Origin: a virus
IMG/VR virus record: IMGVR_UViG_3300029720_000418
Coordinates: 3,344 to 67,343 of that record
Length of the DNA: 64,000 nucleotides
Direction: 5' to 3' (one strand)
Shown: positions 1 to 64,000 of the stretch, in pieces
Layout: every line of letters starts with the position of its first letter
How positions within the stretch are numbered: the first letter of the stretch is position 1
Program-made: the position numbers and the translations under genes
The notes under the pieces: generated by a model
Database searches by the model: none
Told to the model about the DNA's origin: nothing
Seen by the model: the letters and a program-made list of their open reading frames with translations, nothing else

Positions 1-40
1 GATTAAGGAGGAAGTCCTACATGGGCTTCTTTCTTTTGTT

Positions 41-68
41 TTCGCATAAATATCATCCTATTCTATGG
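41..68 (+). promoter_or_regulatory. degenerate copy of the conserved 28-bp promoter-like motif
   Basis: TTCGCATAAATATCATCCTATTCTATGG. Confidence 0.35.
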
Positions 69-80
69 GAGGTGAGAACA

Positions 81-248
81 GTGAAAAACATACTGACGAT
101 TATCATGAGTATAGTATTGGTTCTTATGCTGGCGATTGATATATTTTTCTATCAAAGACCAGAAGGAAGAATGTTTATGCTTATACTCGCAACAATTGGA
201 GGCGTATGCAGCATCATTATGTTTGAACAAGACGAAGCAGAGTCCTAA
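81..248 (+). CDS. small membrane protein (56 aa)
   Basis: GTG start 7 nt after RBS GGGAGGTG. Hydrophobic product. The annotated ATG at 21 lies inside a terminator/promoter cassette. The gene ends in the shared ...EES-stop terminator hairpin. Confidence 0.45.
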   Translation: MKNILTIIMSIVLVLMLAIDIFFYQRPEGRMFMLILATIGGVCSIIMFEQDEAES

Positions 249-267
249 CACGGGCTCTTCTTTTTAT
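237..267 (+). terminator. rho-independent terminator (EES-stop cassette)
   Basis: AGAGTCC-TAACACG-GGCTCT followed by a T-run. The stem encodes the gene's C-terminal E-S-stop. Confidence 0.5.
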
Positions 268-295
268 TTCGCGAAAATTACATACGCTATTATGA
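268..295 (+). promoter_or_regulatory. conserved promoter-like motif copy
   Basis: TTCGCGAAAATTACATACGCTATTATGA. Confidence 0.5.
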
Positions 296-448
296 GAGAA
301 TAAAGTATGTTTGACCGGCCAATTTATAATTGGTGCTTGCGACAAGATAAACAGGAATCGAAGCGCGTACGGAGTGGAACGCTCAATAAAATTTAACGGT
401 ACGTATACAAAGACTCAGGATCAAAAACTTGAGCATTCTCTTTTCTTT

Positions 449-476
449 TTCGCGAAAATTACATTTCCTATTATGA
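449..476 (+). promoter_or_regulatory. conserved promoter-like motif copy
   Basis: TTCGCGAAAATTACATTTCCTATTATGA. Confidence 0.5.
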
Positions 477-505
477 AAAACAATTCATAAAAAGGAGTGA
501 TTTAT

Positions 506-733
506 ATGATGAATTTATATAATTATTTAGCAGTTATGATTACAGAGCGTATGACTGGATTGGATCATACTTGTCTCAAGATTTGGGATTTTTATACATA
601 TGTGTATACATTATCTACAGTTGAGAAAGCTATGAACATTACAATCATAGGTTTGGTATTAATTACTATATGCGTTATAGCAATCATTGTATTAAACAAA
701 TTTGAGAAGAAATTGAAGAGGGAGGAAGCCTAA
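506..733 (+). CDS. small protein with C-terminal TM segment
   Basis: ATG 8 nt after AAGGAG. Followed by a hairpin plus T-run at 721-755. Confidence 0.5.
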   Translation: MMNLYNYLAVMITERMTGLDHTCLKIWDFYTYVYTLSTVEKAMNITIIGLVLITICVIAIIVLNKFEKKLKREEA

Positions 734-878
734 CATGGGCTTCTTCTCTTTTTATTTTTAATCTAGATTAGAATTTTATATTTTACAACACAGACAAACC
801 CATAATAAATGATATTTTGATATTGGAAAAATTCCCGGGTGGGGTTTTCATAAAAACAAAATGGAAGGAGGAAAACAA

Positions 879-1085
879 ATGGTTGCATTAGCGATTACTT
901 TGGTGATTACCAACATTCTTTGGCTTTTATATTTTCAGTGGTGGCGGAAGAAGAAAACATTGGGATCTATCATTATTACGGACGAAGACTCTTTGTACGT
1001 AGAATTGGAAGATCACGAGTCTATGGATAAGATTCATAAGAGTAAAGATGTTATTTTTTCAGTGCATATGGAATCGCGTAAATAA
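879..1085 (+). CDS. small membrane protein (N-terminal TM)
   Basis: RBS GGAAGGAGG upstream of an internal ATG. The first 25 residues are hydrophobic. Confidence 0.5.
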   Translation: MVALAITLVITNILWLLYFQWWRKKKTLGSIIITDEDSLYVELEDHESMDKIHKSKDVIFSVHMESRK

Positions 1086-1125
1086 CGTGGGCTATTATGA
1101 ATAAAATTTAAGGAGGTATAAAGCA

Positions 1126-1482
1126 ATGGACAAAATTAAGGAAGCATTGTGGAATGACTACGAGGAGAAGAAGGGATTATTGAATGACATGGAACCAGGC
1201 TCAGACGAGTATAAGGTTGTTGCATCAGAAGTCGATAATATCCGGAAAGAGCTTATTGATGTCGATAAGACTGTAGCTGAGAACGAATTTAAGGTTACTC
1301 AGGCGGCAGACGATTCGAAGAAAGAGAAGACTCGGAACCGGATTTCTATCGGAACTTTTATTACATCAACCGCATTATCGTTGTATGCCATTGGAAAGAC
1401 ATTCAAATTTGATTCGTCATCGACAGTCACATCCACATTGGGTCGGAATATTTTGAATGCGTTTATTCCAAAGAAGAGATAA
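1126..1482 (+). CDS. hypothetical protein (118 aa), coiled-coil N-terminus and C-terminal TM
   Basis: RBS TAAGGAGG 8 nt upstream of the ATG. Confidence 0.55.
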   Translation: MDKIKEALWNDYEEKKGLLNDMEPGSDEYKVVASEVDNIRKELIDVDKTVAENEFKVTQAADDSKKEKTRNRISIGTFITSTALSLYAIGKTFKFDSSSTVTSTLGRNILNAFIPKKR

Positions 1483-1524
1483 TTATTCAAAACGGGACGC
1501 TGAGGAAACTTGGCGTCTTAGTTT

Positions 1525-1552
1525 TTCGCGAAATAAACATCGACTATTATGA
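1525..1552 (+). promoter_or_regulatory. conserved promoter-like motif copy
   Basis: TTCGCGAAATAAACATCGACTATTATGA. Confidence 0.5.
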
Positions 1553-1625
1553 AAGGATGATATATAATTATTTATATTATTGTCCTTATCTTAACGGAAA
1601 GGGCTTGCTTTAAGGAGGCAGGTAA

Positions 1626-1781
1626 ATGGAAGATAACATGAAAGAATTTGTTGCATTCAGTAGAAAACTACTGAGAAGTTTGAAAGAACTTCGTGAACTT
1701 CTGGCTAAGGACGATAAGGAATTAGCTTTGAAGAAACTCGATGAGTTGATTGACGATACTCAGAAGGATATTGAAGCATAA
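1626..1781 (+). CDS. small helical peptide (51 aa)
   Basis: Below the ORF-track size cut-off. RBS AGGAGG. It lies between promoter copy 1525-1552 and a terminator at ~1795-1840. Confidence 0.4.
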   Translation: MEDNMKEFVAFSRKLLRSLKELRELLAKDDKELALKKLDELIDDTQKDIEA

Positions 1782-1848
1782 TATCAAGTTATCAGAAATG
1801 GCCTGTGGTTGAAAAATCGCAGGCTCTTTCTTTTTTATATATTTTATT

Positions 1849-2208
1849 ATGAGATATCATTACGAAAAACCAGAACTATACAATTCAATATATGGGCAGA
1901 TATACGAATGTAATCACCCAGTCTATAGCAGGTGCACATTATATTTGATAGGTAATAAGGGCTTAGCTGTGATCCAGCAGCGGTATAATCCGGAGAATAA
2001 AACAACTTGGTGGTCGGAGATAGATCCATGGTTGAATAATGCTTTATATTTACATCCAGGATTTAAGAAGTTTTTCGATGAGAGAGCTGGAGAGCCAGTC
2101 GAAGGATTGTATCCGACCGTATCAGTACGGCAAATCATGTGGGCTTTGAAGATGAAACCAATAAAGCGAGAACGATGGGAAACATGTTTTGATCGGCGAT
2201 ATATTTGA
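1849..2208 (+). CDS. hypothetical protein (119 aa)
   Basis: Long ORF immediately after a terminator. No SD: the ATG sits in a TATTATGAGA -10-like box, so the transcript may be leaderless. Confidence 0.4.
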   Translation: MRYHYEKPELYNSIYGQIYECNHPVYSRCTLYLIGNKGLAVIQQRYNPENKTTWWSEIDPWLNNALYLHPGFKKFFDERAGEPVEGLYPTVSVRQIMWALKMKPIKRERWETCFDRRYI

Positions 2209-2209
2209 A

Positions 2210-2238
2210 TTCGCGTAGAAAACAGAGTGTTTTATGGA
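2210..2238 (+). promoter_or_regulatory. conserved promoter-like motif copy (TAGAAAAC variant)
   Basis: TTCGCGTAGAAAACAGAGTGTTTTATGGA. Confidence 0.45.
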
Positions 2239-2248
2239 GGTGATATTT

Positions 2249-2461
2249 ATGCTTGAACGAATTAAGGCTTATAACCGTCTTAGAAAGAGTAATAAATTCT
2301 TAAAGGGGTGTAAAATAATAGCTGAATTAACAAATGATGATCAAATGATAAAAGCAGCTAACGAAGCACTCTACAAGAACGAAATACTTAAAAGAAAAAT
2401 GTGGTATAAGCGAAAAATGGCGGTATCATACAATTTGGAGTCAATAAAGAATGGGCTTTAA
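2249..2461 (+). CDS. hypothetical small basic protein (70 aa)
   Basis: RBS GGAGGTG. The leader (TTTTATGGAGGTGATATTTATG) and the 3' terminator cassette are duplicated verbatim at 26840-27086. Confidence 0.5.
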   Translation: MLERIKAYNRLRKSNKFLKGCKIIAELTNDDQMIKAANEALYKNEILKRKMWYKRKMAVSYNLESIKNGL

Positions 2462-2466
2462 GAAAT

Positions 2467-2510
2467 AAGATCTAAGACTCAGTGTGGAAATACATTGGGT
2501 CTTTTATTTT
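2467..2510 (+). terminator. rho-independent terminator (cassette duplicated at 27042-27086)
   Basis: GATCTAAGACTCAGTGTGGAAATACATTGGGTCTTTTATTTTT. Confidence 0.5.
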
Positions 2511-2537
2511 TCGCGTAGAAAACATACCCCTTTATGA
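2510..2537 (+). promoter_or_regulatory. conserved promoter-like motif copy (variant)
   Basis: TTCGCGTAGAAAACATACCCCTTTATGA. Confidence 0.45.
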
Positions 2538-2572
2538 AAATAAACTACATTACATAAACGGAGGTATGTATT

Positions 2573-2755
2573 ATGAATATTAAGAAAAAAGAAGCAAAGA
2601 AGATGATTAAATTGTTGGATGATAAGGCAAGATATGCATTGCAAAATATGATGTTTGCGATTGAGCATAAATTACCTATTGAATCGCAGTTTAGAGGAGA
2701 GGCTAAAGCTTATTTGGACTTAAGGGACGAATTAATGCGAGGTTTGAAGAAGTAG
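2573..2755 (+). CDS. hypothetical protein (60 aa)
   Basis: RBS ACGGAGG. Preceded by promoter copy 2510-2537. Confidence 0.5.
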   Translation: MNIKKKEAKKMIKLLDDKARYALQNMMFAIEHKLPIESQFRGEAKAYLDLRDELMRGLKK

Positions 2756-2796
2756 TTATTTGGGAGTAGATTCGACAGAGTCTATTCCTTTTCTTT

Positions 2797-2824
2797 TTCG
2801 CGAAAATTACATGCTGTATTATGA
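2797..2824 (+). promoter_or_regulatory. conserved promoter-like motif copy
   Basis: TTCGCGAAAATTACATGCTGTATTATGA. Confidence 0.5.
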
Positions 2825-2853
2825 GGAAATCAAAGAAAGGAAGGTATATTTAT

Positions 2854-3030
2854 ATGATACTTACAACATTATTAATTATTGCAGCTTTAATAACAATAGT
2901 GGTTTTAGCATTTGCGGTATTAGCCGGAGGTGCAGGATTCTTATTGGTGTTTGGAGATGTAATTGTATTTGTATTGGTGATTGTAGGAATTATTAAATCC
3001 TTAACCAGGAGAAAGAAATCCAAGAAATAG
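2854..3030 (+). CDS. extremely hydrophobic peptide (58 aa)
   Basis: RBS AAGGAAGG. Product is a single long TM stretch with a KK-rich tail. Promoter copy at 2797-2824. Confidence 0.45.
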   Translation: MILTTLLIIAALITIVVLAFAVLAGGAGFLLVFGDVIVFVLVIVGIIKSLTRRKKSKK

Positions 3031-3056
3031 GAGAGCTACGGCTCTCTTATTTTTCG
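3031..3056 (+). terminator. rho-independent terminator (duplicated at 3477-3500)
   Basis: GAGAGCTACGGCTCTC followed by TTATTTTT. Confidence 0.55.
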
Positions 3057-3080
3057 CGAAAAATACTTTCACTATTATGA
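3053..3080 (+). promoter_or_regulatory. conserved promoter-like motif copy
   Basis: TTCGCGAAAAATACTTTCACTATTATGA. Confidence 0.5.
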
Positions 3081-3119
3081 CAATAATAACAGTTTTCATA
3101 AATGAAAGGAGAAAACATT

Positions 3120-3329
3120 ATGATTAAAGCATTGAAGGAGTACAAAGACAAGGTATTGAAACCAGAAATAGCATGGCTGAAAAGACACTGGATTGGGTTC
3201 TTAGTGTATTTGGTAATATGCTTTATTACGGGGTTTGTATCAACGATGGTACGTAATATCAAAGAAAAGAAGAAGCATAATGAAGACGATTATTATGAAG
3301 ATCGTTATGGCAAAGAGGAGGAGTCCTAA
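3120..3329 (+). CDS. small membrane protein (69 aa)
   Basis: RBS GAAAGGAG. Central TM segment. The C-terminal EES is encoded by the terminator stem. Confidence 0.5.
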   Translation: MIKALKEYKDKVLKPEIAWLKRHWIGFLVYLVICFITGFVSTMVRNIKEKKKHNEDDYYEDRYGKEEES

Positions 3330-3345
3330 TGGACTCTTCTTTTTC
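3319..3345 (+). terminator. rho-independent terminator
   Basis: GGAGTCC-TAAT-GGACTC followed by TTCTTTTT. Confidence 0.55.
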
Positions 3346-3370
3346 GCGAAATTTACAAAGCCTATTATGA
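3343..3370 (+). promoter_or_regulatory. conserved promoter-like motif copy
   Basis: TTCGCGAAATTTACAAAGCCTATTATGA. Confidence 0.5.
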
Positions 3371-3400
3371 AAACATATAGGAAAGGAGACAAAATAATTT

Positions 3401-3478
3401 ATGAATGCAGTTATAGCAATATTGGCTGGCGCATTAATTTATGCGATCCTGAACAAGGTGGATAAGGATAAGAAATAG
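3401..3478 (+). CDS. 25-aa hydrophobic micro-peptide
   Basis: Has its own promoter copy (3343-3370), RBS GAAAGGAG and terminator. The terminator GAGAGCTACGGCTCTC is identical to the one after 2854-3030. Confidence 0.3.
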   Translation: MNAVIAILAGALIYAILNKVDKDKK

Positions 3479-3500
3479 GAGAGCTACGGCTCTCTTATTT

Positions 3501-3528
3501 TTCGCAAAATTTTCATTGGCTATTATGA
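3501..3528 (+). promoter_or_regulatory. conserved promoter-like motif copy
   Basis: TTCGCAAAATTTTCATTGGCTATTATGA. Confidence 0.45.
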
Positions 3529-3554
3529 AATAATATTTTTAAGGAGGGCTTAGT

Positions 3555-3758
3555 ATGAAAAAGGCTATTAAAATTATCGGAAAGATTACGAAATGGTATT
3601 TAATATTAGATGCGATTGTATGTGCATATATTGGAGTATGCCGGATGATCCATTTGGTTATGAAATATCCCCAAAAATCTATTCTGGAAATAGACGAAAT
3701 AGCTTTGGATGAGGCTGACGCTGAATTCAAAAAATATTATAACAAATATATTAAATAA
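3555..3758 (+). CDS. small membrane protein (67 aa)
   Basis: RBS TAAGGAGGG. N-terminal TM segment. Confidence 0.5.
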   Translation: MKKAIKIIGKITKWYLILDAIVCAYIGVCRMIHLVMKYPQKSILEIDEIALDEADAEFKKYYNKYIK

Positions 3759-3804
3759 GAGGGCTTCGGCTCTCTTATTTTTCAATAAGAAAGGAGATGA
3801 TCTA

Positions 3805-4584
3805 TTGATCAATGCAAAATTATTTCTCAAAAGACACTCTTCAACAATTTTAGCATGTCTTGGATGTGCAGGGGTTATAGTGACTTCTGTAACGGCTGTA
3901 CGAGCAACCCCAAAGGCTATTAAACTATTAGAAGAAGCCGAAGAAAACAAAGGATCTGAATTAACAACATGGGAAAAAGCCAAGACAACGACGAAAGCAT
4001 ATTTACCGTCGATATTGTTTGGTGTTTCAACCATTGCGTGTATTGCCGGTTCTTCGATTCTTTCATATAACACCCAGAAATCTATGGCAAGTGCATACGC
4101 TTTGATAAATCAATCGTATCGAGATTATCGTAGAAAAGCAAAAGATATTTACGGCGAAGATGCAGATAGAAAGATTCTTGATGCGATCATTGCTGAAAAA
4201 GCGAAGACTATGTACGTAGAAGCTCCTGGTATTTGTGATTGTGCGACCTTATACATCGACGAGAATCACGGAGAGAAACGATTGTTCTACGACGAATATG
4301 GCAAGCGATTCTTTGAATCAACGTTGGAGCAAGTTATATCAGCGGAGTATCATACGAACCGTAATTTTGTATTACGCGGATCACAGATGCTAAATGAATT
4401 CTATGGGTTCCTGGGTTTGGAACCTACTGATTTTGGTTGGGAAGCTGGATGGTGTGTTATGGATGAGTTTTATTGGATTGATTTTGATCATAGTGAAATT
4501 GAAATCGATGGCAAGAAATGTATCGTCATTCGGATGCCATGGGAACCTAAAATCGGATACGACGATGATAATTATTACTATTAA
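3805..4584 (+). CDS. paralog A of a two-TM membrane protein family (with 5150-5929 and 7534-8466)
   Basis: TTG start 8 nt after AAGGAG. Shares the N-terminal motif K-HS..IL..LG.AG..V.AA.ATPKA and a second TM. Also shares the C-terminal FYxxxGL...IGW domain. Confidence 0.6.
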   Translation: MINAKLFLKRHSSTILACLGCAGVIVTSVTAVRATPKAIKLLEEAEENKGSELTTWEKAKTTTKAYLPSILFGVSTIACIAGSSILSYNTQKSMASAYALINQSYRDYRRKAKDIYGEDADRKILDAIIAEKAKTMYVEAPGICDCATLYIDENHGEKRLFYDEYGKRFFESTLEQVISAEYHTNRNFVLRGSQMLNEFYGFLGLEPTDFGWEAGWCVMDEFYWIDFDHSEIEIDGKKCIVIRMPWEPKIGYDDDNYYY

Positions 4585-4612
4585 TTCGCGAAAACAACAT
4601 TTACTATTATGA
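4585..4612 (+). promoter_or_regulatory. conserved promoter-like motif copy
   Basis: TTCGCGAAAACAACATTTACTATTATGA. Confidence 0.5.
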
Positions 4613-4636
4613 AAAATGCAAAAGGAGGGTCTTAAT

Positions 4637-4801
4637 ATGAATAAGGCAGATTTGAAGTTTTTGAGAAAGGCAGGATTTAACATTGCTTTCGGAGTTATCG
4701 TGGGTAAAGAATTAGGCGAATTCGTTACGCAGGTAGCTTATCGATTTGCAATTAAAATGATGGCCAAGAAAACGCCAGAATCAACCAAGACTGAAGAGTA
4801 A
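4637..4801 (+). CDS. hypothetical small protein (54 aa)
   Basis: RBS AAAGGAGGG. Promoter copy at 4585-4612. Confidence 0.45.
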   Translation: MNKADLKFLRKAGFNIAFGVIVGKELGEFVTQVAYRFAIKMMAKKTPESTKTEE

Positions 4802-4890
4802 TTTTCAAATAGAGGATTCAATGGAAATATTGGGTCTTCTATTTTTTCAGCACGAAGACATCTGGAATCAATGATATTTTGATAGCGGGA

Positions 4891-4919
4891 TTCGCACGAA
4901 ATACATTGGCTATTATGGA
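4891..4919 (+). promoter_or_regulatory. conserved promoter-like motif copy
   Basis: TTCGCACGAAATACATTGGCTATTATGGA. Confidence 0.45.
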
Positions 4920-4936
4920 AAGGAGGTAAGCTATCT

Positions 4937-5110
4937 ATGAAAGAAAAGTTTAATTCAACGACAGTTTTGAGCGCCGTTGTAACTGCGATGGGAGTGATTG
5001 GAACATTACTTTCATTTAAGGTTCAGAACGATGATCGGGAACTGTTGAAGGAAGAATTAAAAGAAGAGCTTAGAGAAGAGCTTAGCAACGAAGATAAAGA
5101 GGAGTCCTAA
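4937..5110 (+). CDS. small membrane peptide (57 aa) with an EELKEELREEL acidic tail
   Basis: RBS AGGAGGTAAG. Promoter copy at 4891-4919. Ends in the GAGGAGTCCTAA terminator stem. Confidence 0.4.
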   Translation: MKEKFNSTTVLSAVVTAMGVIGTLLSFKVQNDDRELLKEELKEELREELSNEDKEES

Positions 5111-5149
5111 CACGGGCTCTTCTTTTATATTTGATAGGAGGAATCAAAC

Positions 5150-5929
5150 ATGAGTAAAGAATCATTTGCGAGATTTGTGAAAAGCACAAAAAGAGGTCTC
5201 GTAAAACACAGTCCGGAAATCTTAACCGGATTAGGAATCGCAGGAATGATATCATCTGTCGTTCTTGCAGCAAAAGCAACACCTAAAGCACTTCAGTTGA
5301 TTGAAGAAGCGAAGGATAAGGCGGATACAGACAAGCTTACAGTACCAGAAACAATCAAGGCAGCATGGAAGCCATATATTCCAGTTGTACTTACATGTGG
5401 TGCATCCGTAGCTTGTATCATTGGTGCCAATACGGTAAATACACGTCGTAATGCTGCTCTTGCTACAGCATATGAGCTCTCGAGAAATGCTCTGACCGAG
5501 TATAAGGAGCGTGTTGTAGAGGAGATCGGTAAGGAAAAGGAACAGAAGATACAGGAAAAGGTTGCTCAGAAAAAAGTAGACAATACACCTGTTACATCCG
5601 AGGTTATTGTAACTGGAGGCGGGGACATATTGTTCCTTGAACCTGTATCAGAGAGATATTTCAAATCCGATGTTGAGACTATTCGTAGAATCATCAACGA
5701 TTTGAACTATCGATTAATGAATGGCAGCGAGGAGTATGTATCGTTGAGTGATTTCTATGATGAAGTCGGTTTGACTCATACGGCAATCAGTAATGATATT
5801 GGGTGGAATTTGAATCATGATGGTCAGATATCGGTCAGCTTGCCCGCAACAAAGACAGACAAGGGAGAGCCATGCCTGATGTTGGATTATCATGTAGCAC
5901 CGCGGTACGATTATTCAAAATTATCGTAA
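5150..5929 (+). CDS. paralog B of the two-TM membrane protein family
   Basis: RBS GGAGGAAT. N- and C-terminal similarity to 3805-4584 and 7534-8466 is visible by eye. Confidence 0.65.
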   Translation: MSKESFARFVKSTKRGLVKHSPEILTGLGIAGMISSVVLAAKATPKALQLIEEAKDKADTDKLTVPETIKAAWKPYIPVVLTCGASVACIIGANTVNTRRNAALATAYELSRNALTEYKERVVEEIGKEKEQKIQEKVAQKKVDNTPVTSEVIVTGGGDILFLEPVSERYFKSDVETIRRIINDLNYRLMNGSEEYVSLSDFYDEVGLTHTAISNDIGWNLNHDGQISVSLPATKTDKGEPCLMLDYHVAPRYDYSKLS

Positions 5930-5957
5930 TTCGCGAAAAATACAAGCACTATTATGA
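5930..5957 (+). promoter_or_regulatory. conserved promoter-like motif copy
   Basis: TTCGCGAAAAATACAAGCACTATTATGA. Confidence 0.5.
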
Positions 5958-5992
5958 CAGAGTAAAAAATTATATTTAAGGAGGACGAAACT

Positions 5993-6298
5993 ATGTCGAG
6001 AAACAATGTTAAGAACGAGGAAGTAAAGGATGTCGAGGTTGTCGACGAGAAGGATGTTGAAGTTGTAGACAACAACGCAACTGATGAAAACTCAAAGGCT
6101 GATGCCAAGGAGGAATCAAAGGTTAAGAAGATCTTAAATAAGATCAAGAAACCGGTTTCCTACATTGGTGCGGCAGTTGGTGGATTCGCAGTAGCGATGT
6201 TGATCTCAGCAGCAAGACAGGACGAAGATGATCAGGATGGACTGTACTACCTTGAAGGAGACAAAGAGGATGACAGTAGCAAAACAACTGAAGAGTAA
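5993..6298 (+). CDS. acidic/lysine-rich small protein with C-terminal TM segment
   Basis: RBS TAAGGAGG. Promoter copy at 5930-5957. Confidence 0.5.
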   Translation: MSRNNVKNEEVKDVEVVDEKDVEVVDNNATDENSKADAKEESKVKKILNKIKKPVSYIGAAVGGFAVAMLISAARQDEDDQDGLYYLEGDKEDDSSKTTEE

Positions 6299-6377
6299 TT
6301 TGTACGATCAGTCAGAAGGGTGATGCCTATACAAGGCATTTCCCTTTTTCTTTTTTTTTTTGAAGGAGGTTATGTCT

Positions 6378-6569
6378 ATGTATAGATACATATTTGAAGG
6401 TCAGGTTTCAGAATCAAACCATCTTATTACAAATAGATGGAGAGGTGAAACTTGGGCAAATTCAGAAGCCAAAGCCAGAAATAATTTGGCTTATCAATTT
6501 AAGAAAGCCAGTAACAGACCATCGATGGCAAAAATCGTGTTACATGGTCCGATTGTGAAGGCAAGCTAA
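6378..6569 (+). CDS. hypothetical protein (63 aa)
   Basis: RBS GAAGGAGG with an ATG at spacing 8. Confidence 0.45.
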   Translation: MYRYIFEGQVSESNHLITNRWRGETWANSEAKARNNLAYQFKKASNRPSMAKIVLHGPIVKAS

Positions 6570-6582
6570 AGGAGGGTGACAG

Positions 6583-7203
6583 ATGAGTTTAGACATTGAA
6601 TGCAAACCTAACTCACACAAGGCAAAGCAGGAGGCAGCAACAAAAAAGGGTGCTCCGAAGATTAAAAAGGTAGTATCCGGAACTGTCAAAACAAAAAAGA
6701 AGAAAGGAGTAAGTAAGCTTAAGGAAGCATTGATCGCTGATAGTGCAAAAGACGTTGGTTCTCATGCATTTTTGGATGTACTGATTCCAGCAATGAAGAA
6801 GGCATTTTCTGATATTATCAAGGACGGTGTCGACATGATTTTGTACGGCGAAACTCGTGGACGGAAAAGTAGCTCAAACGCTTCTTATGTGTCATATCGA
6901 ACATATTCGGACAGAGATCGAGATAGAAGAGATGATCGCAGATCTTCAAATTCTATATTTAATTTGGACGATATTATCTTGGAATCTCGAGATGATGCAA
7001 ATGATGTATTAGATGCAATGGGCGATCTGATTGAAACTTATGAATCTGTGAGCGTTGCTGATTTATATGATTTGATCGGCATCGATGTGTCCGGTAGATA
7101 TACGTACAACGACTATGGATGGACGAGTCTTAGAAATGCAGATATTGTCTCAGTACGTGATGGATATTGGATCAAGCTTCCTAGACCAAGACCAATTAAG
7201 TAG
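6583..7203 (+). CDS. hypothetical protein: K-rich N-terminus, RD-repeat linker, C-terminus related to the paralog family
   Basis: RBS AAAGGAGGG. The C-terminal LYDLIGID...YNDYGW resembles FYDEVGL...IGW of 5150-5929. Confidence 0.55.
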   Translation: MSLDIECKPNSHKAKQEAATKKGAPKIKKVVSGTVKTKKKKGVSKLKEALIADSAKDVGSHAFLDVLIPAMKKAFSDIIKDGVDMILYGETRGRKSSSNASYVSYRTYSDRDRDRRDDRRSSNSIFNLDDIILESRDDANDVLDAMGDLIETYESVSVADLYDLIGIDVSGRYTYNDYGWTSLRNADIVSVRDGYWIKLPRPRPIK

Positions 7204-7214
7204 GAGAGATACAC

Positions 7215-7529
7215 ATGAATGATATTTTGAAATCTGAATATTCAGAACAGTTTGATAAGGAACGAAAGAGCAGGATTGAAATTTCGTTTCATAAATATGG
7301 TTCAGCAAGAGATAACTTTGCAAGCGGCAGAGTGGACGCACTTGCTACTGCTGAGTTATGTCTGGACGCATTTAAGAAAGATCATAACAGCGAGCATTTG
7401 ATCGATGCTGCAAATTATTTGATGTTCCGGTTTAAGTATCCTATGCCGGGAGATCATTTTACACCGACAGACTCGAGCGGAAGTGTCGGAACAGTTGGTA
7501 CACCAATAAATATGGAAAAGGAGATTTAA
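7215..7529 (+). CDS. hypothetical protein (104 aa)
   Basis: RBS TAGGAGAG. Tightly packed with its neighbours. Confidence 0.5.
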   Translation: MNDILKSEYSEQFDKERKSRIEISFHKYGSARDNFASGRVDALATAELCLDAFKKDHNSEHLIDAANYLMFRFKYPMPGDHFTPTDSSGSVGTVGTPINMEKEI

Positions 7530-7533
7530 TATT

Positions 7534-8466
7534 ATGAAGAATGATTTGAAAAATAAGATGACTCGGTCATTATGTAAGGCAAAGTTTAAGGTTAAAAAGC
7601 ATAGTCCAGAGATCTTGGTTGTTGCAGGCGTGATTGGTACGGTGACAAGTGCTGTGATGGCATGTCGCGCTACAACAAAGCTGAGTAAGATTCTCGATGA
7701 GGCGAAAGAGACAGAGAAGACAATCTCTGAAGGAATGGAAAGTGGATATATCGCAGATCAGGAATACACAGAGGAAGACGGCAAGAAGGATCTCAGAATC
7801 ACAAAGGTTCAGACTGGATTAAAGGTTGTAAAGCTGTATGCACCAGCTGTTATCCTTGGCGGATTATCAATCACAGCCATGCTGACATCTAACAATATTC
7901 TCAGAAAGAGAAACGTATCACTTGCAGCGGCATATGCAGCAGTAGATAAGAGTTTCAAGGAATATCGTGGCAGAGTAAAGGAACGTTTCGGTGAAGAGCT
8001 GGACAAGGAGCTTCGTTACAACATCAAGGCGAAGGAAATCGAAGAAGTAGTTAAGGACGAGAAGACCGGTAAGGAAAAGGTTCAGAAAAAGATCGTGAAC
8101 GTTTCTGATTTTGATGATTGCAGCGAGTACGCAAAGTTTTATGATTGCGGTTGCACTGGATGGACGAAAGATCCAGAATTGAATTTGATGTTTCTTAGAA
8201 AACAGCAGGATTTCTTGAATGATCGGTTAAAGGCTGAGGGTTATCTGTTCTTGAATGACGTGTATGATGCTCTTGGCATTCAGAAAACAAAGATTGGTCA
8301 GATTGCAGGTTGGATTTACGATGAAAAGAATCCAGTCGGAGATAACTATATCGATTTCGGAATTTATGACACTCATCGTGAGGCAAATAGAAGATTTGTA
8401 AACGGTCTTGAGAGAACAATTCTTCTTGATTTCAATTGTGATGGTGACATTCTGGACATGATGTGA
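7534..8466 (+). CDS. paralog C of the two-TM membrane protein family
   Basis: RBS AAAGGAG. Has the KKHSPEILVVAGVIG N-terminus and the IGQIAGW C-terminal motif. Confidence 0.65.
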   Translation: MKNDLKNKMTRSLCKAKFKVKKHSPEILVVAGVIGTVTSAVMACRATTKLSKILDEAKETEKTISEGMESGYIADQEYTEEDGKKDLRITKVQTGLKVVKLYAPAVILGGLSITAMLTSNNILRKRNVSLAAAYAAVDKSFKEYRGRVKERFGEELDKELRYNIKAKEIEEVVKDEKTGKEKVQKKIVNVSDFDDCSEYAKFYDCGCTGWTKDPELNLMFLRKQQDFLNDRLKAEGYLFLNDVYDALGIQKTKIGQIAGWIYDEKNPVGDNYIDFGIYDTHREANRRFVNGLERTILLDFNCDGDILDMM

Positions 8467-8552
8467 ATGACCGGACTCGATAATATTGGGTCTGGAAACC
8501 CATATCGAGATATGTTTGACTATTCAAGGTTTAGCATGTAAGGAGGGCACAT

Positions 8553-8774
8553 ATGAAAGGAAGAGATTTAATCATTTATATTCTTGAAAATCATCTCGAG
8601 GATGAGGATGTGTTAAGTGATTTGAAGAAACTTGGATTATATTCTGTAAGAGAAGTGGCAGCTTTGAACAATGTTGGCGAAGCAACTGTTAAAGCATGGT
8701 GTAGTTTTGGAAGATATAATTATACCACAATTGATGACAGAATATATATCTGGTTGCCAGAAGGAGGTAAGTAA
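8553..8774 (+). CDS. hypothetical protein (73 aa)
   Basis: RBS TAAGGAGGG. Confidence 0.5.
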   Translation: MKGRDLIIYILENHLEDEDVLSDLKKLGLYSVREVAALNNVGEATVKAWCSFGRYNYTTIDDRIYIWLPEGGK

Positions 8775-8776
8775 AA

Positions 8777-9360
8777 TGAACAATGCGATTGAAAAAATTG
8801 CTATGTTTGTCGTTGGAGCCGCAACAGGCTCCTTTGTAACATGGCGAATCATTAAATCAAAGTATGAGCTGGTAGAAAACGGCGAGATTACAGTATATCC
8901 TGCCGAGGAAAAGGATGCGGAAGAGCCAGAGGAAACAGTCGAAGAGAATCCGGAAACCGAAGACAATGATGGAGAACCCGCATTCTCGGCTGAAGAGAAA
9001 AAAGAAGGCGAAAAGGTAATCAAAGACCTTAAATATCGAACATATTCCAACGGCGGAAGTAAAAAAAAACGGAAAAAATCAGTGGATGATGACGACGAAA
9101 TGTTTCCTTATGTTATTCCGCCAGAAGCTGTTGGCGACACTGGTTACGACCTTGTAAATCTCACATTATATTCGAACGGCGTTCTGGTGGATGATCTCGA
9201 CGACGAAGTGATTGAAGACGCAGAACTGCTTATTGGCAATTATGCTATCGATCGTATCGGTGAGTATGAGCCAGATATTATTCATGTAAGAAACGACGAG
9301 CTTCAGAGAGAATATGAGATCTGTCGTGTTGACGAGGAATATGAAACAACGGAGGAATAA
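8777..9360 (+). CDS. highly acidic protein with N-terminal TM (possible DNA-mimic-type early protein)
   Basis: ATG 8 nt after GGAGGTAAG. Very high D/E content (EEPEETVEENPETEDNDGE, DDDDE). Confidence 0.5.
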
Positions 9361-9362
9361 TA

Positions 9363-9929
9363 TTGAGAGGAGAATTTAAGGAAGATGTGCGAAGAGAATA
9401 CTTCGAGTGGCTTTATGATTATGTGTGTGCCGGTAAATTTTCGACAGATAATTCTTTTCGGAAATTATTGGAACATCTTCATGAACTTGAATTCACTTAT
9501 AGTATTCCAAGAGATCGCAACAGAGCTGAAGATGGTGAAAATATGCATTTCAGATTTATTATTGCACATGAGTATGAATATGAGGATATATCTGAAGACA
9601 TATTGGATGTGTTGGATGCACCTTGTAGTGTCCTTGAGATGTTGATCGCGTTGTCTATTCGGTGTGAGGAAACAATCATGGATGACCCAGATGTGGGAGA
9701 TCGAACTGCACAGTGGTTTTGGAATATGATTAACAATCTCGGTCTTGGAGGAATGATTGATTCTCGTTTTGATTGCGACAAAGTCGATCGAATTATATCC
9801 AGATTATTAAGTAGAAGCTATGCTCCGGACGGAACAGGTGGATTGTTTACTATCAAGAACTGCAAGTACGATTTAAGAGATGTTGAGATATGGGTTCAGC
9901 TCTGTTGGTATTTAGACACAATAACATAA
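9363..9929 (+). CDS. hypothetical protein (188 aa)
   Basis: TTG start 7 nt after GGAGGAA. The alternative-frame ORF 9385-9645 is judged spurious. Confidence 0.5.
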   Translation: MRGEFKEDVRREYFEWLYDYVCAGKFSTDNSFRKLLEHLHELEFTYSIPRDRNRAEDGENMHFRFIIAHEYEYEDISEDILDVLDAPCSVLEMLIALSIRCEETIMDDPDVGDRTAQWFWNMINNLGLGGMIDSRFDCDKVDRIISRLLSRSYAPDGTGGLFTIKNCKYDLRDVEIWVQLCWYLDTIT

Positions 9930-9948
9930 TAGGAAAGGAGCTTATATA

Positions 9949-12900
9949 ATGGCTGATTTTTATAGAATAGCTTATCAGAATAAGCAAGGCATGATAGAAA
10001 TATTTCCTAAATTCATTATTGGGAATAGCTCCGATCTTATGATACGAGGTGGCGATTTTTATGCTGTATGGTTGGAAGACAAAGGTCTGTGGTCTACTGA
10101 TGAGCAAGACGTCATTCGAATGATCGACAGAGATCTGGATAAGTATGTCACAGATAATAGTCCAAGGTTCGATACGAACACAAAGATTAAATATATGTGG
10201 GATGCAGAATCTGGATCGATTGACCGATGGCATAAGTATTGTCAGAAACAACAAAGGGACTCATTTCACATGTTGGATGAAAAACTTATATTTTCCAATA
10301 GTGAGACAAACAAGAAAGATTATGCCAGCAAACGATTGAATTATCCATTGGAACCTGGTAAATGTCCAGCTTATGAGAAGATTATATCAACGATATATTC
10401 GGAGGAAGAAAGACATAAGATTGAATGGGCAATCGGGTCTATTGTTACCGGCGATTCCAAGACAATACAGAAATTTCTTGTATTGTATGGCGCTGCTGGT
10501 ACAGGTAAATCAACCATCTTGAACATTATCCAACAGTTATTTGAGGGTTACTATTCGGTATTTGATGCGAAGGCATTGGGGTCGAGTAGTAACTCTTTTG
10601 CGTTAGAGGCATTTAAGTCGAACCCGCTGATTGCAATTCAGCATGATGGAGATCTGTCTAAGATCGAAGATAATACGAGATTAAATAGTCTTGTATCTCA
10701 TGAGATGATGACTGTGAATGAGAAATTCAAGTCAACCTATGCCAGCCAGTTTAAGTGTTTTCTATTCATGGGTACAAACAAGCCAGTACGGATCACAGAT
10801 GCAAAATCAGGTCTTATACGAAGATTGATTGATGTGTCACCTTCCGGAAAGAAAGTTAGCCCTAAAGAATACAACACTTTAATGGAGCAGGTTAAGTTTG
10901 AGCTTGGTGCTATTGCTTGTCATTGCAGAGATGTATATTTGGAAGATCCTGGGTATTATGACACATATCTTCCAATGTCAATGATGAGTGCATCAAATGA
11001 TTTCTACAACTTCATTATTGATTCGTTTCATGTATTCAAAAAAGAAGACGGAACAACGTTAAAGGCAGCATGGGAAATGTACAAAACATATTGTGATGAG
11101 GCAAAAGTTCCATATCCATTTTCTCAGAGAAGTTTTAAAGAAGAGCTTAAAAACTATTTTTGGGATTTTGACGAGGAGATTGATGAGGATGGATCTAAGA
11201 TAAGAAACATTTATCACGGATTTCGAACCGAGAAATTTGAGACTTTTAGTCACAGAAAAAGAGAGGAAAAAAATGTGACTAACTCAGAATCTTGGCTGCA
11301 ATTCATGAATGCTGCAGAAACAACAAAGAGCTTTGATATGGAATGTGAATCATGCCCAGCTCAATATGCAACGGACAAAGAAACCCCAAGTAAATCTTGG
11401 AACCGAGTCACAACCACACTCAAAGACATCGATCCATCGAAACTTCATTATGTCAAGGTTCCAGAGAATCACATAGTTATTGACTTTGATTTGAAGGGCG
11501 ATGACGGCAAAAAATCGTTTGAAAAGAATTTGGAGGCTGCTGCGAAGTGGCCACCTACGTATGCGGAGCTTAGTAAAAGTGAGGCAGGGATCCATCTTCA
11601 TTATATTTATAATGGGGATGTATCAAAATTAAGTCGTATATACGATGAAAACATTGAAATAAAGGTTTTTACAGGTAAGAGTTCTCTTAGACGAAAACTT
11701 ACCAAGTGCAATAATTTATCTGTTGCGATGATAAGCTCCGGACTACCTATGAAAGGAGAAAAGATGATAGATAAAAATATTGTACAATCTGAGAAAGGTC
11801 TCAGAACAACAATTAAAAAATGTCTTAATAAAGAAGTCCACGCTGGTACAAAATCCAATGTGGACTTTATTTATAAGATTTTGGATGATGCTTACAATGG
11901 CGGTCTTCATTATGATGTATCAGACATGAAGAATGAGGTATTAGCATTTGCTGCTAACAGTACCAATCAGGCACCATATTGTATCAAGCTGGCGAGTAAG
12001 ATGAAATTCAAGTCAGAAGAGATATCAGACGGCAAAGCGGATGAAAATGCACCATCGATATTTTATGATATTGAGGTATTTCCGAACTTATTCTTGGTCA
12101 ATTGGAAAATCCAGGGAGAAGGAAACCCCGTAGTTCGAATGATCAATCCAAGTCCAAAAGACATCGAGGATCTGATCAAATACAATCTTGTAGGGTTCAA
12201 CTGTCGAAGATATGATAACCATCTCATCTATGCAAGACTTATGGGATATACGAATGAGGAACTATATAACTTGTCTCAGAAAATTATATCTGGAGATAGA
12301 AATGCGTTCTTTGGGGAAGCTTACAATTTGTCTTATACAGATGTGTATGACTTTGCATCCGCTGGAAACAAAAAGAGCTTGAAGAAGCTTGAAATTGAGA
12401 TGTCGAACAAAGCAAATGACCCTACATCAAAAATGGATGATGGTCTTAGAAAGATGCTCAAGAACATTAAGCATCAGGAGTTGGGTCTGCCTTGGGACCA
12501 GCCGGTTCCGAAAGAATTATGGACCAAAGTTGCAGAGTATTGTGATAATGATGTCATTTCGACCGAGGCAGCATTCTTATATTTGTCTGCGGATTGGACA
12601 GCTAGACAGATTCTGGCGGACTTAGCGGGTATGACTGTAAATGACACGACAAACACTCTTACAACCAGAATTATATTTGGTCGGGAGAAAAATCCACAGA
12701 GTCAGTTCAATTACAGAGATTTGGCAGAACCGGTCACAGAAATGACATTGGAGATGCAGGAATTTTTAAAAGAAGCTTGTCCAGAAATGATAGCTGAACC
12801 ACATGGTGAAGCAAAAAGCATGTTACCTTATTTTCCAGGGTATAAGTACGAAGCCGGTAAATCAACATATCGAGGAGAGGTTGTTGGCGAAGGCGGATAT

Positions 12901-14106
12901 GTATATTCTGAACCAGGTATGTACGGAAACGTAGCATTACTTGATATTGCATCTATGCATCCTCATAGTGCTATCGCAGAGGTATTGTTTGGTGTTAAAT
13001 TTACACAGGCATTTAGAGATATTGTTGAGGGTCGTGTAAGTATCAAACATCAGGCTTGGGATGAGGTAAATCACATGCTTGATGGTAAACTTACGCCTTA
13101 TATTCAGAAAGTCATTGATGGTGAAATGACAGCTAAGCAGCTTGCAAATGCATTGAAGACTGCAATCAACTCTGTATACGGATTAACTTCAGCAAGCTTC
13201 AGCAATGCGTTTAGAGATCCGCGTAATAAGGACAATATTGTAGCTAAACGTGGTGCTTTATTCATGATTGACTTGAAGAATGAGGTGCAGGCAAGAGGAT
13301 TTACAGTTGCTCATATCAAGACGGACTCAATCAAGATTCCAGACGCAACGCCAGAAATCATACAGTTCGTTATGGATTTCGGTAAAAGATATGGTTATAC
13401 ATTTGAGCATGAGGCTACGTATGACAGAATGTGCCTCGTAAATGATGCAGTTTATATCGCAAAGTACAAAGACGCAGAATCATGTCAGGCTATGTATGGT
13501 TATGCGCCAGGAGATAATGCAGATCATGGTAGAGATTGGACTGCAACAGGTAAGCAGTTCGCCGTACCATATTTATTCAAGACATTGTTTAGTCATGAAG
13601 ATATTGAGTTCAACGATATGTGTGAGACGTTTGCAGTGTCTAAGGGTGATTTATATTTAGATATGAATGAGAACTTGCCTGACGTGGCTAAGTACGAAAT
13701 TGAATTAGAGAAGCTTGAGGAACAGTACAAGAAAGGTAAAATCTCGGATGTTATATTTGAATCCGAATCAGCGGGTCTTCCGGAAAAGATCGCAGAAGGA
13801 CATGAAATGCAGTTTGTAGGGAGAGTTGGTCAGTTCTGTCCGATTATGTCTGGAAACAATGGCGGAATTTTATACCGTGTCTGCGATGGTAAGAATTATG
13901 CTGCACCAGGATCGAGTGGATATCGATGGTTGGAATCTGAGACAGTGAAGAGATTAGGTTTGACTGATAACATTGATCGCTCATTCTATGATGCATTAGT
14001 AAACGATGCAGTAGATAGTATATCACAGTATGGAGATTTTGAGTGGTTTGTATCCGACGATCCATATGTAATGAATTTGGACACGTCGAGAATCCCATTC
14101 AAATAA
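9949..14106 (+). CDS. fused replicase: SF3/D5-like P-loop NTPase + AEP primase-polymerase + family-B DNA polymerase
   Basis: Walker A LYGAAGTGKST at ~10478-10516. AEP motifs IVIDFDLKGDDG and SEAGIHLHYIY at ~11469-11612. PolB Exo I FYDIEVFPN at ~12061, Exo II FNCRRYDNH, Exo III YCDNDV. Motif A LLDIASMHPHS at ~12940, motif B KTAINSVYG at ~13158, motif C IKTDS at ~13316. Confidence 0.8.
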   Translation: MADFYRIAYQNKQGMIEIFPKFIIGNSSDLMIRGGDFYAVWLEDKGLWSTDEQDVIRMIDRDLDKYVTDNSPRFDTNTKIKYMWDAESGSIDRWHKYCQKQQRDSFHMLDEKLIFSNSETNKKDYASKRLNYPLEPGKCPAYEKIISTIYSEEERHKIEWAIGSIVTGDSKTIQKFLVLYGAAGTGKSTILNIIQQLFEGYYSVFDAKALGSSSNSFALEAFKSNPLIAIQHDGDLSKIEDNTRLNSLVSHEMMTVNEKFKSTYASQFKCFLFMGTNKPVRITDAKSGLIRRLIDVSPSGKKVSPKEYNTLMEQVKFELGAIACHCRDVYLEDPGYYDTYLPMSMMSASNDFYNFIIDSFHVFKKEDGTTLKAAWEMYKTYCDEAKVPYPFSQRSFKEELKNYFWDFDEEIDEDGSKIRNIYHGFRTEKFETFSHRKREEKNVTNSESWLQFMNAAETTKSFDMECESCPAQYATDKETPSKSWNRVTTTLKDIDPSKLHYVKVPENHIVIDFDLKGDDGKKSFEKNLEAAAKWPPTYAELSKSEAGIHLHYIYNGDVSKLSRIYDENIEIKVFTGKSSLRRKLTKCNNLSVAMISSGLPMKGEKMIDKNIVQSEKGLRTTIKKCLNKEVHAGTKSNVDFIYKILDDAYNGGLHYDVSDMKNEVLAFAANSTNQAPYCIKLASKMKFKSEEISDGKADENAPSIFYDIEVFPNLFLVNWKIQGEGNPVVRMINPSPKDIEDLIKYNLVGFNCRRYDNHLIYARLMGYTNEELYNLSQKIISGDRNAFFGEAYNLSYTDVYDFASAGNKKSLKKLEIEMSNKANDPTSKMDDGLRKMLKNIKHQELGLPWDQPVPKELWTKVAEYCDNDVISTEAAFLYLSADWTARQILADLAGMTVNDTTNTLTTRIIFGREKNPQSQFNYRDLAEPVTEMTLEMQEFLKEACPEMIAEPHGEAKSMLPYFPGYKYEAGKSTYRGEVVGEGGYVYSEPGMYGNVALLDIASMHPHSAIAEVLFGVKFTQAFRDIVEGRVSIKHQAWDEVNHMLDGKLTPYIQKVIDGEMTAKQLANALKTAINSVYGLTSASFSNAFRDPRNKDNIVAKRGALFMIDLKNEVQARGFTVAHIKTDSIKIPDATPEIIQFVMDFGKRYGYTFEHEATYDRMCLVNDAVYIAKYKDAESCQAMYGYAPGDNADHGRDWTATGKQFAVPYLFKTLFSHEDIEFNDMCETFAVSKGDLYLDMNENLPDVAKYEIELEKLEEQYKKGKISDVIFESESAGLPEKIAEGHEMQFVGRVGQFCPIMSGNNGGILYRVCDGKNYAAPGSSGYRWLESETVKRLGLTDNIDRSFYDALVNDAVDSISQYGDFEWFVSDDPYVMNLDTSRIPFK

Positions 14107-14137
14107 AATTATATTTAAGAAAAGGAGATAGAAAATT

Positions 14138-14614
14138 ATGGAAGTAACATTTGCACCGAGAGGTATCTTGCAGATTAATGATGCAAGAATTATTTTTAGA
14201 AATTTTAGAGGAGCTGGACGGGCAGCATACAATCGTGAAGGTGATAGAAACTTTGCAGTATCAATCGATTCGACCGAGTTGGCTGATGAGCTGGTGGCAG
14301 AAGGATGGAATGTTAAGATCAAAGATGCCACAGAGGATGGAGAGATGCCAAGAATGCATCTTCCTGTAAAGGTAAAGTTCAACAACAAGGGGCCTCATGT
14401 GTATCTGAAGACTGGGGATAGAGTAAACAAGCTGGACGAGGATTCAGTAGCCATCCTTGATGATATTGATATTCTCAGCGTCAATCTTGACATTCGCCCT
14501 TATGATTGGGAAGTGAATGGAAAAACTGGACGGGCAGCATATTTACAGTCAATCGAGGTCATTCAGAACATCGATCGGTTTGCAGCCGGATATGACATGC
14601 CAGATGAGGAGTAA
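14138..14614 (+). CDS. putative ssDNA-binding protein (DUF2815-like pattern)
   Basis: Lies directly downstream of the polymerase. A duplicated GRAAY motif and the N-terminal pattern resemble phage SSB-like proteins. RBS AAAGGAG. Confidence 0.5.
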   Translation: MEVTFAPRGILQINDARIIFRNFRGAGRAAYNREGDRNFAVSIDSTELADELVAEGWNVKIKDATEDGEMPRMHLPVKVKFNNKGPHVYLKTGDRVNKLDEDSVAILDDIDILSVNLDIRPYDWEVNGKTGRAAYLQSIEVIQNIDRFAAGYDMPDEE

Positions 14615-14715
14615 AATCAGCAGAGGCTTGATCGTGATCGGTTGAGCCTCTTTCTTTTTAGAGCTTCTTATGATATACTCATTTATATTTTAAGGAGAAA
14701 AAGGAGGATTCTCAT

Positions 14716-15090
14716 ATGAAGAAAAAAGTATTACTGTTGGTTGGTTTAATGTTATGTTTATTACTGGTTGGATGTGGGAAAGAGAAAGAATCCATAGTTA
14801 AACCAGTTAGCATGGTTCCGGATCCAAGCGAATATTTTGCAGGGGCAGAAATTACGTTACTTGTAAACGATGAAGACGGATTTTATTATATGATTAAAAA
14901 ATATAATGATTCAGACTTTGATAAATACGTCGACGCTTGTATGACTGGAATATTTACTGATGTTGATTATAGTACAACTGATGACAAGGGGAAGATTTAT
15001 TATATATATGACTCCGATAAGAAATACAGATTAGATTGTACTATGGACAATGATTTAGAAATCATAAACATAATCTGTAACAAGCAGTAA
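14716..15090 (+). CDS. lipoprotein
   Basis: Signal peptide MKKKVLLLVGLMLCLLLVGC with an L-V-G-C lipobox. RBS AAAGGAGG. Confidence 0.6.
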   Translation: MKKKVLLLVGLMLCLLLVGCGKEKESIVKPVSMVPDPSEYFAGAEITLLVNDEDGFYYMIKKYNDSDFDKYVDACMTGIFTDVDYSTTDDKGKIYYIYDSDKKYRLDCTMDNDLEIINIICNKQ

Positions 15091-15152
15091 CCAACACACC
15101 AAGGACTCTCAGAAATGGGAGTCTTTTTTATTTGCTCAGAAAGGAGATAAAA

Positions 15153-15419
15153 ATGGTAAAGAAATATTTTAGACATGGCGGAACTTGGCAGTACAGCCAT
15201 AATAATGCCACGTTATCTAATTACACTACGGTCAATGTAGGGTTTTCAAGAGACGGAAACGAGGAAGATGAAACTCAGTTTGATATTGAAAAATACAATG
15301 TCGGCGAGCTGAATGAGTTATTCGATGAATTTGTTAAGGAGAATAATTTCTCCAATGTTAAGGTTTTGTATGTTGAAATTGTAAAGACGGCAAGAACAAT
15401 AGAAGAATTGGAGGATTGA
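15153..15419 (+). CDS. hypothetical protein (88 aa)
   Basis: RBS AAAGGAG with an ATG at spacing 7. Confidence 0.5.
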   Translation: MVKKYFRHGGTWQYSHNNATLSNYTTVNVGFSRDGNEEDETQFDIEKYNVGELNELFDEFVKENNFSNVKVLYVEIVKTARTIEELED

Positions 15420-15422
15420 GAT

Positions 15423-15896
15423 ATGGAAGTAAGAATTGAAGAATGGCATGGAATGAATATTCGGTTCGTAAATGTTGATGGTGAATGGTGGTGCGTCTAT
15501 GACGACATCATTAGTATAATAAAGAAATTTAACACCGGATATTGTTCGCATTTTGAAAGGGATCTTATAGATCATAAAAATTTAATACGGCGAATTGATC
15601 TGGATGGAGAGTCGGTGCTCATTGTAAATGAGTTGGGTATATATGAGATATTCTATTTATGCGATGGAATGTTGGAGACAGTAAACTTCAGGCATTGGTC
15701 TGGGGAAATAATGGCTAAGCTCCGTTCAAAGTATGGATTACAGCAATATGAAGTATTACAAATGCTGGACGATGATGTTCAGCAGGACATTAGTAGAATG
15801 ATTGATACTCTGTATTGGGACGATGAGAAAAAAATACTCATGCAGTCAGTGACAGTGCAGGGTGGAGATGTTGAACAAATACCATTTATGGAATAG
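15423..15896 (+). CDS. BRO-N/antirepressor-like domain protein
   Basis: N-terminal NIRFVNVDGEWWCVYDDIISII resembles the Bro-N consensus (IRvv..DGepWFvakDva..L). Confidence 0.45.
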   Translation: MEVRIEEWHGMNIRFVNVDGEWWCVYDDIISIIKKFNTGYCSHFERDLIDHKNLIRRIDLDGESVLIVNELGIYEIFYLCDGMLETVNFRHWSGEIMAKLRSKYGLQQYEVLQMLDDDVQQDISRMIDTLYWDDEKKILMQSVTVQGGDVEQIPFME

Positions 15897-15916
15897 AAGA
15901 ATTGGAGGGTTAAGAT

Positions 15917-16609
15917 ATGAAAAAAGAATTGATCTCTGGTGGGTGTATACTATGTGACGGTCTTACATCGGAAGAACTGATACAATCATTGGATAGACAC
16001 ATATTTCCACGAAAAAAAATTTATGATTTAAGCAAGCTTGAAGTCCATTTTGGCCGGGAATTATTTAATAGATTATGTAATGATGACATAATTAATTATG
16101 ACTCTATTAATCATTCATTTACAGTTACGGTATGTGAAATTCCTTGTCGTTTATCATACGAATGTCCATCTTATGGATATTGTGTATATTTGAAGCATGA
16201 TCACGAAGGCCAGATGGACTCGACGATAGGATTGTTTCAGGATGATATTAAAAGACAGCTTAATGCAGCATTTGGAAGATCGTCTGTACCTATTGATATA
16301 TCCGGAAGAATTAAAAAAGTTATCTTCAACCCACCTGCAACTATTATATTCTGGAAAGATAGTAGTAAAACAGTAGTGAAATGCGACGGCGAAGCTTTTG
16401 ATCCTGAGAAGGGAATGGCTATGGCAATCAGCCGCAAGGTGTTAGGTGATTCCTATGGATATTATAATATATTTGAAAAGTGGTGCAAGAAGTACAAGGA
16501 GCCGGGTAAAAGATCAGGCAAATATCCATGGGGAACAACTCCACAGGAAGTAGCGGCTAAGTATATGCCACTGCCTAATACAGAATCAGGTGATTCAGAT
16601 GCCGACTAA
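15917..16609 (+). CDS. hypothetical protein (230 aa)
   Basis: RBS GGAGGG. Cys-containing N-terminus. Confidence 0.55.
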   Translation: MKKELISGGCILCDGLTSEELIQSLDRHIFPRKKIYDLSKLEVHFGRELFNRLCNDDIINYDSINHSFTVTVCEIPCRLSYECPSYGYCVYLKHDHEGQMDSTIGLFQDDIKRQLNAAFGRSSVPIDISGRIKKVIFNPPATIIFWKDSSKTVVKCDGEAFDPEKGMAMAISRKVLGDSYGYYNIFEKWCKKYKEPGKRSGKYPWGTTPQEVAAKYMPLPNTESGDSDAD

Positions 16610-17846
16610 GCCGTTTCTGTACGATTATCAGATGGATGCTGTAAATCATATGTTCAATGGGTGCATTCTCAATGGTGGTGTTGGATCGGGAAAGAGTAGA
16701 ACCGGATTATATTACTACTTCAAAGAACAAGGCGGTAGTATAAATCCAGACTATAAACCGATGAAAAAACCAAAAGATTTATATATTATCACAACCGCTA
16801 TGAAACGGGACAAGCTTGAATGGGATGGAGAATTAGCAAACTTCTTATTGTCCAGAGACGCTAAGAAGAACACATTGAATGGCAACGTAAAAATCGTTGT
16901 TGATTCGTGGAACAGAGTAAAAAAATACATGGCTGTGGAAAATGCGTTCTTCATATTTGACGAACAAAGGGTTGTTGGATCGGGAACTTGGGTTAAGGCA
17001 TTTTTAAAGATAGCCAAAAACAATGATTGGATATTATTATCAGCAACAGCTGGCGATAAATGGCCTGATTATATTCCGGTATTTATAGCAAACGGTTTTT
17101 ATAAAAATCGATCTGAGTTTATTCGGGAACATATTGTATATTCTCGATATACAAAATATCCACAGATTGATAAGTATTTGAACGTCGGACGTCTAATTCG
17201 ATTAAGGAATAAAATTCTGATTGATATGGAATTTAAACGTCCAACGACAGCTCATCACAATGATATTTATGTAACATATGATGTCACTAAGTACAAATCG
17301 GTTGTAAAAAATAGATGGGATCCGTACAAAAATGAACCCATCCAGCAAGCATCAAGTCTTTGTTATATTCTGAGAAGAATAGTGAATGAAGACGAATCCA
17401 GAATAGTAGCTCTATTGGAGATTCTTGAGAAGACTCCTAGAGCTATTATTTTTTATAATTTTGATTACGAGCGAGAGATGCTATTACATGTTTTCAGCAA
17501 CCACGATGAAACAGATAAAGACTTTGAAGTAGCGGAATGGTCTGGACATGCCCACCAACCTGTGCCAGGAACAAAGCGATGGGTATATTTGGTGCAGTAC
17601 ACGGCTGGATGCGAAGGCTGGAATAGTATTAAGACAGACACGATTATATTCTACTCACAGAATTACAGTTATAAGGTTGTGACACAGGCTGCCGGTCGAA
17701 TTGATCGTCTGAATACGCCATTCAAAGATCTATATTATTATCATCTGAAAAGTCGAAGTGGAATTGACCTCGCCATTAGCAAAGCATTGAAGGAGAAGAA
17801 AAAGTTCAATGAAGCAAAGTGGTGTAAAAATTCATTCGCGAAATAA
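16599..17846 (+). CDS. SF2 (DEAD/DEAH-like) helicase
   Basis: Motif I GGVGSGKS, motif II FIFDEQR, motif III LSATAG, motif VI QAAGRIDR. The start could instead be the GTG at 16590. Confidence 0.7.
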   Translation: MPTKPFLYDYQMDAVNHMFNGCILNGGVGSGKSRTGLYYYFKEQGGSINPDYKPMKKPKDLYIITTAMKRDKLEWDGELANFLLSRDAKKNTLNGNVKIVVDSWNRVKKYMAVENAFFIFDEQRVVGSGTWVKAFLKIAKNNDWILLSATAGDKWPDYIPVFIANGFYKNRSEFIREHIVYSRYTKYPQIDKYLNVGRLIRLRNKILIDMEFKRPTTAHHNDIYVTYDVTKYKSVVKNRWDPYKNEPIQQASSLCYILRRIVNEDESRIVALLEILEKTPRAIIFYNFDYEREMLLHVFSNHDETDKDFEVAEWSGHAHQPVPGTKRWVYLVQYTAGCEGWNSIKTDTIIFYSQNYSYKVVTQAAGRIDRLNTPFKDLYYYHLKSRSGIDLAISKALKEKKKFNEAKWCKNSFAK

Positions 17847-17862
17847 TCATGCCCTTATATGA
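17835..17862 (+). promoter_or_regulatory. conserved promoter-like motif copy (overlaps the helicase stop codon)
   Basis: TTCGCGAAATAATCATGCCCTTATATGA. Confidence 0.45.
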
Positions 17863-17880
17863 GAGGAAAGGAGTGATTAT

Positions 17881-18135
17881 ATGCGAGATTATGAATATTT
17901 AATTTCCATAGCATTGCGAGATAAACTGAAAGAATCAATTAAAGGAAGAGTATTCTGTAAGGTTGAATACGATTATTTATACATATCTATTCAGACAAGA
18001 GAATTAGATAGGTTTGAATATAAGGTATACGATTTTGCGGACAAACTCATAACCGGAAGATTGATTGTAGATGAGATTGCAGCAACTGTGGTAGCTAATT
18101 ATAAGAAATATATATTGGCATATTTCACATATTAG
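17881..18135 (+). CDS. hypothetical protein (84 aa)
   Basis: RBS AAAGGAGTG. Promoter copy 17835-17862 overlaps the helicase stop codon. Confidence 0.5.
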   Translation: MRDYEYLISIALRDKLKESIKGRVFCKVEYDYLYISIQTRELDRFEYKVYDFADKLITGRLIVDEIAATVVANYKKYILAYFTY

Positions 18136-18140
18136 TGGAT

Positions 18141-18176
18141 GAAGACTCGGTGAAAACATCGGGTCTTTTGTTTTTT
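18141..18176 (+). terminator. rho-independent terminator
   Basis: AAGACTCGG...CGGGTCTT followed by TTGTTTTTT. Confidence 0.5.
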
Positions 18177-18195
18177 AGGAGGTATAAATATTTAT

Positions 18196-18441
18196 ATGAC
18201 AATTGAAAGATGGCAACAGGAATTCGCAGATCGTTTACGCGATAAGATGAATGAACGTGGATGGAGCATTCACAAAACAGCAAAGGAATCCGGTTTAAGT
18301 ATCATGACAATATCTAAGTATATAAATGCGCTGGTAGTTCCGAGATGTACGGAATTGATGAAACTTGCTAATGCTTTCAGTGTAAATCCTTCATATTTCA
18401 TAGATTTTGGCGAGTCAGTTGAGTTTTTGATAGGGAGGTGA
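18196..18441 (+). CDS. XRE-family HTH transcriptional regulator
   Basis: HTH SIHKTAKESGLSIMTISKYING, typical of the Cro/CI-type fold. RBS TAGGAGGT. Confidence 0.65.
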   Translation: MTIERWQQEFADRLRDKMNERGWSIHKTAKESGLSIMTISKYINALVVPRCTELMKLANAFSVNPSYFIDFGESVEFLIGR

Positions 18442-18446
18442 TTAAG

Positions 18447-18599
18447 ATGGAGTATGGATATAAAGAAGTTGAGTTCTGGAAATATTGTGAGAAATGTAAG
18501 CACTATGAAGTGGAAGATGTAAAGGATCCATGTAATGATTGCTTAGATGAGCCAGTGAATTTGCATTCAACAAAGCCAGTGTATTTTGAGGAGAAGTAA
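18447..18599 (+). CDS. zinc-ribbon mini-protein (50 aa, CxxC...CxxC)
   Basis: Below the ORF-track cut-off. RBS GGGAGGTG with an ATG at spacing 6. Sequence contains CEKCKHY and CNDC. Confidence 0.35.
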   Translation: MEYGYKEVEFWKYCEKCKHYEVEDVKDPCNDCLDEPVNLHSTKPVYFEEK

Positions 18600-18601
18600 A
18601 T

Positions 18602-18808
18602 ATGGTATGTAAATGTGGTGGTAAACTGATGTCTTGCGATCAGGTACATACGCCAGGGAATAAAATAATTCGGAAACGAAAATGCAAGGAATGTGGAAAA
18701 TTTTCATATTCAGTCGAATTAATTGTTGATTACAATGAAAAGGTAAAACGAGTGTGGAATATGAATCACAGAAAAGCAAAACCAAAAGAGGAGGTAGAAA
18801 AAATATGA
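18602..18808 (+). CDS. zinc-finger small basic protein
   Basis: CKCGG....CKECG pairs. RBS GAGGAG. Confidence 0.45.
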   Translation: MVCKCGGKLMSCDQVHTPGNKIIRKRKCKECGKFSYSVELIVDYNEKVKRVWNMNHRKAKPKEEVEKI

Positions 18809-19155
18809 TACATATATTGGTATTGACAAAAGATCCATGCGAAAAAGCCGTATTTGCTAAACGGGTGCAGTCGGCACTTAATACCTTATGCAGCGTGAAG
18901 CCTGGATTAACCACGAATATTTATGTGAAAGATATAAATATTCAGGTTACGAGTGTCGTTCATAAGACTGGAGATGCTATTGGAGATATTCATTTACAAC
19001 CGGATTATTATATCGATGATTCTGGTGTAAGTCTAAGTGATATTTTAAGTGATTTATGCAGAGGGGCAGAACGATTAAAAAGTGTTGTAGATGTAGTATC
19101 AATTGTAAAAAATCGAGATCATTATGCTAAGCATGAAGCATATAACAGAATTTAA
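18805..19155 (+). CDS. hypothetical protein (116 aa)
   Basis: ATG 7 nt after AGAGGAGGTAG. Its start overlaps the previous stop (ATGA). Confidence 0.5.
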   Translation: MIHILVLTKDPCEKAVFAKRVQSALNTLCSVKPGLTTNIYVKDINIQVTSVVHKTGDAIGDIHLQPDYYIDDSGVSLSDILSDLCRGAERLKSVVDVVSIVKNRDHYAKHEAYNRI

Positions 19156-19169
19156 AAGGGGTGATATTT

Positions 19170-19376
19170 ATGGCGATGGCATTTGTAATCATAGTTATGT
19201 CTGTTTGGATCGGCATTGGTTATTGGCTTGCATACCATGAGGCTCCAGACGGAACTTATATATTGAATAGTAATTATATTTATATAGTTACATTATGGCC
19301 GGTGTATTTGATATTCGCCGGCTTTTATTGGTTGATTTGTGTCGTATGTTGGAAGATCGAGGATTTGAGGAGGTGA
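19170..19376 (+). CDS. small membrane protein (two TM)
   Basis: ATG after GGGGTGA. Hydrophobic. Confidence 0.45.
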   Translation: MAMAFVIIVMSVWIGIGYWLAYHEAPDGTYILNSNYIYIVTLWPVYLIFAGFYWLICVVCWKIEDLRR

Positions 19377-19466
19377 TTAAGATGGAGTTTGACGGAGATT
19401 GGAAATTTCTCAAAAACGACTGCTTCAATCAAAGACTATCACCCATTCGAAAGGAGGGCTAAAAGC

Positions 19467-19697
19467 ATGGATGACAATGAAAATGACGCACTACAAATAG
19501 AAATGAATCAAAGGTTAAGCGTGCTCCAGAACCAGCTTGATTATTTGGTTGGTAACATCAATCGGTTTCCAACGACTCTACAGTTAGAAATACTTGGTTT
19601 TTTGACTTCACTCATGAACACAATGGTATCGACTACAGATGAAGTAGCAGCGTTGTATACAAAAGCAGTAATTGCGTTGGGTGATTTCGAAAAGTAA
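19467..19697 (+). CDS. hypothetical protein (76 aa)
   Basis: ATG after GAAAGGAGGG. The track start 19389 has no RBS. Confidence 0.4.
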   Translation: MDDNENDALQIEMNQRLSVLQNQLDYLVGNINRFPTTLQLEILGFLTSLMNTMVSTTDEVAALYTKAVIALGDFEK

Positions 19698-19722
19698 TTT
19701 ATATTTTATGGAGGGAATAATT

Positions 19723-20616
19723 ATGGCAGAAAAATTTACAGAATTATTTAAAATGTTTTGTGCAGATGTGAAAGATGAAGTGGCTAAGTTATGTGGCTTC
19801 GATGTGGAAGTACGTGACGTTACAAAAAATAACGGTGTGAAGAGAAAGGGATTATACTTTGGAGAGGGGAGATATTCCCCAATTATATATTTAGAGCCTT
19901 ATTTTGACATTAAATTTATCAAAAATAAGGAGGCAATCAATGACATTGCAAACCAGATATACGAGATATATAAGGAAAATAAGGCTGAGACTAAAAAATA
20001 CGATGTTGAAAACGCAGTTGAACATTGGAAAGATGCAATTTACCTCGAAGTTATAAATTATGAGGCAAATAAAGATGTACTGGAATTATGTCCGCATATT
20101 CGTTTTTTAGATTTGGCAATTGTGTTTAGATTGTTATTATATATAGACGAATCTGGTAGAGCATCGGTGCTATTTGATGATATTCCTGATAATAGCAATC
20201 TGGACGAAATGTATAACATTGCTAAAGAAAATACTATTAAGTTCTTTGGTGTGGTTAACAGAAATATCTATGATTTATTATTAAGTATGAATGAAGATAT
20301 TGGGGAATTAATATCTATTGATCGTTCAATGTACGTACTCACAAACAAGACTTTTACTGGAGGAGCAAATTTGATTGTTATCCCTGAGGTATTAAAGGGA
20401 CTTTGTGAGGAATTAGAAATCAATAGTTGCTATATAGTTCCATCTTCAACTAATGAAGTAATTATTATATATGGAAGCGATGCTGATTCTATGACCGAAT
20501 CAATACAGAGCACTATTAAACATATAAATGATAATGAGGTTCCGGACACAAAGGTATTGTCGTATAACTTATATCAGTTCAGCATGGAAACCGGATTGGT
20601 GTCGATCGTGAAGTAA
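19723..20616 (+). CDS. hypothetical protein (297 aa)
   Basis: ATG after GGAGGGAAT. Confidence 0.55.
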   Translation: MAEKFTELFKMFCADVKDEVAKLCGFDVEVRDVTKNNGVKRKGLYFGEGRYSPIIYLEPYFDIKFIKNKEAINDIANQIYEIYKENKAETKKYDVENAVEHWKDAIYLEVINYEANKDVLELCPHIRFLDLAIVFRLLLYIDESGRASVLFDDIPDNSNLDEMYNIAKENTIKFFGVVNRNIYDLLLSMNEDIGELISIDRSMYVLTNKTFTGGANLIVIPEVLKGLCEELEINSCYIVPSSTNEVIIIYGSDADSMTESIQSTIKHINDNEVPDTKVLSYNLYQFSMETGLVSIVK

Positions 20617-20635
20617 ATATATTTTGAAGACTCGG

Positions 20636-20674
20636 TATGGCAGGTATCGGGTCTTTTCTTTTTGAAAGGAGATA
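20636..20674 (+). terminator. rho-independent terminator
   Basis: GAAGACTCGG...CGGGTCTTTTCTTTTT. Confidence 0.5.
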
Positions 20675-20679
20675 ATGAA

Positions 20680-20979
20680 ATGGCAGATAGAAATAATATT
20701 GATGAGTTTGTTAAATTATTTGAGGAGAGGTTGTATGAGAAGCTTCCATTTTCAATATTTCAACATGAGAAGGATGATGAACAGGAATATGTGACGCTTA
20801 AAGTGACTTCGACATATAAGGGCACAATGTACAGATACCGTCATATCATGGATTATGTCGAAATTAATAATTTTTATGATATTATGCATGGTTTGGAGAA
20901 TCTTGCTGATTATGTTGTGGAGCTTTTATATCGTGAATTTTTAGACAAATTTGAAGAGATTCAAAGTACGGAGGAATAG
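20680..20979 (+). CDS. hypothetical acidic protein (99 aa)
   Basis: ATG after AAAGGAGATAATG. A terminator lies upstream at 20636-20674. Confidence 0.5.
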   Translation: MADRNNIDEFVKLFEERLYEKLPFSIFQHEKDDEQEYVTLKVTSTYKGTMYRYRHIMDYVEINNFYDIMHGLENLADYVVELLYREFLDKFEEIQSTEE

Positions 20980-20992
20980 GCCATGAATTTTT

Positions 20993-21199
20993 ATGAATTT
21001 TTATGAATTCAATAGAAAGTTAACTAAGACATTTGGCGATTTCTATATTTTAGCAAAGGATAAAAAGCCTTGCGCTGTTTGCGGAAATCTTACGAATAGA
21101 GTTGATATTCATTATGAGCAGCGGGTTTGTAGCAATCGGTGCAGAAGCATTTTGGATACCGGATTGGCAAAGCAGGAAAGCGAAGGAGAGGTTATATGA
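20993..21199 (+). CDS. small Cys-containing protein (CAVCG...CSNRC)
   Basis: The start lies in a triplicated ATGAATTTTT(A) stretch at 20983-21005. RBS ACGGAGGAA. Confidence 0.45.
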   Translation: MNFYEFNRKLTKTFGDFYILAKDKKPCAVCGNLTNRVDIHYEQRVCSNRCRSILDTGLAKQESEGEVI

Positions 21200-21357
21200 G
21201 TAATGATATTTTCAGCATGTATACGAAAGATCAAAACAAAAAGACAGGACGTAAAGGTTATGGGCAGTGGAAGCATGAAAAAGAAACATTCATCCGTCCT
21301 GCCGATTACGGAAATTATATTTTTGAGAAAAAGAGAGGTAAAAAGAGATGTGGTTAA
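21196..21357 (+). CDS. small basic protein (53 aa)
   Basis: ATG after AGGAGAGG. An overlapping frame, 21203-21403, is judged spurious. Confidence 0.35.
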   Translation: MSNDIFSMYTKDQNKKTGRKGYGQWKHEKETFIRPADYGNYIFEKKRGKKRCG

Positions 21358-21519
21358 TTGGGTTTGTTGTGGTGCTTATTATATGGCTTGGTTTCTACAT
21401 TGAAGAATCTATCATGCATTATTTAACTGGTGTAAGCATCTTAGATCAGATTAAAAAATGGCTAAGAATACAAAGCCCTAGTGGGTGTATGAGTAGTGAT
21501 TGTAAGGAGGTAAAAAGAG

Positions 21520-21780
21520 ATGATTAAATTAAGAGATTTATTACAACAGTGTAGTTGCGATGTTTATATTTTTGGAAATGGTAACTGTCCATGCCCAGAA
21601 ATAAAACTTCCAAAACCGCTTGTGAAGGCGGAAAAATATTTGAATGCTGATATTTTGAATCAGGGTGTGCGGAATATATCCATATGTGATGGACATTTGC
21701 AGGTTTGGCTGGAAGATAAATCTATTCAAGACGTTGTTGATTCTAAGTTAAAAGAAATGGAGGATGAAAGTAATGAGTAA
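21520..21780 (+). CDS. hypothetical Cys-rich protein, paralog of 23488-23685
   Basis: Both proteins start MIKLxDLL and share a ...VWLE C-terminal motif. RBS AAGGAGG. Confidence 0.5.
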   Translation: MIKLRDLLQQCSCDVYIFGNGNCPCPEIKLPKPLVKAEKYLNADILNQGVRNISICDGHLQVWLEDKSIQDVVDSKLKEMEDESNE

Positions 21781-22510
21781 TATGTTAGATTGGGCTAAAA
21801 AGGAAGTTGAAATTGCATGTAAGAAAGAAAATCCAAACAGAAAAGATGGAGAGTTTGATTATGGATGTGCCTGTTACGAGAGCGCATTAAAAGCTTTTCA
21901 AAGCTTATGCGAAGATGATCATTCTGGTTTCAGTATTAGAATGACTCAGGCGATATTGAATCGGCTCATAAATGGTAAACCATTAACACCGATTGAGGAT
22001 ACCGACGAGGTATGGAGTGATATTTCTGATATGAGTGGTCTGAAGGGAGAAGAGCGTAACTATCAGTGCAAACGCATGTTTTCCTTATTTAAGTATGTAT
22101 ATGCTGACGGAACTGTCAAGTACAAGGATAATAACCATTCATACTGTGTCAGCATTCATAACTGCAATGATACATATTCTTTTGTAATGGTTGAAAGAAT
22201 TATTGACGAGATGTTTCCTATAACAATGCCGTATATGCCAGGAAAACCAATCGAAGTTTATTGCGAAGATTTCTTAACAGATAAAAAGAACGGCGATTTT
22301 GATACTGTCGGAGTGTTCTATGCGCTGAAAACAGAGGATGGTAAACAGGAGAAGATTGAGATTAACAGATTCTTCAGAGAACCAGAAGGCGATGAAGAGG
22401 GTAACTGGACTGAGATATCTAAGGAAGAATATTACGAGAGGAAGGAGAGACAGATAACTGCTGCTGATATTTCAAGAGAGATTAAAGAAGCAATGGAGGA
22501 TGAGAAGTAA
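21773..22510 (+). CDS. hypothetical protein (~245 aa)
   Basis: ATG 8 nt after GGAGGA. The alternative start 21764 is in the same frame. Confidence 0.55.
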   Translation: MSNMLDWAKKEVEIACKKENPNRKDGEFDYGCACYESALKAFQSLCEDDHSGFSIRMTQAILNRLINGKPLTPIEDTDEVWSDISDMSGLKGEERNYQCKRMFSLFKYVYADGTVKYKDNNHSYCVSIHNCNDTYSFVMVERIIDEMFPITMPYMPGKPIEVYCEDFLTDKKNGDFDTVGVFYALKTEDGKQEKIEINRFFREPEGDEEGNWTEISKEEYYERKERQITAADISREIKEAMEDEK

Positions 22511-22603
22511 ATGTAATTGAAGCTATATAGAGTCATAACTCGAGTTCATTTTAATGAGTGGATTCGAGTTATTTTTATGCATAGTCAAGAAAGGAGATAA
22601 ACC

Positions 22604-23446
22604 ATGAAAAAATATGAATTAACAAATGAAACAATCGAATATAAAGGAAAAAAATTATATAGAATTAAGGCTCTAATTGATTTTGGAAATGTAGAAAAAG
22701 GAGCTCGTGGTGGGTTCGTTGAAAAAGAGGAAAATCTTAGTATGTCTGGTAATGCTTGGGTATGTGATAATGCTCGGGTATGTGATAATGCTCGGGTATG
22801 TGGAGATGCTAATGTGTGTGGTGATGCTTTTGTGTCTGATAATGCTCAGGTGTCTGGTGATGCTTTTGTGTGTGGTAATGCTTGGGTATGTGATAATGCT
22901 CGGGTATGTGGAGATGCTAATGTGTGTGGTAATGCTTGGGTATGTGATAATGCTCAGGTGTCTGGTGATGCTCGGGTGTCTGGTAATGCTCAGGTGTCTG
23001 GTGATGCTCGGGTATGTGATAATGCTCGGGTATGTGATAATGCTCGGGTATGTGGAGATGCTAATGTGTGTGGTGATGCTTTTGTGTCTGATAATGCTCA
23101 GGTGTCTGGTGATGCTTTTGTGTGTGGTAATGCTTGGGTATGTGGTGGTGCTAATGTGTGTGGAGATGCTAATGTGTGTGGTGATGCTAATGTGTGTGGT
23201 GATGCTCAGGTGGATAAGAGCATCAATTATGCCGTGATCAAAGGTTTCGGCACTTGTTATAGATCTACGACATTTTTCAGATGTCAAGACAAAACAGTAA
23301 AAGTATCCTGCGGATGTTTTTTAGGAACCATCGACGAATTCAGAAATCAAGTAAAAAACACGCGTGGAGGAAAAATTGCAAAAGAATATTTAATGATTGC
23401 TGATCTAATGGAAATACATTTTTCGGAGGATGGATACGATGGTTAA
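22604..23446 (+). CDS. Cys-rich hexapeptide-repeat (left-handed beta-helix-like) protein with a globular C-terminal domain
   Basis: About 27 consecutive hexads of [GDN][DN]A[RWFNQ]V[CS], encoded by 18-bp tandem DNA repeats at 22744-23215. RBS AAAGGAG. Confidence 0.6.
   Translation: MKKYELTNETIEYKGKKLYRIKALIDFGNVEKGARGGFVEKEENLSMSGNAWVCDNARVCDNARVCGDANVCGDAFVSDNAQVSGDAFVCGNAWVCDNARVCGDANVCGNAWVCDNAQVSGDARVSGNAQVSGDARVCDNARVCDNARVCGDANVCGDAFVSDNAQVSGDAFVCGNAWVCGGANVCGDANVCGDANVCGDAQVDKSINYAVIKGFGTCYRSTTFFRCQDKTVKVSCGCFLGTIDEFRNQVKNTRGGKIAKEYLMIADLMEIHFSEDGYDG
22744..23215 (+). repeat. 18-bp tandem repeat array (~27 units) encoding the hexapeptide repeats
   Basis: The unit GG(T/A)(G/A)ATGCTNNNGT(G/A)T(G/C)T recurs. 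A ~140-bp higher-order block (22743-22890) is duplicated at ~23020-23150. Confidence 0.7.
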
Positions 23447-23487
23447 AAAATTTTAAGATGCATCACAGTAGAAAGGAGATGAGAAGA

Positions 23488-23685
23488 ATGATTAAATTAG
23501 AAGATTTACTTGCTGTTGCAAAAAACAATATAGCAATAATGAATGGTAGCTTTCAATCGATTGTGGTTAATGTTTGTCATCTCGAAGACTTGCCGTTACC
23601 TGATAGTCTATTAAAACGTAACATAAAAGAAATGGAAGCAAAAGATGATATTATTTTAGTTTGGTTGGAAGGGTATGGTGATTAG
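23488..23685 (+). CDS. hypothetical protein, paralog of 21520-21780
   Basis: ATG after AGAAAGGAG. Starts MIKLEDLL and contains ...VWLE. Confidence 0.5.
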   Translation: MIKLEDLLAVAKNNIAIMNGSFQSIVVNVCHLEDLPLPDSLLKRNIKEMEAKDDIILVWLEGYGD

Positions 23686-23687
23686 AA

Positions 23688-23963
23688 ATGATTAAATTGG
23701 AAAACGTGGTTCTGGCGAGTCCGGAGCAGATGGATTTTATTATTGAAGGTATGCGGAATCCTATGAATTCGTGGGATAGGAGTGATAGTTATATTGATGC
23801 GCCCAATAAAAATTGTAATGGTCAATCTGGAGATTCTTTCCATGTGTTAGGAGACAACGATCACGACTTGATGCAGCGCTTGGCAGATGCTGGATCGGTT
23901 CATAGAAAGTATATGCGGATGATGCCGGTATATGTGAGAATCACAGCACCTTTATATTGGTAG
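23688..23963 (+). CDS. ThyX-like (flavin-dependent thymidylate synthase family) N-terminal fragment
   Basis: Follows the ThyX N-terminal pattern up to ...VRITAPLYW (compare VKAPIFVARQW). It then hits a stop. The RHR/SxRY core is not present in this ORF. Confidence 0.45.
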   Translation: MIKLENVVLASPEQMDFIIEGMRNPMNSWDRSDSYIDAPNKNCNGQSGDSFHVLGDNDHDLMQRLADAGSVHRKYMRMMPVYVRITAPLYW

Positions 23964-24066
23964 TTCTTTCTGCCAATGAAACACTTTTCCTAGTTATCGC
24001 TAGGGGTCACATTTTGTGGCTAACGGGGAACCACCCATTGGAATCCCGTGGGAAACATTTCAAATA

Positions 24067-24094
24067 TTCGCGAAATTTACAAGGTGTATTATGA
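24067..24094 (+). promoter_or_regulatory. conserved promoter-like motif copy inside the ThyX interruption
   Basis: TTCGCGAAATTTACAAGGTGTATTATGA. Confidence 0.5.
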
Positions 24095-24284
24095 GAGAAT
24101 AGACACTCGAAAGGGCAGTGAAGTTTGAGGATCCAAGCATCATTGGAAACTAATCGGGAAGGAGATAATAGTGAAAACTATGCACGAGGCTAGATCGAAA
24201 GATGAACTATATTGAAAGATATACCATGAGCCTGAGGGAAATATCGGCGTCCTTCGAGTGGAATTGATGTATTCTCTTTTCTTT

Positions 24285-24312
24285 TTCGCGAAAATTACAT
24301 CTCCTATTATGA
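24285..24312 (+). promoter_or_regulatory. conserved promoter-like motif copy inside the ThyX interruption
   Basis: TTCGCGAAAATTACATCTCCTATTATGA. Confidence 0.5.
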
Positions 24313-24326
24313 AAGGAGTGATATTT

Positions 24327-24515
24327 ATGGCAAAAGAATATATTGTTAAAGCGACTAAGTACGGAAGAGACTGGAAAAAAATAGGAGAGGGTATTGATTT
24401 TCTAGAAGATAATAAAAAATATCGACTAGAATTTCATGCTACTGGATTAATCCAGGCTATCCGAGTAAAAATAGCGTTTAAACAAAATAAACGGTTTAAA
24501 TATTACACTTATTGA
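24327..24515 (+). CDS. small protein (62 aa) within the ThyX interruption
   Basis: Has its own promoter copy (24285-24312), RBS AAAGGAGTG and a downstream terminator at ~24520-24560. Confidence 0.4.
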   Translation: MAKEYIVKATKYGRDWKKIGEGIDFLEDNKKYRLEFHATGLIQAIRVKIAFKQNKRFKYYTY

Positions 24516-24756
24516 AAGAGGGACTCAGCAATAACGCTGGGTCTTTTCTCTTTTATATTTTGCGACGAATATCAAAATGAACCTGTAGAGGCTATCCCCT
24601 ATGCCTTCTGGGCGGGGGAGTAGGGCTACTATTGATACGTAGCTGGGTTTTAGGAAACGAAGCCCATGAAAACCGAAATGGTGTCCTATTGTTTATATTA
24701 TTGTGTGTGAAAAATTATGGTGGATTTATATTTTATAGAAAGAGAGGTGATATAGA

Positions 24757-25197
24757 ATGACAGAAAATTATTTAAGTCATCATGGAGTAAAAGGACAGAA
24801 GTGGGGTGTTAGAAAAGAAATATATAATTCGTCAAGTAGATCTCGCAAAAGAGAGATAAGAAAGGAATACTATAAGACCCCAGAAGGACAAATTAAAAAG
24901 GCAACTACTAAAGCTACAATGTTAGGTGGCCCATTGGCTGGTATTATTGCCGGACAAATAACTTTAAGAAAAGTTAGAAGAAAAATAGACGCTACAAAAA
25001 ATAATAAATTGTCATCTGTCGATAAAGACACTATAGAAAAAGGAAAGAAAAAAGTAGAAGCTCTTCCAAATAACCGCAAGATAGAAACAGATGAGCAAAA
25101 GATAAAACGTCTTATGTCAGAAGGGAAAATAAATCCGAAAGCTAATCATATATTTGACCAAAATGGGAATTTGATGATGGTTTACTGGGATGATTAA
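24757..25197 (+). CDS. lysine-rich basic protein, HHGVxGxKWGVR family member 1
   Basis: N-terminal LSHHGVKGQKWGVRK. Paralogs at 35712-36347 and 38137-38676. RBS GAGAGGTGA. Confidence 0.6.
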   Translation: MTENYLSHHGVKGQKWGVRKEIYNSSSRSRKREIRKEYYKTPEGQIKKATTKATMLGGPLAGIIAGQITLRKVRRKIDATKNNKLSSVDKDTIEKGKKKVEALPNNRKIETDEQKIKRLMSEGKINPKANHIFDQNGNLMMVYWDD

Positions 25198-25296
25198 TTA
25201 TGATAAGCACACAAAAACAATAGTAAAAGATAGTCCATTAATGGGAAAGAATTTGATACATATAAGGTAGGTACTGTCGCAAACTCTTGCAGTACG

Positions 25297-25734
25297 ATGC
25301 ACAAGATTGCTGAGAAAGAATTTACGCTGGAAGATTTTAGCTGTGAGCATTTGATTTCAGACTGGATCGGAGATAATAACGATGCTATCTGGTATAAAGA
25401 CCCGCCTAAAAATGGATCGATTGAATGCCCGATAATATTTTCTCCTCTGGATGCTTTAAGAACCACTATTGGAGTATTAAATACGAACCGAGAAGCTTAT
25501 CTTAAAACAAAAGACAAAAAGTTCTGGTGGCAGATGATTCAGCTTCTTCCGAGTAGTTATAACCAGACACGTAATGTCATGATGAATTATGAGGTGCTGG
25601 CAAATATTTATCGGTGGAGAAAAGATCATAAGCTGGACGAATGGCGAGAGTTTTGTAAGTGGATCGAGGGCTTGCCATATGGTGAGCTGATTACTGGATT
25701 ACCTATTGAATCCGATGATGCAGACGAAGATTAA
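25297..25734 (+). CDS. ThyX-like C-terminal fragment
   Basis: LLPSSYNQTRNVMMNYEVLANIYRWRKDHKLDEW aligns with the ThyX segment LPxxxxTxxxxxxNxRxLxNFxxLRxDxHAQxEI. The open frame extends upstream to 25234. Confidence 0.45.
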   Translation: MHKIAEKEFTLEDFSCEHLISDWIGDNNDAIWYKDPPKNGSIECPIIFSPLDALRTTIGVLNTNREAYLKTKDKKFWWQMIQLLPSSYNQTRNVMMNYEVLANIYRWRKDHKLDEWREFCKWIEGLPYGELITGLPIESDDADED

Positions 25735-25745
25735 GGAGGAATATT

Positions 25746-25970
25746 ATGATAGGAGTTAAATTAACTATTGTTCTATTTGTAATAACAGTAGTATCAATAA
25801 TTGTTATTACAGCAGTTGTTAGAGCATTGGATTTTAAAACTAAGTTTTTAATCAGTTTAGGTGAAGGACCAAAATGGCTTGAAAATGTTTTAACATTTCT
25901 AGGGTTCTTGGAGCTTTTAGATTTCATTGGAGTCATATATTCAGTTATATGGCTCTTATTTTTTAGGTAG
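25746..25970 (+). CDS. small membrane protein (2 TM)
   Basis: ATG after GGAGGAATATT. Hydrophobic. Confidence 0.45.
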   Translation: MIGVKLTIVLFVITVVSIIVITAVVRALDFKTKFLISLGEGPKWLENVLTFLGFLELLDFIGVIYSVIWLLFFR

Positions 25971-25981
25971 GAGGAATAATT

Positions 25982-26521
25982 ATGGCAGAATTAAATCCTA
26001 AAACAGATGCGACAAAGAAAGTCATACATTTAATGGTTACACCATTATGTAATAGAAATTGTAGGTATTGTTGTAATAAACAATATGATATAAATGATAT
26101 TTCTTATGTTACCGATGAGGAATTAAGAGAAGCTGAGGTTCTTTGCTTAACGGGCGGGGAACCTTTTTTGTTTACGGATCCATGTTGGATCGCCCGGCAT
26201 TACAAAAGGAGATATTCAAACATAAAAAAAGTATATGTATATACTAATGCCAAAGAATTATATCTTTGGTTAGCGGGTTACAATCTCATACATAATATTG
26301 ACGGCTTGAATGTCTCTATTAAAAACAAAGATGATTTATATTTCTTCAAAGAACTTGTTCACAATTATCAAAATCAAATTTGTGTTGATAATTGCATGAG
26401 TAATCGAGTTTATATTTTTGATAGTTTGATTCCCGATGACCTTGGAATATTTGAACCAATTATTCGGGAATGGCAGGAAGATTTTAAACCAGCGCCTGAT
26501 AGTATATTTAGAAGATTATAA
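25982..26521 (+). CDS. radical SAM enzyme (small, QueE/NrdG-like size class)
   Basis: CxxxCxxC (CNRNCRYC) near the N-terminus. Glycine-rich LTGGEPFL SAM-binding motif. RBS GGAGGAAT. Confidence 0.65.
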   Translation: MAELNPKTDATKKVIHLMVTPLCNRNCRYCCNKQYDINDISYVTDEELREAEVLCLTGGEPFLFTDPCWIARHYKRRYSNIKKVYVYTNAKELYLWLAGYNLIHNIDGLNVSIKNKDDLYFFKELVHNYQNQICVDNCMSNRVYIFDSLIPDDLGIFEPIIREWQEDFKPAPDSIFRRL

Positions 26522-26540
26522 GGAGGAGTAATTATGGCAG

Positions 26541-26819
26541 ATGCAAAAAAAATGTGATAGATGCGGTAAGTTTTATGTTGAGAATAGGCAAGAATTTACA
26601 GGATGTATGTTAAAACATTGCAATTTAATGGCATCAAGTAATATACATTTTGATTTGTGTGACGAATGTATTGGAAAGTTGTGGACTTTTCTTAACTTTC
26701 CGGTCGAGATAGACGATGCGATAGATCATTATAATCAAACAAAGGAAGATGGTAAAGGTTCGGATGACACTTCAACACTCGATACTGTAAAGATGAATGG
26801 ACGTTCCACATCACTTTAA
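26541..26819 (+). CDS. zinc-ribbon protein (CDRCG ... CDEC)
   Basis: RBS AGGAGGAG. Two CxxC pairs. Confidence 0.5.
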   Translation: MQKKCDRCGKFYVENRQEFTGCMLKHCNLMASSNIHFDLCDECIGKLWTFLNFPVEIDDAIDHYNQTKEDGKGSDDTSTLDTVKMNGRSTSL

Positions 26820-26826
26820 ATTGTTT

Positions 26827-26855
26827 TTCGCGTAGAAAACGTACCATTTTATGGA
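26827..26855 (+). promoter_or_regulatory. conserved promoter-like motif copy (variant; duplicate of the 2210 cassette)
   Basis: TTCGCGTAGAAAACGTACCATTTTATGGA. Confidence 0.45.
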
Positions 26856-26865
26856 GGTGATATTT

Positions 26866-27042
26866 ATGAATAAGGATCTAATATATGATACTTTAGATTG
26901 CATGAGAGGTATTAAAAAGAAATATCCGTGGATACCTAAATTTATCATACGGAGAGTTCTTTTTGCAGAAGAATGTTACATGCATAAAATTGGTATTATT
27001 GATTGGAAACCTGATCTAAAAAGTTGGTATTTTAAGAAATAA
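26866..27042 (+). CDS. hypothetical small protein (58 aa)
   Basis: Uses the same promoter/leader/terminator cassette as 2249-2461. Confidence 0.45.
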   Translation: MNKDLIYDTLDCMRGIKKKYPWIPKFIIRRVLFAEECYMHKIGIIDWKPDLKSWYFKK

Positions 27043-27086
27043 GATCTAAGACTCAGTGTAGAAATACATTGGGTCTTTTATTTTTA
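27042..27086 (+). terminator. rho-independent terminator (duplicate of 2467-2510)
   Basis: Identical to the 2467-2510 cassette apart from one base. Confidence 0.5.
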
Positions 27087-27108
27087 TTAATTGGAACGGA
27101 GGTGAATT

Positions 27109-27339
27109 ATGGATATTGTTGATTTTATTGAAAAACTATACCATATCAACTTAATGGAGTATCAGAAGCAACTCGTTCGTAATATATACCATGCGCTCGA
27201 AAATGGAGAAGAAATAAAATGGCTTGTGCCGCCTCGTGGCGGTAGTAGATTTGATCTATCAATACTGCATGGCATAGTCTGTGCAATATATAAAGAGCAA
27301 ATGAAAGGAGACGCAACAAAATGTGGGATAAAGGAATAA
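27109..27339 (+). CDS. hypothetical protein (76 aa)
   Basis: RBS ACGGAGGTGA. Confidence 0.45.
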   Translation: MDIVDFIEKLYHINLMEYQKQLVRNIYHALENGEEIKWLVPPRGGSRFDLSILHGIVCAIYKEQMKGDATKCGIKE

Positions 27340-27563
27340 TTGAAATCGGAAAAAATACGTTTATTTATCATGCAAAAGTATTTGCTTTGCCATCTGAATT
27401 TGGTATTAATTGTGGAAGAATATCGAAATTGGAAATAAGGAGACAGTCTGATGACGCGATTGTTGTTCAGTATGACCGCGAATGGGTTGTTAGACCTAAA
27501 ACAAAAGTAGAAGAGTTAGCACTACAGCGGGTTTTGGATATTTATCCGATAATTGACGAATAG
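27321..27563 (+). CDS. hypothetical protein (80 aa)
   Basis: Overlaps its upstream neighbour by 19 nt. Confidence 0.45.
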   Translation: MWDKGIIEIGKNTFIYHAKVFALPSEFGINCGRISKLEIRRQSDDAIVVQYDREWVVRPKTKVEELALQRVLDIYPIIDE

Positions 27564-27584
27564 ATGTAATATGAAAGGGGAGGT

Positions 27585-27929
27585 ATGGCAGTGGATAATA
27601 TATTTAAGAAATTAGAAGCATTAGGACAGAAAACAAATTGTACTATAAGTCTTGATTTTTATTGTATTGGCAGGTCGCGCCGCAATGTACAAATTGATGA
27701 TTGCGAAACTAAGGAACACTGTTCTTGTGACGTCAACTGGGAATGGTCGGAATATGAAATATTAAGAACTATTACTAATGCTATTGAAGAAATGAAAGCA
27801 CGACCAAAATGTTTCAATTGTAAGCATTATCATCCGGATCCTGGATTTTTTGAAATCTGCGGCTGTGATTGTAATAATTTCAGTAAATATGAAGATAAGA
27901 ATAAGGTGGTGGCGTTTAATGAATTCTAG
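27585..27929 (+). CDS. Cys-rich (metal-binding) protein
   Basis: RBS GGGGAGG. Ten Cys residues including CFNCKHYH and CGCDC. Confidence 0.5.
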   Translation: MAVDNIFKKLEALGQKTNCTISLDFYCIGRSRRNVQIDDCETKEHCSCDVNWEWSEYEILRTITNAIEEMKARPKCFNCKHYHPDPGFFEICGCDCNNFSKYEDKNKVVAFNEF

Positions 27930-28096
27930 TAACTATTCGGCATTCTCCATAAAACGTGGAATATTTTGGCATATTGTATTGATAAACCGTAGACATCCTA
28001 CGGTTTTATTTTTTGCCCGGGCTTTATCAAAGCGTAGGGTAGAAGACAAATTATATAACTGGTGTTTATGTATGAAGATGAATGAGGTGATTGAAT

Positions 28097-28369
28097 ATGA
28101 AGGTAAAAGTTTTTGATTCTCGTAAGAGTATTGATCTGGAGAACCAGATAAATGAATTTATCAAAGATAAAGTTGTTTATGACATTCGGCAGTCAACGTT
28201 TACAGTTCCGGCAAAAATTGATAAGGATGGCAAGACTGTTCGTGTTGATATTTTTAGCAGGGTGATTGTTATGTATGACAATGCTAAGAAGAATGTATTT
28301 AAGTCGAGTAGTTTGAGAAGTACCTTTGGAATATTTGATGATTTTGGAGGGGGTGTGAAGCCAGTATGA
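28097..28369 (+). CDS. hypothetical protein (90 aa)
   Basis: ATG after GAGGTGA. Confidence 0.5.
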   Translation: MKVKVFDSRKSIDLENQINEFIKDKVVYDIRQSTFTVPAKIDKDGKTVRVDIFSRVIVMYDNAKKNVFKSSSLRSTFGIFDDFGGGVKPV

Positions 28370-28554
28370 TAAATCTATTTGTTGAGAGCTATTGTCAGAA
28401 TTGTCCATATTTTGAGCCAGTCGCAGAAAAGCTTGTTGATTATTATGATAGTAGGGCTGTTGAAACTCGAGTTCATTGCTCGGATATGAATAAATGTAAC
28501 ATCATACATAATCAGATTCTTGAAGAACAAGCTAAAAAGTTGGAGACACAGTAA
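28366..28554 (+). CDS. hypothetical Cys-containing protein (62 aa)
   Basis: ATGA overlap with the upstream gene. Confidence 0.45.
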   Translation: MINLFVESYCQNCPYFEPVAEKLVDYYDSRAVETRVHCSDMNKCNIIHNQILEEQAKKLETQ

Positions 28555-28574
28555 AGAAGTAAGAGGTGATTGAT

Positions 28575-28904
28575 ATGACTACTATTGCGGTCTTGTGTAA
28601 GGACAATAAAGATGCCGGGCATTTGTTTTGTGAATTGGTCAACCGACTTAGGGCTGCTGGTATAACGATGAATCGTTTGATATGGCACCAATCAGTTATC
28701 GGGAATAAGAAATGTCGAGTTCGGGTTTATTCTTGTTCAGACGGCAGAGAAGAATGGAGAGGGACTAAGGTAGATATGACATTCGGATTTTCAGTAAAGC
28801 AACAGCATGAAATATTAAAAGAAGGGTGTCAAGCCAGCCGGAAATATATTGAGATGAGGGATGATTATGCAGGGATCTTGAGTGGTTATTTTGGAGCAAA
28901 ATAG
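28575..28904 (+). CDS. hypothetical protein (109 aa)
   Basis: ATG after AAGAGGTGA. Confidence 0.5.
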   Translation: MTTIAVLCKDNKDAGHLFCELVNRLRAAGITMNRLIWHQSVIGNKKCRVRVYSCSDGREEWRGTKVDMTFGFSVKQQHEILKEGCQASRKYIEMRDDYAGILSGYFGAK

Positions 28905-29007
28905 CTTGCATGGATGAAAAACTTGCACGCACAGAAGTTGCATGCACGAAAATACTTGCATGGACGAAAGTTTTTTTAGAGTGATTTTTATGAATTTTTT
29001 GGACGAC

Positions 29008-29021
29008 TTGCATGCGTGCAA
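29008..29021. promoter_or_regulatory. operator-like palindrome O1
   Basis: TTGCATGCGTGCAA (TTGCA-N4-TGCAA). Confidence 0.5.
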
Positions 29022-29067
29022 TTTTGGGCTTCAAAAAACCACGTATTTAAGCCATTTTTGGGCATTA

Positions 29068-29083
29068 CTTGCACGTATGCAAG
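29068..29083. promoter_or_regulatory. operator-like palindrome O2 (perfect 16-mer)
   Basis: CTTGCACGTATGCAAG. Confidence 0.55.
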
Positions 29084-29131
29084 CACCCTTAATCGATATT
29101 AAAAAATATATATTATATAAGAAAATAAGCG

Positions 29132-29147
29132 CTTGCATGTGTGCAAG
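29132..29147. promoter_or_regulatory. operator-like palindrome O3, between the -10 region and the RBS of the HTH gene
   Basis: CTTGCATGTGTGCAAG. Additional half-sites CTTGCA(T/C)G lie at 28905-28965. Confidence 0.55.
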
Positions 29148-29170
29148 TTTTTAGGAGGTGAAAACAAACC

Positions 29171-29401
29171 ATGAGTGAAACTGAATTTATTGACATTTTT
29201 AGTGATAATTTAAGAGATCTTATGATTGAGCGTAATTACACACAAAGATCGTTGGCAAAGGAAGCGGAATTGTCTGAATCAGCCATTACAAGATTTTTAC
29301 AGAAAAAGTCTATGCCGACATTACGAGCAGTTATTAATTTATCTTTGTCGCTCAGTTGTGATGTGGACGATCTGATTCCAACATATGATTATATCAAGTA
29401 G
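29171..29401 (+). CDS. XRE-family HTH regulator (Cro/CI-like), probably autoregulated via the upstream operator array
   Basis: HTH YTQRSLAKEAELSESAITRFL. RBS TAGGAGGTG. Operators lie at 29007-29147. Confidence 0.65.
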   Translation: MSETEFIDIFSDNLRDLMIERNYTQRSLAKEAELSESAITRFLQKKSMPTLRAVINLSLSLSCDVDDLIPTYDYIK

Positions 29402-29416
29402 AAAGGAGACGAGTAA

Positions 29417-29572
29417 ATGATATCACTTGAGTTTGCTGTAAAGTGCGTTACATTACTTATTTGTATTTATCCGCTTAGTATTTATCCAATAGTGGATAGA
29501 ATCTGTAGATGTAAGGAGCAGAAATATGTAAGCGATGTTATTAAGAAAAATACTGATGATAACAAACAGTAA
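29417..29572 (+). CDS. small membrane peptide (51 aa)
   Basis: Below the track cut-off. RBS AAAGGAGACG. Confidence 0.3.
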   Translation: MISLEFAVKCVTLLICIYPLSIYPIVDRICRCKEQKYVSDVIKKNTDDNKQ

Positions 29573-29642
29573 ATTAATATTTAAGAGAGGCGTTGGTTTT
29601 TACTGACGCTTTTCTTTTTGCAATGAAAGGAGAACAAAAATT

Positions 29643-30032
29643 ATGAATTATAAAACAAAACGAGATGGAGTGCGAGTGAGGATTGTAGAAACTGGTGAAG
29701 AGTTCAATTCTATTCGAGCATGCGCATTCAGATTGGGCGTTGATGTTACTTGGCTTGGAAAAGTCACAAGAGGAAATAATGGATTATGTACTTGTAAAGG
29801 TTATCACATTATTCGTGTAGAAGATCCCCGAGCAAATTATGATATTTCGAGAAAAGAATATCGTGGGAGAAAAGGACGAGCTGTTCGGATAGTCGAAACC
29901 GGAGAAACATTTAATTCCATATCTGAATGTGCAGATGCAATTGGTGGTAGCGCTGGAAGTATTTGTGAAATATTGAGAGGTCACAATAGAAGAGCAACGC
30001 ACATGGGTTACCACTTTGAATATGTAAAATGA
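29643..30032 (+). CDS. tandem NUMOD1-like DNA-binding repeats, no nuclease domain
   Basis: Two copies of VRIVETGExFNSIxxCAxxxG......I..LRG......GYHF, as in the DNA-binding modules of GIY-YIG/HNH homing endonucleases. Confidence 0.5.
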   Translation: MNYKTKRDGVRVRIVETGEEFNSIRACAFRLGVDVTWLGKVTRGNNGLCTCKGYHIIRVEDPRANYDISRKEYRGRKGRAVRIVETGETFNSISECADAIGGSAGSICEILRGHNRRATHMGYHFEYVK

Positions 30033-30054
30033 TTCAGTGCGAATAAAACATACC

Positions 30055-30081
30055 CCGCGGAAATATCATGCCCTTTTATGA
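30055..30081 (+). promoter_or_regulatory. variant promoter-like motif (same 3' half as the 17835 copy)
   Basis: CCGCGGAAATATCATGCCCTTTTATGA, followed by a structured ~110-nt leader. Confidence 0.35.
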
Positions 30082-30192
30082 GAGGAAAGTGTGATATTCT
30101 GTATTTCACAACATTTCCTCTTACCTTTGACTTTGGAACGTACTCCGGTGTCCTTCGGGCCCGGGGTCATTTATATTTAAGGAGGGGTTAAA

Positions 30193-30483
30193 GTGAAAGA
30201 GAATAAGTTTCAGGCAGGATTAAAAAAGAAACTTAAAACGATGTTCCCCGGATGTATAGTAACCAAACTTGATTCGAGTGATATCCAAGGCATTCCAGAT
30301 TTACTTGTCTTATATAAAGATAAATGGGCTGCCTTAGAAGTCAAGAAAGAGGCGAAAGCTTCTCATAGACCGAATCAAGATTACTATGTTGAGAAAATGA
30401 ATGAGATGTCATTTTCCAGATTTATATTTCCAGAAAATGAGGAGGACGTATTAAATGAACTTCGTGAAACATTCAAATCTTGA
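30193..30483 (+). CDS. VRR-NUC-like PD-(D/E)xK nuclease
   Basis: GIPDLLVLY...AALEVKK...Q matches the VRR-NUC core. GTG start after AAGGAGGGG. A long structured leader runs from promoter 30055-30081. Confidence 0.5.
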   Translation: MKENKFQAGLKKKLKTMFPGCIVTKLDSSDIQGIPDLLVLYKDKWAALEVKKEAKASHRPNQDYYVEKMNEMSFSRFIFPENEEDVLNELRETFKS

Positions 30484-31009
30484 GGGGCTTCATGCTCCAT
30501 TCAGCGCAAGCCAGTCGGCATGGCTTAGATATGACACTGAAAAAGCACTAACCGTATATGATAATATGCGGGCAAAAGAAAGAGGAACAAAGCTTCATGA
30601 TTGGGCTAAGAGAACTATTGACTTAGGAATCAAGCAGCCCAGATCAAATAAAACCTTGTATGCGTATGTCAATGATGCTATTGGTTTTAAGATGAGTACC
30701 GAAGTGGTGTTATATTATTCGCCATATTTCTTTGGTACAGCTGATGCTATATCATTTAGGAATAATAAATTAAGAATACATGATCTTAAGACTGGAAAGT
30801 CCGGTCATATGGAGCAGCTTGAAGTATACGCTGCTCTTTTTTGTTTGGAGTACAAAATCAAACCAGGAGATATACAGATGGAGTTGCGATTATATAAGGA
30901 CAATGAAGTAATTGTTCATGAGCCAACTGCTGAAGATATTTTACCGATTATGGATAAGATCATGTCTCTTAACAAAGCATTGGAAAACTTTGATGATAGG
31001 GAGGTGTAG
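30455..31009 (+). CDS. PD-(D/E)xK-family nuclease-like protein
   Basis: FGTADAISF...LRIHDLKTGKS...EQLEVY fits a D...D/ExK core. Start uncertain, in the range 30455-30479. Confidence 0.45.
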   Translation: MNFVKHSNLEGLHAPFSASQSAWLRYDTEKALTVYDNMRAKERGTKLHDWAKRTIDLGIKQPRSNKTLYAYVNDAIGFKMSTEVVLYYSPYFFGTADAISFRNNKLRIHDLKTGKSGHMEQLEVYAALFCLEYKIKPGDIQMELRLYKDNEVIVHEPTAEDILPIMDKIMSLNKALENFDDREV

Positions 31010-31012
31010 ATA

Positions 31013-33988
31013 TTGAATCCTATTGCAGAAGAAATTGAATCATATCATGGATGTGGCTCGATGACAACGACTGAATTCCTTGAGCATTATGGAATGCCTA
31101 GAAGATCGGGCAGATATCCATGGGGTTCTGGTGGAGATCCATATCAGCATGAGAGAGACTTCCTTAGTCGAGTTGAAGAATTAAAAGCAACTGGCTGGAC
31201 AGAAACTCCGGAGAATATTAAAGAGACATTCGGATTGACGACAACACAGTATCGTACAGAGAAAGCTCTGGCTAAAGATGAACGAAGAATGTATGACGTA
31301 GCAAGAGCAAAGTCACTCAGAGATGATGGTCTTGGAGCAACAGAGATTGGACGTAAGATGGGTATCAATGAATCGACAGTCAGATCATTACTTAATCCAC
31401 ATTCTGAACAGCGTATGGAGCAGGCGAGAAACACTGCAAAATATTTGAAAGAACAAGTGGATAAGAAAGAAATGGTTGAGGTTGGTACAGGTGTAGAGCG
31501 AGAGCTGAATATTTCAAAGGAGAAATTAGATCAAGCTCTCTATCTGTTGCAGAGAGATGGATATAACGTTTACAAAGGTGGAATACCACAGGCAACCAAC
31601 CCAGGGCAGCAGACAAATCAGAGAGTATTATGTAAGCCTGGAATTGAGCATAAAGAAATATATGATTTCAATAGAGTACAGTCCTTGAAAGATTACATTT
31701 CGAGAGATGGCGGTGATACTTTTGAAAAGAAGTTCCATTATCCAGAGAGCATGGATTCAAGGCGATTGGCTATCCGTTACAAAGAAGATGGGGGAATCGA
31801 CAAGGATGGAGTAGTAGAGCTTCGTCCTGGTGTTGCTGACTTATCGCTTGGCGAATCTCGTTATTCTCAGGTTCGTATTATGGTTGACGGTAAGAAATAC
31901 ATAAAGGGTATGGCTGTTTATGGAGATCCAAAAGATTTTCCCGATGGTGTTGACGCTATCTTCAATACAAACAAATCTAAGTCAGTAGCAAAGATGGATG
32001 TGTTGAAAGACATCAAGAATGATCCAGACAATCCTTTTGGTTCACTCATCAAAGATGCTGATCAAGGAGGTCAGTATTGGTATGATGATCCAAAGACTGG
32101 TAAAAAGAAACTTGGATTAATCAATAAAAGATCCGATGAGGGTGATTGGACTGAATGGAAAGACACGTTACCATCTCAGTTTTTAGCAAAGCAGTCATTG
32201 AGAATGGCGGGTAAACAGCTGGATTTAGCCAAGGCAGACAGAAGAGATGAGTTTGAAGAGATTAAATCTATCACGAACCCTGTGATTAAAAAACATTTCT
32301 TAGAAAAATTTGCTGATAGTTGTGATTCAGCATCAGTTCATTTGAAAGCAGCAGCGTTACCGGGGCAGAAATACCATGTAATACTTCCTATCAATTCTTT
32401 AAAGGAGAACGAAGTGTATGCTCCTGGATATACGCCAGGAACTAAGTTAGCATTGATTCGTTATCCGCATGGTGGAACATTTGAAATTCCAATACTTACT
32501 GTTACTGATAAAAATCCAGAAGGTAGAAGAATAATCGGAACCGAATCTATTGATGCAGTCGGTATTAATCACACGGTTGCTGAGCGTTTATCAGGAGCCG
32601 ATTTTGATGGTGATACTGTTATGTGTATCCCAACACACGACAAAGCAGGAAGGGTTAAGATCGCCTCAACGCCTCCATTAAAAGGTCTTGAGGGATTTGA
32701 TCCAAAAATGTCATACCCAGAACGTCCTGGTATGAAATATATGAAAGACCCAAAGACTGGTAAAGACAATACTCAGAATGAAATGGGGAGAATTTCAAAC
32801 CTTATCAGTGATATGACCTTAGCAGGAGCACCACCAGAAGAAATGGCTAGAGCAGTAAGACATTCTATGGTAGTTATTGATGCTGGAAAACATAAGTTGG
32901 ACTACAAGCAAAGTGAGATTGATAACAACATTAAAGCATTGAGGAAAGAATATCAGGTTAAGACAGATAAGGATGGAAACATTACTGGCTATGGTGGTGC
33001 CGCTACTATCATTTCAAGAAGTAAGGGCGAATCTACAATAAACAAACGCCAAGGTACGCCCAAGATTAATCTTAAGGGTAAAGAATGGTATGACCCAAGC
33101 AGACCTGAAGGTGCACTTATCTATAAAGATGCAGATAACCTATACTACCCAGATCGTAAGCAAGAAAAAGGTATCGTGGAGTTACGTACCGTGGATGGTA
33201 AAAAAGTAACCTACTCCTATGCCGATAAGGATGCGGTAGATAGGTATGCCCCAGTAGAGAGGAGAGACCCTGCTACCGGAAAAGTCACATTCACTAATAA
33301 AGATGGAAGCATAGAGTATCGAACCAAGGTTCATACACAGAAGAGTACCAATATGGCTGATACTGATGATGCATACACTCTAGTATCAAAGGCTAGACAC
33401 CCTATGGAACTTCTATATGCCGATTATGCCAATGATATGAAAGCATTAGCGAATCAGGCACGTGTTGAACTAGCTAATACAAGTAAGGTGGCATATAACC
33501 GAAATGCCAACACAATGTATAAAGCAGAGGTTAAGTCGTTGGATGAGAAACTTAATAATGCATTATTAAATGCTCCTAGAGAGCGTGCCGCGCAACGAAT
33601 GGCTAATGCTGAAGTACAAAAGAAACAATTGGACAATCCTGATTGGAAGTCTGCTGATGTTAAGAAAGCGAGTCAGCAAGCATTAACAAAGTTTCGACAA
33701 GAAGTTGGCTCTGTCTCGAGAAGAGCTCGAAACATACAGATTACAGACAATGAATGGAAAGCTATTCAAGCTGGAGCAATCAGTGAAAGTAAATTAAAGA
33801 AGATTCTTAATAATGCAGACATTGATGAATTGAGACAACGTGCCACACCAAGACAGACAAAAGCTATGACCGAATCTCAAATCAATCGTGCAAAAGCAAT
33901 GTCTTCTTCGAACTTCACATTAAAACAGATCGCAGATGCTTTAGGTGTCTCAACATCAACAGTTTCAAAGTATTTGAAAGGAGCGTGA
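31013..33988 (+). CDS. single-subunit RNA polymerase with beta-prime-type double-psi beta-barrel (YonO/crAss-vRNAP-like), flanked by HTH domains
   Basis: LALIRYPHGGTFEIPIL at ~32455-32500 matches the beta-prime NRAPTLHRLGIQAFEPVL region. GADFDGDTVMCIP at 32594-32632 matches NADFDGDQMAVHVP. Sigma-region-4-like HTHs lie at the N-terminus (~31300-31390) and the extreme C-terminus (~33900-33985). Confidence 0.6.
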   Translation: MNPIAEEIESYHGCGSMTTTEFLEHYGMPRRSGRYPWGSGGDPYQHERDFLSRVEELKATGWTETPENIKETFGLTTTQYRTEKALAKDERRMYDVARAKSLRDDGLGATEIGRKMGINESTVRSLLNPHSEQRMEQARNTAKYLKEQVDKKEMVEVGTGVERELNISKEKLDQALYLLQRDGYNVYKGGIPQATNPGQQTNQRVLCKPGIEHKEIYDFNRVQSLKDYISRDGGDTFEKKFHYPESMDSRRLAIRYKEDGGIDKDGVVELRPGVADLSLGESRYSQVRIMVDGKKYIKGMAVYGDPKDFPDGVDAIFNTNKSKSVAKMDVLKDIKNDPDNPFGSLIKDADQGGQYWYDDPKTGKKKLGLINKRSDEGDWTEWKDTLPSQFLAKQSLRMAGKQLDLAKADRRDEFEEIKSITNPVIKKHFLEKFADSCDSASVHLKAAALPGQKYHVILPINSLKENEVYAPGYTPGTKLALIRYPHGGTFEIPILTVTDKNPEGRRIIGTESIDAVGINHTVAERLSGADFDGDTVMCIPTHDKAGRVKIASTPPLKGLEGFDPKMSYPERPGMKYMKDPKTGKDNTQNEMGRISNLISDMTLAGAPPEEMARAVRHSMVVIDAGKHKLDYKQSEIDNNIKALRKEYQVKTDKDGNITGYGGAATIISRSKGESTINKRQGTPKINLKGKEWYDPSRPEGALIYKDADNLYYPDRKQEKGIVELRTVDGKKVTYSYADKDAVDRYAPVERRDPATGKVTFTNKDGSIEYRTKVHTQKSTNMADTDDAYTLVSKARHPMELLYADYANDMKALANQARVELANTSKVAYNRNANTMYKAEVKSLDEKLNNALLNAPRERAAQRMANAEVQKKQLDNPDWKSADVKKASQQALTKFRQEVGSVSRRARNIQITDNEWKAIQAGAISESKLKKILNNADIDELRQRATPRQTKAMTESQINRAKAMSSSNFTLKQIADALGVSTSTVSKYLKGA

Positions 33989-33993
33989 ATTAA

Positions 33994-34245
33994 ATGAATT
34001 ATCAATCTTTATTGACAACAACAGATAATCCATTCGATCCATTCGAGCAGTTCACGCAATGGCAATTGTTTGATGCTCAAAAAGGAAGAGATACGTGTGG
34101 TTATTTGATGCGAATTGCCAAAATTTCAGATGATATGTCTGAAGTTGAGTGCGATAAAGAAATAAATCGAGCAATTGATGAAATTATTGCAGAAAATCCT
34201 TTAGGAATTTACACAAAAGTTACAAAAGAGCTCGTTTTGGGCTAG
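33994..34245 (+). CDS. hypothetical protein (83 aa)
   Basis: ATG 4 nt after the RNAP stop. Followed by GC hairpins and a T-run. Confidence 0.5.
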   Translation: MNYQSLLTTTDNPFDPFEQFTQWQLFDAQKGRDTCGYLMRIAKISDDMSEVECDKEINRAIDEIIAENPLGIYTKVTKELVLG

Positions 34246-34367
34246 ATATGTGGTGGAAAAAGCATAGAGGGGGGTCTGAAAAAACGCACCCCCTCCCTGC
34301 ATCGCCGCCCTCTTTGAAAATTCCCCGGAGGGATTTTTTATATTTGAGTTTCATGATACTTGTAAGG

Positions 34368-34471
34368 GCTTATGATATGGTCTAATGCACATCTCAATGG
34401 ACCTGCCACCTATTGAGAGTTTGTTAATTTCTCCTTTCTGTTTTGTGCATCCCTCCGCCATATCATAAGTC
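34368..34471. repeat. nested imperfect palindrome immediately upstream of the terS-like gene
   Basis: Outer arms CTTATGATATGG / CCATATCATAAG. Inner arms ATGCACA / TGTGCAT and CTCAATGG / CC(T)ATTGAG. Confidence 0.5.
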
Positions 34472-34523
34472 TTTATAAGTGTTATGAAACAGTATGGAAA
34501 CTATAAGAAAGGAGATCAGAAAC

Positions 34524-34877
34524 ATGGCAAAAGTGAAGCAAACCTCAACCAAAGACACAAAAAAGAGCCTCAGACCAGCTTTAACACCAGAGGCAAGAGA
34601 AAACAGAGCTATTGCTTTGGCTATGGATTTGGTCGAGCAGCGGTTGATTGATGGAACGGCATCATCACAGGAAACAACTCATTTTTTGAAGCTTGGTTCT
34701 GTAAAGAATAAACTCGAGATAGAGAAACTTAAAGCTGAGAATGATCTCATCCACGCAAAAGCAGAAATGGTACGGGCTCAGAAGAATAATGAGGAGATGT
34801 TTAAGGATGCTATCGCGGCAATGAAGGAGTATAGTGGCAATGGAACTATGGAGGATGATGTAGAAGATGAATGTTAA
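34524..34877 (+). CDS. putative terminase small subunit
   Basis: Sits immediately upstream of the HNH and TerL genes. ATG after AGAAAGGAGAT. Small helical protein. Assignment is by position only. Confidence 0.35.
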   Translation: MAKVKQTSTKDTKKSLRPALTPEARENRAIALAMDLVEQRLIDGTASSQETTHFLKLGSVKNKLEIEKLKAENDLIHAKAEMVRAQKNNEEMFKDAIAAMKEYSGNGTMEDDVEDEC

Positions 34878-35286
34878 AAGATATTCAGAACTTATAAAAT
34901 TTCCAACATTCGAAGAAAGATATGACTATCTGAAATTGAATGGTCGAGTCGGTGAAGACACTTTTGGTTTTGATAGATATCTGAATCAAGTTTTTTATCG
35001 ATCAAAAGAATGGCGATCAGTGAGAGATTTTGTTATAGCAAGAGATAACGGATGCGATTTAGCAATTGATGGTCGAGAGATATTTGATAAAATTCTAATA
35101 CATCATATGAATCCGATTACTAAGGATGATGTGCTAAAAAGGCAAGATTATATTTTGAATCCCGAGTATCTGATAACAGTTACAAAGCGTACACATGATG
35201 CAATACATTATGGCGATAAAGAATTGTTATTAAGCACGTCGCCAATTACAAGAACTAAGAATGATACATGTCCATGGAGACATTAA
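34867..35286 (+). CDS. HNH endonuclease (terminase-associated type)
   Basis: H-N-H motif ILIHHMNP ... THDAIH. Located next to the terminase genes. Confidence 0.7.
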   Translation: MNVKRYSELIKFPTFEERYDYLKLNGRVGEDTFGFDRYLNQVFYRSKEWRSVRDFVIARDNGCDLAIDGREIFDKILIHHMNPITKDDVLKRQDYILNPEYLITVTKRTHDAIHYGDKELLLSTSPITRTKNDTCPWRH

Positions 35287-35290
35287 AGTG

Positions 35291-35320
35291 AGAAGCCTGA
35301 CGATAGGCTTCTTTTTTATT
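35291..35320 (+). terminator. rho-independent terminator
   Basis: AGAAGCCTGACGATAGGCTTCT followed by TTTTTTATT. Confidence 0.55.
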
Positions 35321-35337
35321 TGAGAGGAGGTATGCAA

Positions 35338-35715
35338 ATGAGCGAAGTCACAAATGCGAACGACAGCATTCTTACATCAATCAAGAAGATTCTTGGAATA
35401 CCAGAAGAGCATGAACACTTTGATGCGGATATCATTATGCATATCAACACAGTTTTTATGATTCTCAATCAACTTGGTGTCGGACCTGCTTCTGGTTTTA
35501 AGATTCTGGATAAAACTACGATGTGGGACGACTATTTGAAAGATGATAGTCAGTTAGAAGCTGTGAAATCTTATATGGGCTATAAAGTTCGATTGATGTT
35601 TGACCCTCCATCAAGCTCAGCCATCACAGAGTCAATTAATCGTGTTGTTAGTGAGCTTGAATGGCGAATACTTGTGATGGTCGAAAGTAAAAATTCTCGA
35701 GAGGAGGAATCATGA
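35338..35715 (+). CDS. hypothetical protein (125 aa)
   Basis: ATG 7 nt after GAGGAGG. A terminator at 35291-35320 precedes it. Confidence 0.5.
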   Translation: MSEVTNANDSILTSIKKILGIPEEHEHFDADIIMHINTVFMILNQLGVGPASGFKILDKTTMWDDYLKDDSQLEAVKSYMGYKVRLMFDPPSSSAITESINRVVSELEWRILVMVESKNSREEES

Positions 35716-36347
35716 TGTACGAATATGTATTATGCCATCATGGTGTTCTTGGTATGAAATGGGGTGTCCGTAGATACCAGAATGCTGATGGAAGTCTTAC
35801 GTATGCTGGAAAGAAACGAGCATTGAAAATCCAGAATAAATATACAAATTTTACGGAGAATCAAAAGTATCGAAAGAAGAATGGCGACTATACATATGCC
35901 GGTCGTAAGAAGTCTTTGAAGATGCGAGAGAAGTATTCAGCTGTTACTGGCGGAAAGAAGTTGACAAAGTTTGTTCCACCATCACAGCCAGCAAGTTCTG
36001 GAAAACCCAAAACATTAGCAGAAATGTCAAACAAAGAGATCGCAGATAAGATCGATAGAATTAGATTGGAGAATACTCTTAAATCACTTACTCCGCAGAA
36101 AGTTTCAAAAGGTAAAAAATTTGCAGATGGGATGAAGTCGTTAGCGGTTTCGACATTGAAAGGTCCTGCAACAAAAATAGCAAGCGAGTATATCGAAAAG
36201 AAATTACGATCAAAACTTGATTTAGGAGATCCGAATACTAAGAAAAAAGAGTCAGAAAAATTACAGCAGGAAATGTTGGATGCTAGAAATAGATATAATA
36301 TTGAAAACTTCACAAAGTTGTATAACGACTTGAAAAATAAGAAATAG
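35712..36347 (+). CDS. lysine-rich basic protein, HHGVxGxKWGVR family member 2
   Basis: N-terminal LCHHGVLGMKWGVRRY. RBS GAGGAGGAA. Confidence 0.6.
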   Translation: MMYEYVLCHHGVLGMKWGVRRYQNADGSLTYAGKKRALKIQNKYTNFTENQKYRKKNGDYTYAGRKKSLKMREKYSAVTGGKKLTKFVPPSQPASSGKPKTLAEMSNKEIADKIDRIRLENTLKSLTPQKVSKGKKFADGMKSLAVSTLKGPATKIASEYIEKKLRSKLDLGDPNTKKKESEKLQQEMLDARNRYNIENFTKLYNDLKNKK

Positions 36348-36359
36348 GAGTGATTTTAT

Positions 36360-38123
36360 ATGGCATTATCGAACACCGCCACCCCACGATACTACGGCGA
36401 GTTTCGAGATGCCGTACTTCGAGGCGAAATCCCGGTAAATGAAAAAATCGAGATGGAAATGAATCGAATAGACGCGTTGATACAGAATCCTGGCGTCTAC
36501 TACGATGATAAGGCAATAGATGGGTTTATTGCTTATTGTGAAAAAGAATTGGTTCTAACAAATGGCGATGATCTACATTTATTGGATTCATTTAAACTGT
36601 GGGCTGAGCAGATTTTTGGATGGTATTATTTTGTAGAGAGAAGTGTATATGTGCCATCAAAAGATGGACACGGGGGGCACTATGCGAGAAAACGAATTAA
36701 GAAGCGGCTTATAAATAAGCAGTATTTAATAGTTGCAAGAGGTGCAGCAAAATCTATGTATGCTTCCTGCATTCAAAACTATTTCTTGAATGTCGATACA
36801 TCCACAACACATCAGGTCACAACAGCTCCAACAATGCCACAAGCGGAAGAGGTTATGTCACCGATCAAGACAGCCATAACCAGAGCGAGAGGGCCGCTAT
36901 ATCAATTTCTTACTTATGGGTCATTGCAGAATACGACTGGTTCAAAAGCTGACCGAGTAAAGCTTGCCAGCACGAAGAAGGGGATTCAGAATTTCTTGAC
37001 CGGATCATTATTGGAAGTAAGACCAATGTCGATTGACAAGCTTCAGGGTTTACGTGTAAAGATAGCTACTGTGGATGAATGGTTATCAGGAGATGTCCGG
37101 GAAGATGTAATTGGTGCGTTGGAGCAGGGTGCCGCTAAGGAACAGGGCGGAGGAATGAATGACGACTACCTTATTGTAGCGATTTCCTCCGAAGGAACTG
37201 TCCGTAATGGTTCAGGAGATACAATCAAAATGGAATTGATGAGTATATTAAAAGGCGAGTACAATGCTCCGCATACATCGATATGGTGGTATGCTCTTGA
37301 TTCTGTCGATGAAGTATCAGATCCGGATTTATGGATAAAAGCAAATCCAAACCTTGGAAAAACTGTAAGTTATGAAACGTATCAGCTGGATGTCGAGAGA
37401 GCCGAAAAGAATCCGGCAGTTCGGAATGATATTTTGGCAAAGAGATTCGGTATACCCATGGAGGGTTATACATATTACTTCACATATGAAGAAACTCTTC
37501 CGCATAGAAAGAAAGAGTATTGGCAAATGCCATGTTCAATGGGAGCAGATCTTTCTCAGGGCGATGATTTCTGTTCTTTCGCATTTCTATTTCCATTATC
37601 TAATGGAGAATTCGGCGTAAAAACAAGAAACTACATAACCGAGCTTACTTTAAATAAGCTGCCTTCGGCTATGAGAATTAAATATGAAGAATTTATGAAT
37701 GAAGGAAGTCTTATTGTCATGGATGGAAACATTCTCGATATGATGCAGGTATTCGACGATTTGGACGAATACATCCTGTCTATTGGCTACGATGTTCGGT
37801 GTTTTGGATATGATCCATACAATGCTAAAGAATTTGTGGAAAGATGGGCAAGAGAAAATGGTCCATTTGGCATTGAGAAAGTAATACAGGGAACAAAGAC
37901 CGAGTCAGTCCCATTAGGTGAATTAAAGAAGTTATCAGAAGAGAGAATGCTACTGTTCGATGAGAAGCTTATGACCTTTGCGATGGGAAACTGTATTGTC
38001 ATGGAGGATACGAATGGAAACCGTAAGCTTCTGAAGAAACGACATGATGCGAAGATCGATGCTGTAGCGGCTATGATGGATGCCTTTGTCGCATTCAAAC
38101 TGAATCGAGAAGCATTTGAATAA
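36360..38123 (+). CDS. terL: terminase large subunit
   Basis: N-terminal ATPase (VARGAAKS P-loop-like, DEW) and C-terminal RNaseH-like nuclease (KRHDAKIDAVAAMMDAF). Length and position are typical. Confidence 0.8.
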   Translation: MALSNTATPRYYGEFRDAVLRGEIPVNEKIEMEMNRIDALIQNPGVYYDDKAIDGFIAYCEKELVLTNGDDLHLLDSFKLWAEQIFGWYYFVERSVYVPSKDGHGGHYARKRIKKRLINKQYLIVARGAAKSMYASCIQNYFLNVDTSTTHQVTTAPTMPQAEEVMSPIKTAITRARGPLYQFLTYGSLQNTTGSKADRVKLASTKKGIQNFLTGSLLEVRPMSIDKLQGLRVKIATVDEWLSGDVREDVIGALEQGAAKEQGGGMNDDYLIVAISSEGTVRNGSGDTIKMELMSILKGEYNAPHTSIWWYALDSVDEVSDPDLWIKANPNLGKTVSYETYQLDVERAEKNPAVRNDILAKRFGIPMEGYTYYFTYEETLPHRKKEYWQMPCSMGADLSQGDDFCSFAFLFPLSNGEFGVKTRNYITELTLNKLPSAMRIKYEEFMNEGSLIVMDGNILDMMQVFDDLDEYILSIGYDVRCFGYDPYNAKEFVERWARENGPFGIEKVIQGTKTESVPLGELKKLSEERMLLFDEKLMTFAMGNCIVMEDTNGNRKLLKKRHDAKIDAVAAMMDAFVAFKLNREAFE

Positions 38124-38136
38124 AGGAGGAAACACA

Positions 38137-38676
38137 ATGTACGAGAATGAATTATATCATCATGGTGTTCTTGGTATGAAATGGGGTGTTAGAAAAGCAT
38201 ACCATCGAGTAAGCCAAAATGATCGTTTACAGAAGAGAGCTTTTAATTATGATAAAAAGTCTGCTGTAGCAACAAAAAAATCAGAAAAAATACACGCAAA
38301 GAAAGATCTGGCACGATCAAACAGAAATGCAATACGTTCTGCAAAATATGCTAAAAAATCTTCAGTTCTTAATAAAAAAGCTTTGAAACTCGATGACGGG
38401 TATAAGCGAAGTATGCTCGAACGAAAAGCAGCTAATTTAAGTTTTAAATCCGCTAAAAAGAAGATAAAAGCTGATAGAATTTCCAAGACAAAGGGTTACG
38501 GTGCACGGGCGTTAAAGTATTCCATAAAATCAGATAAGTTTATCATGAAAGCACAAAAAATGCGGAAGAAATTGGCTTCTAATAACGCTTATATGGAAAA
38601 AATGAATAGAAAAGTAAACTCGCTTCCAAAAGATAAGATCGAAGAAGTGCGGGCATATATGAACAGTTTTTCGTAA
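38137..38676 (+). CDS. lysine-rich basic protein, HHGVxGxKWGVR family member 3
   Basis: N-terminal LYHHGVLGMKWGVRKAY. RBS AAGGAGG. Confidence 0.6.
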   Translation: MYENELYHHGVLGMKWGVRKAYHRVSQNDRLQKRAFNYDKKSAVATKKSEKIHAKKDLARSNRNAIRSAKYAKKSSVLNKKALKLDDGYKRSMLERKAANLSFKSAKKKIKADRISKTKGYGARALKYSIKSDKFIMKAQKMRKKLASNNAYMEKMNRKVNSLPKDKIEEVRAYMNSFS

Positions 38677-38709
38677 ATTCACAATAACATATAAATAAAG
38701 GAGGTCAAA

Positions 38710-39963
38710 ATGGAATTGAATATTGGATCTAGGCTTAAAAGAGCCTGGAATGCGTTTACTAACCGGGATCCTACAGGTGGCTATAAATCTGTCGGACCCG
38801 GTTATTCTTTATCTCCGAGTAGACCAAGACTATCCAGAGGTAACGAAAAATCTATAGTCAATGCTGTATTAACACGTATTGCGATGGATGCAGCAGCCAT
38901 AGATATTAAGCATTGTCGGTTAGACAAGAATGGACGTTATTTGGAAGACGTTGATTCTCCACTCAACGATTGTTTCAACTTGTCAGCAAATATTGATCAG
39001 ACGGGCAGAGCATTCAAACTGGATATATATCTGTCGTTACTAGACGAGGGTTGTATTGCTCTCGTTCCAATAGACACGACAGATAATCCAGACGATACGA
39101 ATTCCTACGATATTAACTCGATGCGTGTATGTAGGATTCTCGACTGGTATCCTCGACATGTTCGAGTTCTTGCCTACAACGATCGAACTGGCGAAAAAGA
39201 GGAATTGGTGATGCCGAAGAGTCAAGTGGCTATTATCGAGAATCCGGCATATTCAGTTATGAATGAACCTAACTCGACCATGCAACGTCTGAAGAAGAAG
39301 CTTAGTTTGTTGGATGCTACCGATGAACAGTCTGCTTCTGGAAAATTGGATTTAATTATTCAGCTCCCATATGCGGTAAAAGGTGAACTTCGTCGCCAGC
39401 AGGCTGAAGAGCGAAGGAAAGACATCGAAGATCAATTGATGAATGGTAAGTATGGAATTGCCTGGACTGATGGTACTGAGAAAATTACCCAGCTTAATCG
39501 ATCGGTTGAGAACAATCTTATGAAACAGATTGAGTATCTTACCAACCTGTTCTATAGCCAGTTGGGGGTTACTCAGAGTGTTATGGATGGCACCGCTGAT
39601 GAAAAGACGATGCTTAATTACAATAACAGAACAATCGAGCCTTTGGTGGCCGCGGTTGTTGATGAAGTGAAACGAAAGTTTCTTACGAAGACTGCCCGAA
39701 CAAAAGGACAGTCTATTTCTTATTTCACAGACCCATTCAAACTGGTTCCGGTTGATAACATCGCTGAAATAGCAGACAAGTTCACAAGAAATGAAATTAT
39801 GACTTCAAATGAAATCAGACAGATTATCGGAATGAAACCGTCGGATGATCCGAAGGCTGATCAGCTTATAAACAGTAATATCAGCCAACCAAACCAGGGA
39901 GAAGAGTTGGTGGTGGGTGATACAGAAAATGAAGAAAGGAGCGAAGGTCAAAATGGGTATTAA
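38710..39963 (+). CDS. portal protein
   Basis: A 417-aa gene directly after terL. RBS AAAGGAGG. The composition and order are typical of a portal. Confidence 0.6.
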   Translation: MELNIGSRLKRAWNAFTNRDPTGGYKSVGPGYSLSPSRPRLSRGNEKSIVNAVLTRIAMDAAAIDIKHCRLDKNGRYLEDVDSPLNDCFNLSANIDQTGRAFKLDIYLSLLDEGCIALVPIDTTDNPDDTNSYDINSMRVCRILDWYPRHVRVLAYNDRTGEKEELVMPKSQVAIIENPAYSVMNEPNSTMQRLKKKLSLLDATDEQSASGKLDLIIQLPYAVKGELRRQQAEERRKDIEDQLMNGKYGIAWTDGTEKITQLNRSVENNLMKQIEYLTNLFYSQLGVTQSVMDGTADEKTMLNYNNRTIEPLVAAVVDEVKRKFLTKTARTKGQSISYFTDPFKLVPVDNIAEIADKFTRNEIMTSNEIRQIIGMKPSDDPKADQLINSNISQPNQGEELVVGDTENEERSEGQNGY

Positions 39964-41773
39964 TTGCGACTTTAGTGGATGGGCTACCCGAAACGATTTG
40001 TTATGCGGTGACGGTAGAACCATTCGAAAAGACGCCTTTGCACAGAATGATGGGTGTCAGGTTCCTCTTGTTTGGAACCACAAACATGATGACGTGAATG
40101 CCGTGCTTGGACATGCTGTTTTGGAAAATCGACCAGAGGGTGTCTATGCATATGGAGTGTTCAACGACAGCCCGCAGGGACAGAAAGCAAAGGATCTTGT
40201 ACAGAATGGTGATGTTCGATCTTTGTCCATTTGGGCAAATGAACTGAAACAGATTGGAGGAGATGTGATTCACGGAAATATTCGTGAACTCAGTCTTGTA
40301 TTAGCAGGTGCTAATCCCGGAGCATACGTAGATTTCGTAATGGCGCACAGCACTGAGGAAGAGGATAGTTTGTATGCCTCTTGGGACGAAAATATTATGC
40401 TTCATCACTCTGCTGATGGAGAGAAAGGAGATTCAAAAATGGACGGCAACAATAAGCCAGAAGAGAAGAAAAAGGATGTGGCCGAAAAGCCAGAAGAAAA
40501 CAAAGAGAGAACAATTCAGGATGTGATCGACACGATGAATAAAGAACAGCAGGATGTCCTTTACGGATTACTTGCTATGACAGAGGGTGACGATGACGAC
40601 GATGATAGTGAAGGAGGAGATAACTCTATGAAACATAATTTATTTGACAAGAATAATGAAACTGCTCAGCAGAATGTACTTAGCCATTCAGATGAGATGG
40701 CGATCGTCGCACTCGCAAAGCAGAGCGGTGTCGGTAGCCTTCAGCAGGCTATGGCGATTTACGCAGAAGAGAATAAGGATACTTTGTCACACGGTATCTT
40801 TGATGACAGTGTTGAGGAGCTTTTCCCAGAGTATGAGCTTCTCAAGAAGGGTGAACCTGAAACACTTGAGAGAGATCAGAGCTGGATTGGATCTGTAATT
40901 TCTAAGATTCATAAGAGCCCAATCAGCCGTATTCGTACAAGACAGGCGGACGCTCGTATTGCAGAGCTTAGAGCTAGCGGTTATCAGAAGAAGGGAAATT
41001 ACAAGCATGAGTCAGAGCAGATCAAGCTGCTTAGTCGTACAACAGACCCACAGACAATCTACATCAAGGATACAATGCATCGAGACGATATTGTCGACAT
41101 TACAGACTTTGATGTTGTAGCTTATCAGTGGAACATGATGCGTCATGTACTTGATGAGGAAATGGCTATGGCCGCTCTTGTTGGTGATGGTCGTGATGAT
41201 GGTGATCCGGATAAGATCCACGAAGATCATATTCGTTCAGTATGGCATGACGATGAGCTTTATACAATCCATCAGGTTGTGGATTTCGAAACCGCAAAGA
41301 CAAAGCTTCAGGGCACAAATACAGGAGCTAACTTCAGTGAGAACTATATCAAAGCAGAGGCTATGATTGAGTCAGCTTTGTATTCTCGTGAGAAGTTCAA
41401 GGGTTCTGGAACACCAGATTTGTACTGCACACCACATCTTCTTAATGTAATGCTTCTTGCTCGTGACCTTAATGGTCGTCGTATCTATGATTCCAAGGCA
41501 GATCTTGCCAAGGCGCTCAATGTAAATGAAATTCATACTGTTGAGCAGTTCGAGGGACTTGAGAGAACAGCAGATGATGGTAAGAGAAAGCTTCTTGGTT
41601 TGTTTGTCAACATGGCTGATTATCAGTTTGGCGCTACTAAGGGCGGCGAAGTTACAAGATTCTCAGATTTCGATATCGACTTCAACCAGTACAAGTACAT
41701 GCTGGAGACAAGACTTTCTGGAGCACTTACAAAGGTTTACTCTGCAATCGCTCTCGAAGAGAAGGTTTCGTAG
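39953..41773 (+). CDS. prohead protease (HK97 family) - scaffold-like acidic linker - major capsid protein fusion
   Basis: Protease motifs: WNHKHDDVNAVLGHA, GDVRSLSIWA, ELSLVLAGANPGA. Poly-D/E coiled-coil middle region. C-terminal HK97-like capsid domain. Start could be 39917 or 39929. Confidence 0.7.
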   Translation: MGINCDFSGWATRNDLLCGDGRTIRKDAFAQNDGCQVPLVWNHKHDDVNAVLGHAVLENRPEGVYAYGVFNDSPQGQKAKDLVQNGDVRSLSIWANELKQIGGDVIHGNIRELSLVLAGANPGAYVDFVMAHSTEEEDSLYASWDENIMLHHSADGEKGDSKMDGNNKPEEKKKDVAEKPEENKERTIQDVIDTMNKEQQDVLYGLLAMTEGDDDDDDSEGGDNSMKHNLFDKNNETAQQNVLSHSDEMAIVALAKQSGVGSLQQAMAIYAEENKDTLSHGIFDDSVEELFPEYELLKKGEPETLERDQSWIGSVISKIHKSPISRIRTRQADARIAELRASGYQKKGNYKHESEQIKLLSRTTDPQTIYIKDTMHRDDIVDITDFDVVAYQWNMMRHVLDEEMAMAALVGDGRDDGDPDKIHEDHIRSVWHDDELYTIHQVVDFETAKTKLQGTNTGANFSENYIKAEAMIESALYSREKFKGSGTPDLYCTPHLLNVMLLARDLNGRRIYDSKADLAKALNVNEIHTVEQFEGLERTADDGKRKLLGLFVNMADYQFGATKGGEVTRFSDFDIDFNQYKYMLETRLSGALTKVYSAIALEEKVS

Positions 41774-41804
41774 TTGCGTAATTATATAAGGAGGAACATG
41801 GATT

Positions 41805-42080
41805 ATGGAAAAGATCATGGAAAATTCTAGTGACTTACATGTAGTAGCAAGAAAGGTATATGCAAAGCCTAGCGACGCTTATGCTTATTCTGATTCAGAT
41901 TACAAGACAAAGATCTCAGCAGATGAGTTGTATGACACATTTGTTAAAGGGATGATCGTCATCGATGCTGGAGTAGAGTACAAGCCAATCAGCGTTAAGG
42001 TTGCTTCTAAAGTGGCAACTGTGTCATATGTTAAGGCTGGCTCTACAAATCCGGAGATTGCGACTGTTAAGTCTGAGTAG
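41805..42080 (+). CDS. putative head-tail connector/neck protein
   Basis: Small gene between the capsid and tail genes. RBS AAGGAGG. Confidence 0.45.
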   Translation: MEKIMENSSDLHVVARKVYAKPSDAYAYSDSDYKTKISADELYDTFVKGMIVIDAGVEYKPISVKVASKVATVSYVKAGSTNPEIATVKSE

Positions 42081-42099
42081 TTAAGGAGGAAAATTCAAA

Positions 42100-42417
42100 A
42101 TGGGTAAATGGTATGGAAATGTCGGTTTTGCACATACAACTGAAAATAATCCTGGTGAATGGGATTCCGAGATTATCGAGAAATCATATTTCGGAGATAT
42201 TATGGGCAATCGATGGAAACGCCAGAATTCCGGTGGAATAAATGACGATGTCAATATTTCCAACATTATCAGCATTGTTGCTGATTCGTTTGCCAATGAG
42301 AATTGCTCTGAAATTGTGTATGCGGAATTCTTGGGTATAAAGTGGAAGGTTACAGATATCGAGCCACAATACCCAAGATTACTGCTCACATTAGGGGGTG
42401 TGTATAATGGCGAGTAG
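42100..42417 (+). CDS. putative neck/head-closure protein
   Basis: RBS TAAGGAGG. Assignment by position. Confidence 0.45.
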   Translation: MGKWYGNVGFAHTTENNPGEWDSEIIEKSYFGDIMGNRWKRQNSGGINDDVNISNIISIVADSFANENCSEIVYAEFLGIKWKVTDIEPQYPRLLLTLGGVYNGE

Positions 42418-42712
42418 GGTTGATTTACAGGCTAAACTGGAGGAAATCCTTGGGAGCAGAAACGTATATTATAAAGCCCCTGAAAATATTAAGATGAGCT
42501 ATCCAGCAATAATATATTCTCTTAATAATATAGAGGATAGAAACGCAAACAATAGTTCATACATAAGAAATAGAAGTTATAGTGTTACAGTGATATCAAA
42601 GCAATCAGATCCGGAAGTAATAAACAAATTGTTGGAACTTCCATACTGTTCTTTTGACAGACCATATGTATCTAATAATTTGAATCATTATGTATTCACT
42701 TTGTATTGGTAA
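42407..42712 (+). CDS. putative tail-completion/neck protein
   Basis: Overlaps its upstream neighbour. Followed by a terminator at 42715-42744. Confidence 0.45.
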   Translation: MASRVDLQAKLEEILGSRNVYYKAPENIKMSYPAIIYSLNNIEDRNANNSSYIRNRSYSVTVISKQSDPEVINKLLELPYCSFDRPYVSNNLNHYVFTLYW

Positions 42713-42714
42713 TT

Positions 42715-42744
42715 AAGAGCTCATAATATGGGCTCTTTTTTATT
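42715..42744 (+). terminator. rho-independent terminator upstream of the major tail gene
   Basis: AGAGCTCATAATATGGGCTCT followed by TTTTTTATT. Confidence 0.55.
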
Positions 42745-42774
42745 ACCTAAAATTATAAAAAGGAGGACGGATAT

Positions 42775-43566
42775 ATGTCTAAGATTAAATGGGATGAAAC
42801 CGGAGAGCGTTTATTTGAAACTGGTGTGGAAAATGGAGCGTTGTTTGTACAGGACAATAGCGGAACTTATGAAAAAGGTGTGTCTTGGAATGGACTTACG
42901 AACGTAAGTGAGAGTCCGGAAGGTGGAGAAGTCACAACGTTGTATGCAGACGATGTAGCATACTTGGATCTTATCTCAGTAGAGAAGTACAAGTACACAA
43001 TCGAAGCATATGCTTCACCTGTTGAGTTTGATGCTTGTGATGGAACAACAAGTATTGCTAAGGGTGTTACGATTGGCCAGCAGTCTCGTAAGAAGTTTGG
43101 ATTCGCATACAAGTCACGTATCGGAAATGATATTGAAGGCTCCGATTTCGGATACAAGCTGCATATTGTGTATAACAGCTTGGCTTCTCCATCTGAGCGG
43201 TCACATGCATCCATTAATGATAGCCCAGAGGCAGAGACGTTGTCTTGGTCAGCTAGTTCGACAGCAGTAAATGTTGCCGGTCATAAGCCAACATCTACAG
43301 TAGTGATTAATAGCACAACAGCAGATCCTGCTAAGCTGGCTATTCTTGAGAATATTCTGTACGGAAAGGATAATGAGCTTACCAAGACTGAGCCTAAGAA
43401 CTGGTCAACAGATTACAAGAAGTATTATACAAAGTCTGGAGATAAGTTCGAAGCAGTTACTGGTGAATCTGCACCGACTTGGGAAGAGAACAAGTATTAC
43501 GACGAGGCGACAGAACCGAGATTACCACTCCCTGATGAGATCATGGAAATCATGGGACAGGAGTAG
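42775..43566 (+). CDS. major tail protein
   Basis: N-terminal KWDETGERLFETGVENGALF...WNGLTNVSESPEGGEVTTLYADDVAY is typical of siphovirus tail-tube proteins. Strong RBS and terminators on both sides, consistent with a highly expressed gene. Confidence 0.55.
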   Translation: MSKIKWDETGERLFETGVENGALFVQDNSGTYEKGVSWNGLTNVSESPEGGEVTTLYADDVAYLDLISVEKYKYTIEAYASPVEFDACDGTTSIAKGVTIGQQSRKKFGFAYKSRIGNDIEGSDFGYKLHIVYNSLASPSERSHASINDSPEAETLSWSASSTAVNVAGHKPTSTVVINSTTADPAKLAILENILYGKDNELTKTEPKNWSTDYKKYYTKSGDKFEAVTGESAPTWEENKYYDEATEPRLPLPDEIMEIMGQE

Positions 43567-43578
43567 AATATTAACCAT

Positions 43579-43613
43579 GGGACCTCACGATAATAGTGGG
43601 GTCTCTTTTTTAT
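43579..43613 (+). terminator. rho-independent terminator downstream of the major tail gene
   Basis: GGGACCTCACGATAATAGTGGGGTCTC followed by TTTTTTAT. Confidence 0.55.
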
Positions 43614-43629
43614 AAAAAGGAGGAGACCT

Positions 43630-44046
43630 ATGTTAAAGAAGACAATAACATATACAGATTTTAATGGCACAGAAAGAACGGAGGATTATTACTTCAATCT
43701 GAGTAAAGCAGAATTATTGGAGATGGAAGTTGGTACCACTGGCGGTTATGCCGAAAAGGTGCAGGCAATCATCGACGCAAAGGATTCACCTGACATCATG
43801 AAGATCTTCAAGGAGTTGTTACTTAAGGCGTACGGCGAGAAGTCAGCAGACGGAAAGCGGTTTATTAAGATTGACGACAATGGACGTCCATTAGCAATCG
43901 CGTTCGAGCAGACACCGGCATATTCCGAGATTTTCATGGAGCTTGCAACAGATGCAGACGCTGGCGCAGCGTTTATCAATGGTATTCTTCCGGCTGATTT
44001 GATCAAAGAAGCAAACAAGGCGGCGTTACCGAAGGCTGCTAATTAA
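43630..44046 (+). CDS. tail assembly chaperone (gpG-like)
   Basis: Acidic ~138-aa protein between the major tail protein and the tape measure. RBS AAAGGAGGAG. Confidence 0.45.
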   Translation: MLKKTITYTDFNGTERTEDYYFNLSKAELLEMEVGTTGGYAEKVQAIIDAKDSPDIMKIFKELLLKAYGEKSADGKRFIKIDDNGRPLAIAFEQTPAYSEIFMELATDADAGAAFINGILPADLIKEANKAALPKAAN

Positions 44047-44065
44047 TACGTCAAAATTGAGATGA

Positions 44066-44605
44066 ATGAGAATGCTTTCGATTATGATACCCGGGAGAGA
44101 GTGGTTTGATGAAGAAAAGAATGAGTTTGTGACCACGACGAGTACGACTATTCAAATGGAGCATTCTCTTCTTTCTCTTCATGAATGGGAAAAGAAATGG
44201 AAAAAACCATTTTTCTCTGATAAAGAAAAAACAACAGAAGAAGTGCTGGATTATTTTAGATGTATGACACTTACTCCGGATGTTGGTGATGATATTTTTC
44301 GTGGTCTTACGAATGAAAACATAGAGACAATCTGGAATTATATTAATGATTCGATGACTGCTACTACGTTTTCTGACAGAGAAAATCGTAAGTTCAATAG
44401 AGAGATAATAACCAGTGAGATTATTTATTATTGGATGATATCCCTAAACATTCCCGTGGAGTTTGAGAGATGGCATCTGAATAGTCTCATCACATTAATT
44501 AGAGTTTGTAATGTTAAGAATCAACCACCAAAGAAGATGAGTAAGAATGAGGTTCTTAATCATTATTCAGCTCTAAATGCAAGTAGAAGAAAGAAGTTTA
44601 AGTAA
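44066..44605 (+). CDS. hypothetical protein in gpT-like position (no frameshift fusion evident)
   Basis: Its frame begins at a stop codon 3 nt upstream, so it cannot be a -1 fusion to 43630-44046. Confidence 0.4.
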   Translation: MRMLSIMIPGREWFDEEKNEFVTTTSTTIQMEHSLLSLHEWEKKWKKPFFSDKEKTTEEVLDYFRCMTLTPDVGDDIFRGLTNENIETIWNYINDSMTATTFSDRENRKFNREIITSEIIYYWMISLNIPVEFERWHLNSLITLIRVCNVKNQPPKKMSKNEVLNHYSALNASRRKKFK

Positions 44606-44620
44606 AACGGAGGTATAGAT

Positions 44621-45679
44621 ATGTCAATGAACGGAATCGATATTAGTGCATGGCAGAGAGGGATTAATTTAAATAATGTCCCATTCGACTTTGTAATTGT
44701 AAAAGCAACCGAAGGAACGAAGTATATCAATGGCGTATGTGACAGTCATTGCGATGATGTACTTCGACTAGGTAAATGTCTGGGAATGTATCACTATGCA
44801 AATGGCGGAGATTACAAGCAGGAGGCGGATTTCTTCTTAGAGAAGATAAAGAAGTATGTTGGAAAAGCGCTGCTTGTTCTTGACTGGGAGAGTCAGAACA
44901 ATTCGCAGTTTGGTAAAACGGACCGCGAATGGGTTAAGAACTGGTGCGATTATGTGTATACCCAGACTGGCATTAAGCCAGTTATCTATGTATCTAAGAG
45001 TTTCATGTCTATGTTGGACGGACTTGGATATGAATTCTGGATCGCACAGTATGCAAATAACAAACCTACCGGATATCAGGAGAAGCCGTGGAATGATGGC
45101 GTGTATCCGTGCCTTATCAGACAGTACGCAATGACAGGACGTCTTACCGGTTATTCAGGAGATTTGGATCTGAATAAGTTTTATGGCACAGCAGAAGAAT
45201 GGAATGCACGAGTATCAGTTACTAAACCAGCTCCAGCTCCAGCGCCAGTTCCGGCCGTGTCTCCAACAGGTACAACCATCGAGCTTGTGGTAGCAACATT
45301 GCAGAATAAGTATGGCGTAGGCGATGAGCGTAAGCAGAAGCTGGGAACTCGATATGACGAGGTTCAGAAATTTATTGATTATGTAGCAAATGCTTCGATT
45401 GATCAGCTGGTAGCAGAAACAAAGGCTGGTGATTATGGTAATGGCGAAACTCGTAAGATTATTCTCGGAGCATTCAATAAGTACGATGCTGTTCAGAATA
45501 AGATCAATGCCGAGAATACAGCCAAGGCTAGTTCGGCAGCTATTTACGTAGTTAAGAGTGGAGACACGCTCTCTGACATTGCTGCGAAGTACAAAACAAC
45601 ATATCAGGCATTACAGAAGCTGAATGGTATTCCGGATCCAAACAAAATTTATCCGGGTCAGAAATTAAAAATTAGATAA
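44621..45679 (+). CDS. lysin: GH25 muramidase + 2x CW_7 repeats + LysM
   Basis: [28 protein letters not shown] (GH25). Two CW_7 motifs ([19 protein letters not shown] and [23 protein letters not shown]). PAPAPAPVP linker. C-terminal Lys[17 protein letters not shown]...PGQKLKI. Confidence 0.8.
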
Positions 45680-45689
45680 TGAAAGGGTG

Positions 45690-46073
45690 ATGCAGGTGAT
45701 CACATTTAAGCAGAAGGGCGATTTCTCCAAACTGAATAGTTTCTTTGAAAAAATTAAAGAAACTGTCAAAATAGGAGATCTCGATAAGTATGGACGAGCT
45801 GGTGTCGAAGCACTTGCATCTGCCACACCAAAGGAATCTGGAAAAACTGCAGATTCTTGGTACTACACAATTGAACATGAAAATGGAAAATCGTCGATTA
45901 ATTTTCTTAATTCGAACATTAATGACGGTGTTCCGATTGCAATCATATTACAGTACGGGCATGGTACTGGAACTGGAGGCTGGGTCGAAGGAAGAGATTA
46001 TATCAATCCTGCGGTTCAGCCTCTTTTTGATAAGATTGCCGACGATGCTTGGAAGGAGGTTACTAGATTATGA
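45690..46073 (+). CDS. hypothetical protein (127 aa)
   Basis: Lies between the lysin and the tape measure. Its stop overlaps the tape-measure start. Confidence 0.5.
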   Translation: MQVITFKQKGDFSKLNSFFEKIKETVKIGDLDKYGRAGVEALASATPKESGKTADSWYYTIEHENGKSSINFLNSNINDGVPIAIILQYGHGTGTGGWVEGRDYINPAVQPLFDKIADDAWKEVTRL

Positions 46074-49000
46074 GTAAGCAGGTTGACGAAAGAGTTGTTA
46101 CGATGCAATTCGACAACAGGCAGTTTGAAGACAACGTTAAAACTTCCATGTCTACCATAGATAAACTGAAAAAAGCGTTAAATTTCGAAAAAGCTGGCGA
46201 AGGTCTCGAGAAAGTCAAAGATTCAATAAACTTAAACAAAATCAATATTACTGGATTAAGCGGAGCTATCGACCAAGTAAATGCTAAATTCTCAGCACTT
46301 CAGGTAATAGGTGTTACGGCGTTATCAAATATTACAAATCAAGCGATGAGTATGAGTAAGAAAATGATTTCAGCTCTTACTATAAATCCTGTTAAGGATG
46401 GCTTGAAAGAGTATGAAACACAGATGAATGCGGTTCAGACAATCCTGGCAAATACTCAAAAAGAAGGCACTAACGTAAAAATTGTAAATAAAGCATTAGA
46501 TGAATTAAACGCTTATGCTGATAAAACAATATACAATTTTACAGAGATGACTCGTAATATTGGTACGTTCACAGCTGCTGGCGTTAAACTTGATACGTCC
46601 GTATCTGCCATCAAAGGTATTGCTAACTTGGCTGCTATATCTGGCTCGACGTCACAGCAAGCATCAACGGCAATGTACCAGCTTTCCCAAGCACTTGCAT
46701 CTGGTACTGTAAAACTTATGGACTGGAACTCAGTTGTTAATGCTGGTATGGGTGGTCAGGTATTTCAGGATGCGTTAACAAGAACATCAGAACATTTACA
46801 AACAGGTGCAAAAGCGGCGATCGAAGCAAAAGGCTCATTTCGGGAATCACTGCAAACAGGATGGCTCACGACTGAAGTTCTTACACAAACGCTTGATCAG
46901 TTTTCAACTGCCGCAGATACGCAGGCTGAATACGAAGCTGCTGTGAAGAAATTCGTTAGTCAGGGATATAGTAAAGAAGAGGCGAAGCAATTAGCCGATA
47001 TGGCAAAAACAGCAGGCGAAGCTGCAACAAAGGTAAAGACATTTACACAGCTTATTGACACATTAAAGGAAGCTCTTGGTTCTGGTTGGACAACAACATG
47101 GCGTTTAATTATCGGCGATTTCGAGGAAGCTCGAAACATGTGGACGAACGTAAGTGATGTACTCGGTGGGTTTATCAATAAAATGTCTGATGCTAGAAAT
47201 GCCGTTCTTGAAAGTGCGATGGGAAAAGGTTTATCTGGTATTGCAGACAAAATCAATTCTATTGTTGAACCGTTTCAGAAAGCCGCATCAACTGTTACAA
47301 AAACTGTAGACGCAGTTTCTGATTTAGGCGATGTTGTTGATGATGTTATACTCGGAAAATTTGGAAATGGAACCGAAAGAGTAACTGCTCTTACTGAAGC
47401 TGGACTAAACTATTATAGGGTTCAAAATAGAGTAAATGAAGTATTGAATAATAGCTTTCGATTCACAGAAAAACAAATAGAGGAACAGGATAAACTCCTT
47501 GGAATAAACGCAAAATCAACAGACGTAACAAAAGAAGAAACAAAAGAAACTGATAAATTAGCAGATTCCAAGAAAGAATTGATTAAACAATTTGCTAATA
47601 TGTCAGATGCTCAATTGCGTTCTATAGGACTTAGTCCATCAGAAATAGCATCGTTTCGAGAATTGAGAAATATGGCAGACATGCTTGGCATGTCTTTGGA
47701 TGATGTCATCGATAATATGGATCATTTGAATGGACGATGGCTTCTTATGCAATCATTTTCCAACATAGGGCATAATATCATAACGATATTCAAATCCATT
47801 GGGGAGGCGTGGAAGGAAGTATTTCCTCCAGTAACTGCTGATAATTTGTTCAGTCTCTTAGCGGGATTTTACAAATTGACAACAAGTATGAAAATAACAG
47901 ACGAAGAAGCAGATAAATTAAAACGAGCCTTCAAGGGTCTTTTTGCAGTATTGGATCTGGTTAGCACTCTTGTTGGCGGTGGTTTGAGATTAGCATTAAA
48001 AGTTACGTCTTACATACTTAGTCTTTTCAATTTATCGTTATTGGATGTTGCGGCAATTCTCGGTGATGTCCTTGTTAAATTCAGAGATTGGGTTAAAGGT
48101 AATAACCTAATTACAAAAGCATTCAAAACTATGGCTCCATATTTGAAGGAGTTTGTTTTATTAATCGTCGATGGCATTATTGCTATCAAGGATTGGGTCG
48201 TTGCCAACGAAAAAATAACTCAAGGGTTTAAGAATATTCTTTCATATCTTAAAGAAGCTGGAGCGGGATTCAAGGCATGGATCGAAGGTGCTAGAGAAGC
48301 TGAGAATATACCAGTCTACATAATTCAGGGATTGGTAAACGGTTTGAAGAACGGAATTTCAACTGTGGCATCTATCGTTATAGAACTTGCAAAATCAATA
48401 ATCGAAACTATCTGCGGTGTGCTTGGTATTCATTCACCTTCGGTCGTGTTCTTTGCAATAGGTTCATTTATTGTTCTTGGATTGGTTGCAGGAATACAAT
48501 CTGAACTTCCGGGCGTTTGGGAAACTGTAAAATCACTTGCAACAGGATTGGTAGAAATAATAAGCAATATTAATTTCGGCGCAATATTTGCAGGAATGAT
48601 GGGACTGGGAACAATACTGTTGTTGAAGAAGATAGCTGACGCGTTTGAAATAATATCTGGACCTATAGAGGGTGTTAGTCATATTCTGAATGGCTTTGGT
48701 TCAATTCTTGATAGTGTCGCTAAAAACATTAAAGCTTCTGCGTTTAAGAAAAAGTCAGTTGCTATTCGAAATTTTGCAATTTCATTAGGAATATTGGCCG
48801 CATCTTTATTGGTAATATCAAAAATACCAGTACAAGATTTGATAAAAGCTGGAGTAGCTATCACTGTAATGGCTGGAGTGCTTATTGGGTTGTCATATGC
48901 AATAAGCGTTCTCAATGTGGTGACTAAAGGCGGACTTGATACATCAGGTAGGAAAATCGCAGTTATGCTTGTTGGTGTTGGCGTTGCGTTATATATGATG

Positions 49001-52000
49001 GCAAAAGTAGCAAGAGCTGTAGGCGAACTTAAATGGGAGCAGATAGCCAAAGGGCTTGTGTTTATGGGAGTTCTTGAGTTATTCGTTGTGACTCTTATAG
49101 CGGTATCCGAATCTGCGGGAGAACATGCGGACAAGGCCGGAAAGATGATTTATAAGATCGCTGGTGCATTATTAATAATGACGCTTGTCGCAAAAATCGC
49201 AGGAAATCTTAAGCCACAGGAAATGAAAAATGGTTTGAAATTTATTGCTGTTGTTGGGACGTTTGTTATCGCATTGGTTGGTATATCATTGTTGGCTGGC
49301 GAGCATGCAGACAGTGCTGCCAAGATGATACAGAAGTTTGCAAATGCCTTACTTATATTAGCCATAACAGCGAAAATAGTAGGGAATTTAAGTCCCGAAG
49401 AGTGGTTAAAAGCCATTGGCTTTATAGGTATGATTTCGTTATTTATTGTCGGTCTTATAGCAGTATCCGAATTTGCGGGCGAGCATGCCAATGAAGCAGG
49501 AAAGATGTTAGAGAGAATTTCGTTTGCTCTTCTCGTTATGGCAGCTACAACAAAAATAGTGGGTAGTATGAAAGCTGACGAATTGGGGAAAGGATTAATT
49601 TTTATAGGAGTTCTTTCTTTATTTATTGCAGGAATAGTTGCAGTGTCTAAATATGCCGGGGAGAATATCGCAAAAGCCGGTGCAATGCTCTTAGGCGTTG
49701 CCGCAGCAATTGGAGTGATGGGTCTGGTCATCAAAATGGTTGGAACCATGGAAACTAAAGATCTGTTAAAAGGTATTGCGGTAGTGGCGGTATTAGAAAG
49801 TTTCATCATAGGTATGATTGCAGTATCAAAACTTGCTGGAGAAAATGCAGTAAAAGCCGGATCTATGGTCTTGAAGATTTCTGCATCATTACTGATCATG
49901 ACAGCAGCATTATTCTTAATTGGACAAATGGATACTAAGAAGCTCTGGAAAGCGGTTGGTGTTATTGCAATATTGGAAGCTTTGTTTGCTGGGTTAATCG
50001 CAGTGTCAAAACTCGCAGGAGATTGTAATAAAACCATAATCACAATAACGATATGCGTTGCAACGTTAGCTGCTATGATGGGCGTACTTACAATGCTGGA
50101 TCAGGAGAAACTTCTTAAATCAGCAGAATCTTTATCTATGGTTATGGTAGCGATGGCAGCAATGATCGCAGCAACCGGGCAAATTAAGAATACTGAAGGA
50201 GCGACGAAGGTTCTTCTTCAGATTTCGTTGGTGGTTCTCATGTTGGTCGGTGTTCTTGGAATGATTCAGGCACTTAATATAGAAGGAAATATGGGTGCAG
50301 TTGCTTCAATCTCCGTATTGTTGGTTTCTATGGCAGCGTCATTAGCTCTCTTGGGAAATACGAAGGATATATCGCTTAAGGCTGTTGGTGCCATGGCATT
50401 GATGGGATTGGTCGTTGCAGAATTAGCGGTTGTAACGAAAGCAATGGATAAACTCAATATTGATGTGTCTACAAAGACTGTTGCTCAATTGTCAGCTTTA
50501 CTTCTTGCTATGTCTGGCGCATTAGTGATTCTGACTGTTGTCGGAATCGGTGGTGCCGCTGCATTTGTGGGGATTGGTGCGTTAGTGACATTGATAGCCG
50601 CAGTTGGTGGCTTGATGATAGCGATAGGTGCATTAAATGATGAATTTCCAGCTGTCGCTGATTTTGTACATAATAGTATCCCAATTCTTCAAGATATGGG
50701 CGAAGGCCTCGGTAATTTCATCGGTGGTTTAGTCGGTGGTGTTATTGCTGGTGCTATTGATAGTCTTGCTGGCATAGGCACAAGTCTTAGTACATTCATG
50801 GAAAATCTTCAGCCGTTTATCGAGAAGGTATCGGCTATTGATCCAGATGCTATGGCTGGTGGAGAAGCGTTGGCAAAGATGCTACTTACTCTTACGGCCG
50901 CAGAGCTTGTTAGTGGATTATCCAAATTTTTGGGAGTAAAAGATTTAGGAAATCTTGGATCCCAACTTTCGGATTTCGGCGATGCAATTATTGCATTTTC
51001 AGACAAGCTTAATAATAGCGATGGTATAAACGATAAAGCTGTCCAAAAAGCTGCAAAAGCAGGTGAGATGATGGCTAAGCTTCAAAATAGCTTATATGGA
51101 ACTGGTGGATTAAAACAAGATATATTTGGCAAAAAAGATTTGGGCGACTTTGGACAGCAGATGAGTGATTTTGCAGATGGAATTATTGCGTTTGCCGCTA
51201 AGATCGAAGCTGCAAAAATTAACCAAGATTCTGTTGACGCGGCAGCTTATGCTGGTGAAACCATGGCTACTCTTCAGAGCAAGATCAAAAGTCAAAATGG
51301 AGCACTTCAAGACATCTTTGGTTCTCAAGATCTTGGCGATTTCGGATCGCAGATGAGTAACTTTGCAGATGGGGTTGTTAATTTTGATAAGAAACTTAAG
51401 GCTAATGATGGGATTAGCTCAGACCTTGCCGATCAAGCTGCTTATGCAGGAAACGTAATGGCAGAGTTACAAAATAATACTGGAGCTATTGGTGGTGTAG
51501 TAAAATATTTTGCTGGTGAAAAGAATCTAGGTACTTTCGGAACCCAAATTGCACTTTATGGCTCAGCTTTAGCCGCATTTTCTCAGGTATTGTCAGAAAA
51601 CCCGGTAGACACAACAACAGTTTCAATAGCTAAGGACTGTGGATTATTGATGACAGAACTTCAGACGGCTTTGCCAGAGACTCATCTATTCGATGGAAAG
51701 ATGGATCTGGATGATTTCGGAGCTAAGCTAATGTCATTTGGTAAATATATGGGTGTGTTTGCCAATATGACAGCTCAAATGGATGTATCAAATCTCACGA
51801 CAGTTAGTATGGCGGCTAAAAGACTTGGCGAAATGACTCAGTCAATCAGCACAGTAGATCAAACAAAGATCGACGAATTCGATTTCGAGGGTATTGGAAA
51901 CAGCATAAAGACATTCTGTGATTCATTTGATAACGTCGACGCTTCAAAGGTTGAAACAGCAATCAACTCAATCAATAAGTTGGTTAACACAATCAAGAGC

Positions 52001-53011
52001 ATGGATGGGTTGAACGCCAATGGAGTAAACACCTTTAAGGGAATTCTTAATTCACTCAGCGGTGACGCAGTAAATCTTAAGGGTATTGGTAATTCATTCT
52101 CAGACGATCAGGTTGCATCATTCAACTCAATCGGCTCAAGCGTCGTAAACGCGATCGCTTCAGGCATGAAGAGCAAGTCAAGTGAATTTACGAGTATCGG
52201 GCATTCAATACTTAGCAGCATCAAGAGTTCTCTGAATTATAATGTTCAGCAGTTCAAAACCAGCGGAGAGACAATCATGTCGAACTTTGTTAGCGGAATA
52301 AAAGGTTCAAGAAATACGGCATCATCAGCATTTACATCAATGATGGCATTCATCACTCTGAGTCTGAAGGGATATTATAATAACTTCTACACTATTGGAG
52401 GTTATCTTGTTACGGGATTCGCAAATGGCATATCGGCTAGTGCATATAAAGCTAAAGCAAAAGCTAAGGACATGGCCAAAGATGCGGAGAAGGCTGCACG
52501 AGAAGAATTGCAAGTTCATTCACCATCTAAGAAGTTAGACAAAGTTGGACAGTATTTCGGCATGGGATTTGCTAATGGTATTGATAAGAAATCACATCTC
52601 AGTGTTCAAGCAGCAAAGACTATGGCCGCATCAGCTATCGACAGTACAAAGCAGACAATCTCGAGATTAAGTCAGATGCTTGCAATGGATGTTGATGCTC
52701 AGCCTACAATCAGACCAGTAATGGATTTGAGCGATATTAATTCTGGCGTAGCAACTATGAATGGGATGCTTGCTATGAATCCATCTGTTGGTGTAATGAC
52801 AAATATTGGAGCAATAAACGCATCAATGAGAAATCGTCAAAATGGAAATGCAAATGATGTGATATCAGCTATCAATACACTTGGTAAAACACTCGGTAAT
52901 ACACGAGGCGATACATACATTATTGATGGCATTACGTATGATGACGGAAGCGGCATAAACGATGCAGTTCAAACACTCATTAGAGCAGCTAGAATAGAGA
53001 GGAGGATGTAA
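46070..53011 (+). CDS. tape measure protein (2313 aa)
   Basis: Giant gene in the canonical position. Internal arrays of ~59-aa hydrophobic repeats (AGEHADxAxKM...) and ~60-aa DLGDFGxQMSxFADG repeats. Minus-strand ORFs inside it are repeat artefacts. Confidence 0.8.
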   Translation: MSKQVDERVVTMQFDNRQFEDNVKTSMSTIDKLKKALNFEKAGEGLEKVKDSINLNKINITGLSGAIDQVNAKFSALQVIGVTALSNITNQAMSMSKKMISALTINPVKDGLKEYETQMNAVQTILANTQKEGTNVKIVNKALDELNAYADKTIYNFTEMTRNIGTFTAAGVKLDTSVSAIKGIANLAAISGSTSQQASTAMYQLSQALASGTVKLMDWNSVVNAGMGGQVFQDALTRTSEHLQTGAKAAIEAKGSFRESLQTGWLTTEVLTQTLDQFSTAADTQAEYEAAVKKFVSQGYSKEEAKQLADMAKTAGEAATKVKTFTQLIDTLKEALGSGWTTTWRLIIGDFEEARNMWTNVSDVLGGFINKMSDARNAVLESAMGKGLSGIADKINSIVEPFQKAASTVTKTVDAVSDLGDVVDDVILGKFGNGTERVTALTEAGLNYYRVQNRVNEVLNNSFRFTEKQIEEQDKLLGINAKSTDVTKEETKETDKLADSKKELIKQFANMSDAQLRSIGLSPSEIASFRELRNMADMLGMSLDDVIDNMDHLNGRWLLMQSFSNIGHNIITIFKSIGEAWKEVFPPVTADNLFSLLAGFYKLTTSMKITDEEADKLKRAFKGLFAVLDLVSTLVGGGLRLALKVTSYILSLFNLSLLDVAAILGDVLVKFRDWVKGNNLITKAFKTMAPYLKEFVLLIVDGIIAIKDWVVANEKITQGFKNILSYLKEAGAGFKAWIEGAREAENIPVYIIQGLVNGLKNGISTVASIVIELAKSIIETICGVLGIHSPSVVFFAIGSFIVLGLVAGIQSELPGVWETVKSLATGLVEIISNINFGAIFAGMMGLGTILLLKKIADAFEIISGPIEGVSHILNGFGSILDSVAKNIKASAFKKKSVAIRNFAISLGILAASLLVISKIPVQDLIKAGVAITVMAGVLIGLSYAISVLNVVTKGGLDTSGRKIAVMLVGVGVALYMMAKVARAVGELKWEQIAKGLVFMGVLELFVVTLIAVSESAGEHADKAGKMIYKIAGALLIMTLVAKIAGNLKPQEMKNGLKFIAVVGTFVIALVGISLLAGEHADSAAKMIQKFANALLILAITAKIVGNLSPEEWLKAIGFIGMISLFIVGLIAVSEFAGEHANEAGKMLERISFALLVMAATTKIVGSMKADELGKGLIFIGVLSLFIAGIVAVSKYAGENIAKAGAMLLGVAAAIGVMGLVIKMVGTMETKDLLKGIAVVAVLESFIIGMIAVSKLAGENAVKAGSMVLKISASLLIMTAALFLIGQMDTKKLWKAVGVIAILEALFAGLIAVSKLAGDCNKTIITITICVATLAAMMGVLTMLDQEKLLKSAESLSMVMVAMAAMIAATGQIKNTEGATKVLLQISLVVLMLVGVLGMIQALNIEGNMGAVASISVLLVSMAASLALLGNTKDISLKAVGAMALMGLVVAELAVVTKAMDKLNIDVSTKTVAQLSALLLAMSGALVILTVVGIGGAAAFVGIGALVTLIAAVGGLMIAIGALNDEFPAVADFVHNSIPILQDMGEGLGNFIGGLVGGVIAGAIDSLAGIGTSLSTFMENLQPFIEKVSAIDPDAMAGGEALAKMLLTLTAAELVSGLSKFLGVKDLGNLGSQLSDFGDAIIAFSDKLNNSDGINDKAVQKAAKAGEMMAKLQNSLYGTGGLKQDIFGKKDLGDFGQQMSDFADGIIAFAAKIEAAKINQDSVDAAAYAGETMATLQSKIKSQNGALQDIFGSQDLGDFGSQMSNFADGVVNFDKKLKANDGISSDLADQAAYAGNVMAELQNNTGAIGGVVKYFAGEKNLGTFGTQIALYGSALAAFSQVLSENPVDTTTVSIAKDCGLLMTELQTALPETHLFDGKMDLDDFGAKLMSFGKYMGVFANMTAQMDVSNLTTVSMAAKRLGEMTQSISTVDQTKIDEFDFEGIGNSIKTFCDSFDNVDASKVETAINSINKLVNTIKSMDGLNANGVNTFKGILNSLSGDAVNLKGIGNSFSDDQVASFNSIGSSVVNAIASGMKSKSSEFTSIGHSILSSIKSSLNYNVQQFKTSGETIMSNFVSGIKGSRNTASSAFTSMMAFITLSLKGYYNNFYTIGGYLVTGFANGISASAYKAKAKAKDMAKDAEKAAREELQVHSPSKKLDKVGQYFGMGFANGIDKKSHLSVQAAKTMAASAIDSTKQTISRLSQMLAMDVDAQPTIRPVMDLSDINSGVATMNGMLAMNPSVGVMTNIGAINASMRNRQNGNANDVISAINTLGKTLGNTRGDTYIIDGITYDDGSGINDAVQTLIRAARIERRM

Positions 53012-53013
53012 AG

Positions 53014-55539
53014 ATGGCTAATTCGCCACGTATCACAGGTTTCGGAACGGTAGACCCCAAAGGAACTATGTTATATGCCACATGGTCGTGGCCATATGAC
53101 CATATCGACCATTTCGAAGTAAAATGGGAGTATAATATGGGCGCTGCCATAAATGATGATGGTAACGTAGTTTGGATTGTTGGAAATTCTGGAACTACAA
53201 CAGAGAAAACATCCACCTACAGTATACCTAGTGACGCAAGAGCAGTAAGGTTTAAGGTAAAACCAGTAGCACAAACGCATGAGGTAAACAAAGTTCAAGT
53301 TGCATATTGGAATGCTGATTGGTCTGTAGAAAAGACTTATTGGAATACACCAGAAGAAGAAAGAATTCAGGTGCCAGATGTTCCTACAGTATCAATTGAC
53401 AAGTATACGATCACAGCAAAAATTGGCGGTAAAGAATTGAATACCAATCGTGTTCAGTTTGAGCTTTGGGCACCGGGGTATTATCTTGACACATCTTACT
53501 CTCGTAAAACAGTTATGTTGCTTCAAGATAACGCAGCATCTTGTACATTCAACATAGTACCGGGATATATCTATAAAGTTAGATGTAGAAGTTTGAATGG
53601 TGATCTTGCAGCAAATTCTCCAATTATAGAAGACTGGTGCAGTGATTGGTCAGACTTTTCAGAAGAAATAAAATCTGCACCGGCCGCCTCTGGCGGAATA
53701 ACGACTTGCCGAGCGGAATCTGAAACTTCTGTATATCTTGTATGGTCGGCAGCCACGGGAGCGAAAACATACGAAATTGAATACTCACCGAATAAAGATT
53801 ACTTTGACAGGACAGATCAGACTACTAAACAATCAGGAATTGAAAATTCGTATTATTTGGTGGTTGGTCTGGAAACAGGACAGGAGTATTTCTTCAGAGT
53901 GAGAGCTGTTAATGACCAGGGTGAATCTGCGTGGTCTGGTGTAGTGTCTGTTGTAATAGGTAAGTCACCAGCCGCGCCGACCACATGGTCGTCGACTACC
54001 ACTTTAATTAGCGGTGAGAAATTGATGTTATATTGGGTTCATAATTCAGCGGATTCATCAAGTCAGACGTATGCCGAACTTGAGATAATAATCAATGGGA
54101 AAAAGCAAACTCAAACAATCAAGAATGATAGATCAGACGACGATAAGGATAAGACGAGCTCTTACGAGTTAGACACGTTAAGTTTAACCGAAGGCGCTAC
54201 AATACAATGGCGAGTTAGAACCGCAGGAGTCACAAATAAGTATGGAGATTGGTCAGTACAGCGAGAAATAAAAGTGTACGCTCCACCAACATTAAAGTTG
54301 AATTTATCAGATGCATACAACAATGATTTATCAATTCTTACTTCATTTCCGTTTCATATTTCTGGTATTGCGGGACCAAATACTCAAGTTCCAACAGGAT
54401 ATCATGTAACTATTAAAGCTATGAGTTCTTATGAGACTATCGATAACATCGGTAATCAGAGAATTGTGAGTGCCAATCAAGAGGTATTTTCTAAATTTTA
54501 TGATACTAAAACATCTCTTGATATTACACTTTCAGCGAATGATGTCGACCTGGTGAACAATGTTTCATATCGAGTTGAAGTGGTGGTATCTATGAACACG
54601 GGTCTTACATGTACAGAAACTCGCATCTTTCGGGTTCAATGGTTTGAATATGATTTGACACCAAATGCACAGATAACATTTGATAGTAAAACCATGTCCA
54701 CATACATCAATCCATATTGTGAAAGATATATGATCACAGCCTACCGAGTTGATTATTCGGAGGAAACGGGATACGAAAAGACAGAAGAAGAGGTTGAATT
54801 AGTCAGAACATTGTATCTTCCAACCAGAGAACGAACCACAACGGGTGAAGATGTGATGCGGGCTGTTTTAACAACAGGCGAAGAAGCATATGTTTGTTAT
54901 TCGGTCAAAAAGGAGCTGCCATCTAACTGTACATTATCCGTGTATAGACGCGAATTTGATGGTACGTTTACAGAGATAGAAACTGGACTTGATAATTCGA
55001 AAACAACGTATGCGACAGATCCACACCCATCATTGGATATAGCGAGATATAGAATCGTAGCCATATTAAAAGATACTGGTGCTGTTGGGTATTCGGATTT
55101 AACTGGGTATCCCATTGGCGAAAAGGCTGTAATTATACAGTGGGATGAGAAGTGGTCTTGGTTTGATACTGATGATGCAGGAGAATTAGCCACACCGCCT
55201 TGGTCTGGCTCCATGCTAAGGCTTCCTTATAATATAGATGTCTCTGATAAAAACAGTCCAGACAGTACATTGGTGAAGTATCAAGGACGAACTTCTCCGG
55301 TAAGTTATTACGGTACACAGGTAACAACATCATCTTCATGGAAGGTAGATATTCCTAAAACGGATAAGGAAACGTTATATGCCATAAGACGATTATCTAT
55401 ATGGAAAGGAGATGTCTATGTCCGAGAACCATCTGGAACAGGGTATTGGGCTAATATATCAGTATCATATAACGTAAACCATGATTCATTGGTCATTCCG
55501 GTGTCTTTTGAAATTACAAAGGTCGAAGGAGGAGTATAA
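53014..55539 (+). CDS. tail/baseplate protein with fibronectin type III domains (evolved distal-tail-protein candidate)
   Basis: Immediately follows the tape measure protein. FN3-like segments (SVYLVWSAATGAKTYEIEYS...YFFRVRAVNDQGESAWS). Confidence 0.6.
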   Translation: MANSPRITGFGTVDPKGTMLYATWSWPYDHIDHFEVKWEYNMGAAINDDGNVVWIVGNSGTTTEKTSTYSIPSDARAVRFKVKPVAQTHEVNKVQVAYWNADWSVEKTYWNTPEEERIQVPDVPTVSIDKYTITAKIGGKELNTNRVQFELWAPGYYLDTSYSRKTVMLLQDNAASCTFNIVPGYIYKVRCRSLNGDLAANSPIIEDWCSDWSDFSEEIKSAPAASGGITTCRAESETSVYLVWSAATGAKTYEIEYSPNKDYFDRTDQTTKQSGIENSYYLVVGLETGQEYFFRVRAVNDQGESAWSGVVSVVIGKSPAAPTTWSSTTTLISGEKLMLYWVHNSADSSSQTYAELEIIINGKKQTQTIKNDRSDDDKDKTSSYELDTLSLTEGATIQWRVRTAGVTNKYGDWSVQREIKVYAPPTLKLNLSDAYNNDLSILTSFPFHISGIAGPNTQVPTGYHVTIKAMSSYETIDNIGNQRIVSANQEVFSKFYDTKTSLDITLSANDVDLVNNVSYRVEVVVSMNTGLTCTETRIFRVQWFEYDLTPNAQITFDSKTMSTYINPYCERYMITAYRVDYSEETGYEKTEEEVELVRTLYLPTRERTTTGEDVMRAVLTTGEEAYVCYSVKKELPSNCTLSVYRREFDGTFTEIETGLDNSKTTYATDPHPSLDIARYRIVAILKDTGAVGYSDLTGYPIGEKAVIIQWDEKWSWFDTDDAGELATPPWSGSMLRLPYNIDVSDKNSPDSTLVKYQGRTSPVSYYGTQVTTSSSWKVDIPKTDKETLYAIRRLSIWKGDVYVREPSGTGYWANISVSYNVNHDSLVIPVSFEITKVEGGV

Positions 55540-56598
55540 ATGACTAATTGGTTAGAGTCGATGACTCAGACATTTGAGTATTATACTGTTGACCCAAATA
55601 CTTGGATGGATGACGAGCGGATGCGAAACGTGACTGCGTGTAAAATTACGCGAGACAGTACATCGGATACATTGGCGTCGGCTACATTTGATGTGAAGGA
55701 TTTCACTGGAGAGTGCTACATTCGAGTGTACCTTATTACAATTCAAAATGGAGAAAGATCGAAGTATCCATTAGGCACATTCTTAGTGCAAACCCCTTCG
55801 TCAGATTATGACGGAAAGGTGAGCACAGTATCTATGGATGCGTATTCCCCATTATTGGAATTATCTGAGAAAAAACCAGACATAGGATATTCGTTATTTA
55901 AAAACGATAACATCGTGGAAAATGCATATAGGATTGCCAGAAGCAATATGAGAGCCCCGGTTGTAAGAGTCGAAACAAACGACAAATTGACCGGGGATTT
56001 TGTTTCGTCAACGGATGATACATGGCTTGCATTTCTTTCCGATCTATTAAGCAATGCAAAATATGAATTGGATCTTGACGAGCTAGGAAAGGTACTGTTT
56101 GCACCAAAGCAAGAACTTGTTGCATTACAACCAGTATGGACATACAACGACGACAACAGTTCGATTTTATACCCGGAAGTAAGTTTGAGTCATGATTTGT
56201 ATGGGGTTCCAAATGTTGTAGAGGTTCTTTATTCGAGCGGTAATGACAATTACTATTCGAGAATCGTAAATGATGATGAAAACAGCCCCACATCAACAGT
56301 AAAACGAGGACGAGAAATTGTGTATCGTGAAACTTCACCGTCTTTTGCAGGTTCTCCTTCACAGGCTCAGGTCGATGAGTATGCTGAGAAACTATTGAAA
56401 AGCTTATCTTCGGTTGAATACACAGTGAGTTATACACATGCTTACTGTCCAGTCAGAGTTGGTGACTGTGTGCGACTGAATTATTCAAGAGCTGGATTGG
56501 AAAATGTAAAAGCTAAAGTGATAAGTCAATCAATAACATGCGAGAGCGGGTGCCCGGTATCCGAAAAAGCAGTATTTACAACAAATTTATGGAGGTGA
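55540..56598 (+). CDS. tail protein (Dit/Tal-N-terminal-like)
   Basis: ATG 1 nt after the previous stop. 352 aa. Assignment by position within the baseplate module. Confidence 0.5.
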   Translation: MTNWLESMTQTFEYYTVDPNTWMDDERMRNVTACKITRDSTSDTLASATFDVKDFTGECYIRVYLITIQNGERSKYPLGTFLVQTPSSDYDGKVSTVSMDAYSPLLELSEKKPDIGYSLFKNDNIVENAYRIARSNMRAPVVRVETNDKLTGDFVSSTDDTWLAFLSDLLSNAKYELDLDELGKVLFAPKQELVALQPVWTYNDDNSSILYPEVSLSHDLYGVPNVVEVLYSSGNDNYYSRIVNDDENSPTSTVKRGREIVYRETSPSFAGSPSQAQVDEYAEKLLKSLSSVEYTVSYTHAYCPVRVGDCVRLNYSRAGLENVKAKVISQSITCESGCPVSEKAVFTTNLWR

Positions 56599-56604
56599 TA
56601 AGTA

Positions 56605-59283
56605 GTGACATTGTCTAATGATTTGGCGAGTCAATTCGCAAAATTACTAAACGATGGCAACGATAAAAAGCCAAAAGAGACATCTATGTATGGAACATTT
56701 GTCGAGAGTGATAAAAAAAAATACGTGAAGTTGGATGGATCTGAGTTGCTTACTCCTGTAATACAGACTGCTGCGGCTAAGGATGGAGAGCGTGTCACGG
56801 TTACAGTAAAGAATCGTACTGCCGTTGTTACAGGAAACCTGTCGTCTCCCGCTGCTAGATTAGGAGACGTGGAAGATCTCTCAGCAAAAGTACTGTCTGT
56901 CGAAGAGCTCATGGCGAAGAAAGTATCAACTGATGAACTTGAGGCTACGATTGGTAGAATAGAAACTCTCGAAACTGACAATGCGACGATTAGAGATACT
57001 CTGACAGCTCAATCAGCAAAGATCGATGATCTCGAAGCTGATAATGCGACCATTAATGGCACTCTGACTGCTCAATCAGCAAAGATTGACAATCTCGAAA
57101 CAACTAAGCTTAGTGCAGAGATTGCTGAAATAACCTATGCAACAATCACGAATTTGGATGCAACAAATGTAGCGATACGTAATTTGAATGTTGATTATGG
57201 CAAGTTTAAAGATGCAACAGTTGAGTCGTTTAGGGCAACGGAAGCTTCTATTGAATCGTTAAATACAACGAAATTATCGGCAGAACAAGCAGATATTCGA
57301 TATGCAAATATTGATTTCTCGAATATTGGTAAGGCTGCGATTGAACAGTTCTATGCAACATCCGGCATTATTAAAGATTTGGTTATCGGAGATCAGACAG
57401 TCACGGGAGAATTGGTTGGCGTTACAATCAAGGGTGATCTGATTGAGGGTAATACCATTAAAGCAGATAAACTGGTGGTAAAGGGTTCTGACGGACTATA
57501 TTACAAGCTCAATGTATCTGCTGAGACCGTAGAAACAGAGCAGACAGATCAAAATAGCTTGAATGGAAACATTATCACGGCAAAGTCTATAACCGCTACT
57601 AAGATTAGCGTAGAAGATTTAGTCGCTTTCGATGCAACAATCGGCGGTTTTAATATCACCAACAACGCTATATATTCGGGAGTAAAAAGTTCTGTCGACA
57701 ACACAACAAGAGGAATCTATCAGGATAAGGATGGACAGATTGCTTTTGGCGATGGAGATAGTTTCCTAAAGTATTTTAAGGATAAAGACGGAAAATATAA
57801 GCTGGCAATATCAGCAGACAACATTAAATTTAGCGCAAGTAATAAAGATCTGGATACGGTGCTTGGTTCCACAATAACCAGTGCCATCGAGGAATTCTAT
57901 TTATCTAAATCGCCTACGTCATTATCTGGCGGATCATGGTCAAAAACACAGCCAACATGGACAGAAGGAAAGTATATATGGAGAAGAACTGCGGTAACAT
58001 ATGGAGATGGAAGTTCTGAATATATGCCATCGCCAAATGGTGTGTGCATTACTGGTAATACCGGAGCCAAAGGAGATACTGGTGAGGGTATCAAATCTAC
58101 GGCAGTAACATACCAAGCTGGAGCATCAGGAACTACGGTTCCAACTGGGACGTGGTCTGCGTCGATACCGGCTGCGGACACATCAAAGCCATATCTTTGG
58201 ACGAGGACAATTATTACCTACACTGATAATACGACATCTACATCATACAGTGTAGGTGCTACACCAGAAGGAATGGTTCAAAAGAAAAAGATTATTTCTG
58301 AAATCAACCAGTCGGCAGAGGAGATTTCGATCAAGGCTGAAAAAATCAGTCTCGAAGGTCTTGTCACTGCCAATCAGAATTTTAAGGTGCTGGAAGATGG
58401 CTCAATAGAGGCAGTTAATGGTAAGTTTACTGGCGAGATATATGCTACGAGCGGTAAATTCGAGGGCGAAATAGTCTCATCTAAGGCGACTATTACTGGC
58501 GGAAGTGTAAATATTACTAGCGATGGAAGTTATTCGGCATATATGACTATAACAGCCACTAATATACCTACTGGTTATGGTGAACATATGGGAACAGTTA
58601 CAACAAATATTGATGCCGGTGGAATGAAAATAACATCTGGTGATTTCTTATCCCATTATGGAGGTTTAGGGCTAGATGTAACTGAAGGAACTACAACGTA
58701 TTTTTCAGCAGGCCCCGACAGAACATATGCACTTGTATTAGAAACGCTTGAAGCGCATGTGACCGGTAACCTCACCGTCTCCGGAACAATCAATGGTGTG
58801 AAATGGAATTGGTCTGGACAAGGCGGACAGCCAAGCTGGTTGTGGGGCGGAAACGATGGTGCAAACATGTATGTATATAATCCATCGAACTTTAGCGTAA
58901 ATTATGCCAAATCTGCGAATTATGCTAATAGCGCAGGAGGTATTTCGGCTCCCATATATGGATATGACAAGAATGTTAATATTACTTGTGGAGGATGGAG
59001 CACGCCGGCTAGTGTGACACTTCCTGCCGGAACATATATCGGAATGGTGTTTGCAAAGATGTATGGAACTCCTGCGTCCAGAATGGTTATGGTTTTTTCA
59101 ACTAATAGTGGAGCTACTGATGCGGGGGCTTATATGTCAGATGATAATATGGATAGGGCATGCTGTAGTTCTCCGGTTGTTATAAACATCAGTGGTAACA
59201 CTAATTTTTATTTGAGGGTATACAACAGTATGTCAGGAGTTAGAGCATGTCATTGCGGGTGGTACTTAGTAAAAGTTAAATAA
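56605..59283 (+). CDS. tail fibre / receptor-binding protein
   Basis: GTG start after GGAGGTGA. Repeated coiled-coil units (DNATIxxTLTAQSAKIDxLE). Short collagen-like GNTGAKGDTGEG stretch. Beta-rich C-terminus. Confidence 0.6.
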   Translation: MTLSNDLASQFAKLLNDGNDKKPKETSMYGTFVESDKKKYVKLDGSELLTPVIQTAAAKDGERVTVTVKNRTAVVTGNLSSPAARLGDVEDLSAKVLSVEELMAKKVSTDELEATIGRIETLETDNATIRDTLTAQSAKIDDLEADNATINGTLTAQSAKIDNLETTKLSAEIAEITYATITNLDATNVAIRNLNVDYGKFKDATVESFRATEASIESLNTTKLSAEQADIRYANIDFSNIGKAAIEQFYATSGIIKDLVIGDQTVTGELVGVTIKGDLIEGNTIKADKLVVKGSDGLYYKLNVSAETVETEQTDQNSLNGNIITAKSITATKISVEDLVAFDATIGGFNITNNAIYSGVKSSVDNTTRGIYQDKDGQIAFGDGDSFLKYFKDKDGKYKLAISADNIKFSASNKDLDTVLGSTITSAIEEFYLSKSPTSLSGGSWSKTQPTWTEGKYIWRRTAVTYGDGSSEYMPSPNGVCITGNTGAKGDTGEGIKSTAVTYQAGASGTTVPTGTWSASIPAADTSKPYLWTRTIITYTDNTTSTSYSVGATPEGMVQKKKIISEINQSAEEISIKAEKISLEGLVTANQNFKVLEDGSIEAVNGKFTGEIYATSGKFEGEIVSSKATITGGSVNITSDGSYSAYMTITATNIPTGYGEHMGTVTTNIDAGGMKITSGDFLSHYGGLGLDVTEGTTTYFSAGPDRTYALVLETLEAHVTGNLTVSGTINGVKWNWSGQGGQPSWLWGGNDGANMYVYNPSNFSVNYAKSANYANSAGGISAPIYGYDKNVNITCGGWSTPASVTLPAGTYIGMVFAKMYGTPASRMVMVFSTNSGATDAGAYMSDDNMDRACCSSPVVINISGNTNFYLRVYNSMSGVRACHCGWYLVKVK

Positions 59284-59344
59284 TAAAGACCTTGGAGAGG
59301 GTCTATAAACACTACTACTTTATGAAGCGAGGAGTCAAAACATT

Positions 59345-59725
59345 ATGAAAAAATACATTACAACATTAAGCAAACTGTTTGATATTCGTCAGTTGATCGC
59401 CAATAATGGCATCTTAGATCTTGCGTTCTCGCGTAAGGCAGGACTGTCAGTTGCACGAAATATTAAGAAAATCGACAATGAACTTGCAGAGTATGACAAG
59501 TCTCGTGATGAGCTGATTCGAAAGTATTCTGATAACGGAGTTACTATGAACCGTTCGAATCCGAACTGGAACGAGTTCATCAAAGAGTTTAATGAGATCG
59601 GTTCAGTCGAAGCGTCATTGGAAATCAACATGATTACAGATGATGATCTGCCGGAGAACATTACGCCATCGGCATGCATGGCAATCGAATTCATGATCGA
59701 AGATCCAGTAGAAATTGTAGAATAG
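59345..59725 (+). CDS. hypothetical protein (126 aa)
   Basis: RBS GCGAGGAG. Confidence 0.5.
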   Translation: MKKYITTLSKLFDIRQLIANNGILDLAFSRKAGLSVARNIKKIDNELAEYDKSRDELIRKYSDNGVTMNRSNPNWNEFIKEFNEIGSVEASLEINMITDDDLPENITPSACMAIEFMIEDPVEIVE

Positions 59726-59738
59726 GGAGGAAGTCAAA

Positions 59739-60017
59739 ATGGATATTAAAGATTTTGTTATTATTATACCAATCATGGTTATTTGTTATCTTATCGGTAT
59801 GGGGCTTAAAGCATGGAGCTATGTGAATGATGTATGTATCCCGGTGTTAGTCGGAGCTATTGGCGGTGTTCTTGGTGTTGTCGCAATGTTTACAATGCCG
59901 AGTTTCCCAGCAAATGACATACTTACGGCAATTGCTATTGGTATTATGAGTGGGTTAGCGTCCACAGGAAGCAATCAGATTTACAAACAGTTACAGAAGT
60001 TTTTCAAAGGGGAGTAG
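59739..60017 (+). CDS. holin
   Basis: 92 aa with 2-3 TM segments and a charged C-terminus. RBS GGGAGGAAG. Located at the end of the late operon. Confidence 0.55.
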   Translation: MDIKDFVIIIPIMVICYLIGMGLKAWSYVNDVCIPVLVGAIGGVLGVVAMFTMPSFPANDILTAIAIGIMSGLASTGSNQIYKQLQKFFKGE

Positions 60018-60020
60018 TCG

Positions 60021-60323
60021 ATGATCAAATTCACAGTATCTTCAGACACGATACTCCTTATTTGCTCGTTGATAGCAGCCTTATGGGGGGTGTATAAAAT
60101 CGTGAAGGAAGTAAAGAAACCAAGTAAAGATTTACAGGAGACTGTAGATAAGCATTCAAAACTTCTTGATTCGGACAATGTTCGACTCAAGGAGGTTGAA
60201 GAATCCAACAAGATGATTCTACAATGCTTATTAGTAATAATCAATCACGATATTACAGGTAACGGAATCGACAATCTCAAAGACACAAGAGATAAGCTCC
60301 AGCAATATTTGATTGATAAGTAG
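60021..60323 (+). CDS. lysis-associated membrane protein (N-terminal TM + coiled coil)
   Basis: Tightly coupled to the holin gene. Topology resembles holin-associated or XhlA-like proteins. Confidence 0.45.
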   Translation: MIKFTVSSDTILLICSLIAALWGVYKIVKEVKKPSKDLQETVDKHSKLLDSDNVRLKEVEESNKMILQCLLVIINHDITGNGIDNLKDTRDKLQQYLIDK

Positions 60324-60335
60324 GGAGGTCGCATC

Positions 60336-60632
60336 ATGAATGAAATTAGTAAGAAGATTATTATGGATGAAATCAAGGGATTAATGAGTGGTATTTCAGC
60401 CATCGTTAGTTCTTCAGCAATGGTAGCAATGCCAATGGGGTATTCGAATGATTCAGCAGTAACAGTTTCAAGTGTTTCCGAAATTACTACAAAAGCAAAA
60501 AGTATTAAAGCTTACGTAGCTAAGATTGAGGAAAAGACAAAGCTCCTTGAAGAAGATTTAGCATTTGATAATACGGAAGTAGAATTCGATCAGACAAGCA
60601 CCGAGGATTTAACATCTGAATCAAACAAATAA
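60336..60632 (+). CDS. hypothetical protein (98 aa)
   Basis: RBS GGGAGGTCG. This is the last gene before the terminator at 60641-60675. Confidence 0.45.
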   Translation: MNEISKKIIMDEIKGLMSGISAIVSSSAMVAMPMGYSNDSAVTVSSVSEITTKAKSIKAYVAKIEEKTKLLEEDLAFDNTEVEFDQTSTEDLTSESNK

Positions 60633-60640
60633 CAAAGACA

Positions 60641-60675
60641 AAGGCTCCGTCATATCGACAGGGCCTTTTCTTTTT
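60641..60675 (+). terminator. terminator at the end of the late/lysis operon
   Basis: AAGGCTCCGTCATATCGACAGGGCCTT followed by TTCTTTTT. Confidence 0.55.
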
Positions 60676-60835
60676 ACTAATGTTTAGTTTCAAGTAATGG
60701 CAATAAAAAGCGGTTTATTTGACCATTATTTGACACTTTATACCGTATAAATGGCTTAAAACCTAGACTTTCTGTTTCTGTTGAGGAAGCAGCAAAGGCT
60801 GGAAAGTTCTAGAGACAATGAGCCGTGCATAACGG

Positions 60836-60895
60836 ATAAAAAAATGGCTGGTCAAGCTTGCTTGAAACCAGTCATTTTTTTATCCGTTTATATAG
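60836..60895. repeat. long inverted repeat / stem-loop (~20-bp arms)
   Basis: CGGATAAAAAAATGGCTGGT ... ACCAGTCATTTTTTTATCCG, with one mismatch. Confidence 0.6.
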
Positions 60896-61065
60896 GGCGA
60901 ATGCCCGAGACCGACTCGAAGCGAAGCGCAGAGGAGGTTGCACGGCGAATGATTTCCTGTTTATTTTTTATTCTAAGTATTCTCTAAGCCATTCCACAAC
61001 GTTTGCCGTGTATGTGGATTCGGTTATATCTTGTATATTATTTTCCACAAAATGTAAATCTGGGC

Positions 61066-61380
61066 TCGCGGGAGAGAAATTAAGCGGAAAAACCCACGAC
61101 GTGGGCGTAGGCGGAGAAAAGCAAGCAGAAAAACCCAAACCGGAAGCTAATCGGAAAGATACGGAGATGAAGCTGGGTGTGAGGGAGAGAAATTAAGCAG
61201 AACCCCCCACGATATGGGCGTAGGTGGAGAAAAGCAAGCAGAAAAACCCAAACCGGAAACTGATCGGAAAGATACGGAGATGAAACTGGGTGTGAGGGAG
61301 AGAAATTAAGCAGAAAAACCCACGACGTGGGCGTAGGCGGAGAAAAGCAAGCAAGAAAACCCAAACAGGAAATTAATATA
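61066..61380. repeat. ~115-bp tandem repeat, about 2.7 copies, each with a CCCACGACGTGGG hairpin
   Basis: Units begin near 61071, 61183 and 61296 (GGGAGAGAAATTAAGC...GGCGTAGGCGGAGAAAAGCAAGCAGAAAAACCCAAACCGGAA...). Confidence 0.65.
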
Positions 61381-61522
61381 GTAAATATCTGGAAATCAGG
61401 GTTGAAATCATATCCATGACAGAAGAAAATTACACATTGTTATTTCCATATATGTATGATAGTGTTAAAATGAATGAAAGAATTTTACAACAATCCTTTG
61501 TATATTTGGGAGGAGGGAAAAT

Positions 61523-62233
61523 ATGTCATTAAAGTTAAAAGATGAGGATTCCACAAAACGCATGAAAGATATGCAGGAAGAATTAAAAGATCCTTCACTG
61601 GGGGAGTTTAGCGATTTAGAACAGGATCCATATGTCATTGAATCCAAAAGGACAACTCCAATCGATAAGCCTGTTTATCAACCGGATGGAAAGCTTTCAT
61701 CTGCAATAGATAGAAATCCATATATTTTGTCAGAGGAAAAACAAGCGCGAATCTTTGGAGAAGATTTAGGTGACAAAGAAATAAGAAAAAAGTCCGTCCG
61801 TAAGGAAGTGATGATAGTTATGTTTGTCGGGCTGGCTTTGTTGTTCGCGGGACTTGCGGCATATGTACATAATGATCTGTTTTTAAGAAAAGCTGAGACC
61901 GTACCAGGTATTGTAACAGAAAAACGTATGCATAGAAATCATGCAACTTGCACCATCTTTGTGGATTATGAAGTAGATGGAAAAACATATAATGAGATAT
62001 ATGTGGGTGATGGACATGATATGCAGATAGGGCAGAAGGTAACGGTATATTATGATCCGGAGAAACCAACCAAAATAACGGATGGAAGGAAAATCCCGAC
62101 AATGTCTGTCTATCTTGTTATAATAGGAGGGGCTTTGTTCCTGATAGGCGGTTATCTCGTATTCTGGATGAACCAGAATCCTGACAAGGGAATTGAGATT
62201 TATAACAGGATATTCAAGAAGCGTGACAAATAA
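61523..62233 (+). CDS. DUF3592-like membrane protein (host-like)
   Basis: Two TM helices flank a beta domain (GIVTEKRM....CTIFVDYEVDGKTY....VGQKVTVYYDPEKP). RBS GGGAGGAGGG. Confidence 0.55.
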   Translation: MSLKLKDEDSTKRMKDMQEELKDPSLGEFSDLEQDPYVIESKRTTPIDKPVYQPDGKLSSAIDRNPYILSEEKQARIFGEDLGDKEIRKKSVRKEVMIVMFVGLALLFAGLAAYVHNDLFLRKAETVPGIVTEKRMHRNHATCTIFVDYEVDGKTYNEIYVGDGHDMQIGQKVTVYYDPEKPTKITDGRKIPTMSVYLVIIGGALFLIGGYLVFWMNQNPDKGIEIYNRIFKKRDK

Positions 62234-62488
62234 ACAGAATCTGTGTGTAATAGAAGAAGTTTTGTAAAACTTTAAACTATAAGTACATAGATAATTAATC
62301 GATTCCTTAATGAAAAATGCATTATTGTACAGAAAATGTACGAAAAATGCAGAAAAATGTAATAGTGATTTTCACACATACATGGTACAATATTGAATAG
62401 ATGCAGGAATGTGAATTTTGCACCAAAGAAAATATGCGATCTGAGTCGCATAGCAATCAATTAACTTGTTGTTAGGGAGGGTTTTTGT

Positions 62489-64000
62489 ATGTCAGGTTCA
62501 ACAATTGCTATTATTATCATTATCGTGGCATTGCTGGTCATTTTATTTACCAGTTATGTCAAATCACCACCGGATAAGGCGTATATCATTTCCGGTTTAA
62601 GAAAGACACCGAAGATTCTGATTGGTAAAGCAGGCTTGAAGCTTCCGTTCTTCGAGCGGAAGGATGAACTGTTGATCAAGCAGATCAGTATCGATATCAA
62701 GACGGATGATTATGTTCCGACACTGGATTTCATCGGTGTTAACATTGATGCAGTTGCGAAAGTTAAGATCCGTACGGATGAAGAAGGTATGCAACTTGCC
62801 ATGAAGAATTTCCTGAATATGAAGGAACCGCAGATTATGGAAGCACTGGTGGATTCTCTGCAGGGTAATATGCGTGAGATTATCGGTACGATCAGTCTGA
62901 AGGAGTTGTGTAACGATCGTAAGTCCTTCGGTGATCAGGTGCAGGAGAAGGCGCAGGTGGATATGAATCGTCTGGGTATTGAGATTATTTCCTGCAACAT
63001 CCAGCATGTAGAGGATCAGAATGACCTGATTATCGCGCTTGGTCAGGATAACATGGCAGCAATCCAGAAGAATGCAAGTATCGCCAAGGCAAACGCAGAC
63101 CGTGATGTAGCGATCGCACAGGCACAGGCGAGAAAAGAAGCGAACGATGCAAAGGTATTATCCGATACGGAAATTGCCGTGAAGCAGAATGAGCTTTCTA
63201 TCAAGAAGGCAGAATTAAAGACAATCGAAGATACGAAGAATGCGGAAGCAGATGCGGCTTACGAGATTCAGAAGGAAGCACAGCGTAAGACAATCGAGGT
63301 TACAAAGACCGAGGCAGATATCGCACGTCAGGAGAAGGAAGTTGACCTGAAGAAGAAGGAAGCCGAGGTTATGGAGCAGTCCCTCGATGCGGATATTCGT
63401 AAGAAAGCGGAGGCGGACAAGTTCGCAAGACAGCAGCAGGCAGATGCGGAGCTTTACAAGCGTCAGAGAAATGCCGAGGCAGATAAGTTTGAGAAGCAGC
63501 AGGAAGCTGAGGCGAAGAAGGCACAGGCAGAGGCAGAGCTTTTCGCAAAGCAGCAGGAGGCAGCAGGTATCCGTGCAGTCGGCGAGGCAGAGGCGAAGGC
63601 AATCGAAGCCAAAGGTCTTGCAGAGGCAGAAGCCTTAGAGAAGAAAGCCGAAGCGATGAAGAAGTATGGTCAGGCAGCGATGGTGGAAATGATCGTGAAG
63701 GCATTGCCGGAGATGGCAAAGGCAATCGCAGAGCCACTCTCTACAATCGACAAGGTTACGATCATCGACGGCAACGGCGAAGGTTCCGGTGTCGGTTCGA
63801 TGGGGTCGTATGTGCCACAAGTCCTTGCAAAGACAATGGAGTCTGTGAAGGAAGTAACAGGTATCGATATCGCGGATATTATGCGTGCAAATACATACGA
63901 TGCAAAGGTTAACAAGAATGTGAACATCACAGGCCTGGATGGAATCAAGGTAGAAGCTCCTGCAGAGGCGGGAACTTCCGTAGATACAACTGTGGAGTAA
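62489..64000 (+). CDS. flotillin / SPFH (band-7) family protein
   Basis: N-terminal TM. SPFH domain. Long A/E/K-rich coiled-coil repeats (AEAEAKAIEAKGLAEAEAL). GC content is clearly higher than in the phage region. Confidence 0.75.
   Translation: MSGSTIAIIIIIVALLVILFTSYVKSPPDKAYIISGLRKTPKILIGKAGLKLPFFERKDELLIKQISIDIKTDDYVPTLDFIGVNIDAVAKVKIRTDEEGMQLAMKNFLNMKEPQIMEALVDSLQGNMREIIGTISLKELCNDRKSFGDQVQEKAQVDMNRLGIEIISCNIQHVEDQNDLIIALGQDNMAAIQKNASIAKANADRDVAIAQAQARKEANDAKVLSDTEIAVKQNELSIKKAELKTIEDTKNAEADAAYEIQKEAQRKTIEVTKTEADIARQEKEVDLKKKEAEVMEQSLDADIRKKAEADKFARQQQADAELYKRQRNAEADKFEKQQEAEAKKAQAEAELFAKQQEAAGIRAVGEAEAKAIEAKGLAEAEALEKKAEAMKKYGQAAMVEMIVKALPEMAKAIAEPLSTIDKVTIIDGNGEGSGVGSMGSYVPQVLAKTMESVKEVTGIDIADIMRANTYDAKVNKNVNITGLDGIKVEAPAEAGTSVDTTVE

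Follow-up and report, generated by a model that had tools for sequence, protein, structure and literature searches.

Candidate operator array of a lone Xre-family regulator in a temperate gut phage

Introduction

Which protein is served by the dense group of TTGCA palindromes and half-palindromes that stands directly in front of a small helix-turn-helix (HTH) gene in a gut phage, and what would its binding there achieve? The window, by which we mean the whole 64-kb stretch of DNA analysed here, is a temperate prophage of a gut bacterium; a near-identical phage contig carries a tyrosine integrase gene (PF00589, 50 bits) between its late and early genes, and the last 3.2 kb of the window are missing from the phage contigs. 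The original prediction for this locus took the sites for operators of the adjacent lone HTH protein and the whole for an autoregulatory switch rather than a CI/Cro pair. From sequence comparison we consider that the HTH protein encoded directly downstream, 76 aa long and of the Xre family, probably has its cognate array of binding sites in the region 28905-29147.

Results

Layout of the site array

The array, some 270 bases of non-coding DNA with seven candidate binding sites, comprises the following elements.

28905..28970, plus strand: distal cluster of four candidate half-operators, at 28905 CTTGCATGGATGAAAA, 28922 CTTGCACGCACAGAAG, 28937 GTTGCATGCACGAAAA and 28955 CTTGCATGGACGAAAG
29007..29022, no strand assigned: candidate operator O3, CTTGCATGCGTGCAAT (core 29008-29021)
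29035..29059, plus strand: conserved 25-nt backbone element AAAACCACGTATTTAAGCCATTTTT, flanked at 29022 and 29056 by the T-tract/GGGC words TTTTGGGC
29068..29083, no strand assigned: candidate operator O2, the perfect 16-mer CTTGCACGTATGCAAG, abutting the conserved CACCCTTAAT
29084..29131, plus strand: AT-rich core, the conserved CACCCTTAAT (29084-29093) followed by nearly pure A+T
29132..29147, no strand assigned: candidate operator O1, CTTGCATGTGTGCAAG, with TTTTT and then the RBS AGGAGG (29153-29158) behind it

The three predicted palindromes are borne out by the sequence. Exact TTGCA-N4-TGCAA occurs three times in the 64-kb window, as against 0.22 times expected from shuffles, and all three copies lie in the array, within 140 bp, the strong sites being spaced 61 and 64 bp apart. 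The six exact copies of CTTGCAYG in the window are likewise all found inside 28905-29139 (235 bp). The further claim of at least four half-sites upstream agrees with the four that we find at 28905, 28922, 28937 (GTTGCATG) and 28955, all in the same orientation and with starts 15-18 bp apart; each has TTGCA on its left and a degenerate arm on its right (TGAAA, CAGAA, CGAAA and CGAAA versus TGCAA). Neither TTGCA palindromes nor CTTGCAYG words are present in the 3.5-kb integrase segment of the near-identical phage, a segment which is absent from the window. A plasmid database searched with the array gave only A+T-rich chance matches.

All ORFs with a family match are on the plus strand, as had been stated, and the GC skew is positive throughout. 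The lack of a divergent partner gene holds within the window: no credible minus-strand gene flanks the array, and the minus-strand ORFs found there consist of the repeats themselves. The ORF 28942-29154 is without a family match and is broken in sister haplotypes by frameshifting indels of 1-2 nt and 10 nt; it was therefore rejected as a coding sequence, in keeping with its spurious look.

The AT-rich core contains the -10-like hexamers TATTAT (29111-29116) and TATAAG (29116-29121). From the centre of O2 it is about 40 nt downstream to the -10-like hexamer, and the centre of O1 lies about 24 nt downstream of the hexamer start, so that the two centres stand 64 bp apart on either side of the core. 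A simple sigma-70 scan found no full promoter in the array, and the -35 position is occupied by the conserved ACCCTTAAT. The core is probably a promoter that lacks a canonical -35 element; alternatively, it is a DNA-unwinding element. Since O1 is placed between TATAAG and the RBS AGGAGG, it covers the likely start site and the 5' leader, which upholds one part of the original prediction, according to which the last palindrome overlaps the -10 and start site; the -10 itself lies outside it.

The HTH gene and its cassette

Three features follow the array.

29171..29401, plus strand: gene for the 76-aa Xre/Cro-CI-type HTH protein (by Pfam, PHROG, AlphaFold2 and Foldseek)
29417..29572, plus strand: optional 51-aa hydrophobic ORF of the HTH cassette, no family match
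29583..29616, plus strand: terminator-like hairpin (15-bp stem, U-rich on the 3' side), closing the HTH cassette

The HTH protein matches the Pfam families HTH_26 (35.9 bits, cutoff 22) and HTH_3 (32.4 bits, cutoff 23) as well as PHROG transcriptional repressor families. Its AlphaFold2 model (pLDDT 92) consists of five helices at residues 3-20, 25-32, 36-43, 51-60 and 65-68, with ESAITRFL forming helix 3 (about residues 36-43). The best PDB matches of the model in Foldseek are C.AhdI, C.BclI, P22 c2 and 434 Cro, with TM scores of 0.7-0.84 versus C.AhdI, P22 c2, 434 Cro and SinR. Judging from the model we are confident that the fold is that of the Xre family; the structures that match it best belong to controller proteins with autoregulation and to repressors of phages. 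It consists of a single domain, without a C-terminal oligomerisation or self-cleavage domain, and in the alignment of its homologues an N-terminal IDIF-DNLR and a C-terminal DDLIP motif are invariant. The scaffold MT835495.1 begins within the HTH gene and so does not extend to the array.

The 51-aa ORF is present in the sister contig L090 and absent from L091 and L092, in which the terminator hairpin is kept despite the loss of the small ORF. For this hairpin the centroid structure has -18.6 kcal/mol and the 81-nt fragment a minimum free energy of -19.6, the latter value giving z = -3.9 versus shuffles. With operators on both sides of an AT-rich core that holds a TATAAT-like hexamer, and with a terminator 3' of the gene, the array and the HTH gene most likely form a self-contained autoregulated cassette, which fits the predicted autoregulatory switch rather than a CI/Cro pair.

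The cassette is located about 0.9 kb upstream of an endonuclease-exonuclease-RNA polymerase module. The genes 3' of it, with no methyltransferase among them, encode a NUMOD protein, a phrog_93 endonuclease, a PD-(D/E)XK exonuclease and a YonO-like RNA polymerase, the last of these 1.6 kb downstream of the HTH gene. A second Xre paralogue is encoded at 18196-18441. The window also contains 13 early-type promoter motifs, none with TTGCA sites; the dispersed promoter-like element is a 28-nt motif different from the palindromes.

Co-variation of the HTH protein and its candidate sites

The sister contigs L090-92 encode an HTH protein that is 86% identical to that of the window and form with it a pair in which protein and sites have changed together. 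Eight of the 11 amino-acid changes fall in residues 26-48 (helices 2-3) versus three in the other 53 residues (P = 0.002), whereas the synonymous changes show the opposite trend (3 inside, 8-9 outside). At the DNA level there are differences at 16 of 48 operator positions versus 16-18 of 138 elsewhere in 28985-29170, a span that lies 3' of the replaced distal cluster (P = 0.001-0.004). The inner arm bases change in all three palindromes (TTGCA to TTGAC) and the backbone between the sites is kept. In O3 (CTTGACAGTTGTCAAT) and O1 (CTTGACAGTCGTCAAG) the arms change symmetrically, from TTGCA..TGCAA to TTGAC..GTCAA; O2 is the hybrid CTTGCACGTTGTCAAG, in which the old left arm is retained. Of the four distal half-sites, the first remains of the TTGCA type despite the changed HTH protein; in place of the other three stand two TTGACAGTTGGTAAG sites and one TTACCAATTGGTAA palindrome. 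The proteins encoded around the swap differ little, the NUMOD protein being 95% and the upstream 112-aa protein 87-88% identical in a comparison confined to the genes on the short sister contigs, the paralogue at 18196-18441 being outside them. Moreover, the HTH helices of the RNA polymerase are nearly invariant across phages of different operator types, and an RHH gene of the relatives' family is absent from the window; as determinants of site specificity these other binders are excluded.

More distant relatives point in the same direction. The HTH proteins of L096 (51% identity, helix SESTISRYL) and L098 (56%, NKSTITRYL) are accompanied by TTGCA-N4-(T/C)GCAA arrays, and L093-95, L097 and L104 have different recognition helices and different palindromes. 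Among nine haplotypes with an identical HTH protein only 1 of 30 palindrome-arm positions and none of 20 half-site-arm positions vary, as compared to 5 of 12 positions in site centres and 18 of 204 in the other DNA; the centre of O3, for instance, reads TGCG, TGCA or TGTA. This co-change of helix and arms, the arrays beside distant HTH proteins that keep the helix and the invariance of the arms support the assignment of the sites, as candidate operators, to the adjacent lone HTH protein.

The geometry is conserved in 6-8 relatives whose operator sequences differ. The operators flanking the core are 64-69 bp apart in 8 of 10 loci (77 bp in L096; L073 differs), and in six relatives the -10-like hexamer precedes the centre of the proximal operator by 22-27 nt and follows that of the distal one by 40-45 nt; for the proximal operator L032 has a distance of 49, and the value for L096 and L073 is ambiguous. 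Relatives whose operators differ have a single copy per locus of an ACCC(C)TTATTA plus AAAAATATATA(AT) layout, and the 25-nt element AAAACCACGTATTTAAGCCATTTTT is identical in the window, in L090-95 and in the window-type haplotypes. Many site spacings in the relatives are near multiples of 10.5 bp; those of 66-70 bp are not, and helical phasing as a common feature of all relatives' spacings was dropped for this reason, which confines it to the 61 and 64 bp of the window.

Discussion

What we infer for this locus, namely binding by HTH dimers, a promoter in the core, the sign of its regulation and any effect on the downstream genes, amounts to a self-regulating phage switch of a fairly ordinary kind. 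Dimers of the HTH protein would bind the three 16-bp palindromes, CTTGCA-N4-TGCAAG, and the four weaker half-palindromes upstream would increase local occupancy. O2 and O1 would thereby bracket the AT-rich core with its TATAAT-like hexamer and without a canonical -35. Because O1 lies over the predicted start site and leader, its occupancy would turn off the HTH gene (negative autoregulation), and at low occupancy O2, which lies immediately before the -35 position, could have a stimulating effect as well. The HTH protein and its sites would have diverged in step between sister prophages, in the manner of heteroimmune phages.

Parts of this arrangement are familiar. As in the CI/Cro systems of lambda, 434 and P22 with their OR1-3, an HTH protein of Xre fold is combined with several palindromes of 14-17 bp at its own promoter in a temperate phage, a context that is found here too, and as in heteroimmune lambdoid phages operator arms and recognition helix co-vary between sisters, with the centres less constrained. 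Different from these systems however, the array has neither a divergent partner gene nor a second promoter, the HTH protein is a single domain of 76 aa without an oligomerisation or cleavage domain, the strong sites are 61-64 bp apart instead of adjacent and are joined by a cluster of direct half-sites, and sites are found only before the HTH gene, with no operators at early promoters. TP901-1 CI offers another parallel, as it is an Xre-type regulator of a temperate Firmicute phage with three separated palindromes (OR, OL and OD); these dispersed operators are bound with cooperative looping. The divergent CI/MOR pair and the multidomain CI of TP901-1 are absent here.

The closest structural relatives are the controller (C) proteins, which bind palindromes upstream of their own gene and so create a delayed, self-limiting switch. 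Like C.AhdI, C.BclI and C.Esp1396I, the HTH protein is a lone Xre protein of about 75 aa whose gene precedes nuclease genes and runs in their direction; the match to the structure 1y7y has a TM score of 0.78-0.83 and an rmsd of 0.9-1.3 A. In architecture and fold, as far as sequence and model show them, the HTH locus agrees with a C-protein system; similarity between C proteins and the HTH protein is not detectable at the sequence level. Moreover, this locus has no methyltransferase/restriction enzyme pair, its operators are not a compact 35-bp pair of C-boxes, and a terminator and the NUMOD gene stand between the HTH gene and the nucleases.

Could the array instead be the replication origin of the phage, or double as one? 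The HTH protein would then be an origin-specificity protein that also autoregulates via the palindromes, the four direct half-sites would be iterons and the AT-rich core the unwinding element. We regard this as less likely, yet as serious, be it as a rival or as an additional role. Theta-plasmid Rep proteins do autoregulate via palindromes at their own promoter, and the layout resembles that of Rep_3 theta-plasmid origins and of the lambda origin with its O protein: same-orientation repeats (28905-28970) stand next to an A+T core of about 45 bp (29094-29131), together with phased T-tracts and with inverted repeats around the promoter of the adjacent binding-protein gene. The type-specific co-variation of protein and sites is expected equally of an initiator and its origin, and the 25-nt element 29035-29059 has an exact copy in the Rep_3 origin region of L189, L192 and L196, located about 400 bp downstream of the Rep_3 initiator gene, where it has six 22-bp iterons on one side and A-rich DNA containing DnaA boxes on the other. 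A host-factor site or a remnant of recombination would explain the shared element equally well, however. The array is also single-copy and family-wide, its words are common across host phyla, and a comparable array is kept in Lactococcus phage 1706 and Arthrobacter phage Arcadia without an HTH gene behind it; the invariant terminal motifs of the HTH protein could form a partner-binding surface. On the other hand, a 76-aa single-domain Xre protein is outside all known initiator families, being neither a winged-helix Rep nor an O-type initiator, and no gene for an initiator of the Rep_3, lambda O or another known family was found beside the array, the neighbour being the Xre HTH gene only. There is no DnaA box in 28900-29170 (TTATCCACA, at most one mismatch), the replication genes are 11-19 kb away, and the cumulative GC skew has no inflection at the array. 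The fixed spacing of TATAAT-like hexamer, proximal operator and RBS is what a promoter-operator region predicts.

That the sites are bound by another protein and that the neighbouring HTH protein has nothing to do with them appears quite improbable to us. Such a binder could be a ribbon-helix-helix (RHH) protein of the kind present in relatives, the NUMOD protein, the RNA polymerase with its HTH domains, the Xre paralogue at 18196-18441, which the window does contain, or a host factor. One repeat class of the relatives indeed varies with an RHH protein encoded upstream and not with the HTH protein: L033 and L036 have almost identical HTH proteins and differ in their repeats and in the RHH beta-strands, and L083 and L047, whose HTH proteins differ, have the repeat TTGGATATCCAAAAA in common. 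The window however has no member of that RHH family, the polymerase HTHs stay the same whatever the operator type, little change is seen in the NUMOD and upstream proteins of the swap pair, and the changes that accompany the operator swap concentrate in the recognition helix of the HTH protein, beside whose helix-conserving orthologues TTGCA arrays recur in otherwise divergent contexts. A role of the palindromes as hairpins, be it as leader-RNA attenuators or terminators or as cruciforms, instead of protein sites is highly improbable. O1 with its TTTTT does look like a terminator, the stem-loop being detected on the minus strand and the T-run read on the plus strand, the long inverted repeat 29067-29148 gives weak hairpin-type Rfam matches, and the symmetric arm changes in O3 and O1 keep pairing. 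Yet no Rfam family reaches its gathering score in the array region, by which a known RNA family is rejected too, the sites all switch to one new sequence and not to any complementary pair, and the arm sequence is fixed with the centres (loops) free to vary; the hybrid O2 of L090-92 pairs more weakly, and the half-sites, sharing a single arm, cannot pair. For the candidate operators of the HTH protein it should be added that this protein need not be their only binder: additional repeat classes in distant relatives either track the RHH protein or, like the repeat AAAGTGGGC, are common to the whole phage family, and related arrays are therefore multi-protein.

The array of the window is one case of a family-wide element upstream of the phage RNA polymerase module, conserved from Arthrobacter phages to Lachnospiraceae prophages. 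It is not described in the papers on phage 1706, on YonO and on the actinophage/Firmicute supercluster, which describe the polymerase. This conservation, together with the element shared with Rep_3 origins, suggests that control of transcription and initiation of replication may be coupled at the locus. Should the HTH protein and the array be the master switch of a temperate phage family that uses its own YonO-like RNA polymerase for the lytic programme, which we think rather unlikely, the AT-rich core would be the only host-polymerase promoter able to start expression toward the phage polymerase module, and the HTH protein would clamp it on both sides. Bistability would then arise without a CI/Cro pair, from the negative HTH loop and the positive feedback of the phage polymerase on at least 13 phage-specific promoters; this nucleoprotein complex may in addition serve to mark the replication origin, and fast co-evolution of specificity would set immunity groups among gut prophages.

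If the sites are operators of the HTH protein, these phages provide natural orthogonal repressor/operator pairs with the arms TTGCA, TTGAC, TTACC and GTTTC and known helix changes, which would permit a direct test of the recognition code of small Xre proteins. The locus would furthermore be the likely control point of a widespread and unstudied group of temperate gut Firmicute phages, a group that encodes a single-chain, two-barrel RNA polymerase.

Several other functions of the array were considered and rejected. A reading of the palindromes as promoters of the phage RNA polymerase is opposed by their occurrence only here, by the constancy of the polymerase HTH helices across operator types and by the different, 28-nt motif that forms the dispersed promoter-like element. 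An RHH-bound centromere or partition site is opposed by the lack, in the window, of an RHH protein of the relatives' family and of a ParA-like gene among the neighbours tested. The packaging or cos site would be expected elsewhere, as the contigs of relatives stop some 3.0-3.5 kb beyond the exonuclease gene, at a place equivalent to 34.1-34.5 kb of the window and about 5 kb off the array. Control by LexA was dropped, there being no LexA-type box in the array of the window. Among the relatives, a good LexA-type box is present in the core of L085 and also beside an early-type promoter in L099.

Sites of the array and the HTH protein

Non-coding DNA of 250 bp separates the stop codon of the 112-aa ORF (28904) from the ribosome-binding site AGGAGG of the HTH gene (29153-29158). 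It holds three 16-bp palindromes with the pattern CTTGCA-N4-TGCAAG and, upstream of these, four half-sites in one common orientation, which have the left arm TTGCA and a degenerate right arm.

Features of the array region, with operator sequences of the window and of the sister phage (L090-92)
28905, 28922, 28937 and 28955 (starts): half-sites
29007-29022: operator O3; window CTTGCATGCGTGCAAT, sister phage CTTGACAGTTGTCAAT
29068-29083: operator O2, a perfect 16-mer in the window; window CTTGCACGTATGCAAG, sister phage CTTGCACGTTGTCAAG
29132-29147: operator O1, nearest to the HTH gene; window CTTGCATGTGTGCAAG, sister phage CTTGACAGTCGTCAAG
29171-29401 (+): gene of the 76-aa HTH protein
29583-29616: terminator-like hairpin with U-rich 3' side, centroid -18.6 kcal/mol

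The window of 64 kb has three exact matches to TTGCA-N4-TGCAA, each of them in the array (0.22 expected from dinucleotide-preserving shuffles), and all six exact CTTGCAYG words of the window lie there too, which bears out the original observation of palindromes and half-sites at this place. The operator centres are spaced by 61 and 64 bp. The ORF at 28942-29154, suspected earlier of being spurious, indeed matches no family, and sister haplotypes carry frameshifts in it. An Rfam scan of the array region gave no family at threshold, and none of the operators occurs in the integrase segment that a near-identical phage contig carries.

The product of the HTH gene has above-threshold matches to Pfam HTH_26 and HTH_3 and also matches PHROG repressor families. 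Its predicted fold is a five-helix Xre bundle (pLDDT 92), to which the restriction-modification controller proteins C.AhdI and C.BclI are the closest solved structures, followed by P22 c2, 434 Cro and SinR; a sequence-only search returned just one weak match, an uncharacterised Bacteroides protein. A second small Xre-type paralogue (18196-18441, 81 aa, E = 8e-20 to the family profile) sits after a terminator and lacks a repeat array of its own.

Co-variation of the HTH protein and its candidate sites

Binding of the array by this HTH protein is the best-supported reading and, as far as binding as such is concerned, a very probable one, because a natural swap pair, distant proteins with the same sites and haplotype polymorphism together point to it. 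The swap pair consists of the window and L090-92, whose HTH homologue, P0003, is 86% identical to the HTH protein and whose surrounding DNA aligns base for base with the window. The backbone between and around the operators is almost unchanged and the inner arm bases differ in all three palindromes, so that 16 of 48 operator positions are changed as against 16-18 of 138 in the rest of 28985-29170, which lies on the 3' side of the distal cluster that was replaced (Fisher P = 0.001-0.004). In P0003, residues 26-48 (helices 2-3) account for eight of the 11 substitutions, compared with three over the 53 other residues (P = 0.002), and synonymous changes show the reverse distribution (3 versus 8-9).

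The more distant proteins of L096 and L098 (51% and 56% identity) keep the Ser-Glu/Lys-Ser start of helix 3, and both arrays are of the type TTGCA-N4-(T/C)GCAA. Different helices pair with different palindromes: helix SEASITRYLRKER with CTTACC-N4-GGAAAG in L093-95, a similar RKER tail with a similar TTACC-type site in L104, and SKGTISKYL with GTTTC-N6-GAAAC in L097. Finally, among nine window-type haplotypes, in which the protein is identical wherever the fragment includes the HTH gene, 1 of 30 positions is variable in the palindrome arms and none of 20 in the half-site arms, compared with 5 of 12 in the site centres and 18 of 204 in other DNA. The original assignment of the operators to the adjacent regulator is thus supported as far as sequence comparison reaches.

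Other candidate binders and the question of a replication origin

Among the other proteins encoded nearby, the RNA polymerase carries N- and C-terminal HTH motifs, which are ruled out as setters of operator specificity, as they are near-invariant across phages with quite different operators. Identity within the swap pair is 95% for the NUMOD protein and 87-88% for the upstream 112-aa protein, whose changes are scattered. Many relatives encode, immediately upstream of the array, a ribbon-helix-helix-like (RHH) protein with a KRGRPK N-terminus, an assignment inferred from sequence pattern with a weak, sub-threshold Pfam NikA-like match; the window has no member of this family. In relatives that have it, a second repeat class appears to track the RHH protein and not the HTH protein. 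L033 (3748-3936) and L036 (3261-3548) have nearly identical HTH proteins and differ in their repeats and RHH beta-strands, whereas the HTH proteins of L083 (2943-3197) and L047 (2898-3089) differ and the repeat TTGGATATCCAAAAA is common to both. L050 and L033 are an exception, sharing a repeat core despite different beta-strands. Arrays of this phage family can therefore be multi-protein platforms. Only one site class is evident in the array of the window.

Could the array instead, or in addition to its operator role, be the replication origin of the phage? The relatives of the window conserve a 25-nt element that lies between O3 and O2 (29035-29059). An exact copy recurs in an unrelated Rep_3 replicon (L189, L192, L196; L196 1185-1209), where it comes immediately after six iterons of 22 bp, some 400 bp downstream of the Rep_3 initiator gene, and where A-rich DNA containing several DnaA boxes comes next. 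Moreover, the array combines direct half-sites with an A+T core and has palindromes where the gene of the binding protein has its promoter; in this it resembles a theta-plasmid origin with an autoregulated rep gene, and co-variation of sites and protein would be expected of an initiator-origin pair as well. However, the HTH protein is a bare 76-aa Xre domain, DnaA boxes are absent from the array, the replication genes are distant from it and its promoter-like geometry is conserved. We consider an origin role, whether by itself or on top of the operator role, rather unlikely. The Rep_3 replicon also has a Dam methylase gene downstream and, in L196, dnaX further downstream.

Layout and proposed regulation

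Relatives with unrelated operator sequences share one layout, namely, from 5' to 3', a distal site cluster, T-tract/GGGC words, an operator abutting a conserved (C/T)ACCC(C)TTAWT, about 45 bp of A+T with a TATAAT-like hexamer, a second operator and after it a T-run, the ribosome-binding site and the gene. In eight of the ten loci that were examined, 64-69 bp separate the operators that flank the core; L096 has 77 bp, and L073 is different. In six loci the -10-like hexamer begins 22-27 nt before the centre of the proximal operator and 40-45 nt after that of the distal one; the distance to the proximal operator is 49 in L032 and ambiguous in L096 and L073. For the window, with a start site predicted near 29128, O1 would span roughly +4 to +19 and O2 roughly -60 to -45. 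A simple sigma-70 scan found no full promoter, and the -35 position is occupied by a conserved ACCCTTAAT. The strong hairpin at 29583-29616 (z = -3.9, from the minimum-free-energy value) comes after the HTH gene and an optional 51-aa ORF.

From the conserved layout, the placement of O1 and O2 and the hairpin after the cassette we infer that the HTH unit is a self-contained, negatively autoregulated cassette. With O1 occupied, transcription would be blocked at initiation or at escape; cooperativity would come from the other two operators and the half-sites, and O2 might also stimulate a promoter that has no -35. As had been proposed, the element is not a classical CI/Cro pair; several defining features of the divergent switch were tested and not found, which sets it apart from that class, and it would seem to work as the autoregulatory operator regions of phages or controller proteins do. 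Three points make it somewhat more interesting: specificity has been swapped cleanly in nature, the array is linked to a polymerase module that the phage encodes, and its 25-nt element is identical to one of a plasmid origin.

The polymerase, a promoter-like motif and arrays across the family

Further features of the window
31013-33988: YonO-like single-chain RNA polymerase, 991 aa (phrog_4291, 'RNA-dependent RNA polymerase', GADFDGD motif)
268-295, 449-476, 1073-1100, 1525-1552, 2797-2824, 3053-3080, 3343-3370 (+): 28-nt motif, copies 1-7
3501-3528, 4585-4612, 5930-5957, 17835-17862, 24067-24094, 24285-24312 (+): 28-nt motif, copies 8-13

The polymerase has sigma-region-4-like HTHs at both ends, with recognition helices that are near-invariant in the family, and is a marker of the supercluster that comprises actinophages, Lactococcus 1706-like phages and Faecalibacterium phages; annotations of phages 1706 and ReqiPoco6 label it a structural protein. 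The promoter-like motif TTCGCGAAA-N11-TATTATGA occurs 13 times in the window, always on the plus strand (0.08 expected), often after terminator hairpins, and is also present in the relatives L001 and L099. A degenerate copy near 30056-30085, read by eye and outside the 13 matches, precedes the endonuclease-exonuclease-polymerase genes. None of the motif copies is associated with HTH operators. The two halves of the motif are not spaced like a sigma-70 -35/-10 pair, so the RNA polymerase of the phage itself may recognise it, or it may depend on an activator. The promoter-rich start of the early region also contains three paralogues of phrog_2152, a family of unknown function (3709-4584, 5150-5929, 7534-8466), and a 179-aa ORF at 25982-26521 has in translation a radical-SAM-type CxxxCxxC motif (CNRNCRYC) near its N-terminus.

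Of the 121 related loci with a repeat-dense segment, 117 have it 0.5-4 kb ahead of the exonuclease gene. Lactococcus phage 1706 has a comparable array directly upstream of the polymerase gene, and Arthrobacter phage Arcadia (L179 2957-3200) has one upstream of the endonuclease-exonuclease-polymerase genes; in both, the small HTH gene after the array is absent. The Arcadia array is built of (A)AAGTGG(G/C)C words (five of seven copies in the 57 kb of genome examined fall in it), which turn up again in Lachnospiraceae prophages. Such words make up the array ahead of the exonuclease-polymerase module both in actinobacterial phages and in Firmicute prophages (L179, L015, L034, L018, L112-L152) and are presumably read by a conserved phage protein. 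LexA-type boxes, GAAC-N4-GTTC in the A+T core of the L085 array (about 2723) and another beside an early-type promoter in L099 (about 2797), hint at SOS input in some members; the window's array has none.

Prophage state and probable genome end

To judge from contig comparison, the window is a temperate prophage. A near-identical IMG/VR contig (IMGVR_..._076329, 60,095 bp) matches it up to 60820 and not beyond, and carries between its matches to window 60820 and window 1 an extra 3.5-kb segment with a tyrosine integrase (PF00589, minus strand) and direct TTTGACCA repeats (arm-type). The last 3.2 kb of the window (60821-64000; DUF3592 and SPFH/flotillin genes) are absent from phage contigs and higher in G+C (0.45), and window-type arrays are also found on contigs of 127-210 kb. 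The probable prophage-host junction lies at about 60805-60820, where the free phage has the integrase segment instead. In the presumed host flank, a direct repeat of about 110 bp is present twice at 61197-61400 (…gcagaaaaacccac..gtgggcgtagg.ggagaaaagcaagca…). Many contigs of relatives stop just after the polymerase gene, so that the packaged genome probably ends, with a cos site or a terminal repeat, at 34.2-34.5 kb. Just after the polymerase operon, the DNA at 34246-34493 is non-coding and G+C-rich and contains inverted repeats.

Follow-up and report, generated by a model that had tools for sequence, protein, structure and literature searches.

Single-chain relatives of the cellular RNA polymerase core are of interest as models of the ancestral enzyme and of minimal transcription machinery, and to our knowledge the phage examples studied by experiment or structure are few, comprising YonO, the P23-45 enzymes and crAss gp66. 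In the two-barrel superfamily eight residues are universal; five of them, a DxDxD triad and RxP, are located in the beta-prime-like barrel, and the beta-like barrel contributes the other three, an aspartate and two basic residues. Among the phage proteins, P74-26 gp62 is a homolog of P23-45 gp64, an RNA polymerase found by experiment to be DNA-dependent and promoter-specific. Lactococcus phage 1706 ORF75 was placed in a 'YonO-like' family in a listing of 2010, and Koert et al. (2021) reported the HTH-DxDGD architecture discussed below, together with an HHpred probability of 95.7% to Pfam RdRP for a family alignment. As a prediction this polymerase family is therefore not new. RefSeq and PHROG currently name the gene 'RNA-dependent RNA polymerase', FP_oengus has 'putative RNA polymerase', and most depositors write 'HTH DNA-binding protein'. 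A literature search retrieved no biochemical or genetic assay for any member of the phage 1706 ORF75 family, and the first of these names derives from remote homology rather than from any assay.

We have analyzed a stretch of viral DNA of 64,000 nucleotides (IMGVR_UViG_3300029720_000418:3344-67343), referred to here as the window. A sequence-only reading had assigned one of its genes to a two-barrel RNA polymerase with fused HTH domains, and the open reading frame, the length of 991 amino acids and all the peptides it quoted are present in the translation, the spacer between the catalytic peptides measuring 32 residues and not the 40 it had given. The frame starts with a TTG codon, with GGGAGGTG just before it. 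The product belongs to the phage 1706 ORF75 family: it matches the phrog_4291 profile over its full length (E=0, 1209 bits, residues 17-990 on positions 6-907 of 909) and is 39% identical to ORF75 from end to end (1036 columns). Architecture and neighborhood are likewise those of the family, with an N-terminal peptide, an HTH, two barrels and a C-terminal HTH in the protein, a Cas4-like exonuclease gene upstream, a small gene downstream, the right genome end marked by cos, and the same promoter-like motif. Within the family the protein represents a new lineage whose best match in a GenBank phage stands at 60% (MT835495, unannotated). The closest relatives, at 99%, come from metagenomes, and the one in GenBank from human feces. 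Compared with the actinophage members, the protein carries a longer beta-rich insertion (residues ~649-780). Near-identical phage DNA was not found, the only match to the window being an unannotated fecal contig (73%) across the terminase region, and a search of the plasmid collection returned no match. The rarity formerly ascribed to such enzymes does not hold, as the core of the protein matches 1,207 clusters at 50% identity and 250 cultured phage genomes carry the gene. Members are found in phages of Arthrobacter, Gordonia, Streptomyces and Lactococcus and in gut phages as well; with hundreds of cultured phages and what appear to be promoter-recognition domains of its own, the family is far more accessible than the few enzymes studied to date.

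Table. Features of the polymerase locus and of the associated motif, in coordinates of the window.
Feature	Position	Strand	Basis
18 further motif copies, TCGCR-N4-WTTACAY-N3-CTATTATGAGA, starting at 42, 269, 450, 1074, 1526, 2211, 2511, 2798, 3054, 3344, 3502, 4586, 4892, 5931, 17836, 24068, 24286, 26828	42..26857	+	Motif scans
Motif copy CCGCGGAAATATCATGCCCTTTTATGAGAG, directly 5' of the nuclease-nuclease-polymerase operon	30055..30084	+	Motif scan
VRR-Nuc-like endonuclease, first gene of the operon	30193..30483	+	phrog_93, E 3e-16; synteny in Bilo, Kerry, 1706
Cas4-like PD-(D/E)xK exonuclease, always directly 5' of the polymerase gene	30455..31009	+	phrog_3953, E 1e-71; neighbor annotations
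Single-chain two-barrel RNA polymerase gene (phrog_4291 / phage 1706 ORF75 family)	31013..33988	+	ORF call, profile, identity, fold
N-terminal peptide HYGMPRRSGRYPWGSG (res 25-40), predicted disordered	31085..31132	+	Invariant residues, low pLDDT
N-terminal sigma-region-4-like HTH domain (res ~60-128; HTH core 105-127)	31190..31396	+	Pfam, helices, conservation
Beta-subunit-like double-psi beta-barrel, DPBB-B (res ~245-322)	31745..31978	+	Strand pattern E252-318, invariant residues, sequence and secondary structure
Beta-prime-like double-psi beta-barrel, DPBB-A (res ~450-545)	32360..32647	+	RxPH (483-486), Mg-binding ADFDGD (529-534), fold matches
Strongly conserved helical segment past DPBB-A (res ~585-648; AVRHSMVVIDAxKHxLDY)	32765..32956	+	Block M591-Y647 invariant; helices H587-603, H608-627
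C-terminal sigma-region-4-like module (ITDxEWxAIQAGAIS ... LATPR ... HTH 968-990)	33719..33985	+	Pfam, TIGR02937
Small conserved gene (83 aa, phrog_4303), always next after the polymerase gene	33994..34245	+	Profile and synteny
Conserved cos-junction element GGGGGGTC...CACCCCCT...CTGCATCGCCGCCCTC, then terminator-like hairpin	34267..34316		Comparison with genome ends

The protein combines a two-barrel fold and an intact, invariant catalytic signature with two HTH domains. Its catalytic peptides are LALIRYPHGGTFEIPIL at residues 479-495 and GADFDGDTVMCIP at 528-540. In a set of 38 homologs drawn from three clades and two host phyla, with identities down to 38%, R483, P485, H486, G488 and the run S527-G528-A529-D530-F531-D532-G533-D534 are invariant; these include all five universal residues of the beta-prime-like barrel (R483, P485, D530, D532 and D534), and conservation over such distances argues that the motifs are not chance matches. 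The beta-like barrel was assigned from sequence and secondary structure and not by a superposition at residue level. Here D265, G266, R288, K298 and G299 are invariant in the same homologs within a barrel-type strand pattern, and D265 (or D276), R288 and K298(-G299) are candidates for the aspartate and the two basic residues of the active site. The helical segment that follows DPBB-A is a candidate equivalent of the bridge-helix region.

The database searches proposed in the sequence-only reading did recover HTH families, but no significant polymerase match. Phmmer and profile searches against the PDB yielded HTH matches only, plus an insignificant match to a beta-prime subunit (7s01_d, E 1.8), so that no solved polymerase is reachable by sequence alone. 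Of the 31 Pfam families at E<=10, the 25 best are all of HTH type and do not include RdRP (PF05183), and NCBIfam returned HTH-type families only; set against the HHpred value of Koert et al., this makes the relationship to Pfam RdRP a remote one. Structure prediction and fold search, by comparison, bore out the assignment. The AlphaFold model has a mean pLDDT of 79.3, with values of 85-93 for the barrels and their connecting helices, and the best 17 Foldseek matches in the PDB are all QDE-1 or RDR2, with P74-26 gp62 and the largest subunits of RNA polymerases as further matches. A fold search in BFVD added only phage proteins named 'RNA dependent RNA polymerase'.

Although QDE-1 and RDR2 are the closest solved folds, identity to them is 10-13%, and QDE-1 lacks HTH domains and differs in its biology, which is RNA silencing. 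The non-virion Thermus phage enzymes P23-45 gp64 and P74-26 gp62 are 14% identical. Neither they nor the virion polymerase P23-45 gp96 have fused HTHs, and gp96 forms one chain with the tape measure protein, in contrast to the free polymerase of the window. YonO of the Bacillus prophage SPbeta is likewise a single-chain two-barrel enzyme of a Firmicute phage and has analogous short motifs (RSPH...DNDGD for RYPH...DFDGD and VRLPWVKG for VRI...IKG), but it has no HTH ends and transcribes late genes, while the motif described below is early and middle. Similarity to YonO was not detected by sequence: in hhalign a profile of 38 sequences gave a probability of 0.3% to YonO and no aligned core, although with a single sequence as the target a very remote homology could have escaped this comparison. 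Phi14:2 gp66 did not occur among the 50-60 matches listed in each PDB fold search. The earlier label as YonO- and crAss-like calls for correction here, and entry 6VR4, which had been called YonO-like, is what we take to be the structure of the crAss-like gp66. The virion polymerases of N4 and of crAss-like phages (phi14:2 gp66) offer a possible functional analogy, as packaged polymerases that serve early genes from unusual promoters. Note that the N4 enzyme is T7-like, with a right-hand fold, and gp66 is a two-barrel protein, and that neither has HTH ends, both being of far greater size.

As had been suggested, an HTH is found at either end of the chain. The N-terminal one, LGATEIGRKMGINESTVRSLL at residues 107-127, scores 27.4 bits with Pfam Sigma70_r4_2 (cut-off 25.7; 105-127), is formed by helices H109-116 and H120-126 in the predicted model, and has a recognition helix, NES(T/S)VR, that is conserved across clades. 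The C-terminal one, FTLKQIADALGVSTSTVSKYLKG at 968-990, reaches 29.1 bits with Sigma70_r4 (cut-off 24.1; 968-989) and 33.9 bits with HTH_23, and residues 923-990 align on positions 97-156 of the ECF-sigma profile TIGR02937, so that the C-terminal 70 residues correspond to its region-4 part. Both ends thus exceed the Pfam gathering scores for region 4; since many generic HTH models score similarly, they are HTHs of the sigma region 4 type, which does not extend to a sigma function. In contrast to sigma-70 and ECF sigma factors, which are separate, dissociable subunits, these domains are fused to the polymerase, and the protein has no region 2 and hence no canonical -10 reader.

The order VRR-Nuc, Cas4-like nuclease, polymerase, small gene and cos is conserved, and in cultured relatives, whose genomes are linear, the polymerase gene lies at the far right end. 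When the genome ends of Streptomyces phage Bilo are joined, and likewise those of phage 1706, the same cos element appears at the junction, and in the record of ReqiPepy6 a cos overhang is annotated directly after the homologous gene; in the window this element marks the physical end of the genome. It is correct for the window, but misleading, to place the gene just before terS, as this conserved junction lies between the two.

The motif TCGCR-N4-WTTACAY-N3-CTATWATGAGA (28-30 nt), which had been noticed before as a 28-bp element, occurs 19 times in the window, where 0.02 copies would be expected from shuffles; every copy is on the + strand, and none starts beyond position 30055. The copies are intergenic, often right behind a terminator hairpin and ahead of a small ORF, and all are located in the early and middle region, with none in the structural module (34.5-61 kb). 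In the same register the motif is found in 1706 and in Streptomyces, Arthrobacter and Gordonia phages with the polymerase gene. Every clade has copies at the start of the early region and one before the polymerase operon; the latter is also present in Arthrobacter phage JEGGS, Gordonia phage Kerry and the relatives L006 and L008. A matrix from the window alone missed the motif in 1706, and the relation showed only once the 1706 and Bilo repeat families had been brought into a common register. It was then confirmed on two unseen genomes: a matrix pooled from the window, 1706 and Bilo, with JEGGS and Kerry left out of its construction, gave 8 matches in JEGGS and 12 in Kerry, with 0-1 on the - strand of each, and one weak match in the SPbeta control. 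Actinophages retain the AT-rich motif, and over these clades the recognition helices of the HTHs are conserved too. With helices and motif conserved across phyla, the earlier suggestion that the enzyme recognizes promoters by itself is plausible.

We consider the protein most likely to be a promoter-specific, DNA-dependent RNA polymerase of the phage, possibly delivered with the virion. For the family as a whole we infer activity, template and promoter use alike. That the protein is a DNA-dependent transcriptase of the phage is probable. Catalytic and sigma-like functions would be united in one chain by the two barrels and the fused HTH ends; the HTH domains would read the upstream TCGC and TTACA elements, and melting would take place at the AT-rich hexamer, directly next to the start site. 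We lean slightly toward initiation at the 28-30-nt motif in this manner, and hold the combined reading, an active phage transcriptase with this motif as its promoter, with the same narrow preference. If initiation does occur at the motif, the targets of the polymerase would be its own operon and the early and middle genes, not the structural ones. The link between gene and candidate promoter makes directly testable a function that was previously a database name, and would correct the widespread annotation as 'RNA-dependent RNA polymerase' or 'HTH DNA-binding protein'. Should it hold, it would explain the same early program in hosts of different phyla and provide a compact, orthogonal polymerase-promoter pair for Gram-positive bacteria.

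The motif hexamer is a near-perfect TATAAT, and in Gordonia genome announcements it has been taken as the -10 element of host sigma-70; the actinophage geometry of TATAAT-9 nt-ATG would suit transcripts that are host-driven and almost leaderless. A canonical sigma-A promoter as the sole explanation was nevertheless rejected, as there is no -35 element at 16-18 nt, and in Firmicute phages a Shine-Dalgarno sequence often follows at 0-4 nt (e.g. TTTTATggaggtgatatttATG in the window and TATAGTagaaagaagg in 1706), which a sigma-A start ~7 nt downstream would remove. The good -10 hexamer also underlies the main rival view, which we regard as unlikely and in which host RNA polymerase reads the TATAAT motifs and the phage enzyme is a middle protein that acts as a late transcriptase in the style of YonO. 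The structural and lysis operon of ~27 kb would then, with the same low likelihood, be transcribed from an unrecognized promoter between cos and terS or by read-through of cos on circularized DNA. YonO, among the firmicute-prophage enzymes placed with the family in the literature the only one assayed, does transcribe late genes as one operon; in the window the late module is a single unbroken + strand block with no motif copies, and the weakest motif variant precedes the polymerase operon, which points over cos into terS in the manner of lambda pR'. This view is at odds, however, with the non-hexamer positions TCGC and TTACA, which keep both sequence and spacing from actinobacterial to Firmicute phages, with the missing -35 and the Shine-Dalgarno geometry described above, and with the labeling of the 1706 homolog as a structural protein, and the interval between cos and terS yielded no conserved promoter-like element common to all clades other than the cos element itself.

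A role in replication, with RNA primers made or origins opened by transcription, would suit a gene that closes the replication module beside helicase, VRR-Nuc and Cas4-like nucleases, and according to the titles of entries 7y7r and 7y7t QDE-1 acts on single-stranded DNA too. We nevertheless find this role very improbable, as a fusion of primase and polymerase is already encoded by the phage (9949-14106; phrog_4210, with residues 120-435 matching primase families), and as two sequence-specific HTHs, a strand-specific multi-copy motif ahead of genes and the virion label would go unexplained. There is scant reason to expect an RNA-dependent RNA polymerase that copies phage or host RNA, for instance into double-stranded or regulatory antisense RNA: the closest solved fold and the HHpred match to Pfam RdRP of Koert et al. 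point in this direction, but the name goes back to remote homology, the double-stranded DNA genome, the DNA-binding HTHs and the DNA motif suggest a DNA template, and DNA is the template both for YonO and for gp62/gp64, the best structural match among phage proteins. We give next to no credence to a DNA-binding or structural protein, be it a cos-binding packaging accessory or a transcription factor, in which the barrels are a mere scaffold. Most depositors' 'HTH DNA-binding protein' would fit it, the C-terminal HTH weakly resembles those of terminase small subunits and the gene adjoins cos, yet 38 sequences from two host phyla show no variation at all in the metal-binding triad, RxP or the basic residues, which would not be expected of an inactive scaffold.

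Returning to the promoter-specific transcriptase, the motif copy ahead of its own gene implies that packaging or host recognition would be needed to start the cycle. By analogy with the virion RNA polymerases of N4, crAss-like phages and P23-45, copies made late may be packaged in the capsid and injected, and early transcription would then be independent of the host polymerase, a scheme that we place a little short of even. In the authors' record of phage 1706 (EU081845) ORF75 is labeled 'structural protein', where bioinformatic calls read 'putative ...', and the ReqiPepy6 record repeats the label. It is this label that supports packaging and not the position of the gene, from which packaging had been argued before and which carries little weight with cos separating gene and terS. 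The pattern of labels, together with the abstract of the 1706 paper, which reportedly agrees, suggests that ORF75 may have been found in virions. Virion proteomics were not found in the Arthrobacter phage paper. In its widest form the proposal is a tentative one, and less likely than not: a large group of siphoviruses of Actinobacteria and Firmicutes, with more than 250 cultured phages, may carry in their virions a single-chain two-barrel polymerase of ~110 kDa with sigma-4-like HTHs of its own, which after injection alone reads TCGCR-N4-WTTACAY-N3-CTATAATGAGA, a double-stranded promoter of 28-30 bp, for host-independent early transcription. If true, no smaller self-sufficient relative of the cellular RNA polymerases with promoter specificity would be known, and the transcription system would function without the host in two bacterial phyla.

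In the N-terminal peptide H25, G27, S32, G33, R34 and P36 are invariant in the 38 homologs. The pLDDT is below 50 for residues 1-47, and the peptide may serve in partner binding or capsid targeting; its likeness to DUF7211 is weak and covers 11 columns only (Pfam E 0.11, hhalign probability 30%). The product of the small downstream gene could be a cofactor, and its equivalents are Bilo gp58, 1706 orf76, P078_0078, JEGGS gp100, Kerry gp93 and Pepy6 gp107.

The polymerase ORF is real, and all peptides quoted from it in the sequence-only reading were found in its translation; the sole correction concerns the spacer from ...EIPIL to GADFDGD, given as 40 residues, which actually comprises 32. Across 38 aligned homologs, drawn from three clades and with identities down to 38%, R483, P485, H486, G488 and the entire SGADFDGD block are invariant, as is a second block of D265-G266, R288 and K298-G299. 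An N-terminal peptide, HYGxxRxSGRYPWGSG, is likewise invariant although it is predicted to be disordered. The 25 best of 31 Pfam families at E<=10 were all of HTH type, with Sigma-70 region 4 models above the Pfam thresholds at residues 105-127 and 968-989, so that the HTH domains proposed near both ends were borne out. The region-4 portion of an ECF-sigma model aligned with residues 923-990, and the recognition helices of both domains are kept across the clades examined.

Sequence searches against solved structures matched the HTH domains and nothing else, and the PHROG profile phrog_4291 ('RNA-dependent RNA polymerase') covers residues 17-990 (E=0). The AlphaFold2 model, calculated from the 38-sequence alignment, has a mean pLDDT of 79.3, with disorder confined to residues 1-47. 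Its first 17 Foldseek matches in the PDB were QDE-1 or RDR2 (E 5e-8 to 1.5e-3). In another fold search of the PDB, RDR2 ranked behind the leading matches together with P23-45 gp96, the phage enzymes of AR9 and phiKZ and isolated double-psi barrels. As the fold matches of the model also include P74-26 gp62, a homolog of the experimentally demonstrated non-virion, DNA-dependent and promoter-specific polymerase gp64 of P23-45, the predicted two-barrel fold is well supported. The original reading of a two-barrel RNA polymerase with fused HTH domains is thus correct; of the class relationships it had drawn, the one to QDE-1 is reflected in the first Foldseek matches, while those to YonO of the Bacillus prophage SPbeta and to crAss-like gp66 are not. 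YonO has analogous short motifs, but a profile comparison with the polymerase family detected no similarity, and gp66 was absent among the matches listed by the PDB searches.

By homology, the window protein adds a member to a family predicted earlier as a two-barrel polymerase. Aligned end to end, it has 39% identity with 1706 ORF75, a Lactococcus phage protein that typifies one of the five families grouped as 'YonO-like' by Ruprich-Robert and Thuriaux (2010). The family was also treated by Koert et al. (bioRxiv 10.1101/842583), who noted its two terminal HTH domains, its DxDGD loop and an HHpred match to Pfam RdRP, and who regarded it as a signature gene for a supercluster in which actinobacteriophages are joined by Lactococcus and Faecalibacterium phages; papers of 2024 and 2026 repeat the family name and nothing more, and our literature search found no assay of any member. 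The gene occurs in 250 phage records. Matches to its catalytic core were obtained in 1,207 clusters (50% identity), where the core nearly always occupies residues ~230-700 of a 900-1050-aa protein. The homology itself is not new, and the interest lies in a concrete cross-phylum candidate promoter, now tied to this gene in many culturable phages, and in an overlooked hint of packaging.

All genes of the window lie on the + strand. The polymerase gene is the last of a replication module that also holds a helicase, an ssDNA-binding protein and a primase-polymerase fusion; the primase-family matches of this fusion imply that the phage supplies a primase of its own. Its immediate surroundings form a conserved unit in the order VRR-Nuc-like nuclease, Cas4-like exonuclease, polymerase and a small gene, whose product might serve the polymerase as cofactor or regulator. 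The GC-rich element beyond this unit recurs where the genome ends of 1706 and of the Streptomyces phage Bilo are joined, and ReqiPepy6 has an annotated cos overhang at the equivalent place, which identifies the element as the cos junction. It is thus shared by Bilo, 1706 and the window phage, whose G+C content is low (about 39%). The supposed position at the head-module boundary is consequently an artefact of reading the sequence as circular or concatemeric: in the linear genome, the polymerase gene occupies the far right end, and terS (34494), HNH, connector and TerL occupy the far left.

Coordinates and sequences of features in the window, with motif versions from related phages
Feature	Position	Strand	Remarks
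Polymerase gene	31013-33988	+	991 aa; TTG start; ribosome-binding site GGGAGGTG upstream
Primase-polymerase fusion	9949-14106	+	1385 aa; phrog_4210; primase-family matches over residues ~120-435
Small gene	33994-34245	+	83 aa; phrog_4303; no Pfam match; 3' of polymerase gene in every clade examined
cos junction	34267-34316		GGGGGGTC...CACCCCCT...CTGCATCGCCGCCCTC, then terminator-like hairpin
12-bp inverted repeat beyond cos element	34369-34380 / 34459-34470		CTTATGATATGG / CCATATCATAAG
ORFs with DUF7211 peptide	35712-36347; 38116-38676; 24757-25197	+	L-x-H-H-G-V-x-G-x-K-W-G-V-R, N-terminal; otherwise unrelated
Motif, window version		+	TCGCGAAAATTACATACGCTATTATGAGAG
Motif, 1706 version			TCGCATGTTTTACATATACTATAGTAGAAA
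Motif, Bilo version			TCGCACGTTTTACATGGCTTATAATGAGAC
Motif subclass	17836; 30055	+	ATCATGCCCTT[A/T]TATGAGAGGAAAG
55-nt duplicates	2457-2511; 27031-27085		98% identity; 24.6 kb apart
Leaders	2229; 26846		GGAGGTGATATTTATG; near-identical
Early-region paralogs	3709-4584; 5150-5929; 7534-8466	+	phrog_2152
Repeat-containing ORF	22604-23446	+	280 aa; phrog_7964, phrog_5070
18-nt tandem repeats	22635-23266		about 22 imperfect copies
Tail-region ORF	56605-59283	+	892 aa; no Pfam match
63-nt tandem duplication	56967-57092		83% identical
113-nt unit	61057-61395		three tandem copies; 80-88% identical
DUF3592 protein	61523-62233	+
Flotillin / SPFH (Band 7) protein	62489-64000	+	>503 aa

The 28-bp motif mentioned in the sequence-only reading proved real, with 19 copies against 0.02 in shuffles. 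All copies of this promoter-like element (TCGCR-N4-WTTACAY-N3-CTATWATGAGA) are on the + strand within 42-30055, 13 of them in the first 6 kb, and a search of the whole window found none in the structural module. Typically a terminator hairpin precedes the copy and a small ORF follows; the last copy is directly 5' of the nuclease-polymerase operon. Repeat searches in 1706 and Bilo each revealed a multi-copy early-region motif, and side by side the three are one element in identical register. A clade-weighted matrix built from these was run on two phages unused in its construction, and gave 8 matches (19-31 bits) on the + strand of Arthrobacter phage JEGGS and 12 (22-34 bits) on that of Gordonia phage Kerry, plus one weak - strand match in the latter. 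The + strand matches are found where the early region begins, with one further match directly 5' of each nuclease-polymerase operon; a 50-kb SPbeta stretch gave one weak match. Genome announcements for Gordonia cluster DJ had already pointed out a '43-50-bp motif with a sigma-70 -10', tied neither to the polymerase protein nor to other clades, and it goes unmentioned by Koert et al.

Two copies form a distinct subclass, one 5' of the polymerase operon and one 5' of the genes that follow the helicase gene, and may represent a temporally distinct promoter class. Each 55-nt duplicate terminates with a hairpin and a T-run; a motif copy comes directly after it, with the leaders downstream. The motif also precedes several of the three paralogs.

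Most likely the protein is a DNA-dependent, self-targeting phage transcriptase that acts at this conserved candidate promoter. It would be directed to the motif in its own DNA by the fused HTH domains and transcribe from there, perhaps after arriving with the virion. The chief alternative casts it as a YonO-like enzyme that is produced from promoters read by the host and transcribes late genes. In favor of host reading, the hexamer is close to TATAAT; in actinophages the geometry of TATAAT, 9 nt and ATG could yield nearly leaderless host transcripts. Yet TCGC and TTACA, which lie outside the hexamer, are kept together with their spacing between phages of two phyla without forming a -35 element at 16-18 nt. 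This conservation, the joint occurrence of motif and polymerase gene in every clade examined and the conserved recognition helices argue for the phage enzyme as reader. In the Firmicute phages, moreover, the Shine-Dalgarno sequence often begins 0-4 nt after the hexamer. A sigma-A start site, usually about 7 nt downstream of the hexamer, would remove it, so that a start directly after the hexamer, reminiscent of T7-type promoters, fits these phages better.

The host enzyme is further favored by the need for some polymerase to act before the phage enzyme exists. Structural proteins of 1706 were reportedly identified by SDS-PAGE and LC-MS/MS. In the authors' GenBank record (EU081845.1) ORF75 is labelled 'structural protein', as are orf6, 7, 11, 12, 17, 20, 21 and 71, equally unqualified, while bioinformatic calls read 'putative ...'. 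The RefSeq version replaced this label on ORF75 by 'RNA-dependent RNA polymerase', and the record of ReqiPepy6 refers to '1706_gp75, structural protein'. The polymerase is thus possibly delivered with the virion; if the label reflects virion detection, an injected polymerase would answer which polymerase acts first, and the placement of the motif in the early region would follow naturally. At its N-terminus, the polymerase's invariant peptide loosely resembles the DUF7211 peptide L-x-H-H-G-V-x-G-x-K-W-G, with a profile comparison probability of 30% that is suggestive at most. Two of the three ORFs carrying the latter flank the large terminase gene, and orf7 of 1706, labelled 'structural protein', also has it at its N-terminus. 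The DUF7211 peptide may be a common targeting or processing signal; that both peptides might share a capsid-targeting role is an idea only.

Elsewhere in the window, the 18-nt tandem repeats give the protein encoded around them a long run of six-residue repeats, and the 63-nt duplication lies inside the large tail-region gene. Downstream of the holin region is the triplicated 113-nt unit, and the DUF3592 and flotillin genes that follow the lysis genes may be unusual phage cargo or flanking host DNA.

Follow-up and report, generated by a model that had tools for sequence, protein, structure and literature searches.

The gap at 34246-34523 of this phage sequence, which lies between a small conserved ORF (33994-34245, phrog_4303) and an ORF for a 117-aa protein (phrog_4259), is best explained as holding two separable elements that lie next to each other, a cos site and a leader hairpin. 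We put the probability of this explanation as a whole at roughly 0.7. From its homologues, 34267-34339 is almost certainly the cos site of a siphovirus of the 1706/Oengus type, with the 9-nt 3' cohesive ends CGCCGCCCT. The hairpin is very probably a conserved structure of the + sense strand in single-stranded form, and most likely exists as RNA, in the leader at the 5' end of the left-arm (packaging/structural) operon. The window (the whole stretch of 64,000 nucleotides that was analysed) is a one-strand phage genome with a GC content of about 38.6% and a + strand that is G-rich throughout. The following features of the window are referred to in the text.

31013-33988, + strand: gene for a YonO-like two-barrel RNA polymerase of 991 aa (phrog_4291, 1209 bits; GADFDGD motif), just upstream of cos
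34267-34295, + strand: probable right-end cos flank, a G-run...AAAA...C-run box, GAGGGGGGTCTGAAAAAACGCACCCCCTC, in which a 7-bp stem is possible (from blastn to genome ends)
34303-34311, + strand: predicted cohesive end CGCCGCCCT, a 9-nt 3' overhang (from contig ends and homologue ends)
34312-34339, + strand: probable left-end cos flank CTTTGAAAATTCCCCGGAGGGATTTTTT, a near-invariant TC(C/T)CCGG(A/G)GG box followed by a T-run (matches the left genome ends of Qui and 1706)
34338-34345, + strand: TTATATTT box, 2 nt ahead of the base of the hairpin; may serve as promoter or initiation element
34348-34490, + strand: leader hairpin with a 33-bp closing stem, 34348-34380 / 34458-34490 (from covariation, G:U bias and covariance-model matches)
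34429-34438, + strand: near-invariant anti-Shine-Dalgarno-like motif TTCTCCTTTC, on the unpaired 3' side of the apical region
34506-34526, + strand: Shine-Dalgarno (SD) region (AGAAAGGAGA, 34506-34515) and likely start (ATG 34524) of the 117-aa gene
34524-34877, + strand: 117-aa gene, phrog_4259, a PHROG family of unknown function
34867-35286, + strand: HNH endonuclease gene (phrog_4321, E = 1e-62), typical of HNH-dependent cos packaging
36360-38123, + strand: terminase large subunit (TerL) gene (Pfam TerL_nuclease, 1.4e-36; phrog_9, 3e-109)

Genes for a connector-like protein and the portal also lie downstream of the gap, beside HNH and TerL. The relatives examined have a common gene order (Cas4-like exonuclease, YonO-like RNA polymerase, small ORF, cos, non-coding leader, HNH, TerL, portal), and synteny with HNH and TerL was seen in 1706, Qui, Giantsbane and Mooshroom. 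The 991-aa polymerase, which has HTH domains near the N-terminus (residues ~100-170) and at the C-terminus, belongs to the '1706 family' of YonO-like single-chain RNA polymerases (PMC2919709). A homologue was found in 250 phage records, and in the linear actinophage and 1706 records examined it lies at the right genome end. On the other side of the gap, the 117-aa gene most likely starts at ATG 34524 (SD AAAGGAG, 34508-34514) rather than at 34494, and the protein alignment of its relatives begins at MAKVK. The original prediction had the palindrome end about 20 bp before a terS-like start; counted to this ATG the distance is 33 nt. The 117-aa protein gave no match in Pfam, NCBIfam or the PDB, and its AlphaFold model (pLDDT 74) consists of two helices, for which Foldseek returned only hits with E > 3 from the PDB. 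The protein database contains about 4,900 homologues of this flanking gene, whose closest relatives in bacterial genomes (~46-61% identity) are from Lachnospiraceae and other gut Clostridia. A search for tRNA and tmRNA genes found none, and megablast against phages gave no match.

We used the ends of metagenomic contigs to locate the cut. A search with the 117-aa protein gave 80 IMG/VR loci to survey; 18 of the contigs begin exactly at the homologue of 34312, and in two more, L067 and L084, Illumina adapter sequence (...GCTCTTCCGATCT) is fused directly to the base homologous to 34312. Contig 076329 (60,095 bp), whose 117-aa protein shares 97% identity with the one encoded in the window, starts with CTTTGAAAATTCC and ends with ...CCCTCCCTGCAT (...CTGCAT, the homologue of 34302), with exactly CGCCGCCCT missing. 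The same 9-nt gap was found in a second lineage, where L102 ends 9 nt short compared with L101. Since the contig ends lose the overhang bases and do not duplicate them, they point to a 3' overhang with end-polishing, and hence to a top-strand nick between 34311 and 34312 and a bottom-strand nick between 34302 and 34303. These predicted positions derive from homologues and from contigs whose flanking gene is ~97% identical. The terminase and the nearby HNH endonuclease would make the two nicks, leaving the 9-nt 3' ends.

Two other modes of packaging were considered and rejected. The ends are unique (independent contigs share one identical start, and adapter is fused at one base), which excludes a pac/headful mechanism. 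A lambda-type cos with 5' protruding 12-nt ends disagrees with overhang bases that are lost and not duplicated, and with the 3' end published for the homologue.

A sensitive blastn search with the gap matched 73 phage records. Among the matches listed, window 34267-34311 corresponds to the final 41-45 nt of 70+ actinophage genomes that are linear and have defined ends, with placements such as 113641-113685 of 113685 in Arthrobacter phage Qui and 56694-56734 of 56734 in Giantsbane. Across the cut the window reads ...GGGGGGTCTGAAAAAACGCACCCCCTCCCTGCATCGCCGCCCT on one side and CTTTGAAAATTCCCCGGAGGGATTTTTT on the other. The right end of Qui reads ...GGGGGGTCCGCAAAAACTGACCCCCCTTCTGCATCGCCGCCCT (the deposited genome finishes ...CATCGCCGCCCT), and its left end, CCCTAAAATATCCCCGGGGGAATTTTT, matches the window from 34312 onward when compared by eye. 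Lactococcus phage 1706, which was also aligned with the window cut by eye, ends with ...GCATCGCCCTGTCT and starts with CTCTAAAATTTCCCCG. At the homologous position, 1706 has a 3' protruding cohesive end of 9 nt, GCCCTGTCT, and the Sanger-mapped cos sites of four of its relatives have the 3' overhang CGCCCCAGTC (P078-type); the published overhangs are 9 and 10 nt long (PMC4110766).

The original prediction had named the structured gap as a candidate pac or cos site, a genome end or a leader RNA. Of the packaging signals cos was retained and pac discarded, and the cut falls in the GC-rich part (34302/34303 and 34311/34312), the palindrome not being the cut site. The genome end is strongly supported, between and partly within the first two predicted 'hairpins' and not in the palindrome. 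The gap had also been described as GC-rich and symmetric beyond anything else in the phage. As for symmetry, no other inverted repeat in the 64 kb window is as long as the palindrome. The GC content of the gap was overstated: only ~80 nt (34253-34332) reach 57-64%, other sites in the window are equal or higher, and the whole interval has 42% against the window mean of 38.6%.

Both flanks of the cut carry conserved boxes, the G-run/C-run box and the TC(C/T)CCGG(A/G)GG/T-run box, which are probably recognition sequences for proteins. On the right-end side, GAGGGGG (in GAGGGGGG, 34267-34274) can pair with CCCCCTC at 34289-34295, so the first predicted hairpin exists, though as a 7-bp stem with G6 and C5 runs rather than G7/C7. 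This box is conserved in Qui, FP_oengus, MT835495 and the IMG/VR relatives. Phage 1706 keeps the G-run without the C-run, and for this reason we take the right-end flank as a sequence box rather than a proven hairpin. The second predicted hairpin was found as described, CCCTC (34308-34312) pairing with GAGGG (34328-34332) across a 15-nt loop, followed by T6 at 34334-34339. In the left-end flank T11, C12, C14, C15, G16, G17, G19 and G20 are invariant in 29 leaders, and the box occurs once in the window. A role of the CCGG box as a selected hairpin was rejected, as all four flanking combinations occur (C..G, T..A, T..G, C..A) with no covariation. A terminator scan of 33500-35000, left-flank stem and T-run included, returned zero calls. 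A 9/9 complementarity between CGGAGGGAT (34326-34334) and ATCCCTCCG (34449-34457) was also set aside; it is not kept in relatives and is probably lineage-specific or due to chance.

We then turned to the palindrome. The 12-nt outer arms of the predicted nested palindrome, CTTATGATATGG (34369-34380) and CCATATCATAAG (34458-34469), are present but form only part of it, the full outer arms being 33 nt long. Both inner arm pairs were found, ATGCACA/TGTGCAT (34385-34391/34444-34450) and TCTCAAT/ATTGAGA (34392-34398/34412-34418). The 33-nt arms are 85% complementary, all 5 mismatches being G:T on the + strand, and the spacer between them is 77 nt here and varies in length among relatives. Folding, which had been suggested as a check, gave -103 kcal/mol for the + strand (z = -6.5, with 0/200 shuffles as good) and z = -2.1 for the - strand. 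All 32 distinct leaders (each bounded by the cos cut and the first start codon) fold to 26-64 enclosing pairs despite differing arm sequences, and in 26 of the 32 the + strand is more stable than the - strand (mean 10.8 kcal/mol).

To this we added a consensus structure, obtained with RNAalifold from a plain MAFFT alignment of 29 leaders. It contains 22 pairs, every one of which shows compensatory changes (22/22). In this alignment 91.2% of cells are paired, compared with 69.7% in shuffles (0/500 reach the value), and the covariation score is 0.64, against 0.30 when shuffled and 0.10-0.18 when the partner is slid. Cells that depart from Watson-Crick pairing are G:T in 84 cases and A:C in 11 (p = 2e-9 against the ratio expected from composition). 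A G:T bias suits + strand ssDNA and RNA equally well. Taken together, the properties of the hairpin would fit RNA or, less likely, + strand ssDNA, and not a protein site in duplex DNA.

A covariance model (R1) was built from 20 leaders and has 27 pairs. It gave one match in the window, at 34350-34490 on the + strand (74.8 bits), and matched three phages outside the seed, FP_oengus, MT835495 and Arthrobacter phage Qui (35 bits in Qui). In 1706 there was no match at E <= 0.01; folding of 1706 gave a long hairpin with TTCTCCTTTAC in a loop. Among 80 loci in bacterial genomes, none of which is in the model, about 68 gave + strand matches, usually 40-250 nt upstream of the 117-aa gene, and the matched isolates include Blautia glucerasea, Blautia faecis and Lachnospiraceae. 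In the bacterial-genome set 96% of cells pair and 26/27 pairs are compensatory, figures that are inflated by an alignment fitted to the model, and G:U is the commonest pair at several positions.

Rfam 15 returned zero matches at the gathering threshold in the window, and a permissive scan of 34100-34650 gave only noise with E > 1; the families covered include 6S RNA, riboswitches and phage-associated motifs, none of which matched. In the literature we found no description of the hairpin, nor of the overhang sequence in Arthrobacter phage papers. The hairpin looks like a new RNA family, with no Rfam counterpart, and the cos site adds one more member to a type that is known and has been mapped by experiment. 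Phages of gut Clostridia and at least some actinophages share the hairpin, the model match among the latter being in Qui only.

The position of the hairpin in relatives separates it from cos. L051 and L085 have the hairpin but showed no cos box upstream, and in L058 the two are separated by a gene, so the hairpin is not tied to cos. The genes that follow it differ in L021, L037, L080 and 1706, which argues against control of one specific gene. What stays constant across relatives is the sense orientation, the non-coding stretch and the place at the head of the left-arm operon, and the hairpin is kept at the same locus though the polymerase proteins share only ~43-60% identity among relatives. 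The leader RNA offered by the original prediction thus gains support for the palindrome, from the compensatory changes, the G:U bias and the distance from cos at which the hairpin can sit in relatives. As no T-run stands behind the hairpin, transcripts should extend into the genes that follow. We infer that late-operon transcripts carry the hairpin as their 5' leader.

Many relatives have a (T)ATATTT box 1-8 nt ahead of the hairpin; L051 and L085 lack it. In the window TTATATTT occurs 28 times against 8.6 expected, with 26 of the copies on the + strand. Several stand just upstream of early-region gene starts; since the copies are partly inside coding sequence, the meaning of this enrichment is uncertain. 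A sigma-70 promoter between cos and the hairpin was rejected, as none was called and no -35 element stands at the right spacing. We also rejected a minus-strand gene using GAAAGGAGAA as its SD: it would have ORFs of only 3-16 codons that are not conserved between close relatives (ATG in L084, ACG in L063).

The sole invariant columns inside the hairpin spell CTCCTTTC, within TTCTCCTTTC(A/G). We found CTCCTTTC in 48/49 independent hairpins, and in 34 of these 48 it is mostly unpaired. The copy of TTCTCCTTTC at 34429-34438 is the only exact one on the + strand of the window, other copies being the reverse strand of gene SDs. The near-invariant UUCUCCUUUC of the apical region is complementary to Shine-Dalgarno sequences, and we take the loop motif to match the 3' tail of 16S rRNA. 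Within the leader, TTCTCCTTTC is a 10/10 complement of the SD region 34506-34515, and in the L049 lineage both sides are altered together (CTCCCTTTC with GAAAGGGGA). The duplex with the phage's own SD is marginally more stable than that with the SDs of other phages (-14.46 vs -14.00 kcal/mol; permutation p = 0.023, uncorrected for relatedness). The loop motif and the SD are both constrained by 16S rRNA anyway. Anti-SD pairing in cis needs a pseudoknot across the ~33-bp stem, with a linker of only 15 nt here.

Tentatively, we read the hairpin as a post-transcriptional control element that combines an SD-pairing loop with a stability or RNase III stem. The stem would hold out the unpaired UUCUCCUUUC loop, mimicking the 16S rRNA 3' tail, and the loop could pair with the SD of the next gene, or of other mRNAs, and so tune translation. 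The long, nearly perfect stem itself may be a determinant of stability, of RNase III processing or of both. With 33 bp here and 26-64 enclosing pairs in relatives, it exceeds the duplex length of at least ~20 bp taken for RNase III and is a candidate substrate. A bolder version, which we consider doubtful, makes the hairpin a 16S-tail mimic acting in trans or a dedicated cofactor of the YonO-like polymerase, and in either case a new class of phage regulatory RNA. If it acts in trans, an RNA made abundantly at the onset of late transcription, perhaps processed, would shut off translation of host or early-phage messages through their SDs, or else would act as a decoy for a factor specific to the anti-SD tail of the ribosome.

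The main rival to control after transcription, in our view rather unlikely, is a promoter-proximal RNA that acts on polymerase, by put-like antitermination or by regulating or recruiting the YonO-like enzyme, and would ensure read-through of the ~27-kb late operon. The hairpin heads a long one-strand operon and stays though neighbouring genes change, its conserved structure and invariant unpaired motif are as expected for contact with a protein or polymerase, and it occurs together with the YonO-like polymerase wherever both were examined (the window, FP_oengus, MT835495, Qui and, by folding only, 1706). This reading is attractive because the SPbeta late operon, which YonO transcribes, also begins with an unannotated, uncharacterised non-coding RNA and has no known promoter (PMC5467207). 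However, the hairpin has no sequence or Rfam similarity to known antiterminator RNA and is a single long structure, whereas put consists of two short stem-loops. In addition, the 1.7-kb yonN-yonK gap of SPbeta gave no covariance-model match, and by eye only two loose TCTCCTT strings. The palindrome might instead belong to the packaging site, as a cosB-like double-stranded DNA site at which inverted repeats bind small-terminase dimers. It does sit between the nick site and the first left-arm gene, as lambda cosB does, and a loose consensus (TAGCATTTAGA ... TCTAAATGCTA) can be recognised in the lower stem. We give this only a slim chance: the arm sequences change freely with pairing kept (all 22 consensus pairs), the 84 to 11 bias of G:T over A:C is unexpected for a duplex-DNA site, the arms are 77 nt apart with a spacer of variable length among relatives, and the hairpin occurs where no cos box is seen (L051, L085) or where a gene intervenes (L058).

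A slimmer chance still goes to a + strand ssDNA hairpin that serves replication like a single-strand origin (as in rolling-circle plasmids or M13), priming by RNA polymerase. The strand-specific pairing bias suits such an element, the G-rich + strand would be the displaced strand in sigma replication, and the size and shape of the hairpin (~140 nt with a conserved loop motif) presumably resemble those of ssoA-type origins. Its constant setting, intergenic, sense, at the head of the left-arm operon and just upstream of an SD, speaks against replication, as do the preferred G:U positions, which are typical of RNA. The 1385-aa ORF contains only a DUF5906 domain, which we take to be associated with D5-like primase-helicases; if the protein is one of these, the phage would not need specific priming sites. 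We give a negligible probability to the view that the hairpin has no specific role and is a terminator or insulator, or a miniature mobile repeat. The left cos flank does resemble a terminator in its short GC stem and T-run, but the scan of 33500-35000 was empty and the long hairpin has no T-run. Its 33-nt terminal inverted repeats are MITE-like, but the 64 kb contain one copy (one covariance-model match and a single inverted repeat of this kind), and across relatives the hairpin keeps its locus and evolves by compensatory change.

The cos assignment, if correct, settles where the genomes of a very common group of gut phages end and how they are packaged; one study found Oengus-like phages in up to 40% of gut virome samples (PMC5883640). 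A cut at this place would also explain why many metagenome contigs of the group break at the same base. The leader hairpin is of interest as a strongly covarying structure, absent from Rfam, that carries a near-invariant mimic of the ribosome tail. It appears to head the late operon of phages with a YonO-like single-chain polymerase, and it offers a concrete, mutable element through which the expression of late genes may be switched or tuned.

Among known packaging sites, those of 1706 and its relatives (Fremauxvirus) and of SEA-PHAGES Arthrobacter phages such as Qui and Giantsbane are the closest, with homologous flanks on both sides, a 3' overhang of 9-10 nt and the same synteny. They differ in the overhang sequence, which is CGCCGCCCT here, GCCCTGTCT in 1706 and CGCCCCAGTC in P078-type phages, and in the host group, the relatives of the flanking gene here being found in Lachnospiraceae and other gut Clostridia. 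Lambda cos (cosQ-cosN-cosB) is alike in that recognition sequences flank a defined nick site on either side, that the packaging genes lie just downstream and that the cohesive ends rejoin after injection. In lambda the overhang is 5' and 12 nt long, IHF and R sites are present and an HNH partner is lacking, whereas here the overhang is 9-nt 3' and an HNH gene is adjacent; and the palindrome behaves as RNA, in contrast to the R-site DNA of lambda. HNH-dependent cos packaging is found in phages of the HK97, phi12 and phiSLT type, which also have an HNH gene close to the terminase genes and the cos site; here the HNH gene lies downstream of cos and of the 117-aa gene.

For the hairpin, parallels are found in regulatory RNAs. 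Staphylococcus aureus RNAIII and the Rsa RNAs use UCCC loops to target SDs, and leaders with sequestering anti-SDs are also known. The hairpin resembles these loops in presenting an unpaired, C/U-rich, SD-complementary motif on a stable stem; its motif is longer (UUCUCCUUUC), copies the 16S 3' tail and stands on a ~30-bp stem in a putative mRNA leader. Hairpins processed by RNase III occur in phage mRNAs, in the T7 early region, the lambda N leader and sib. The likeness there lies in a long, nearly perfect duplex near a translation start, in what is probably a polycistronic phage transcript here too. Sequence similarity is lacking, the stem here is longer and has an invariant loop motif, and its cleavage is hypothetical. 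Like the putative leader element described here, HK022 put is a structured RNA that acts in cis, lies near the promoter and heads a long phage operon. It differs in consisting of two short stem-loops that act on the host polymerase, while the present phage combines one long hairpin, with no similarity to put, with its own two-barrel polymerase.

A YonO-like RNA polymerase gene lies just upstream of the cohesive-end cut site (cos), and among the relatives the penultimate position before cos is always held by such a gene. The 991-aa protein has helix-turn-helix domains resembling sigma region 4, close to the N-terminus (residues ~100-170) and at the C-terminus. In many SEA-PHAGES records 'helix-turn-helix DNA-binding protein' is the sole annotation that the polymerase carries. 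This gene and two recurring upstream motifs were located in the window as follows:

31013-33988: YonO-like two-barrel RNA polymerase, 991 aa, with a GADFDGD motif
Gaps near 1483-1625, 2462-2572, 3466-3554, 4802-4936, 5930-5992 and 23964-24257: repeated motif TTCGCGAAA-N(10-14)-CTATTATGA
For example 5970, 14683, 24726, 30171 and 34338: (C)ATTTATATTT boxes, immediately 5' of SD sequences

The TTCGCGAAA-N(10-14)-CTATTATGA motif, often immediately preceded by a terminator-like hairpin, looks like an early promoter family, in which a TATTAT -10 element is combined with an unusual upstream element. The (C)ATTTATATTT box is possibly a promoter for the phage polymerase, or else a translation-related element. 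TTATATTT was found 28 times in the window against 8.6 expected, with 26 copies on the + strand, and was confined almost entirely to positions 1-35155.

Two pairs of complementary segments were also found:

60831-60888: inverted repeat AACGGATAAAAAAATGGCTGGT / ACCAGTCATTTTTTTATCCGTT, 22 nt, 95% complementary, 14-nt spacer
34326-34334 and 34449-34457: perfect 9-nt complement CGGAGGGAT / ATCCCTCCG

The inverted repeat spans the boundary where a 225-nt gap gives way to the following ORF. The 9-nt complement links the left cos flank with the inner 3' side of the conserved leader hairpin, and its conservation was absent in the relatives.

Among the remaining genes, the following were assigned:

3709-4584, 5150-5929 and 7534-8466: three paralogous DUF6353 proteins, early region
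21764-22510: match to Pfam Tad3 (E = 3e-32), which inhibits type I Thoeris
35712-36347 and 38116-38676: a pair of ORFs, each carrying the short DUF7211 motif at its N-terminus

The Tad3-like gene is likely to serve in anti-defence. The two DUF7211-motif ORFs bracket the terminase large subunit gene. GC content is richest at 63001-64000, where it jumps to about 50%, within an ORF (62489 onward) that extends past the window end.

In two public IMG/VR virome contigs of relatives, Illumina adapter is joined to the phage physical end (L067, 1-33; L084, 1-32). Six contigs of the Clostridia-type phage group (L105, L114, L118, L127, L146, L156) were found inside MAGs labelled Spirochaetes, Burkholderiaceae, Methanobrevibacter, Phocaeicola or Muribaculum, which probably reflects mis-binning.

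Arthrobacter phage Qui (L004) has a 613-nt non-coding leader at its left end (1-613), for which folding predicted three long hairpins (z = -11.9). Only the middle one (294-415) was matched by the covariance model built for the leader hairpin, the other two giving no match. The same model found no match in the SPbeta yonN-yonK gap (L104, 19153-20833, minus strand). This 1.7-kb non-coding gap, which holds two TCTCCTT strings 75-120 nt upstream of yonK, separates the YonO operon from the late genes.
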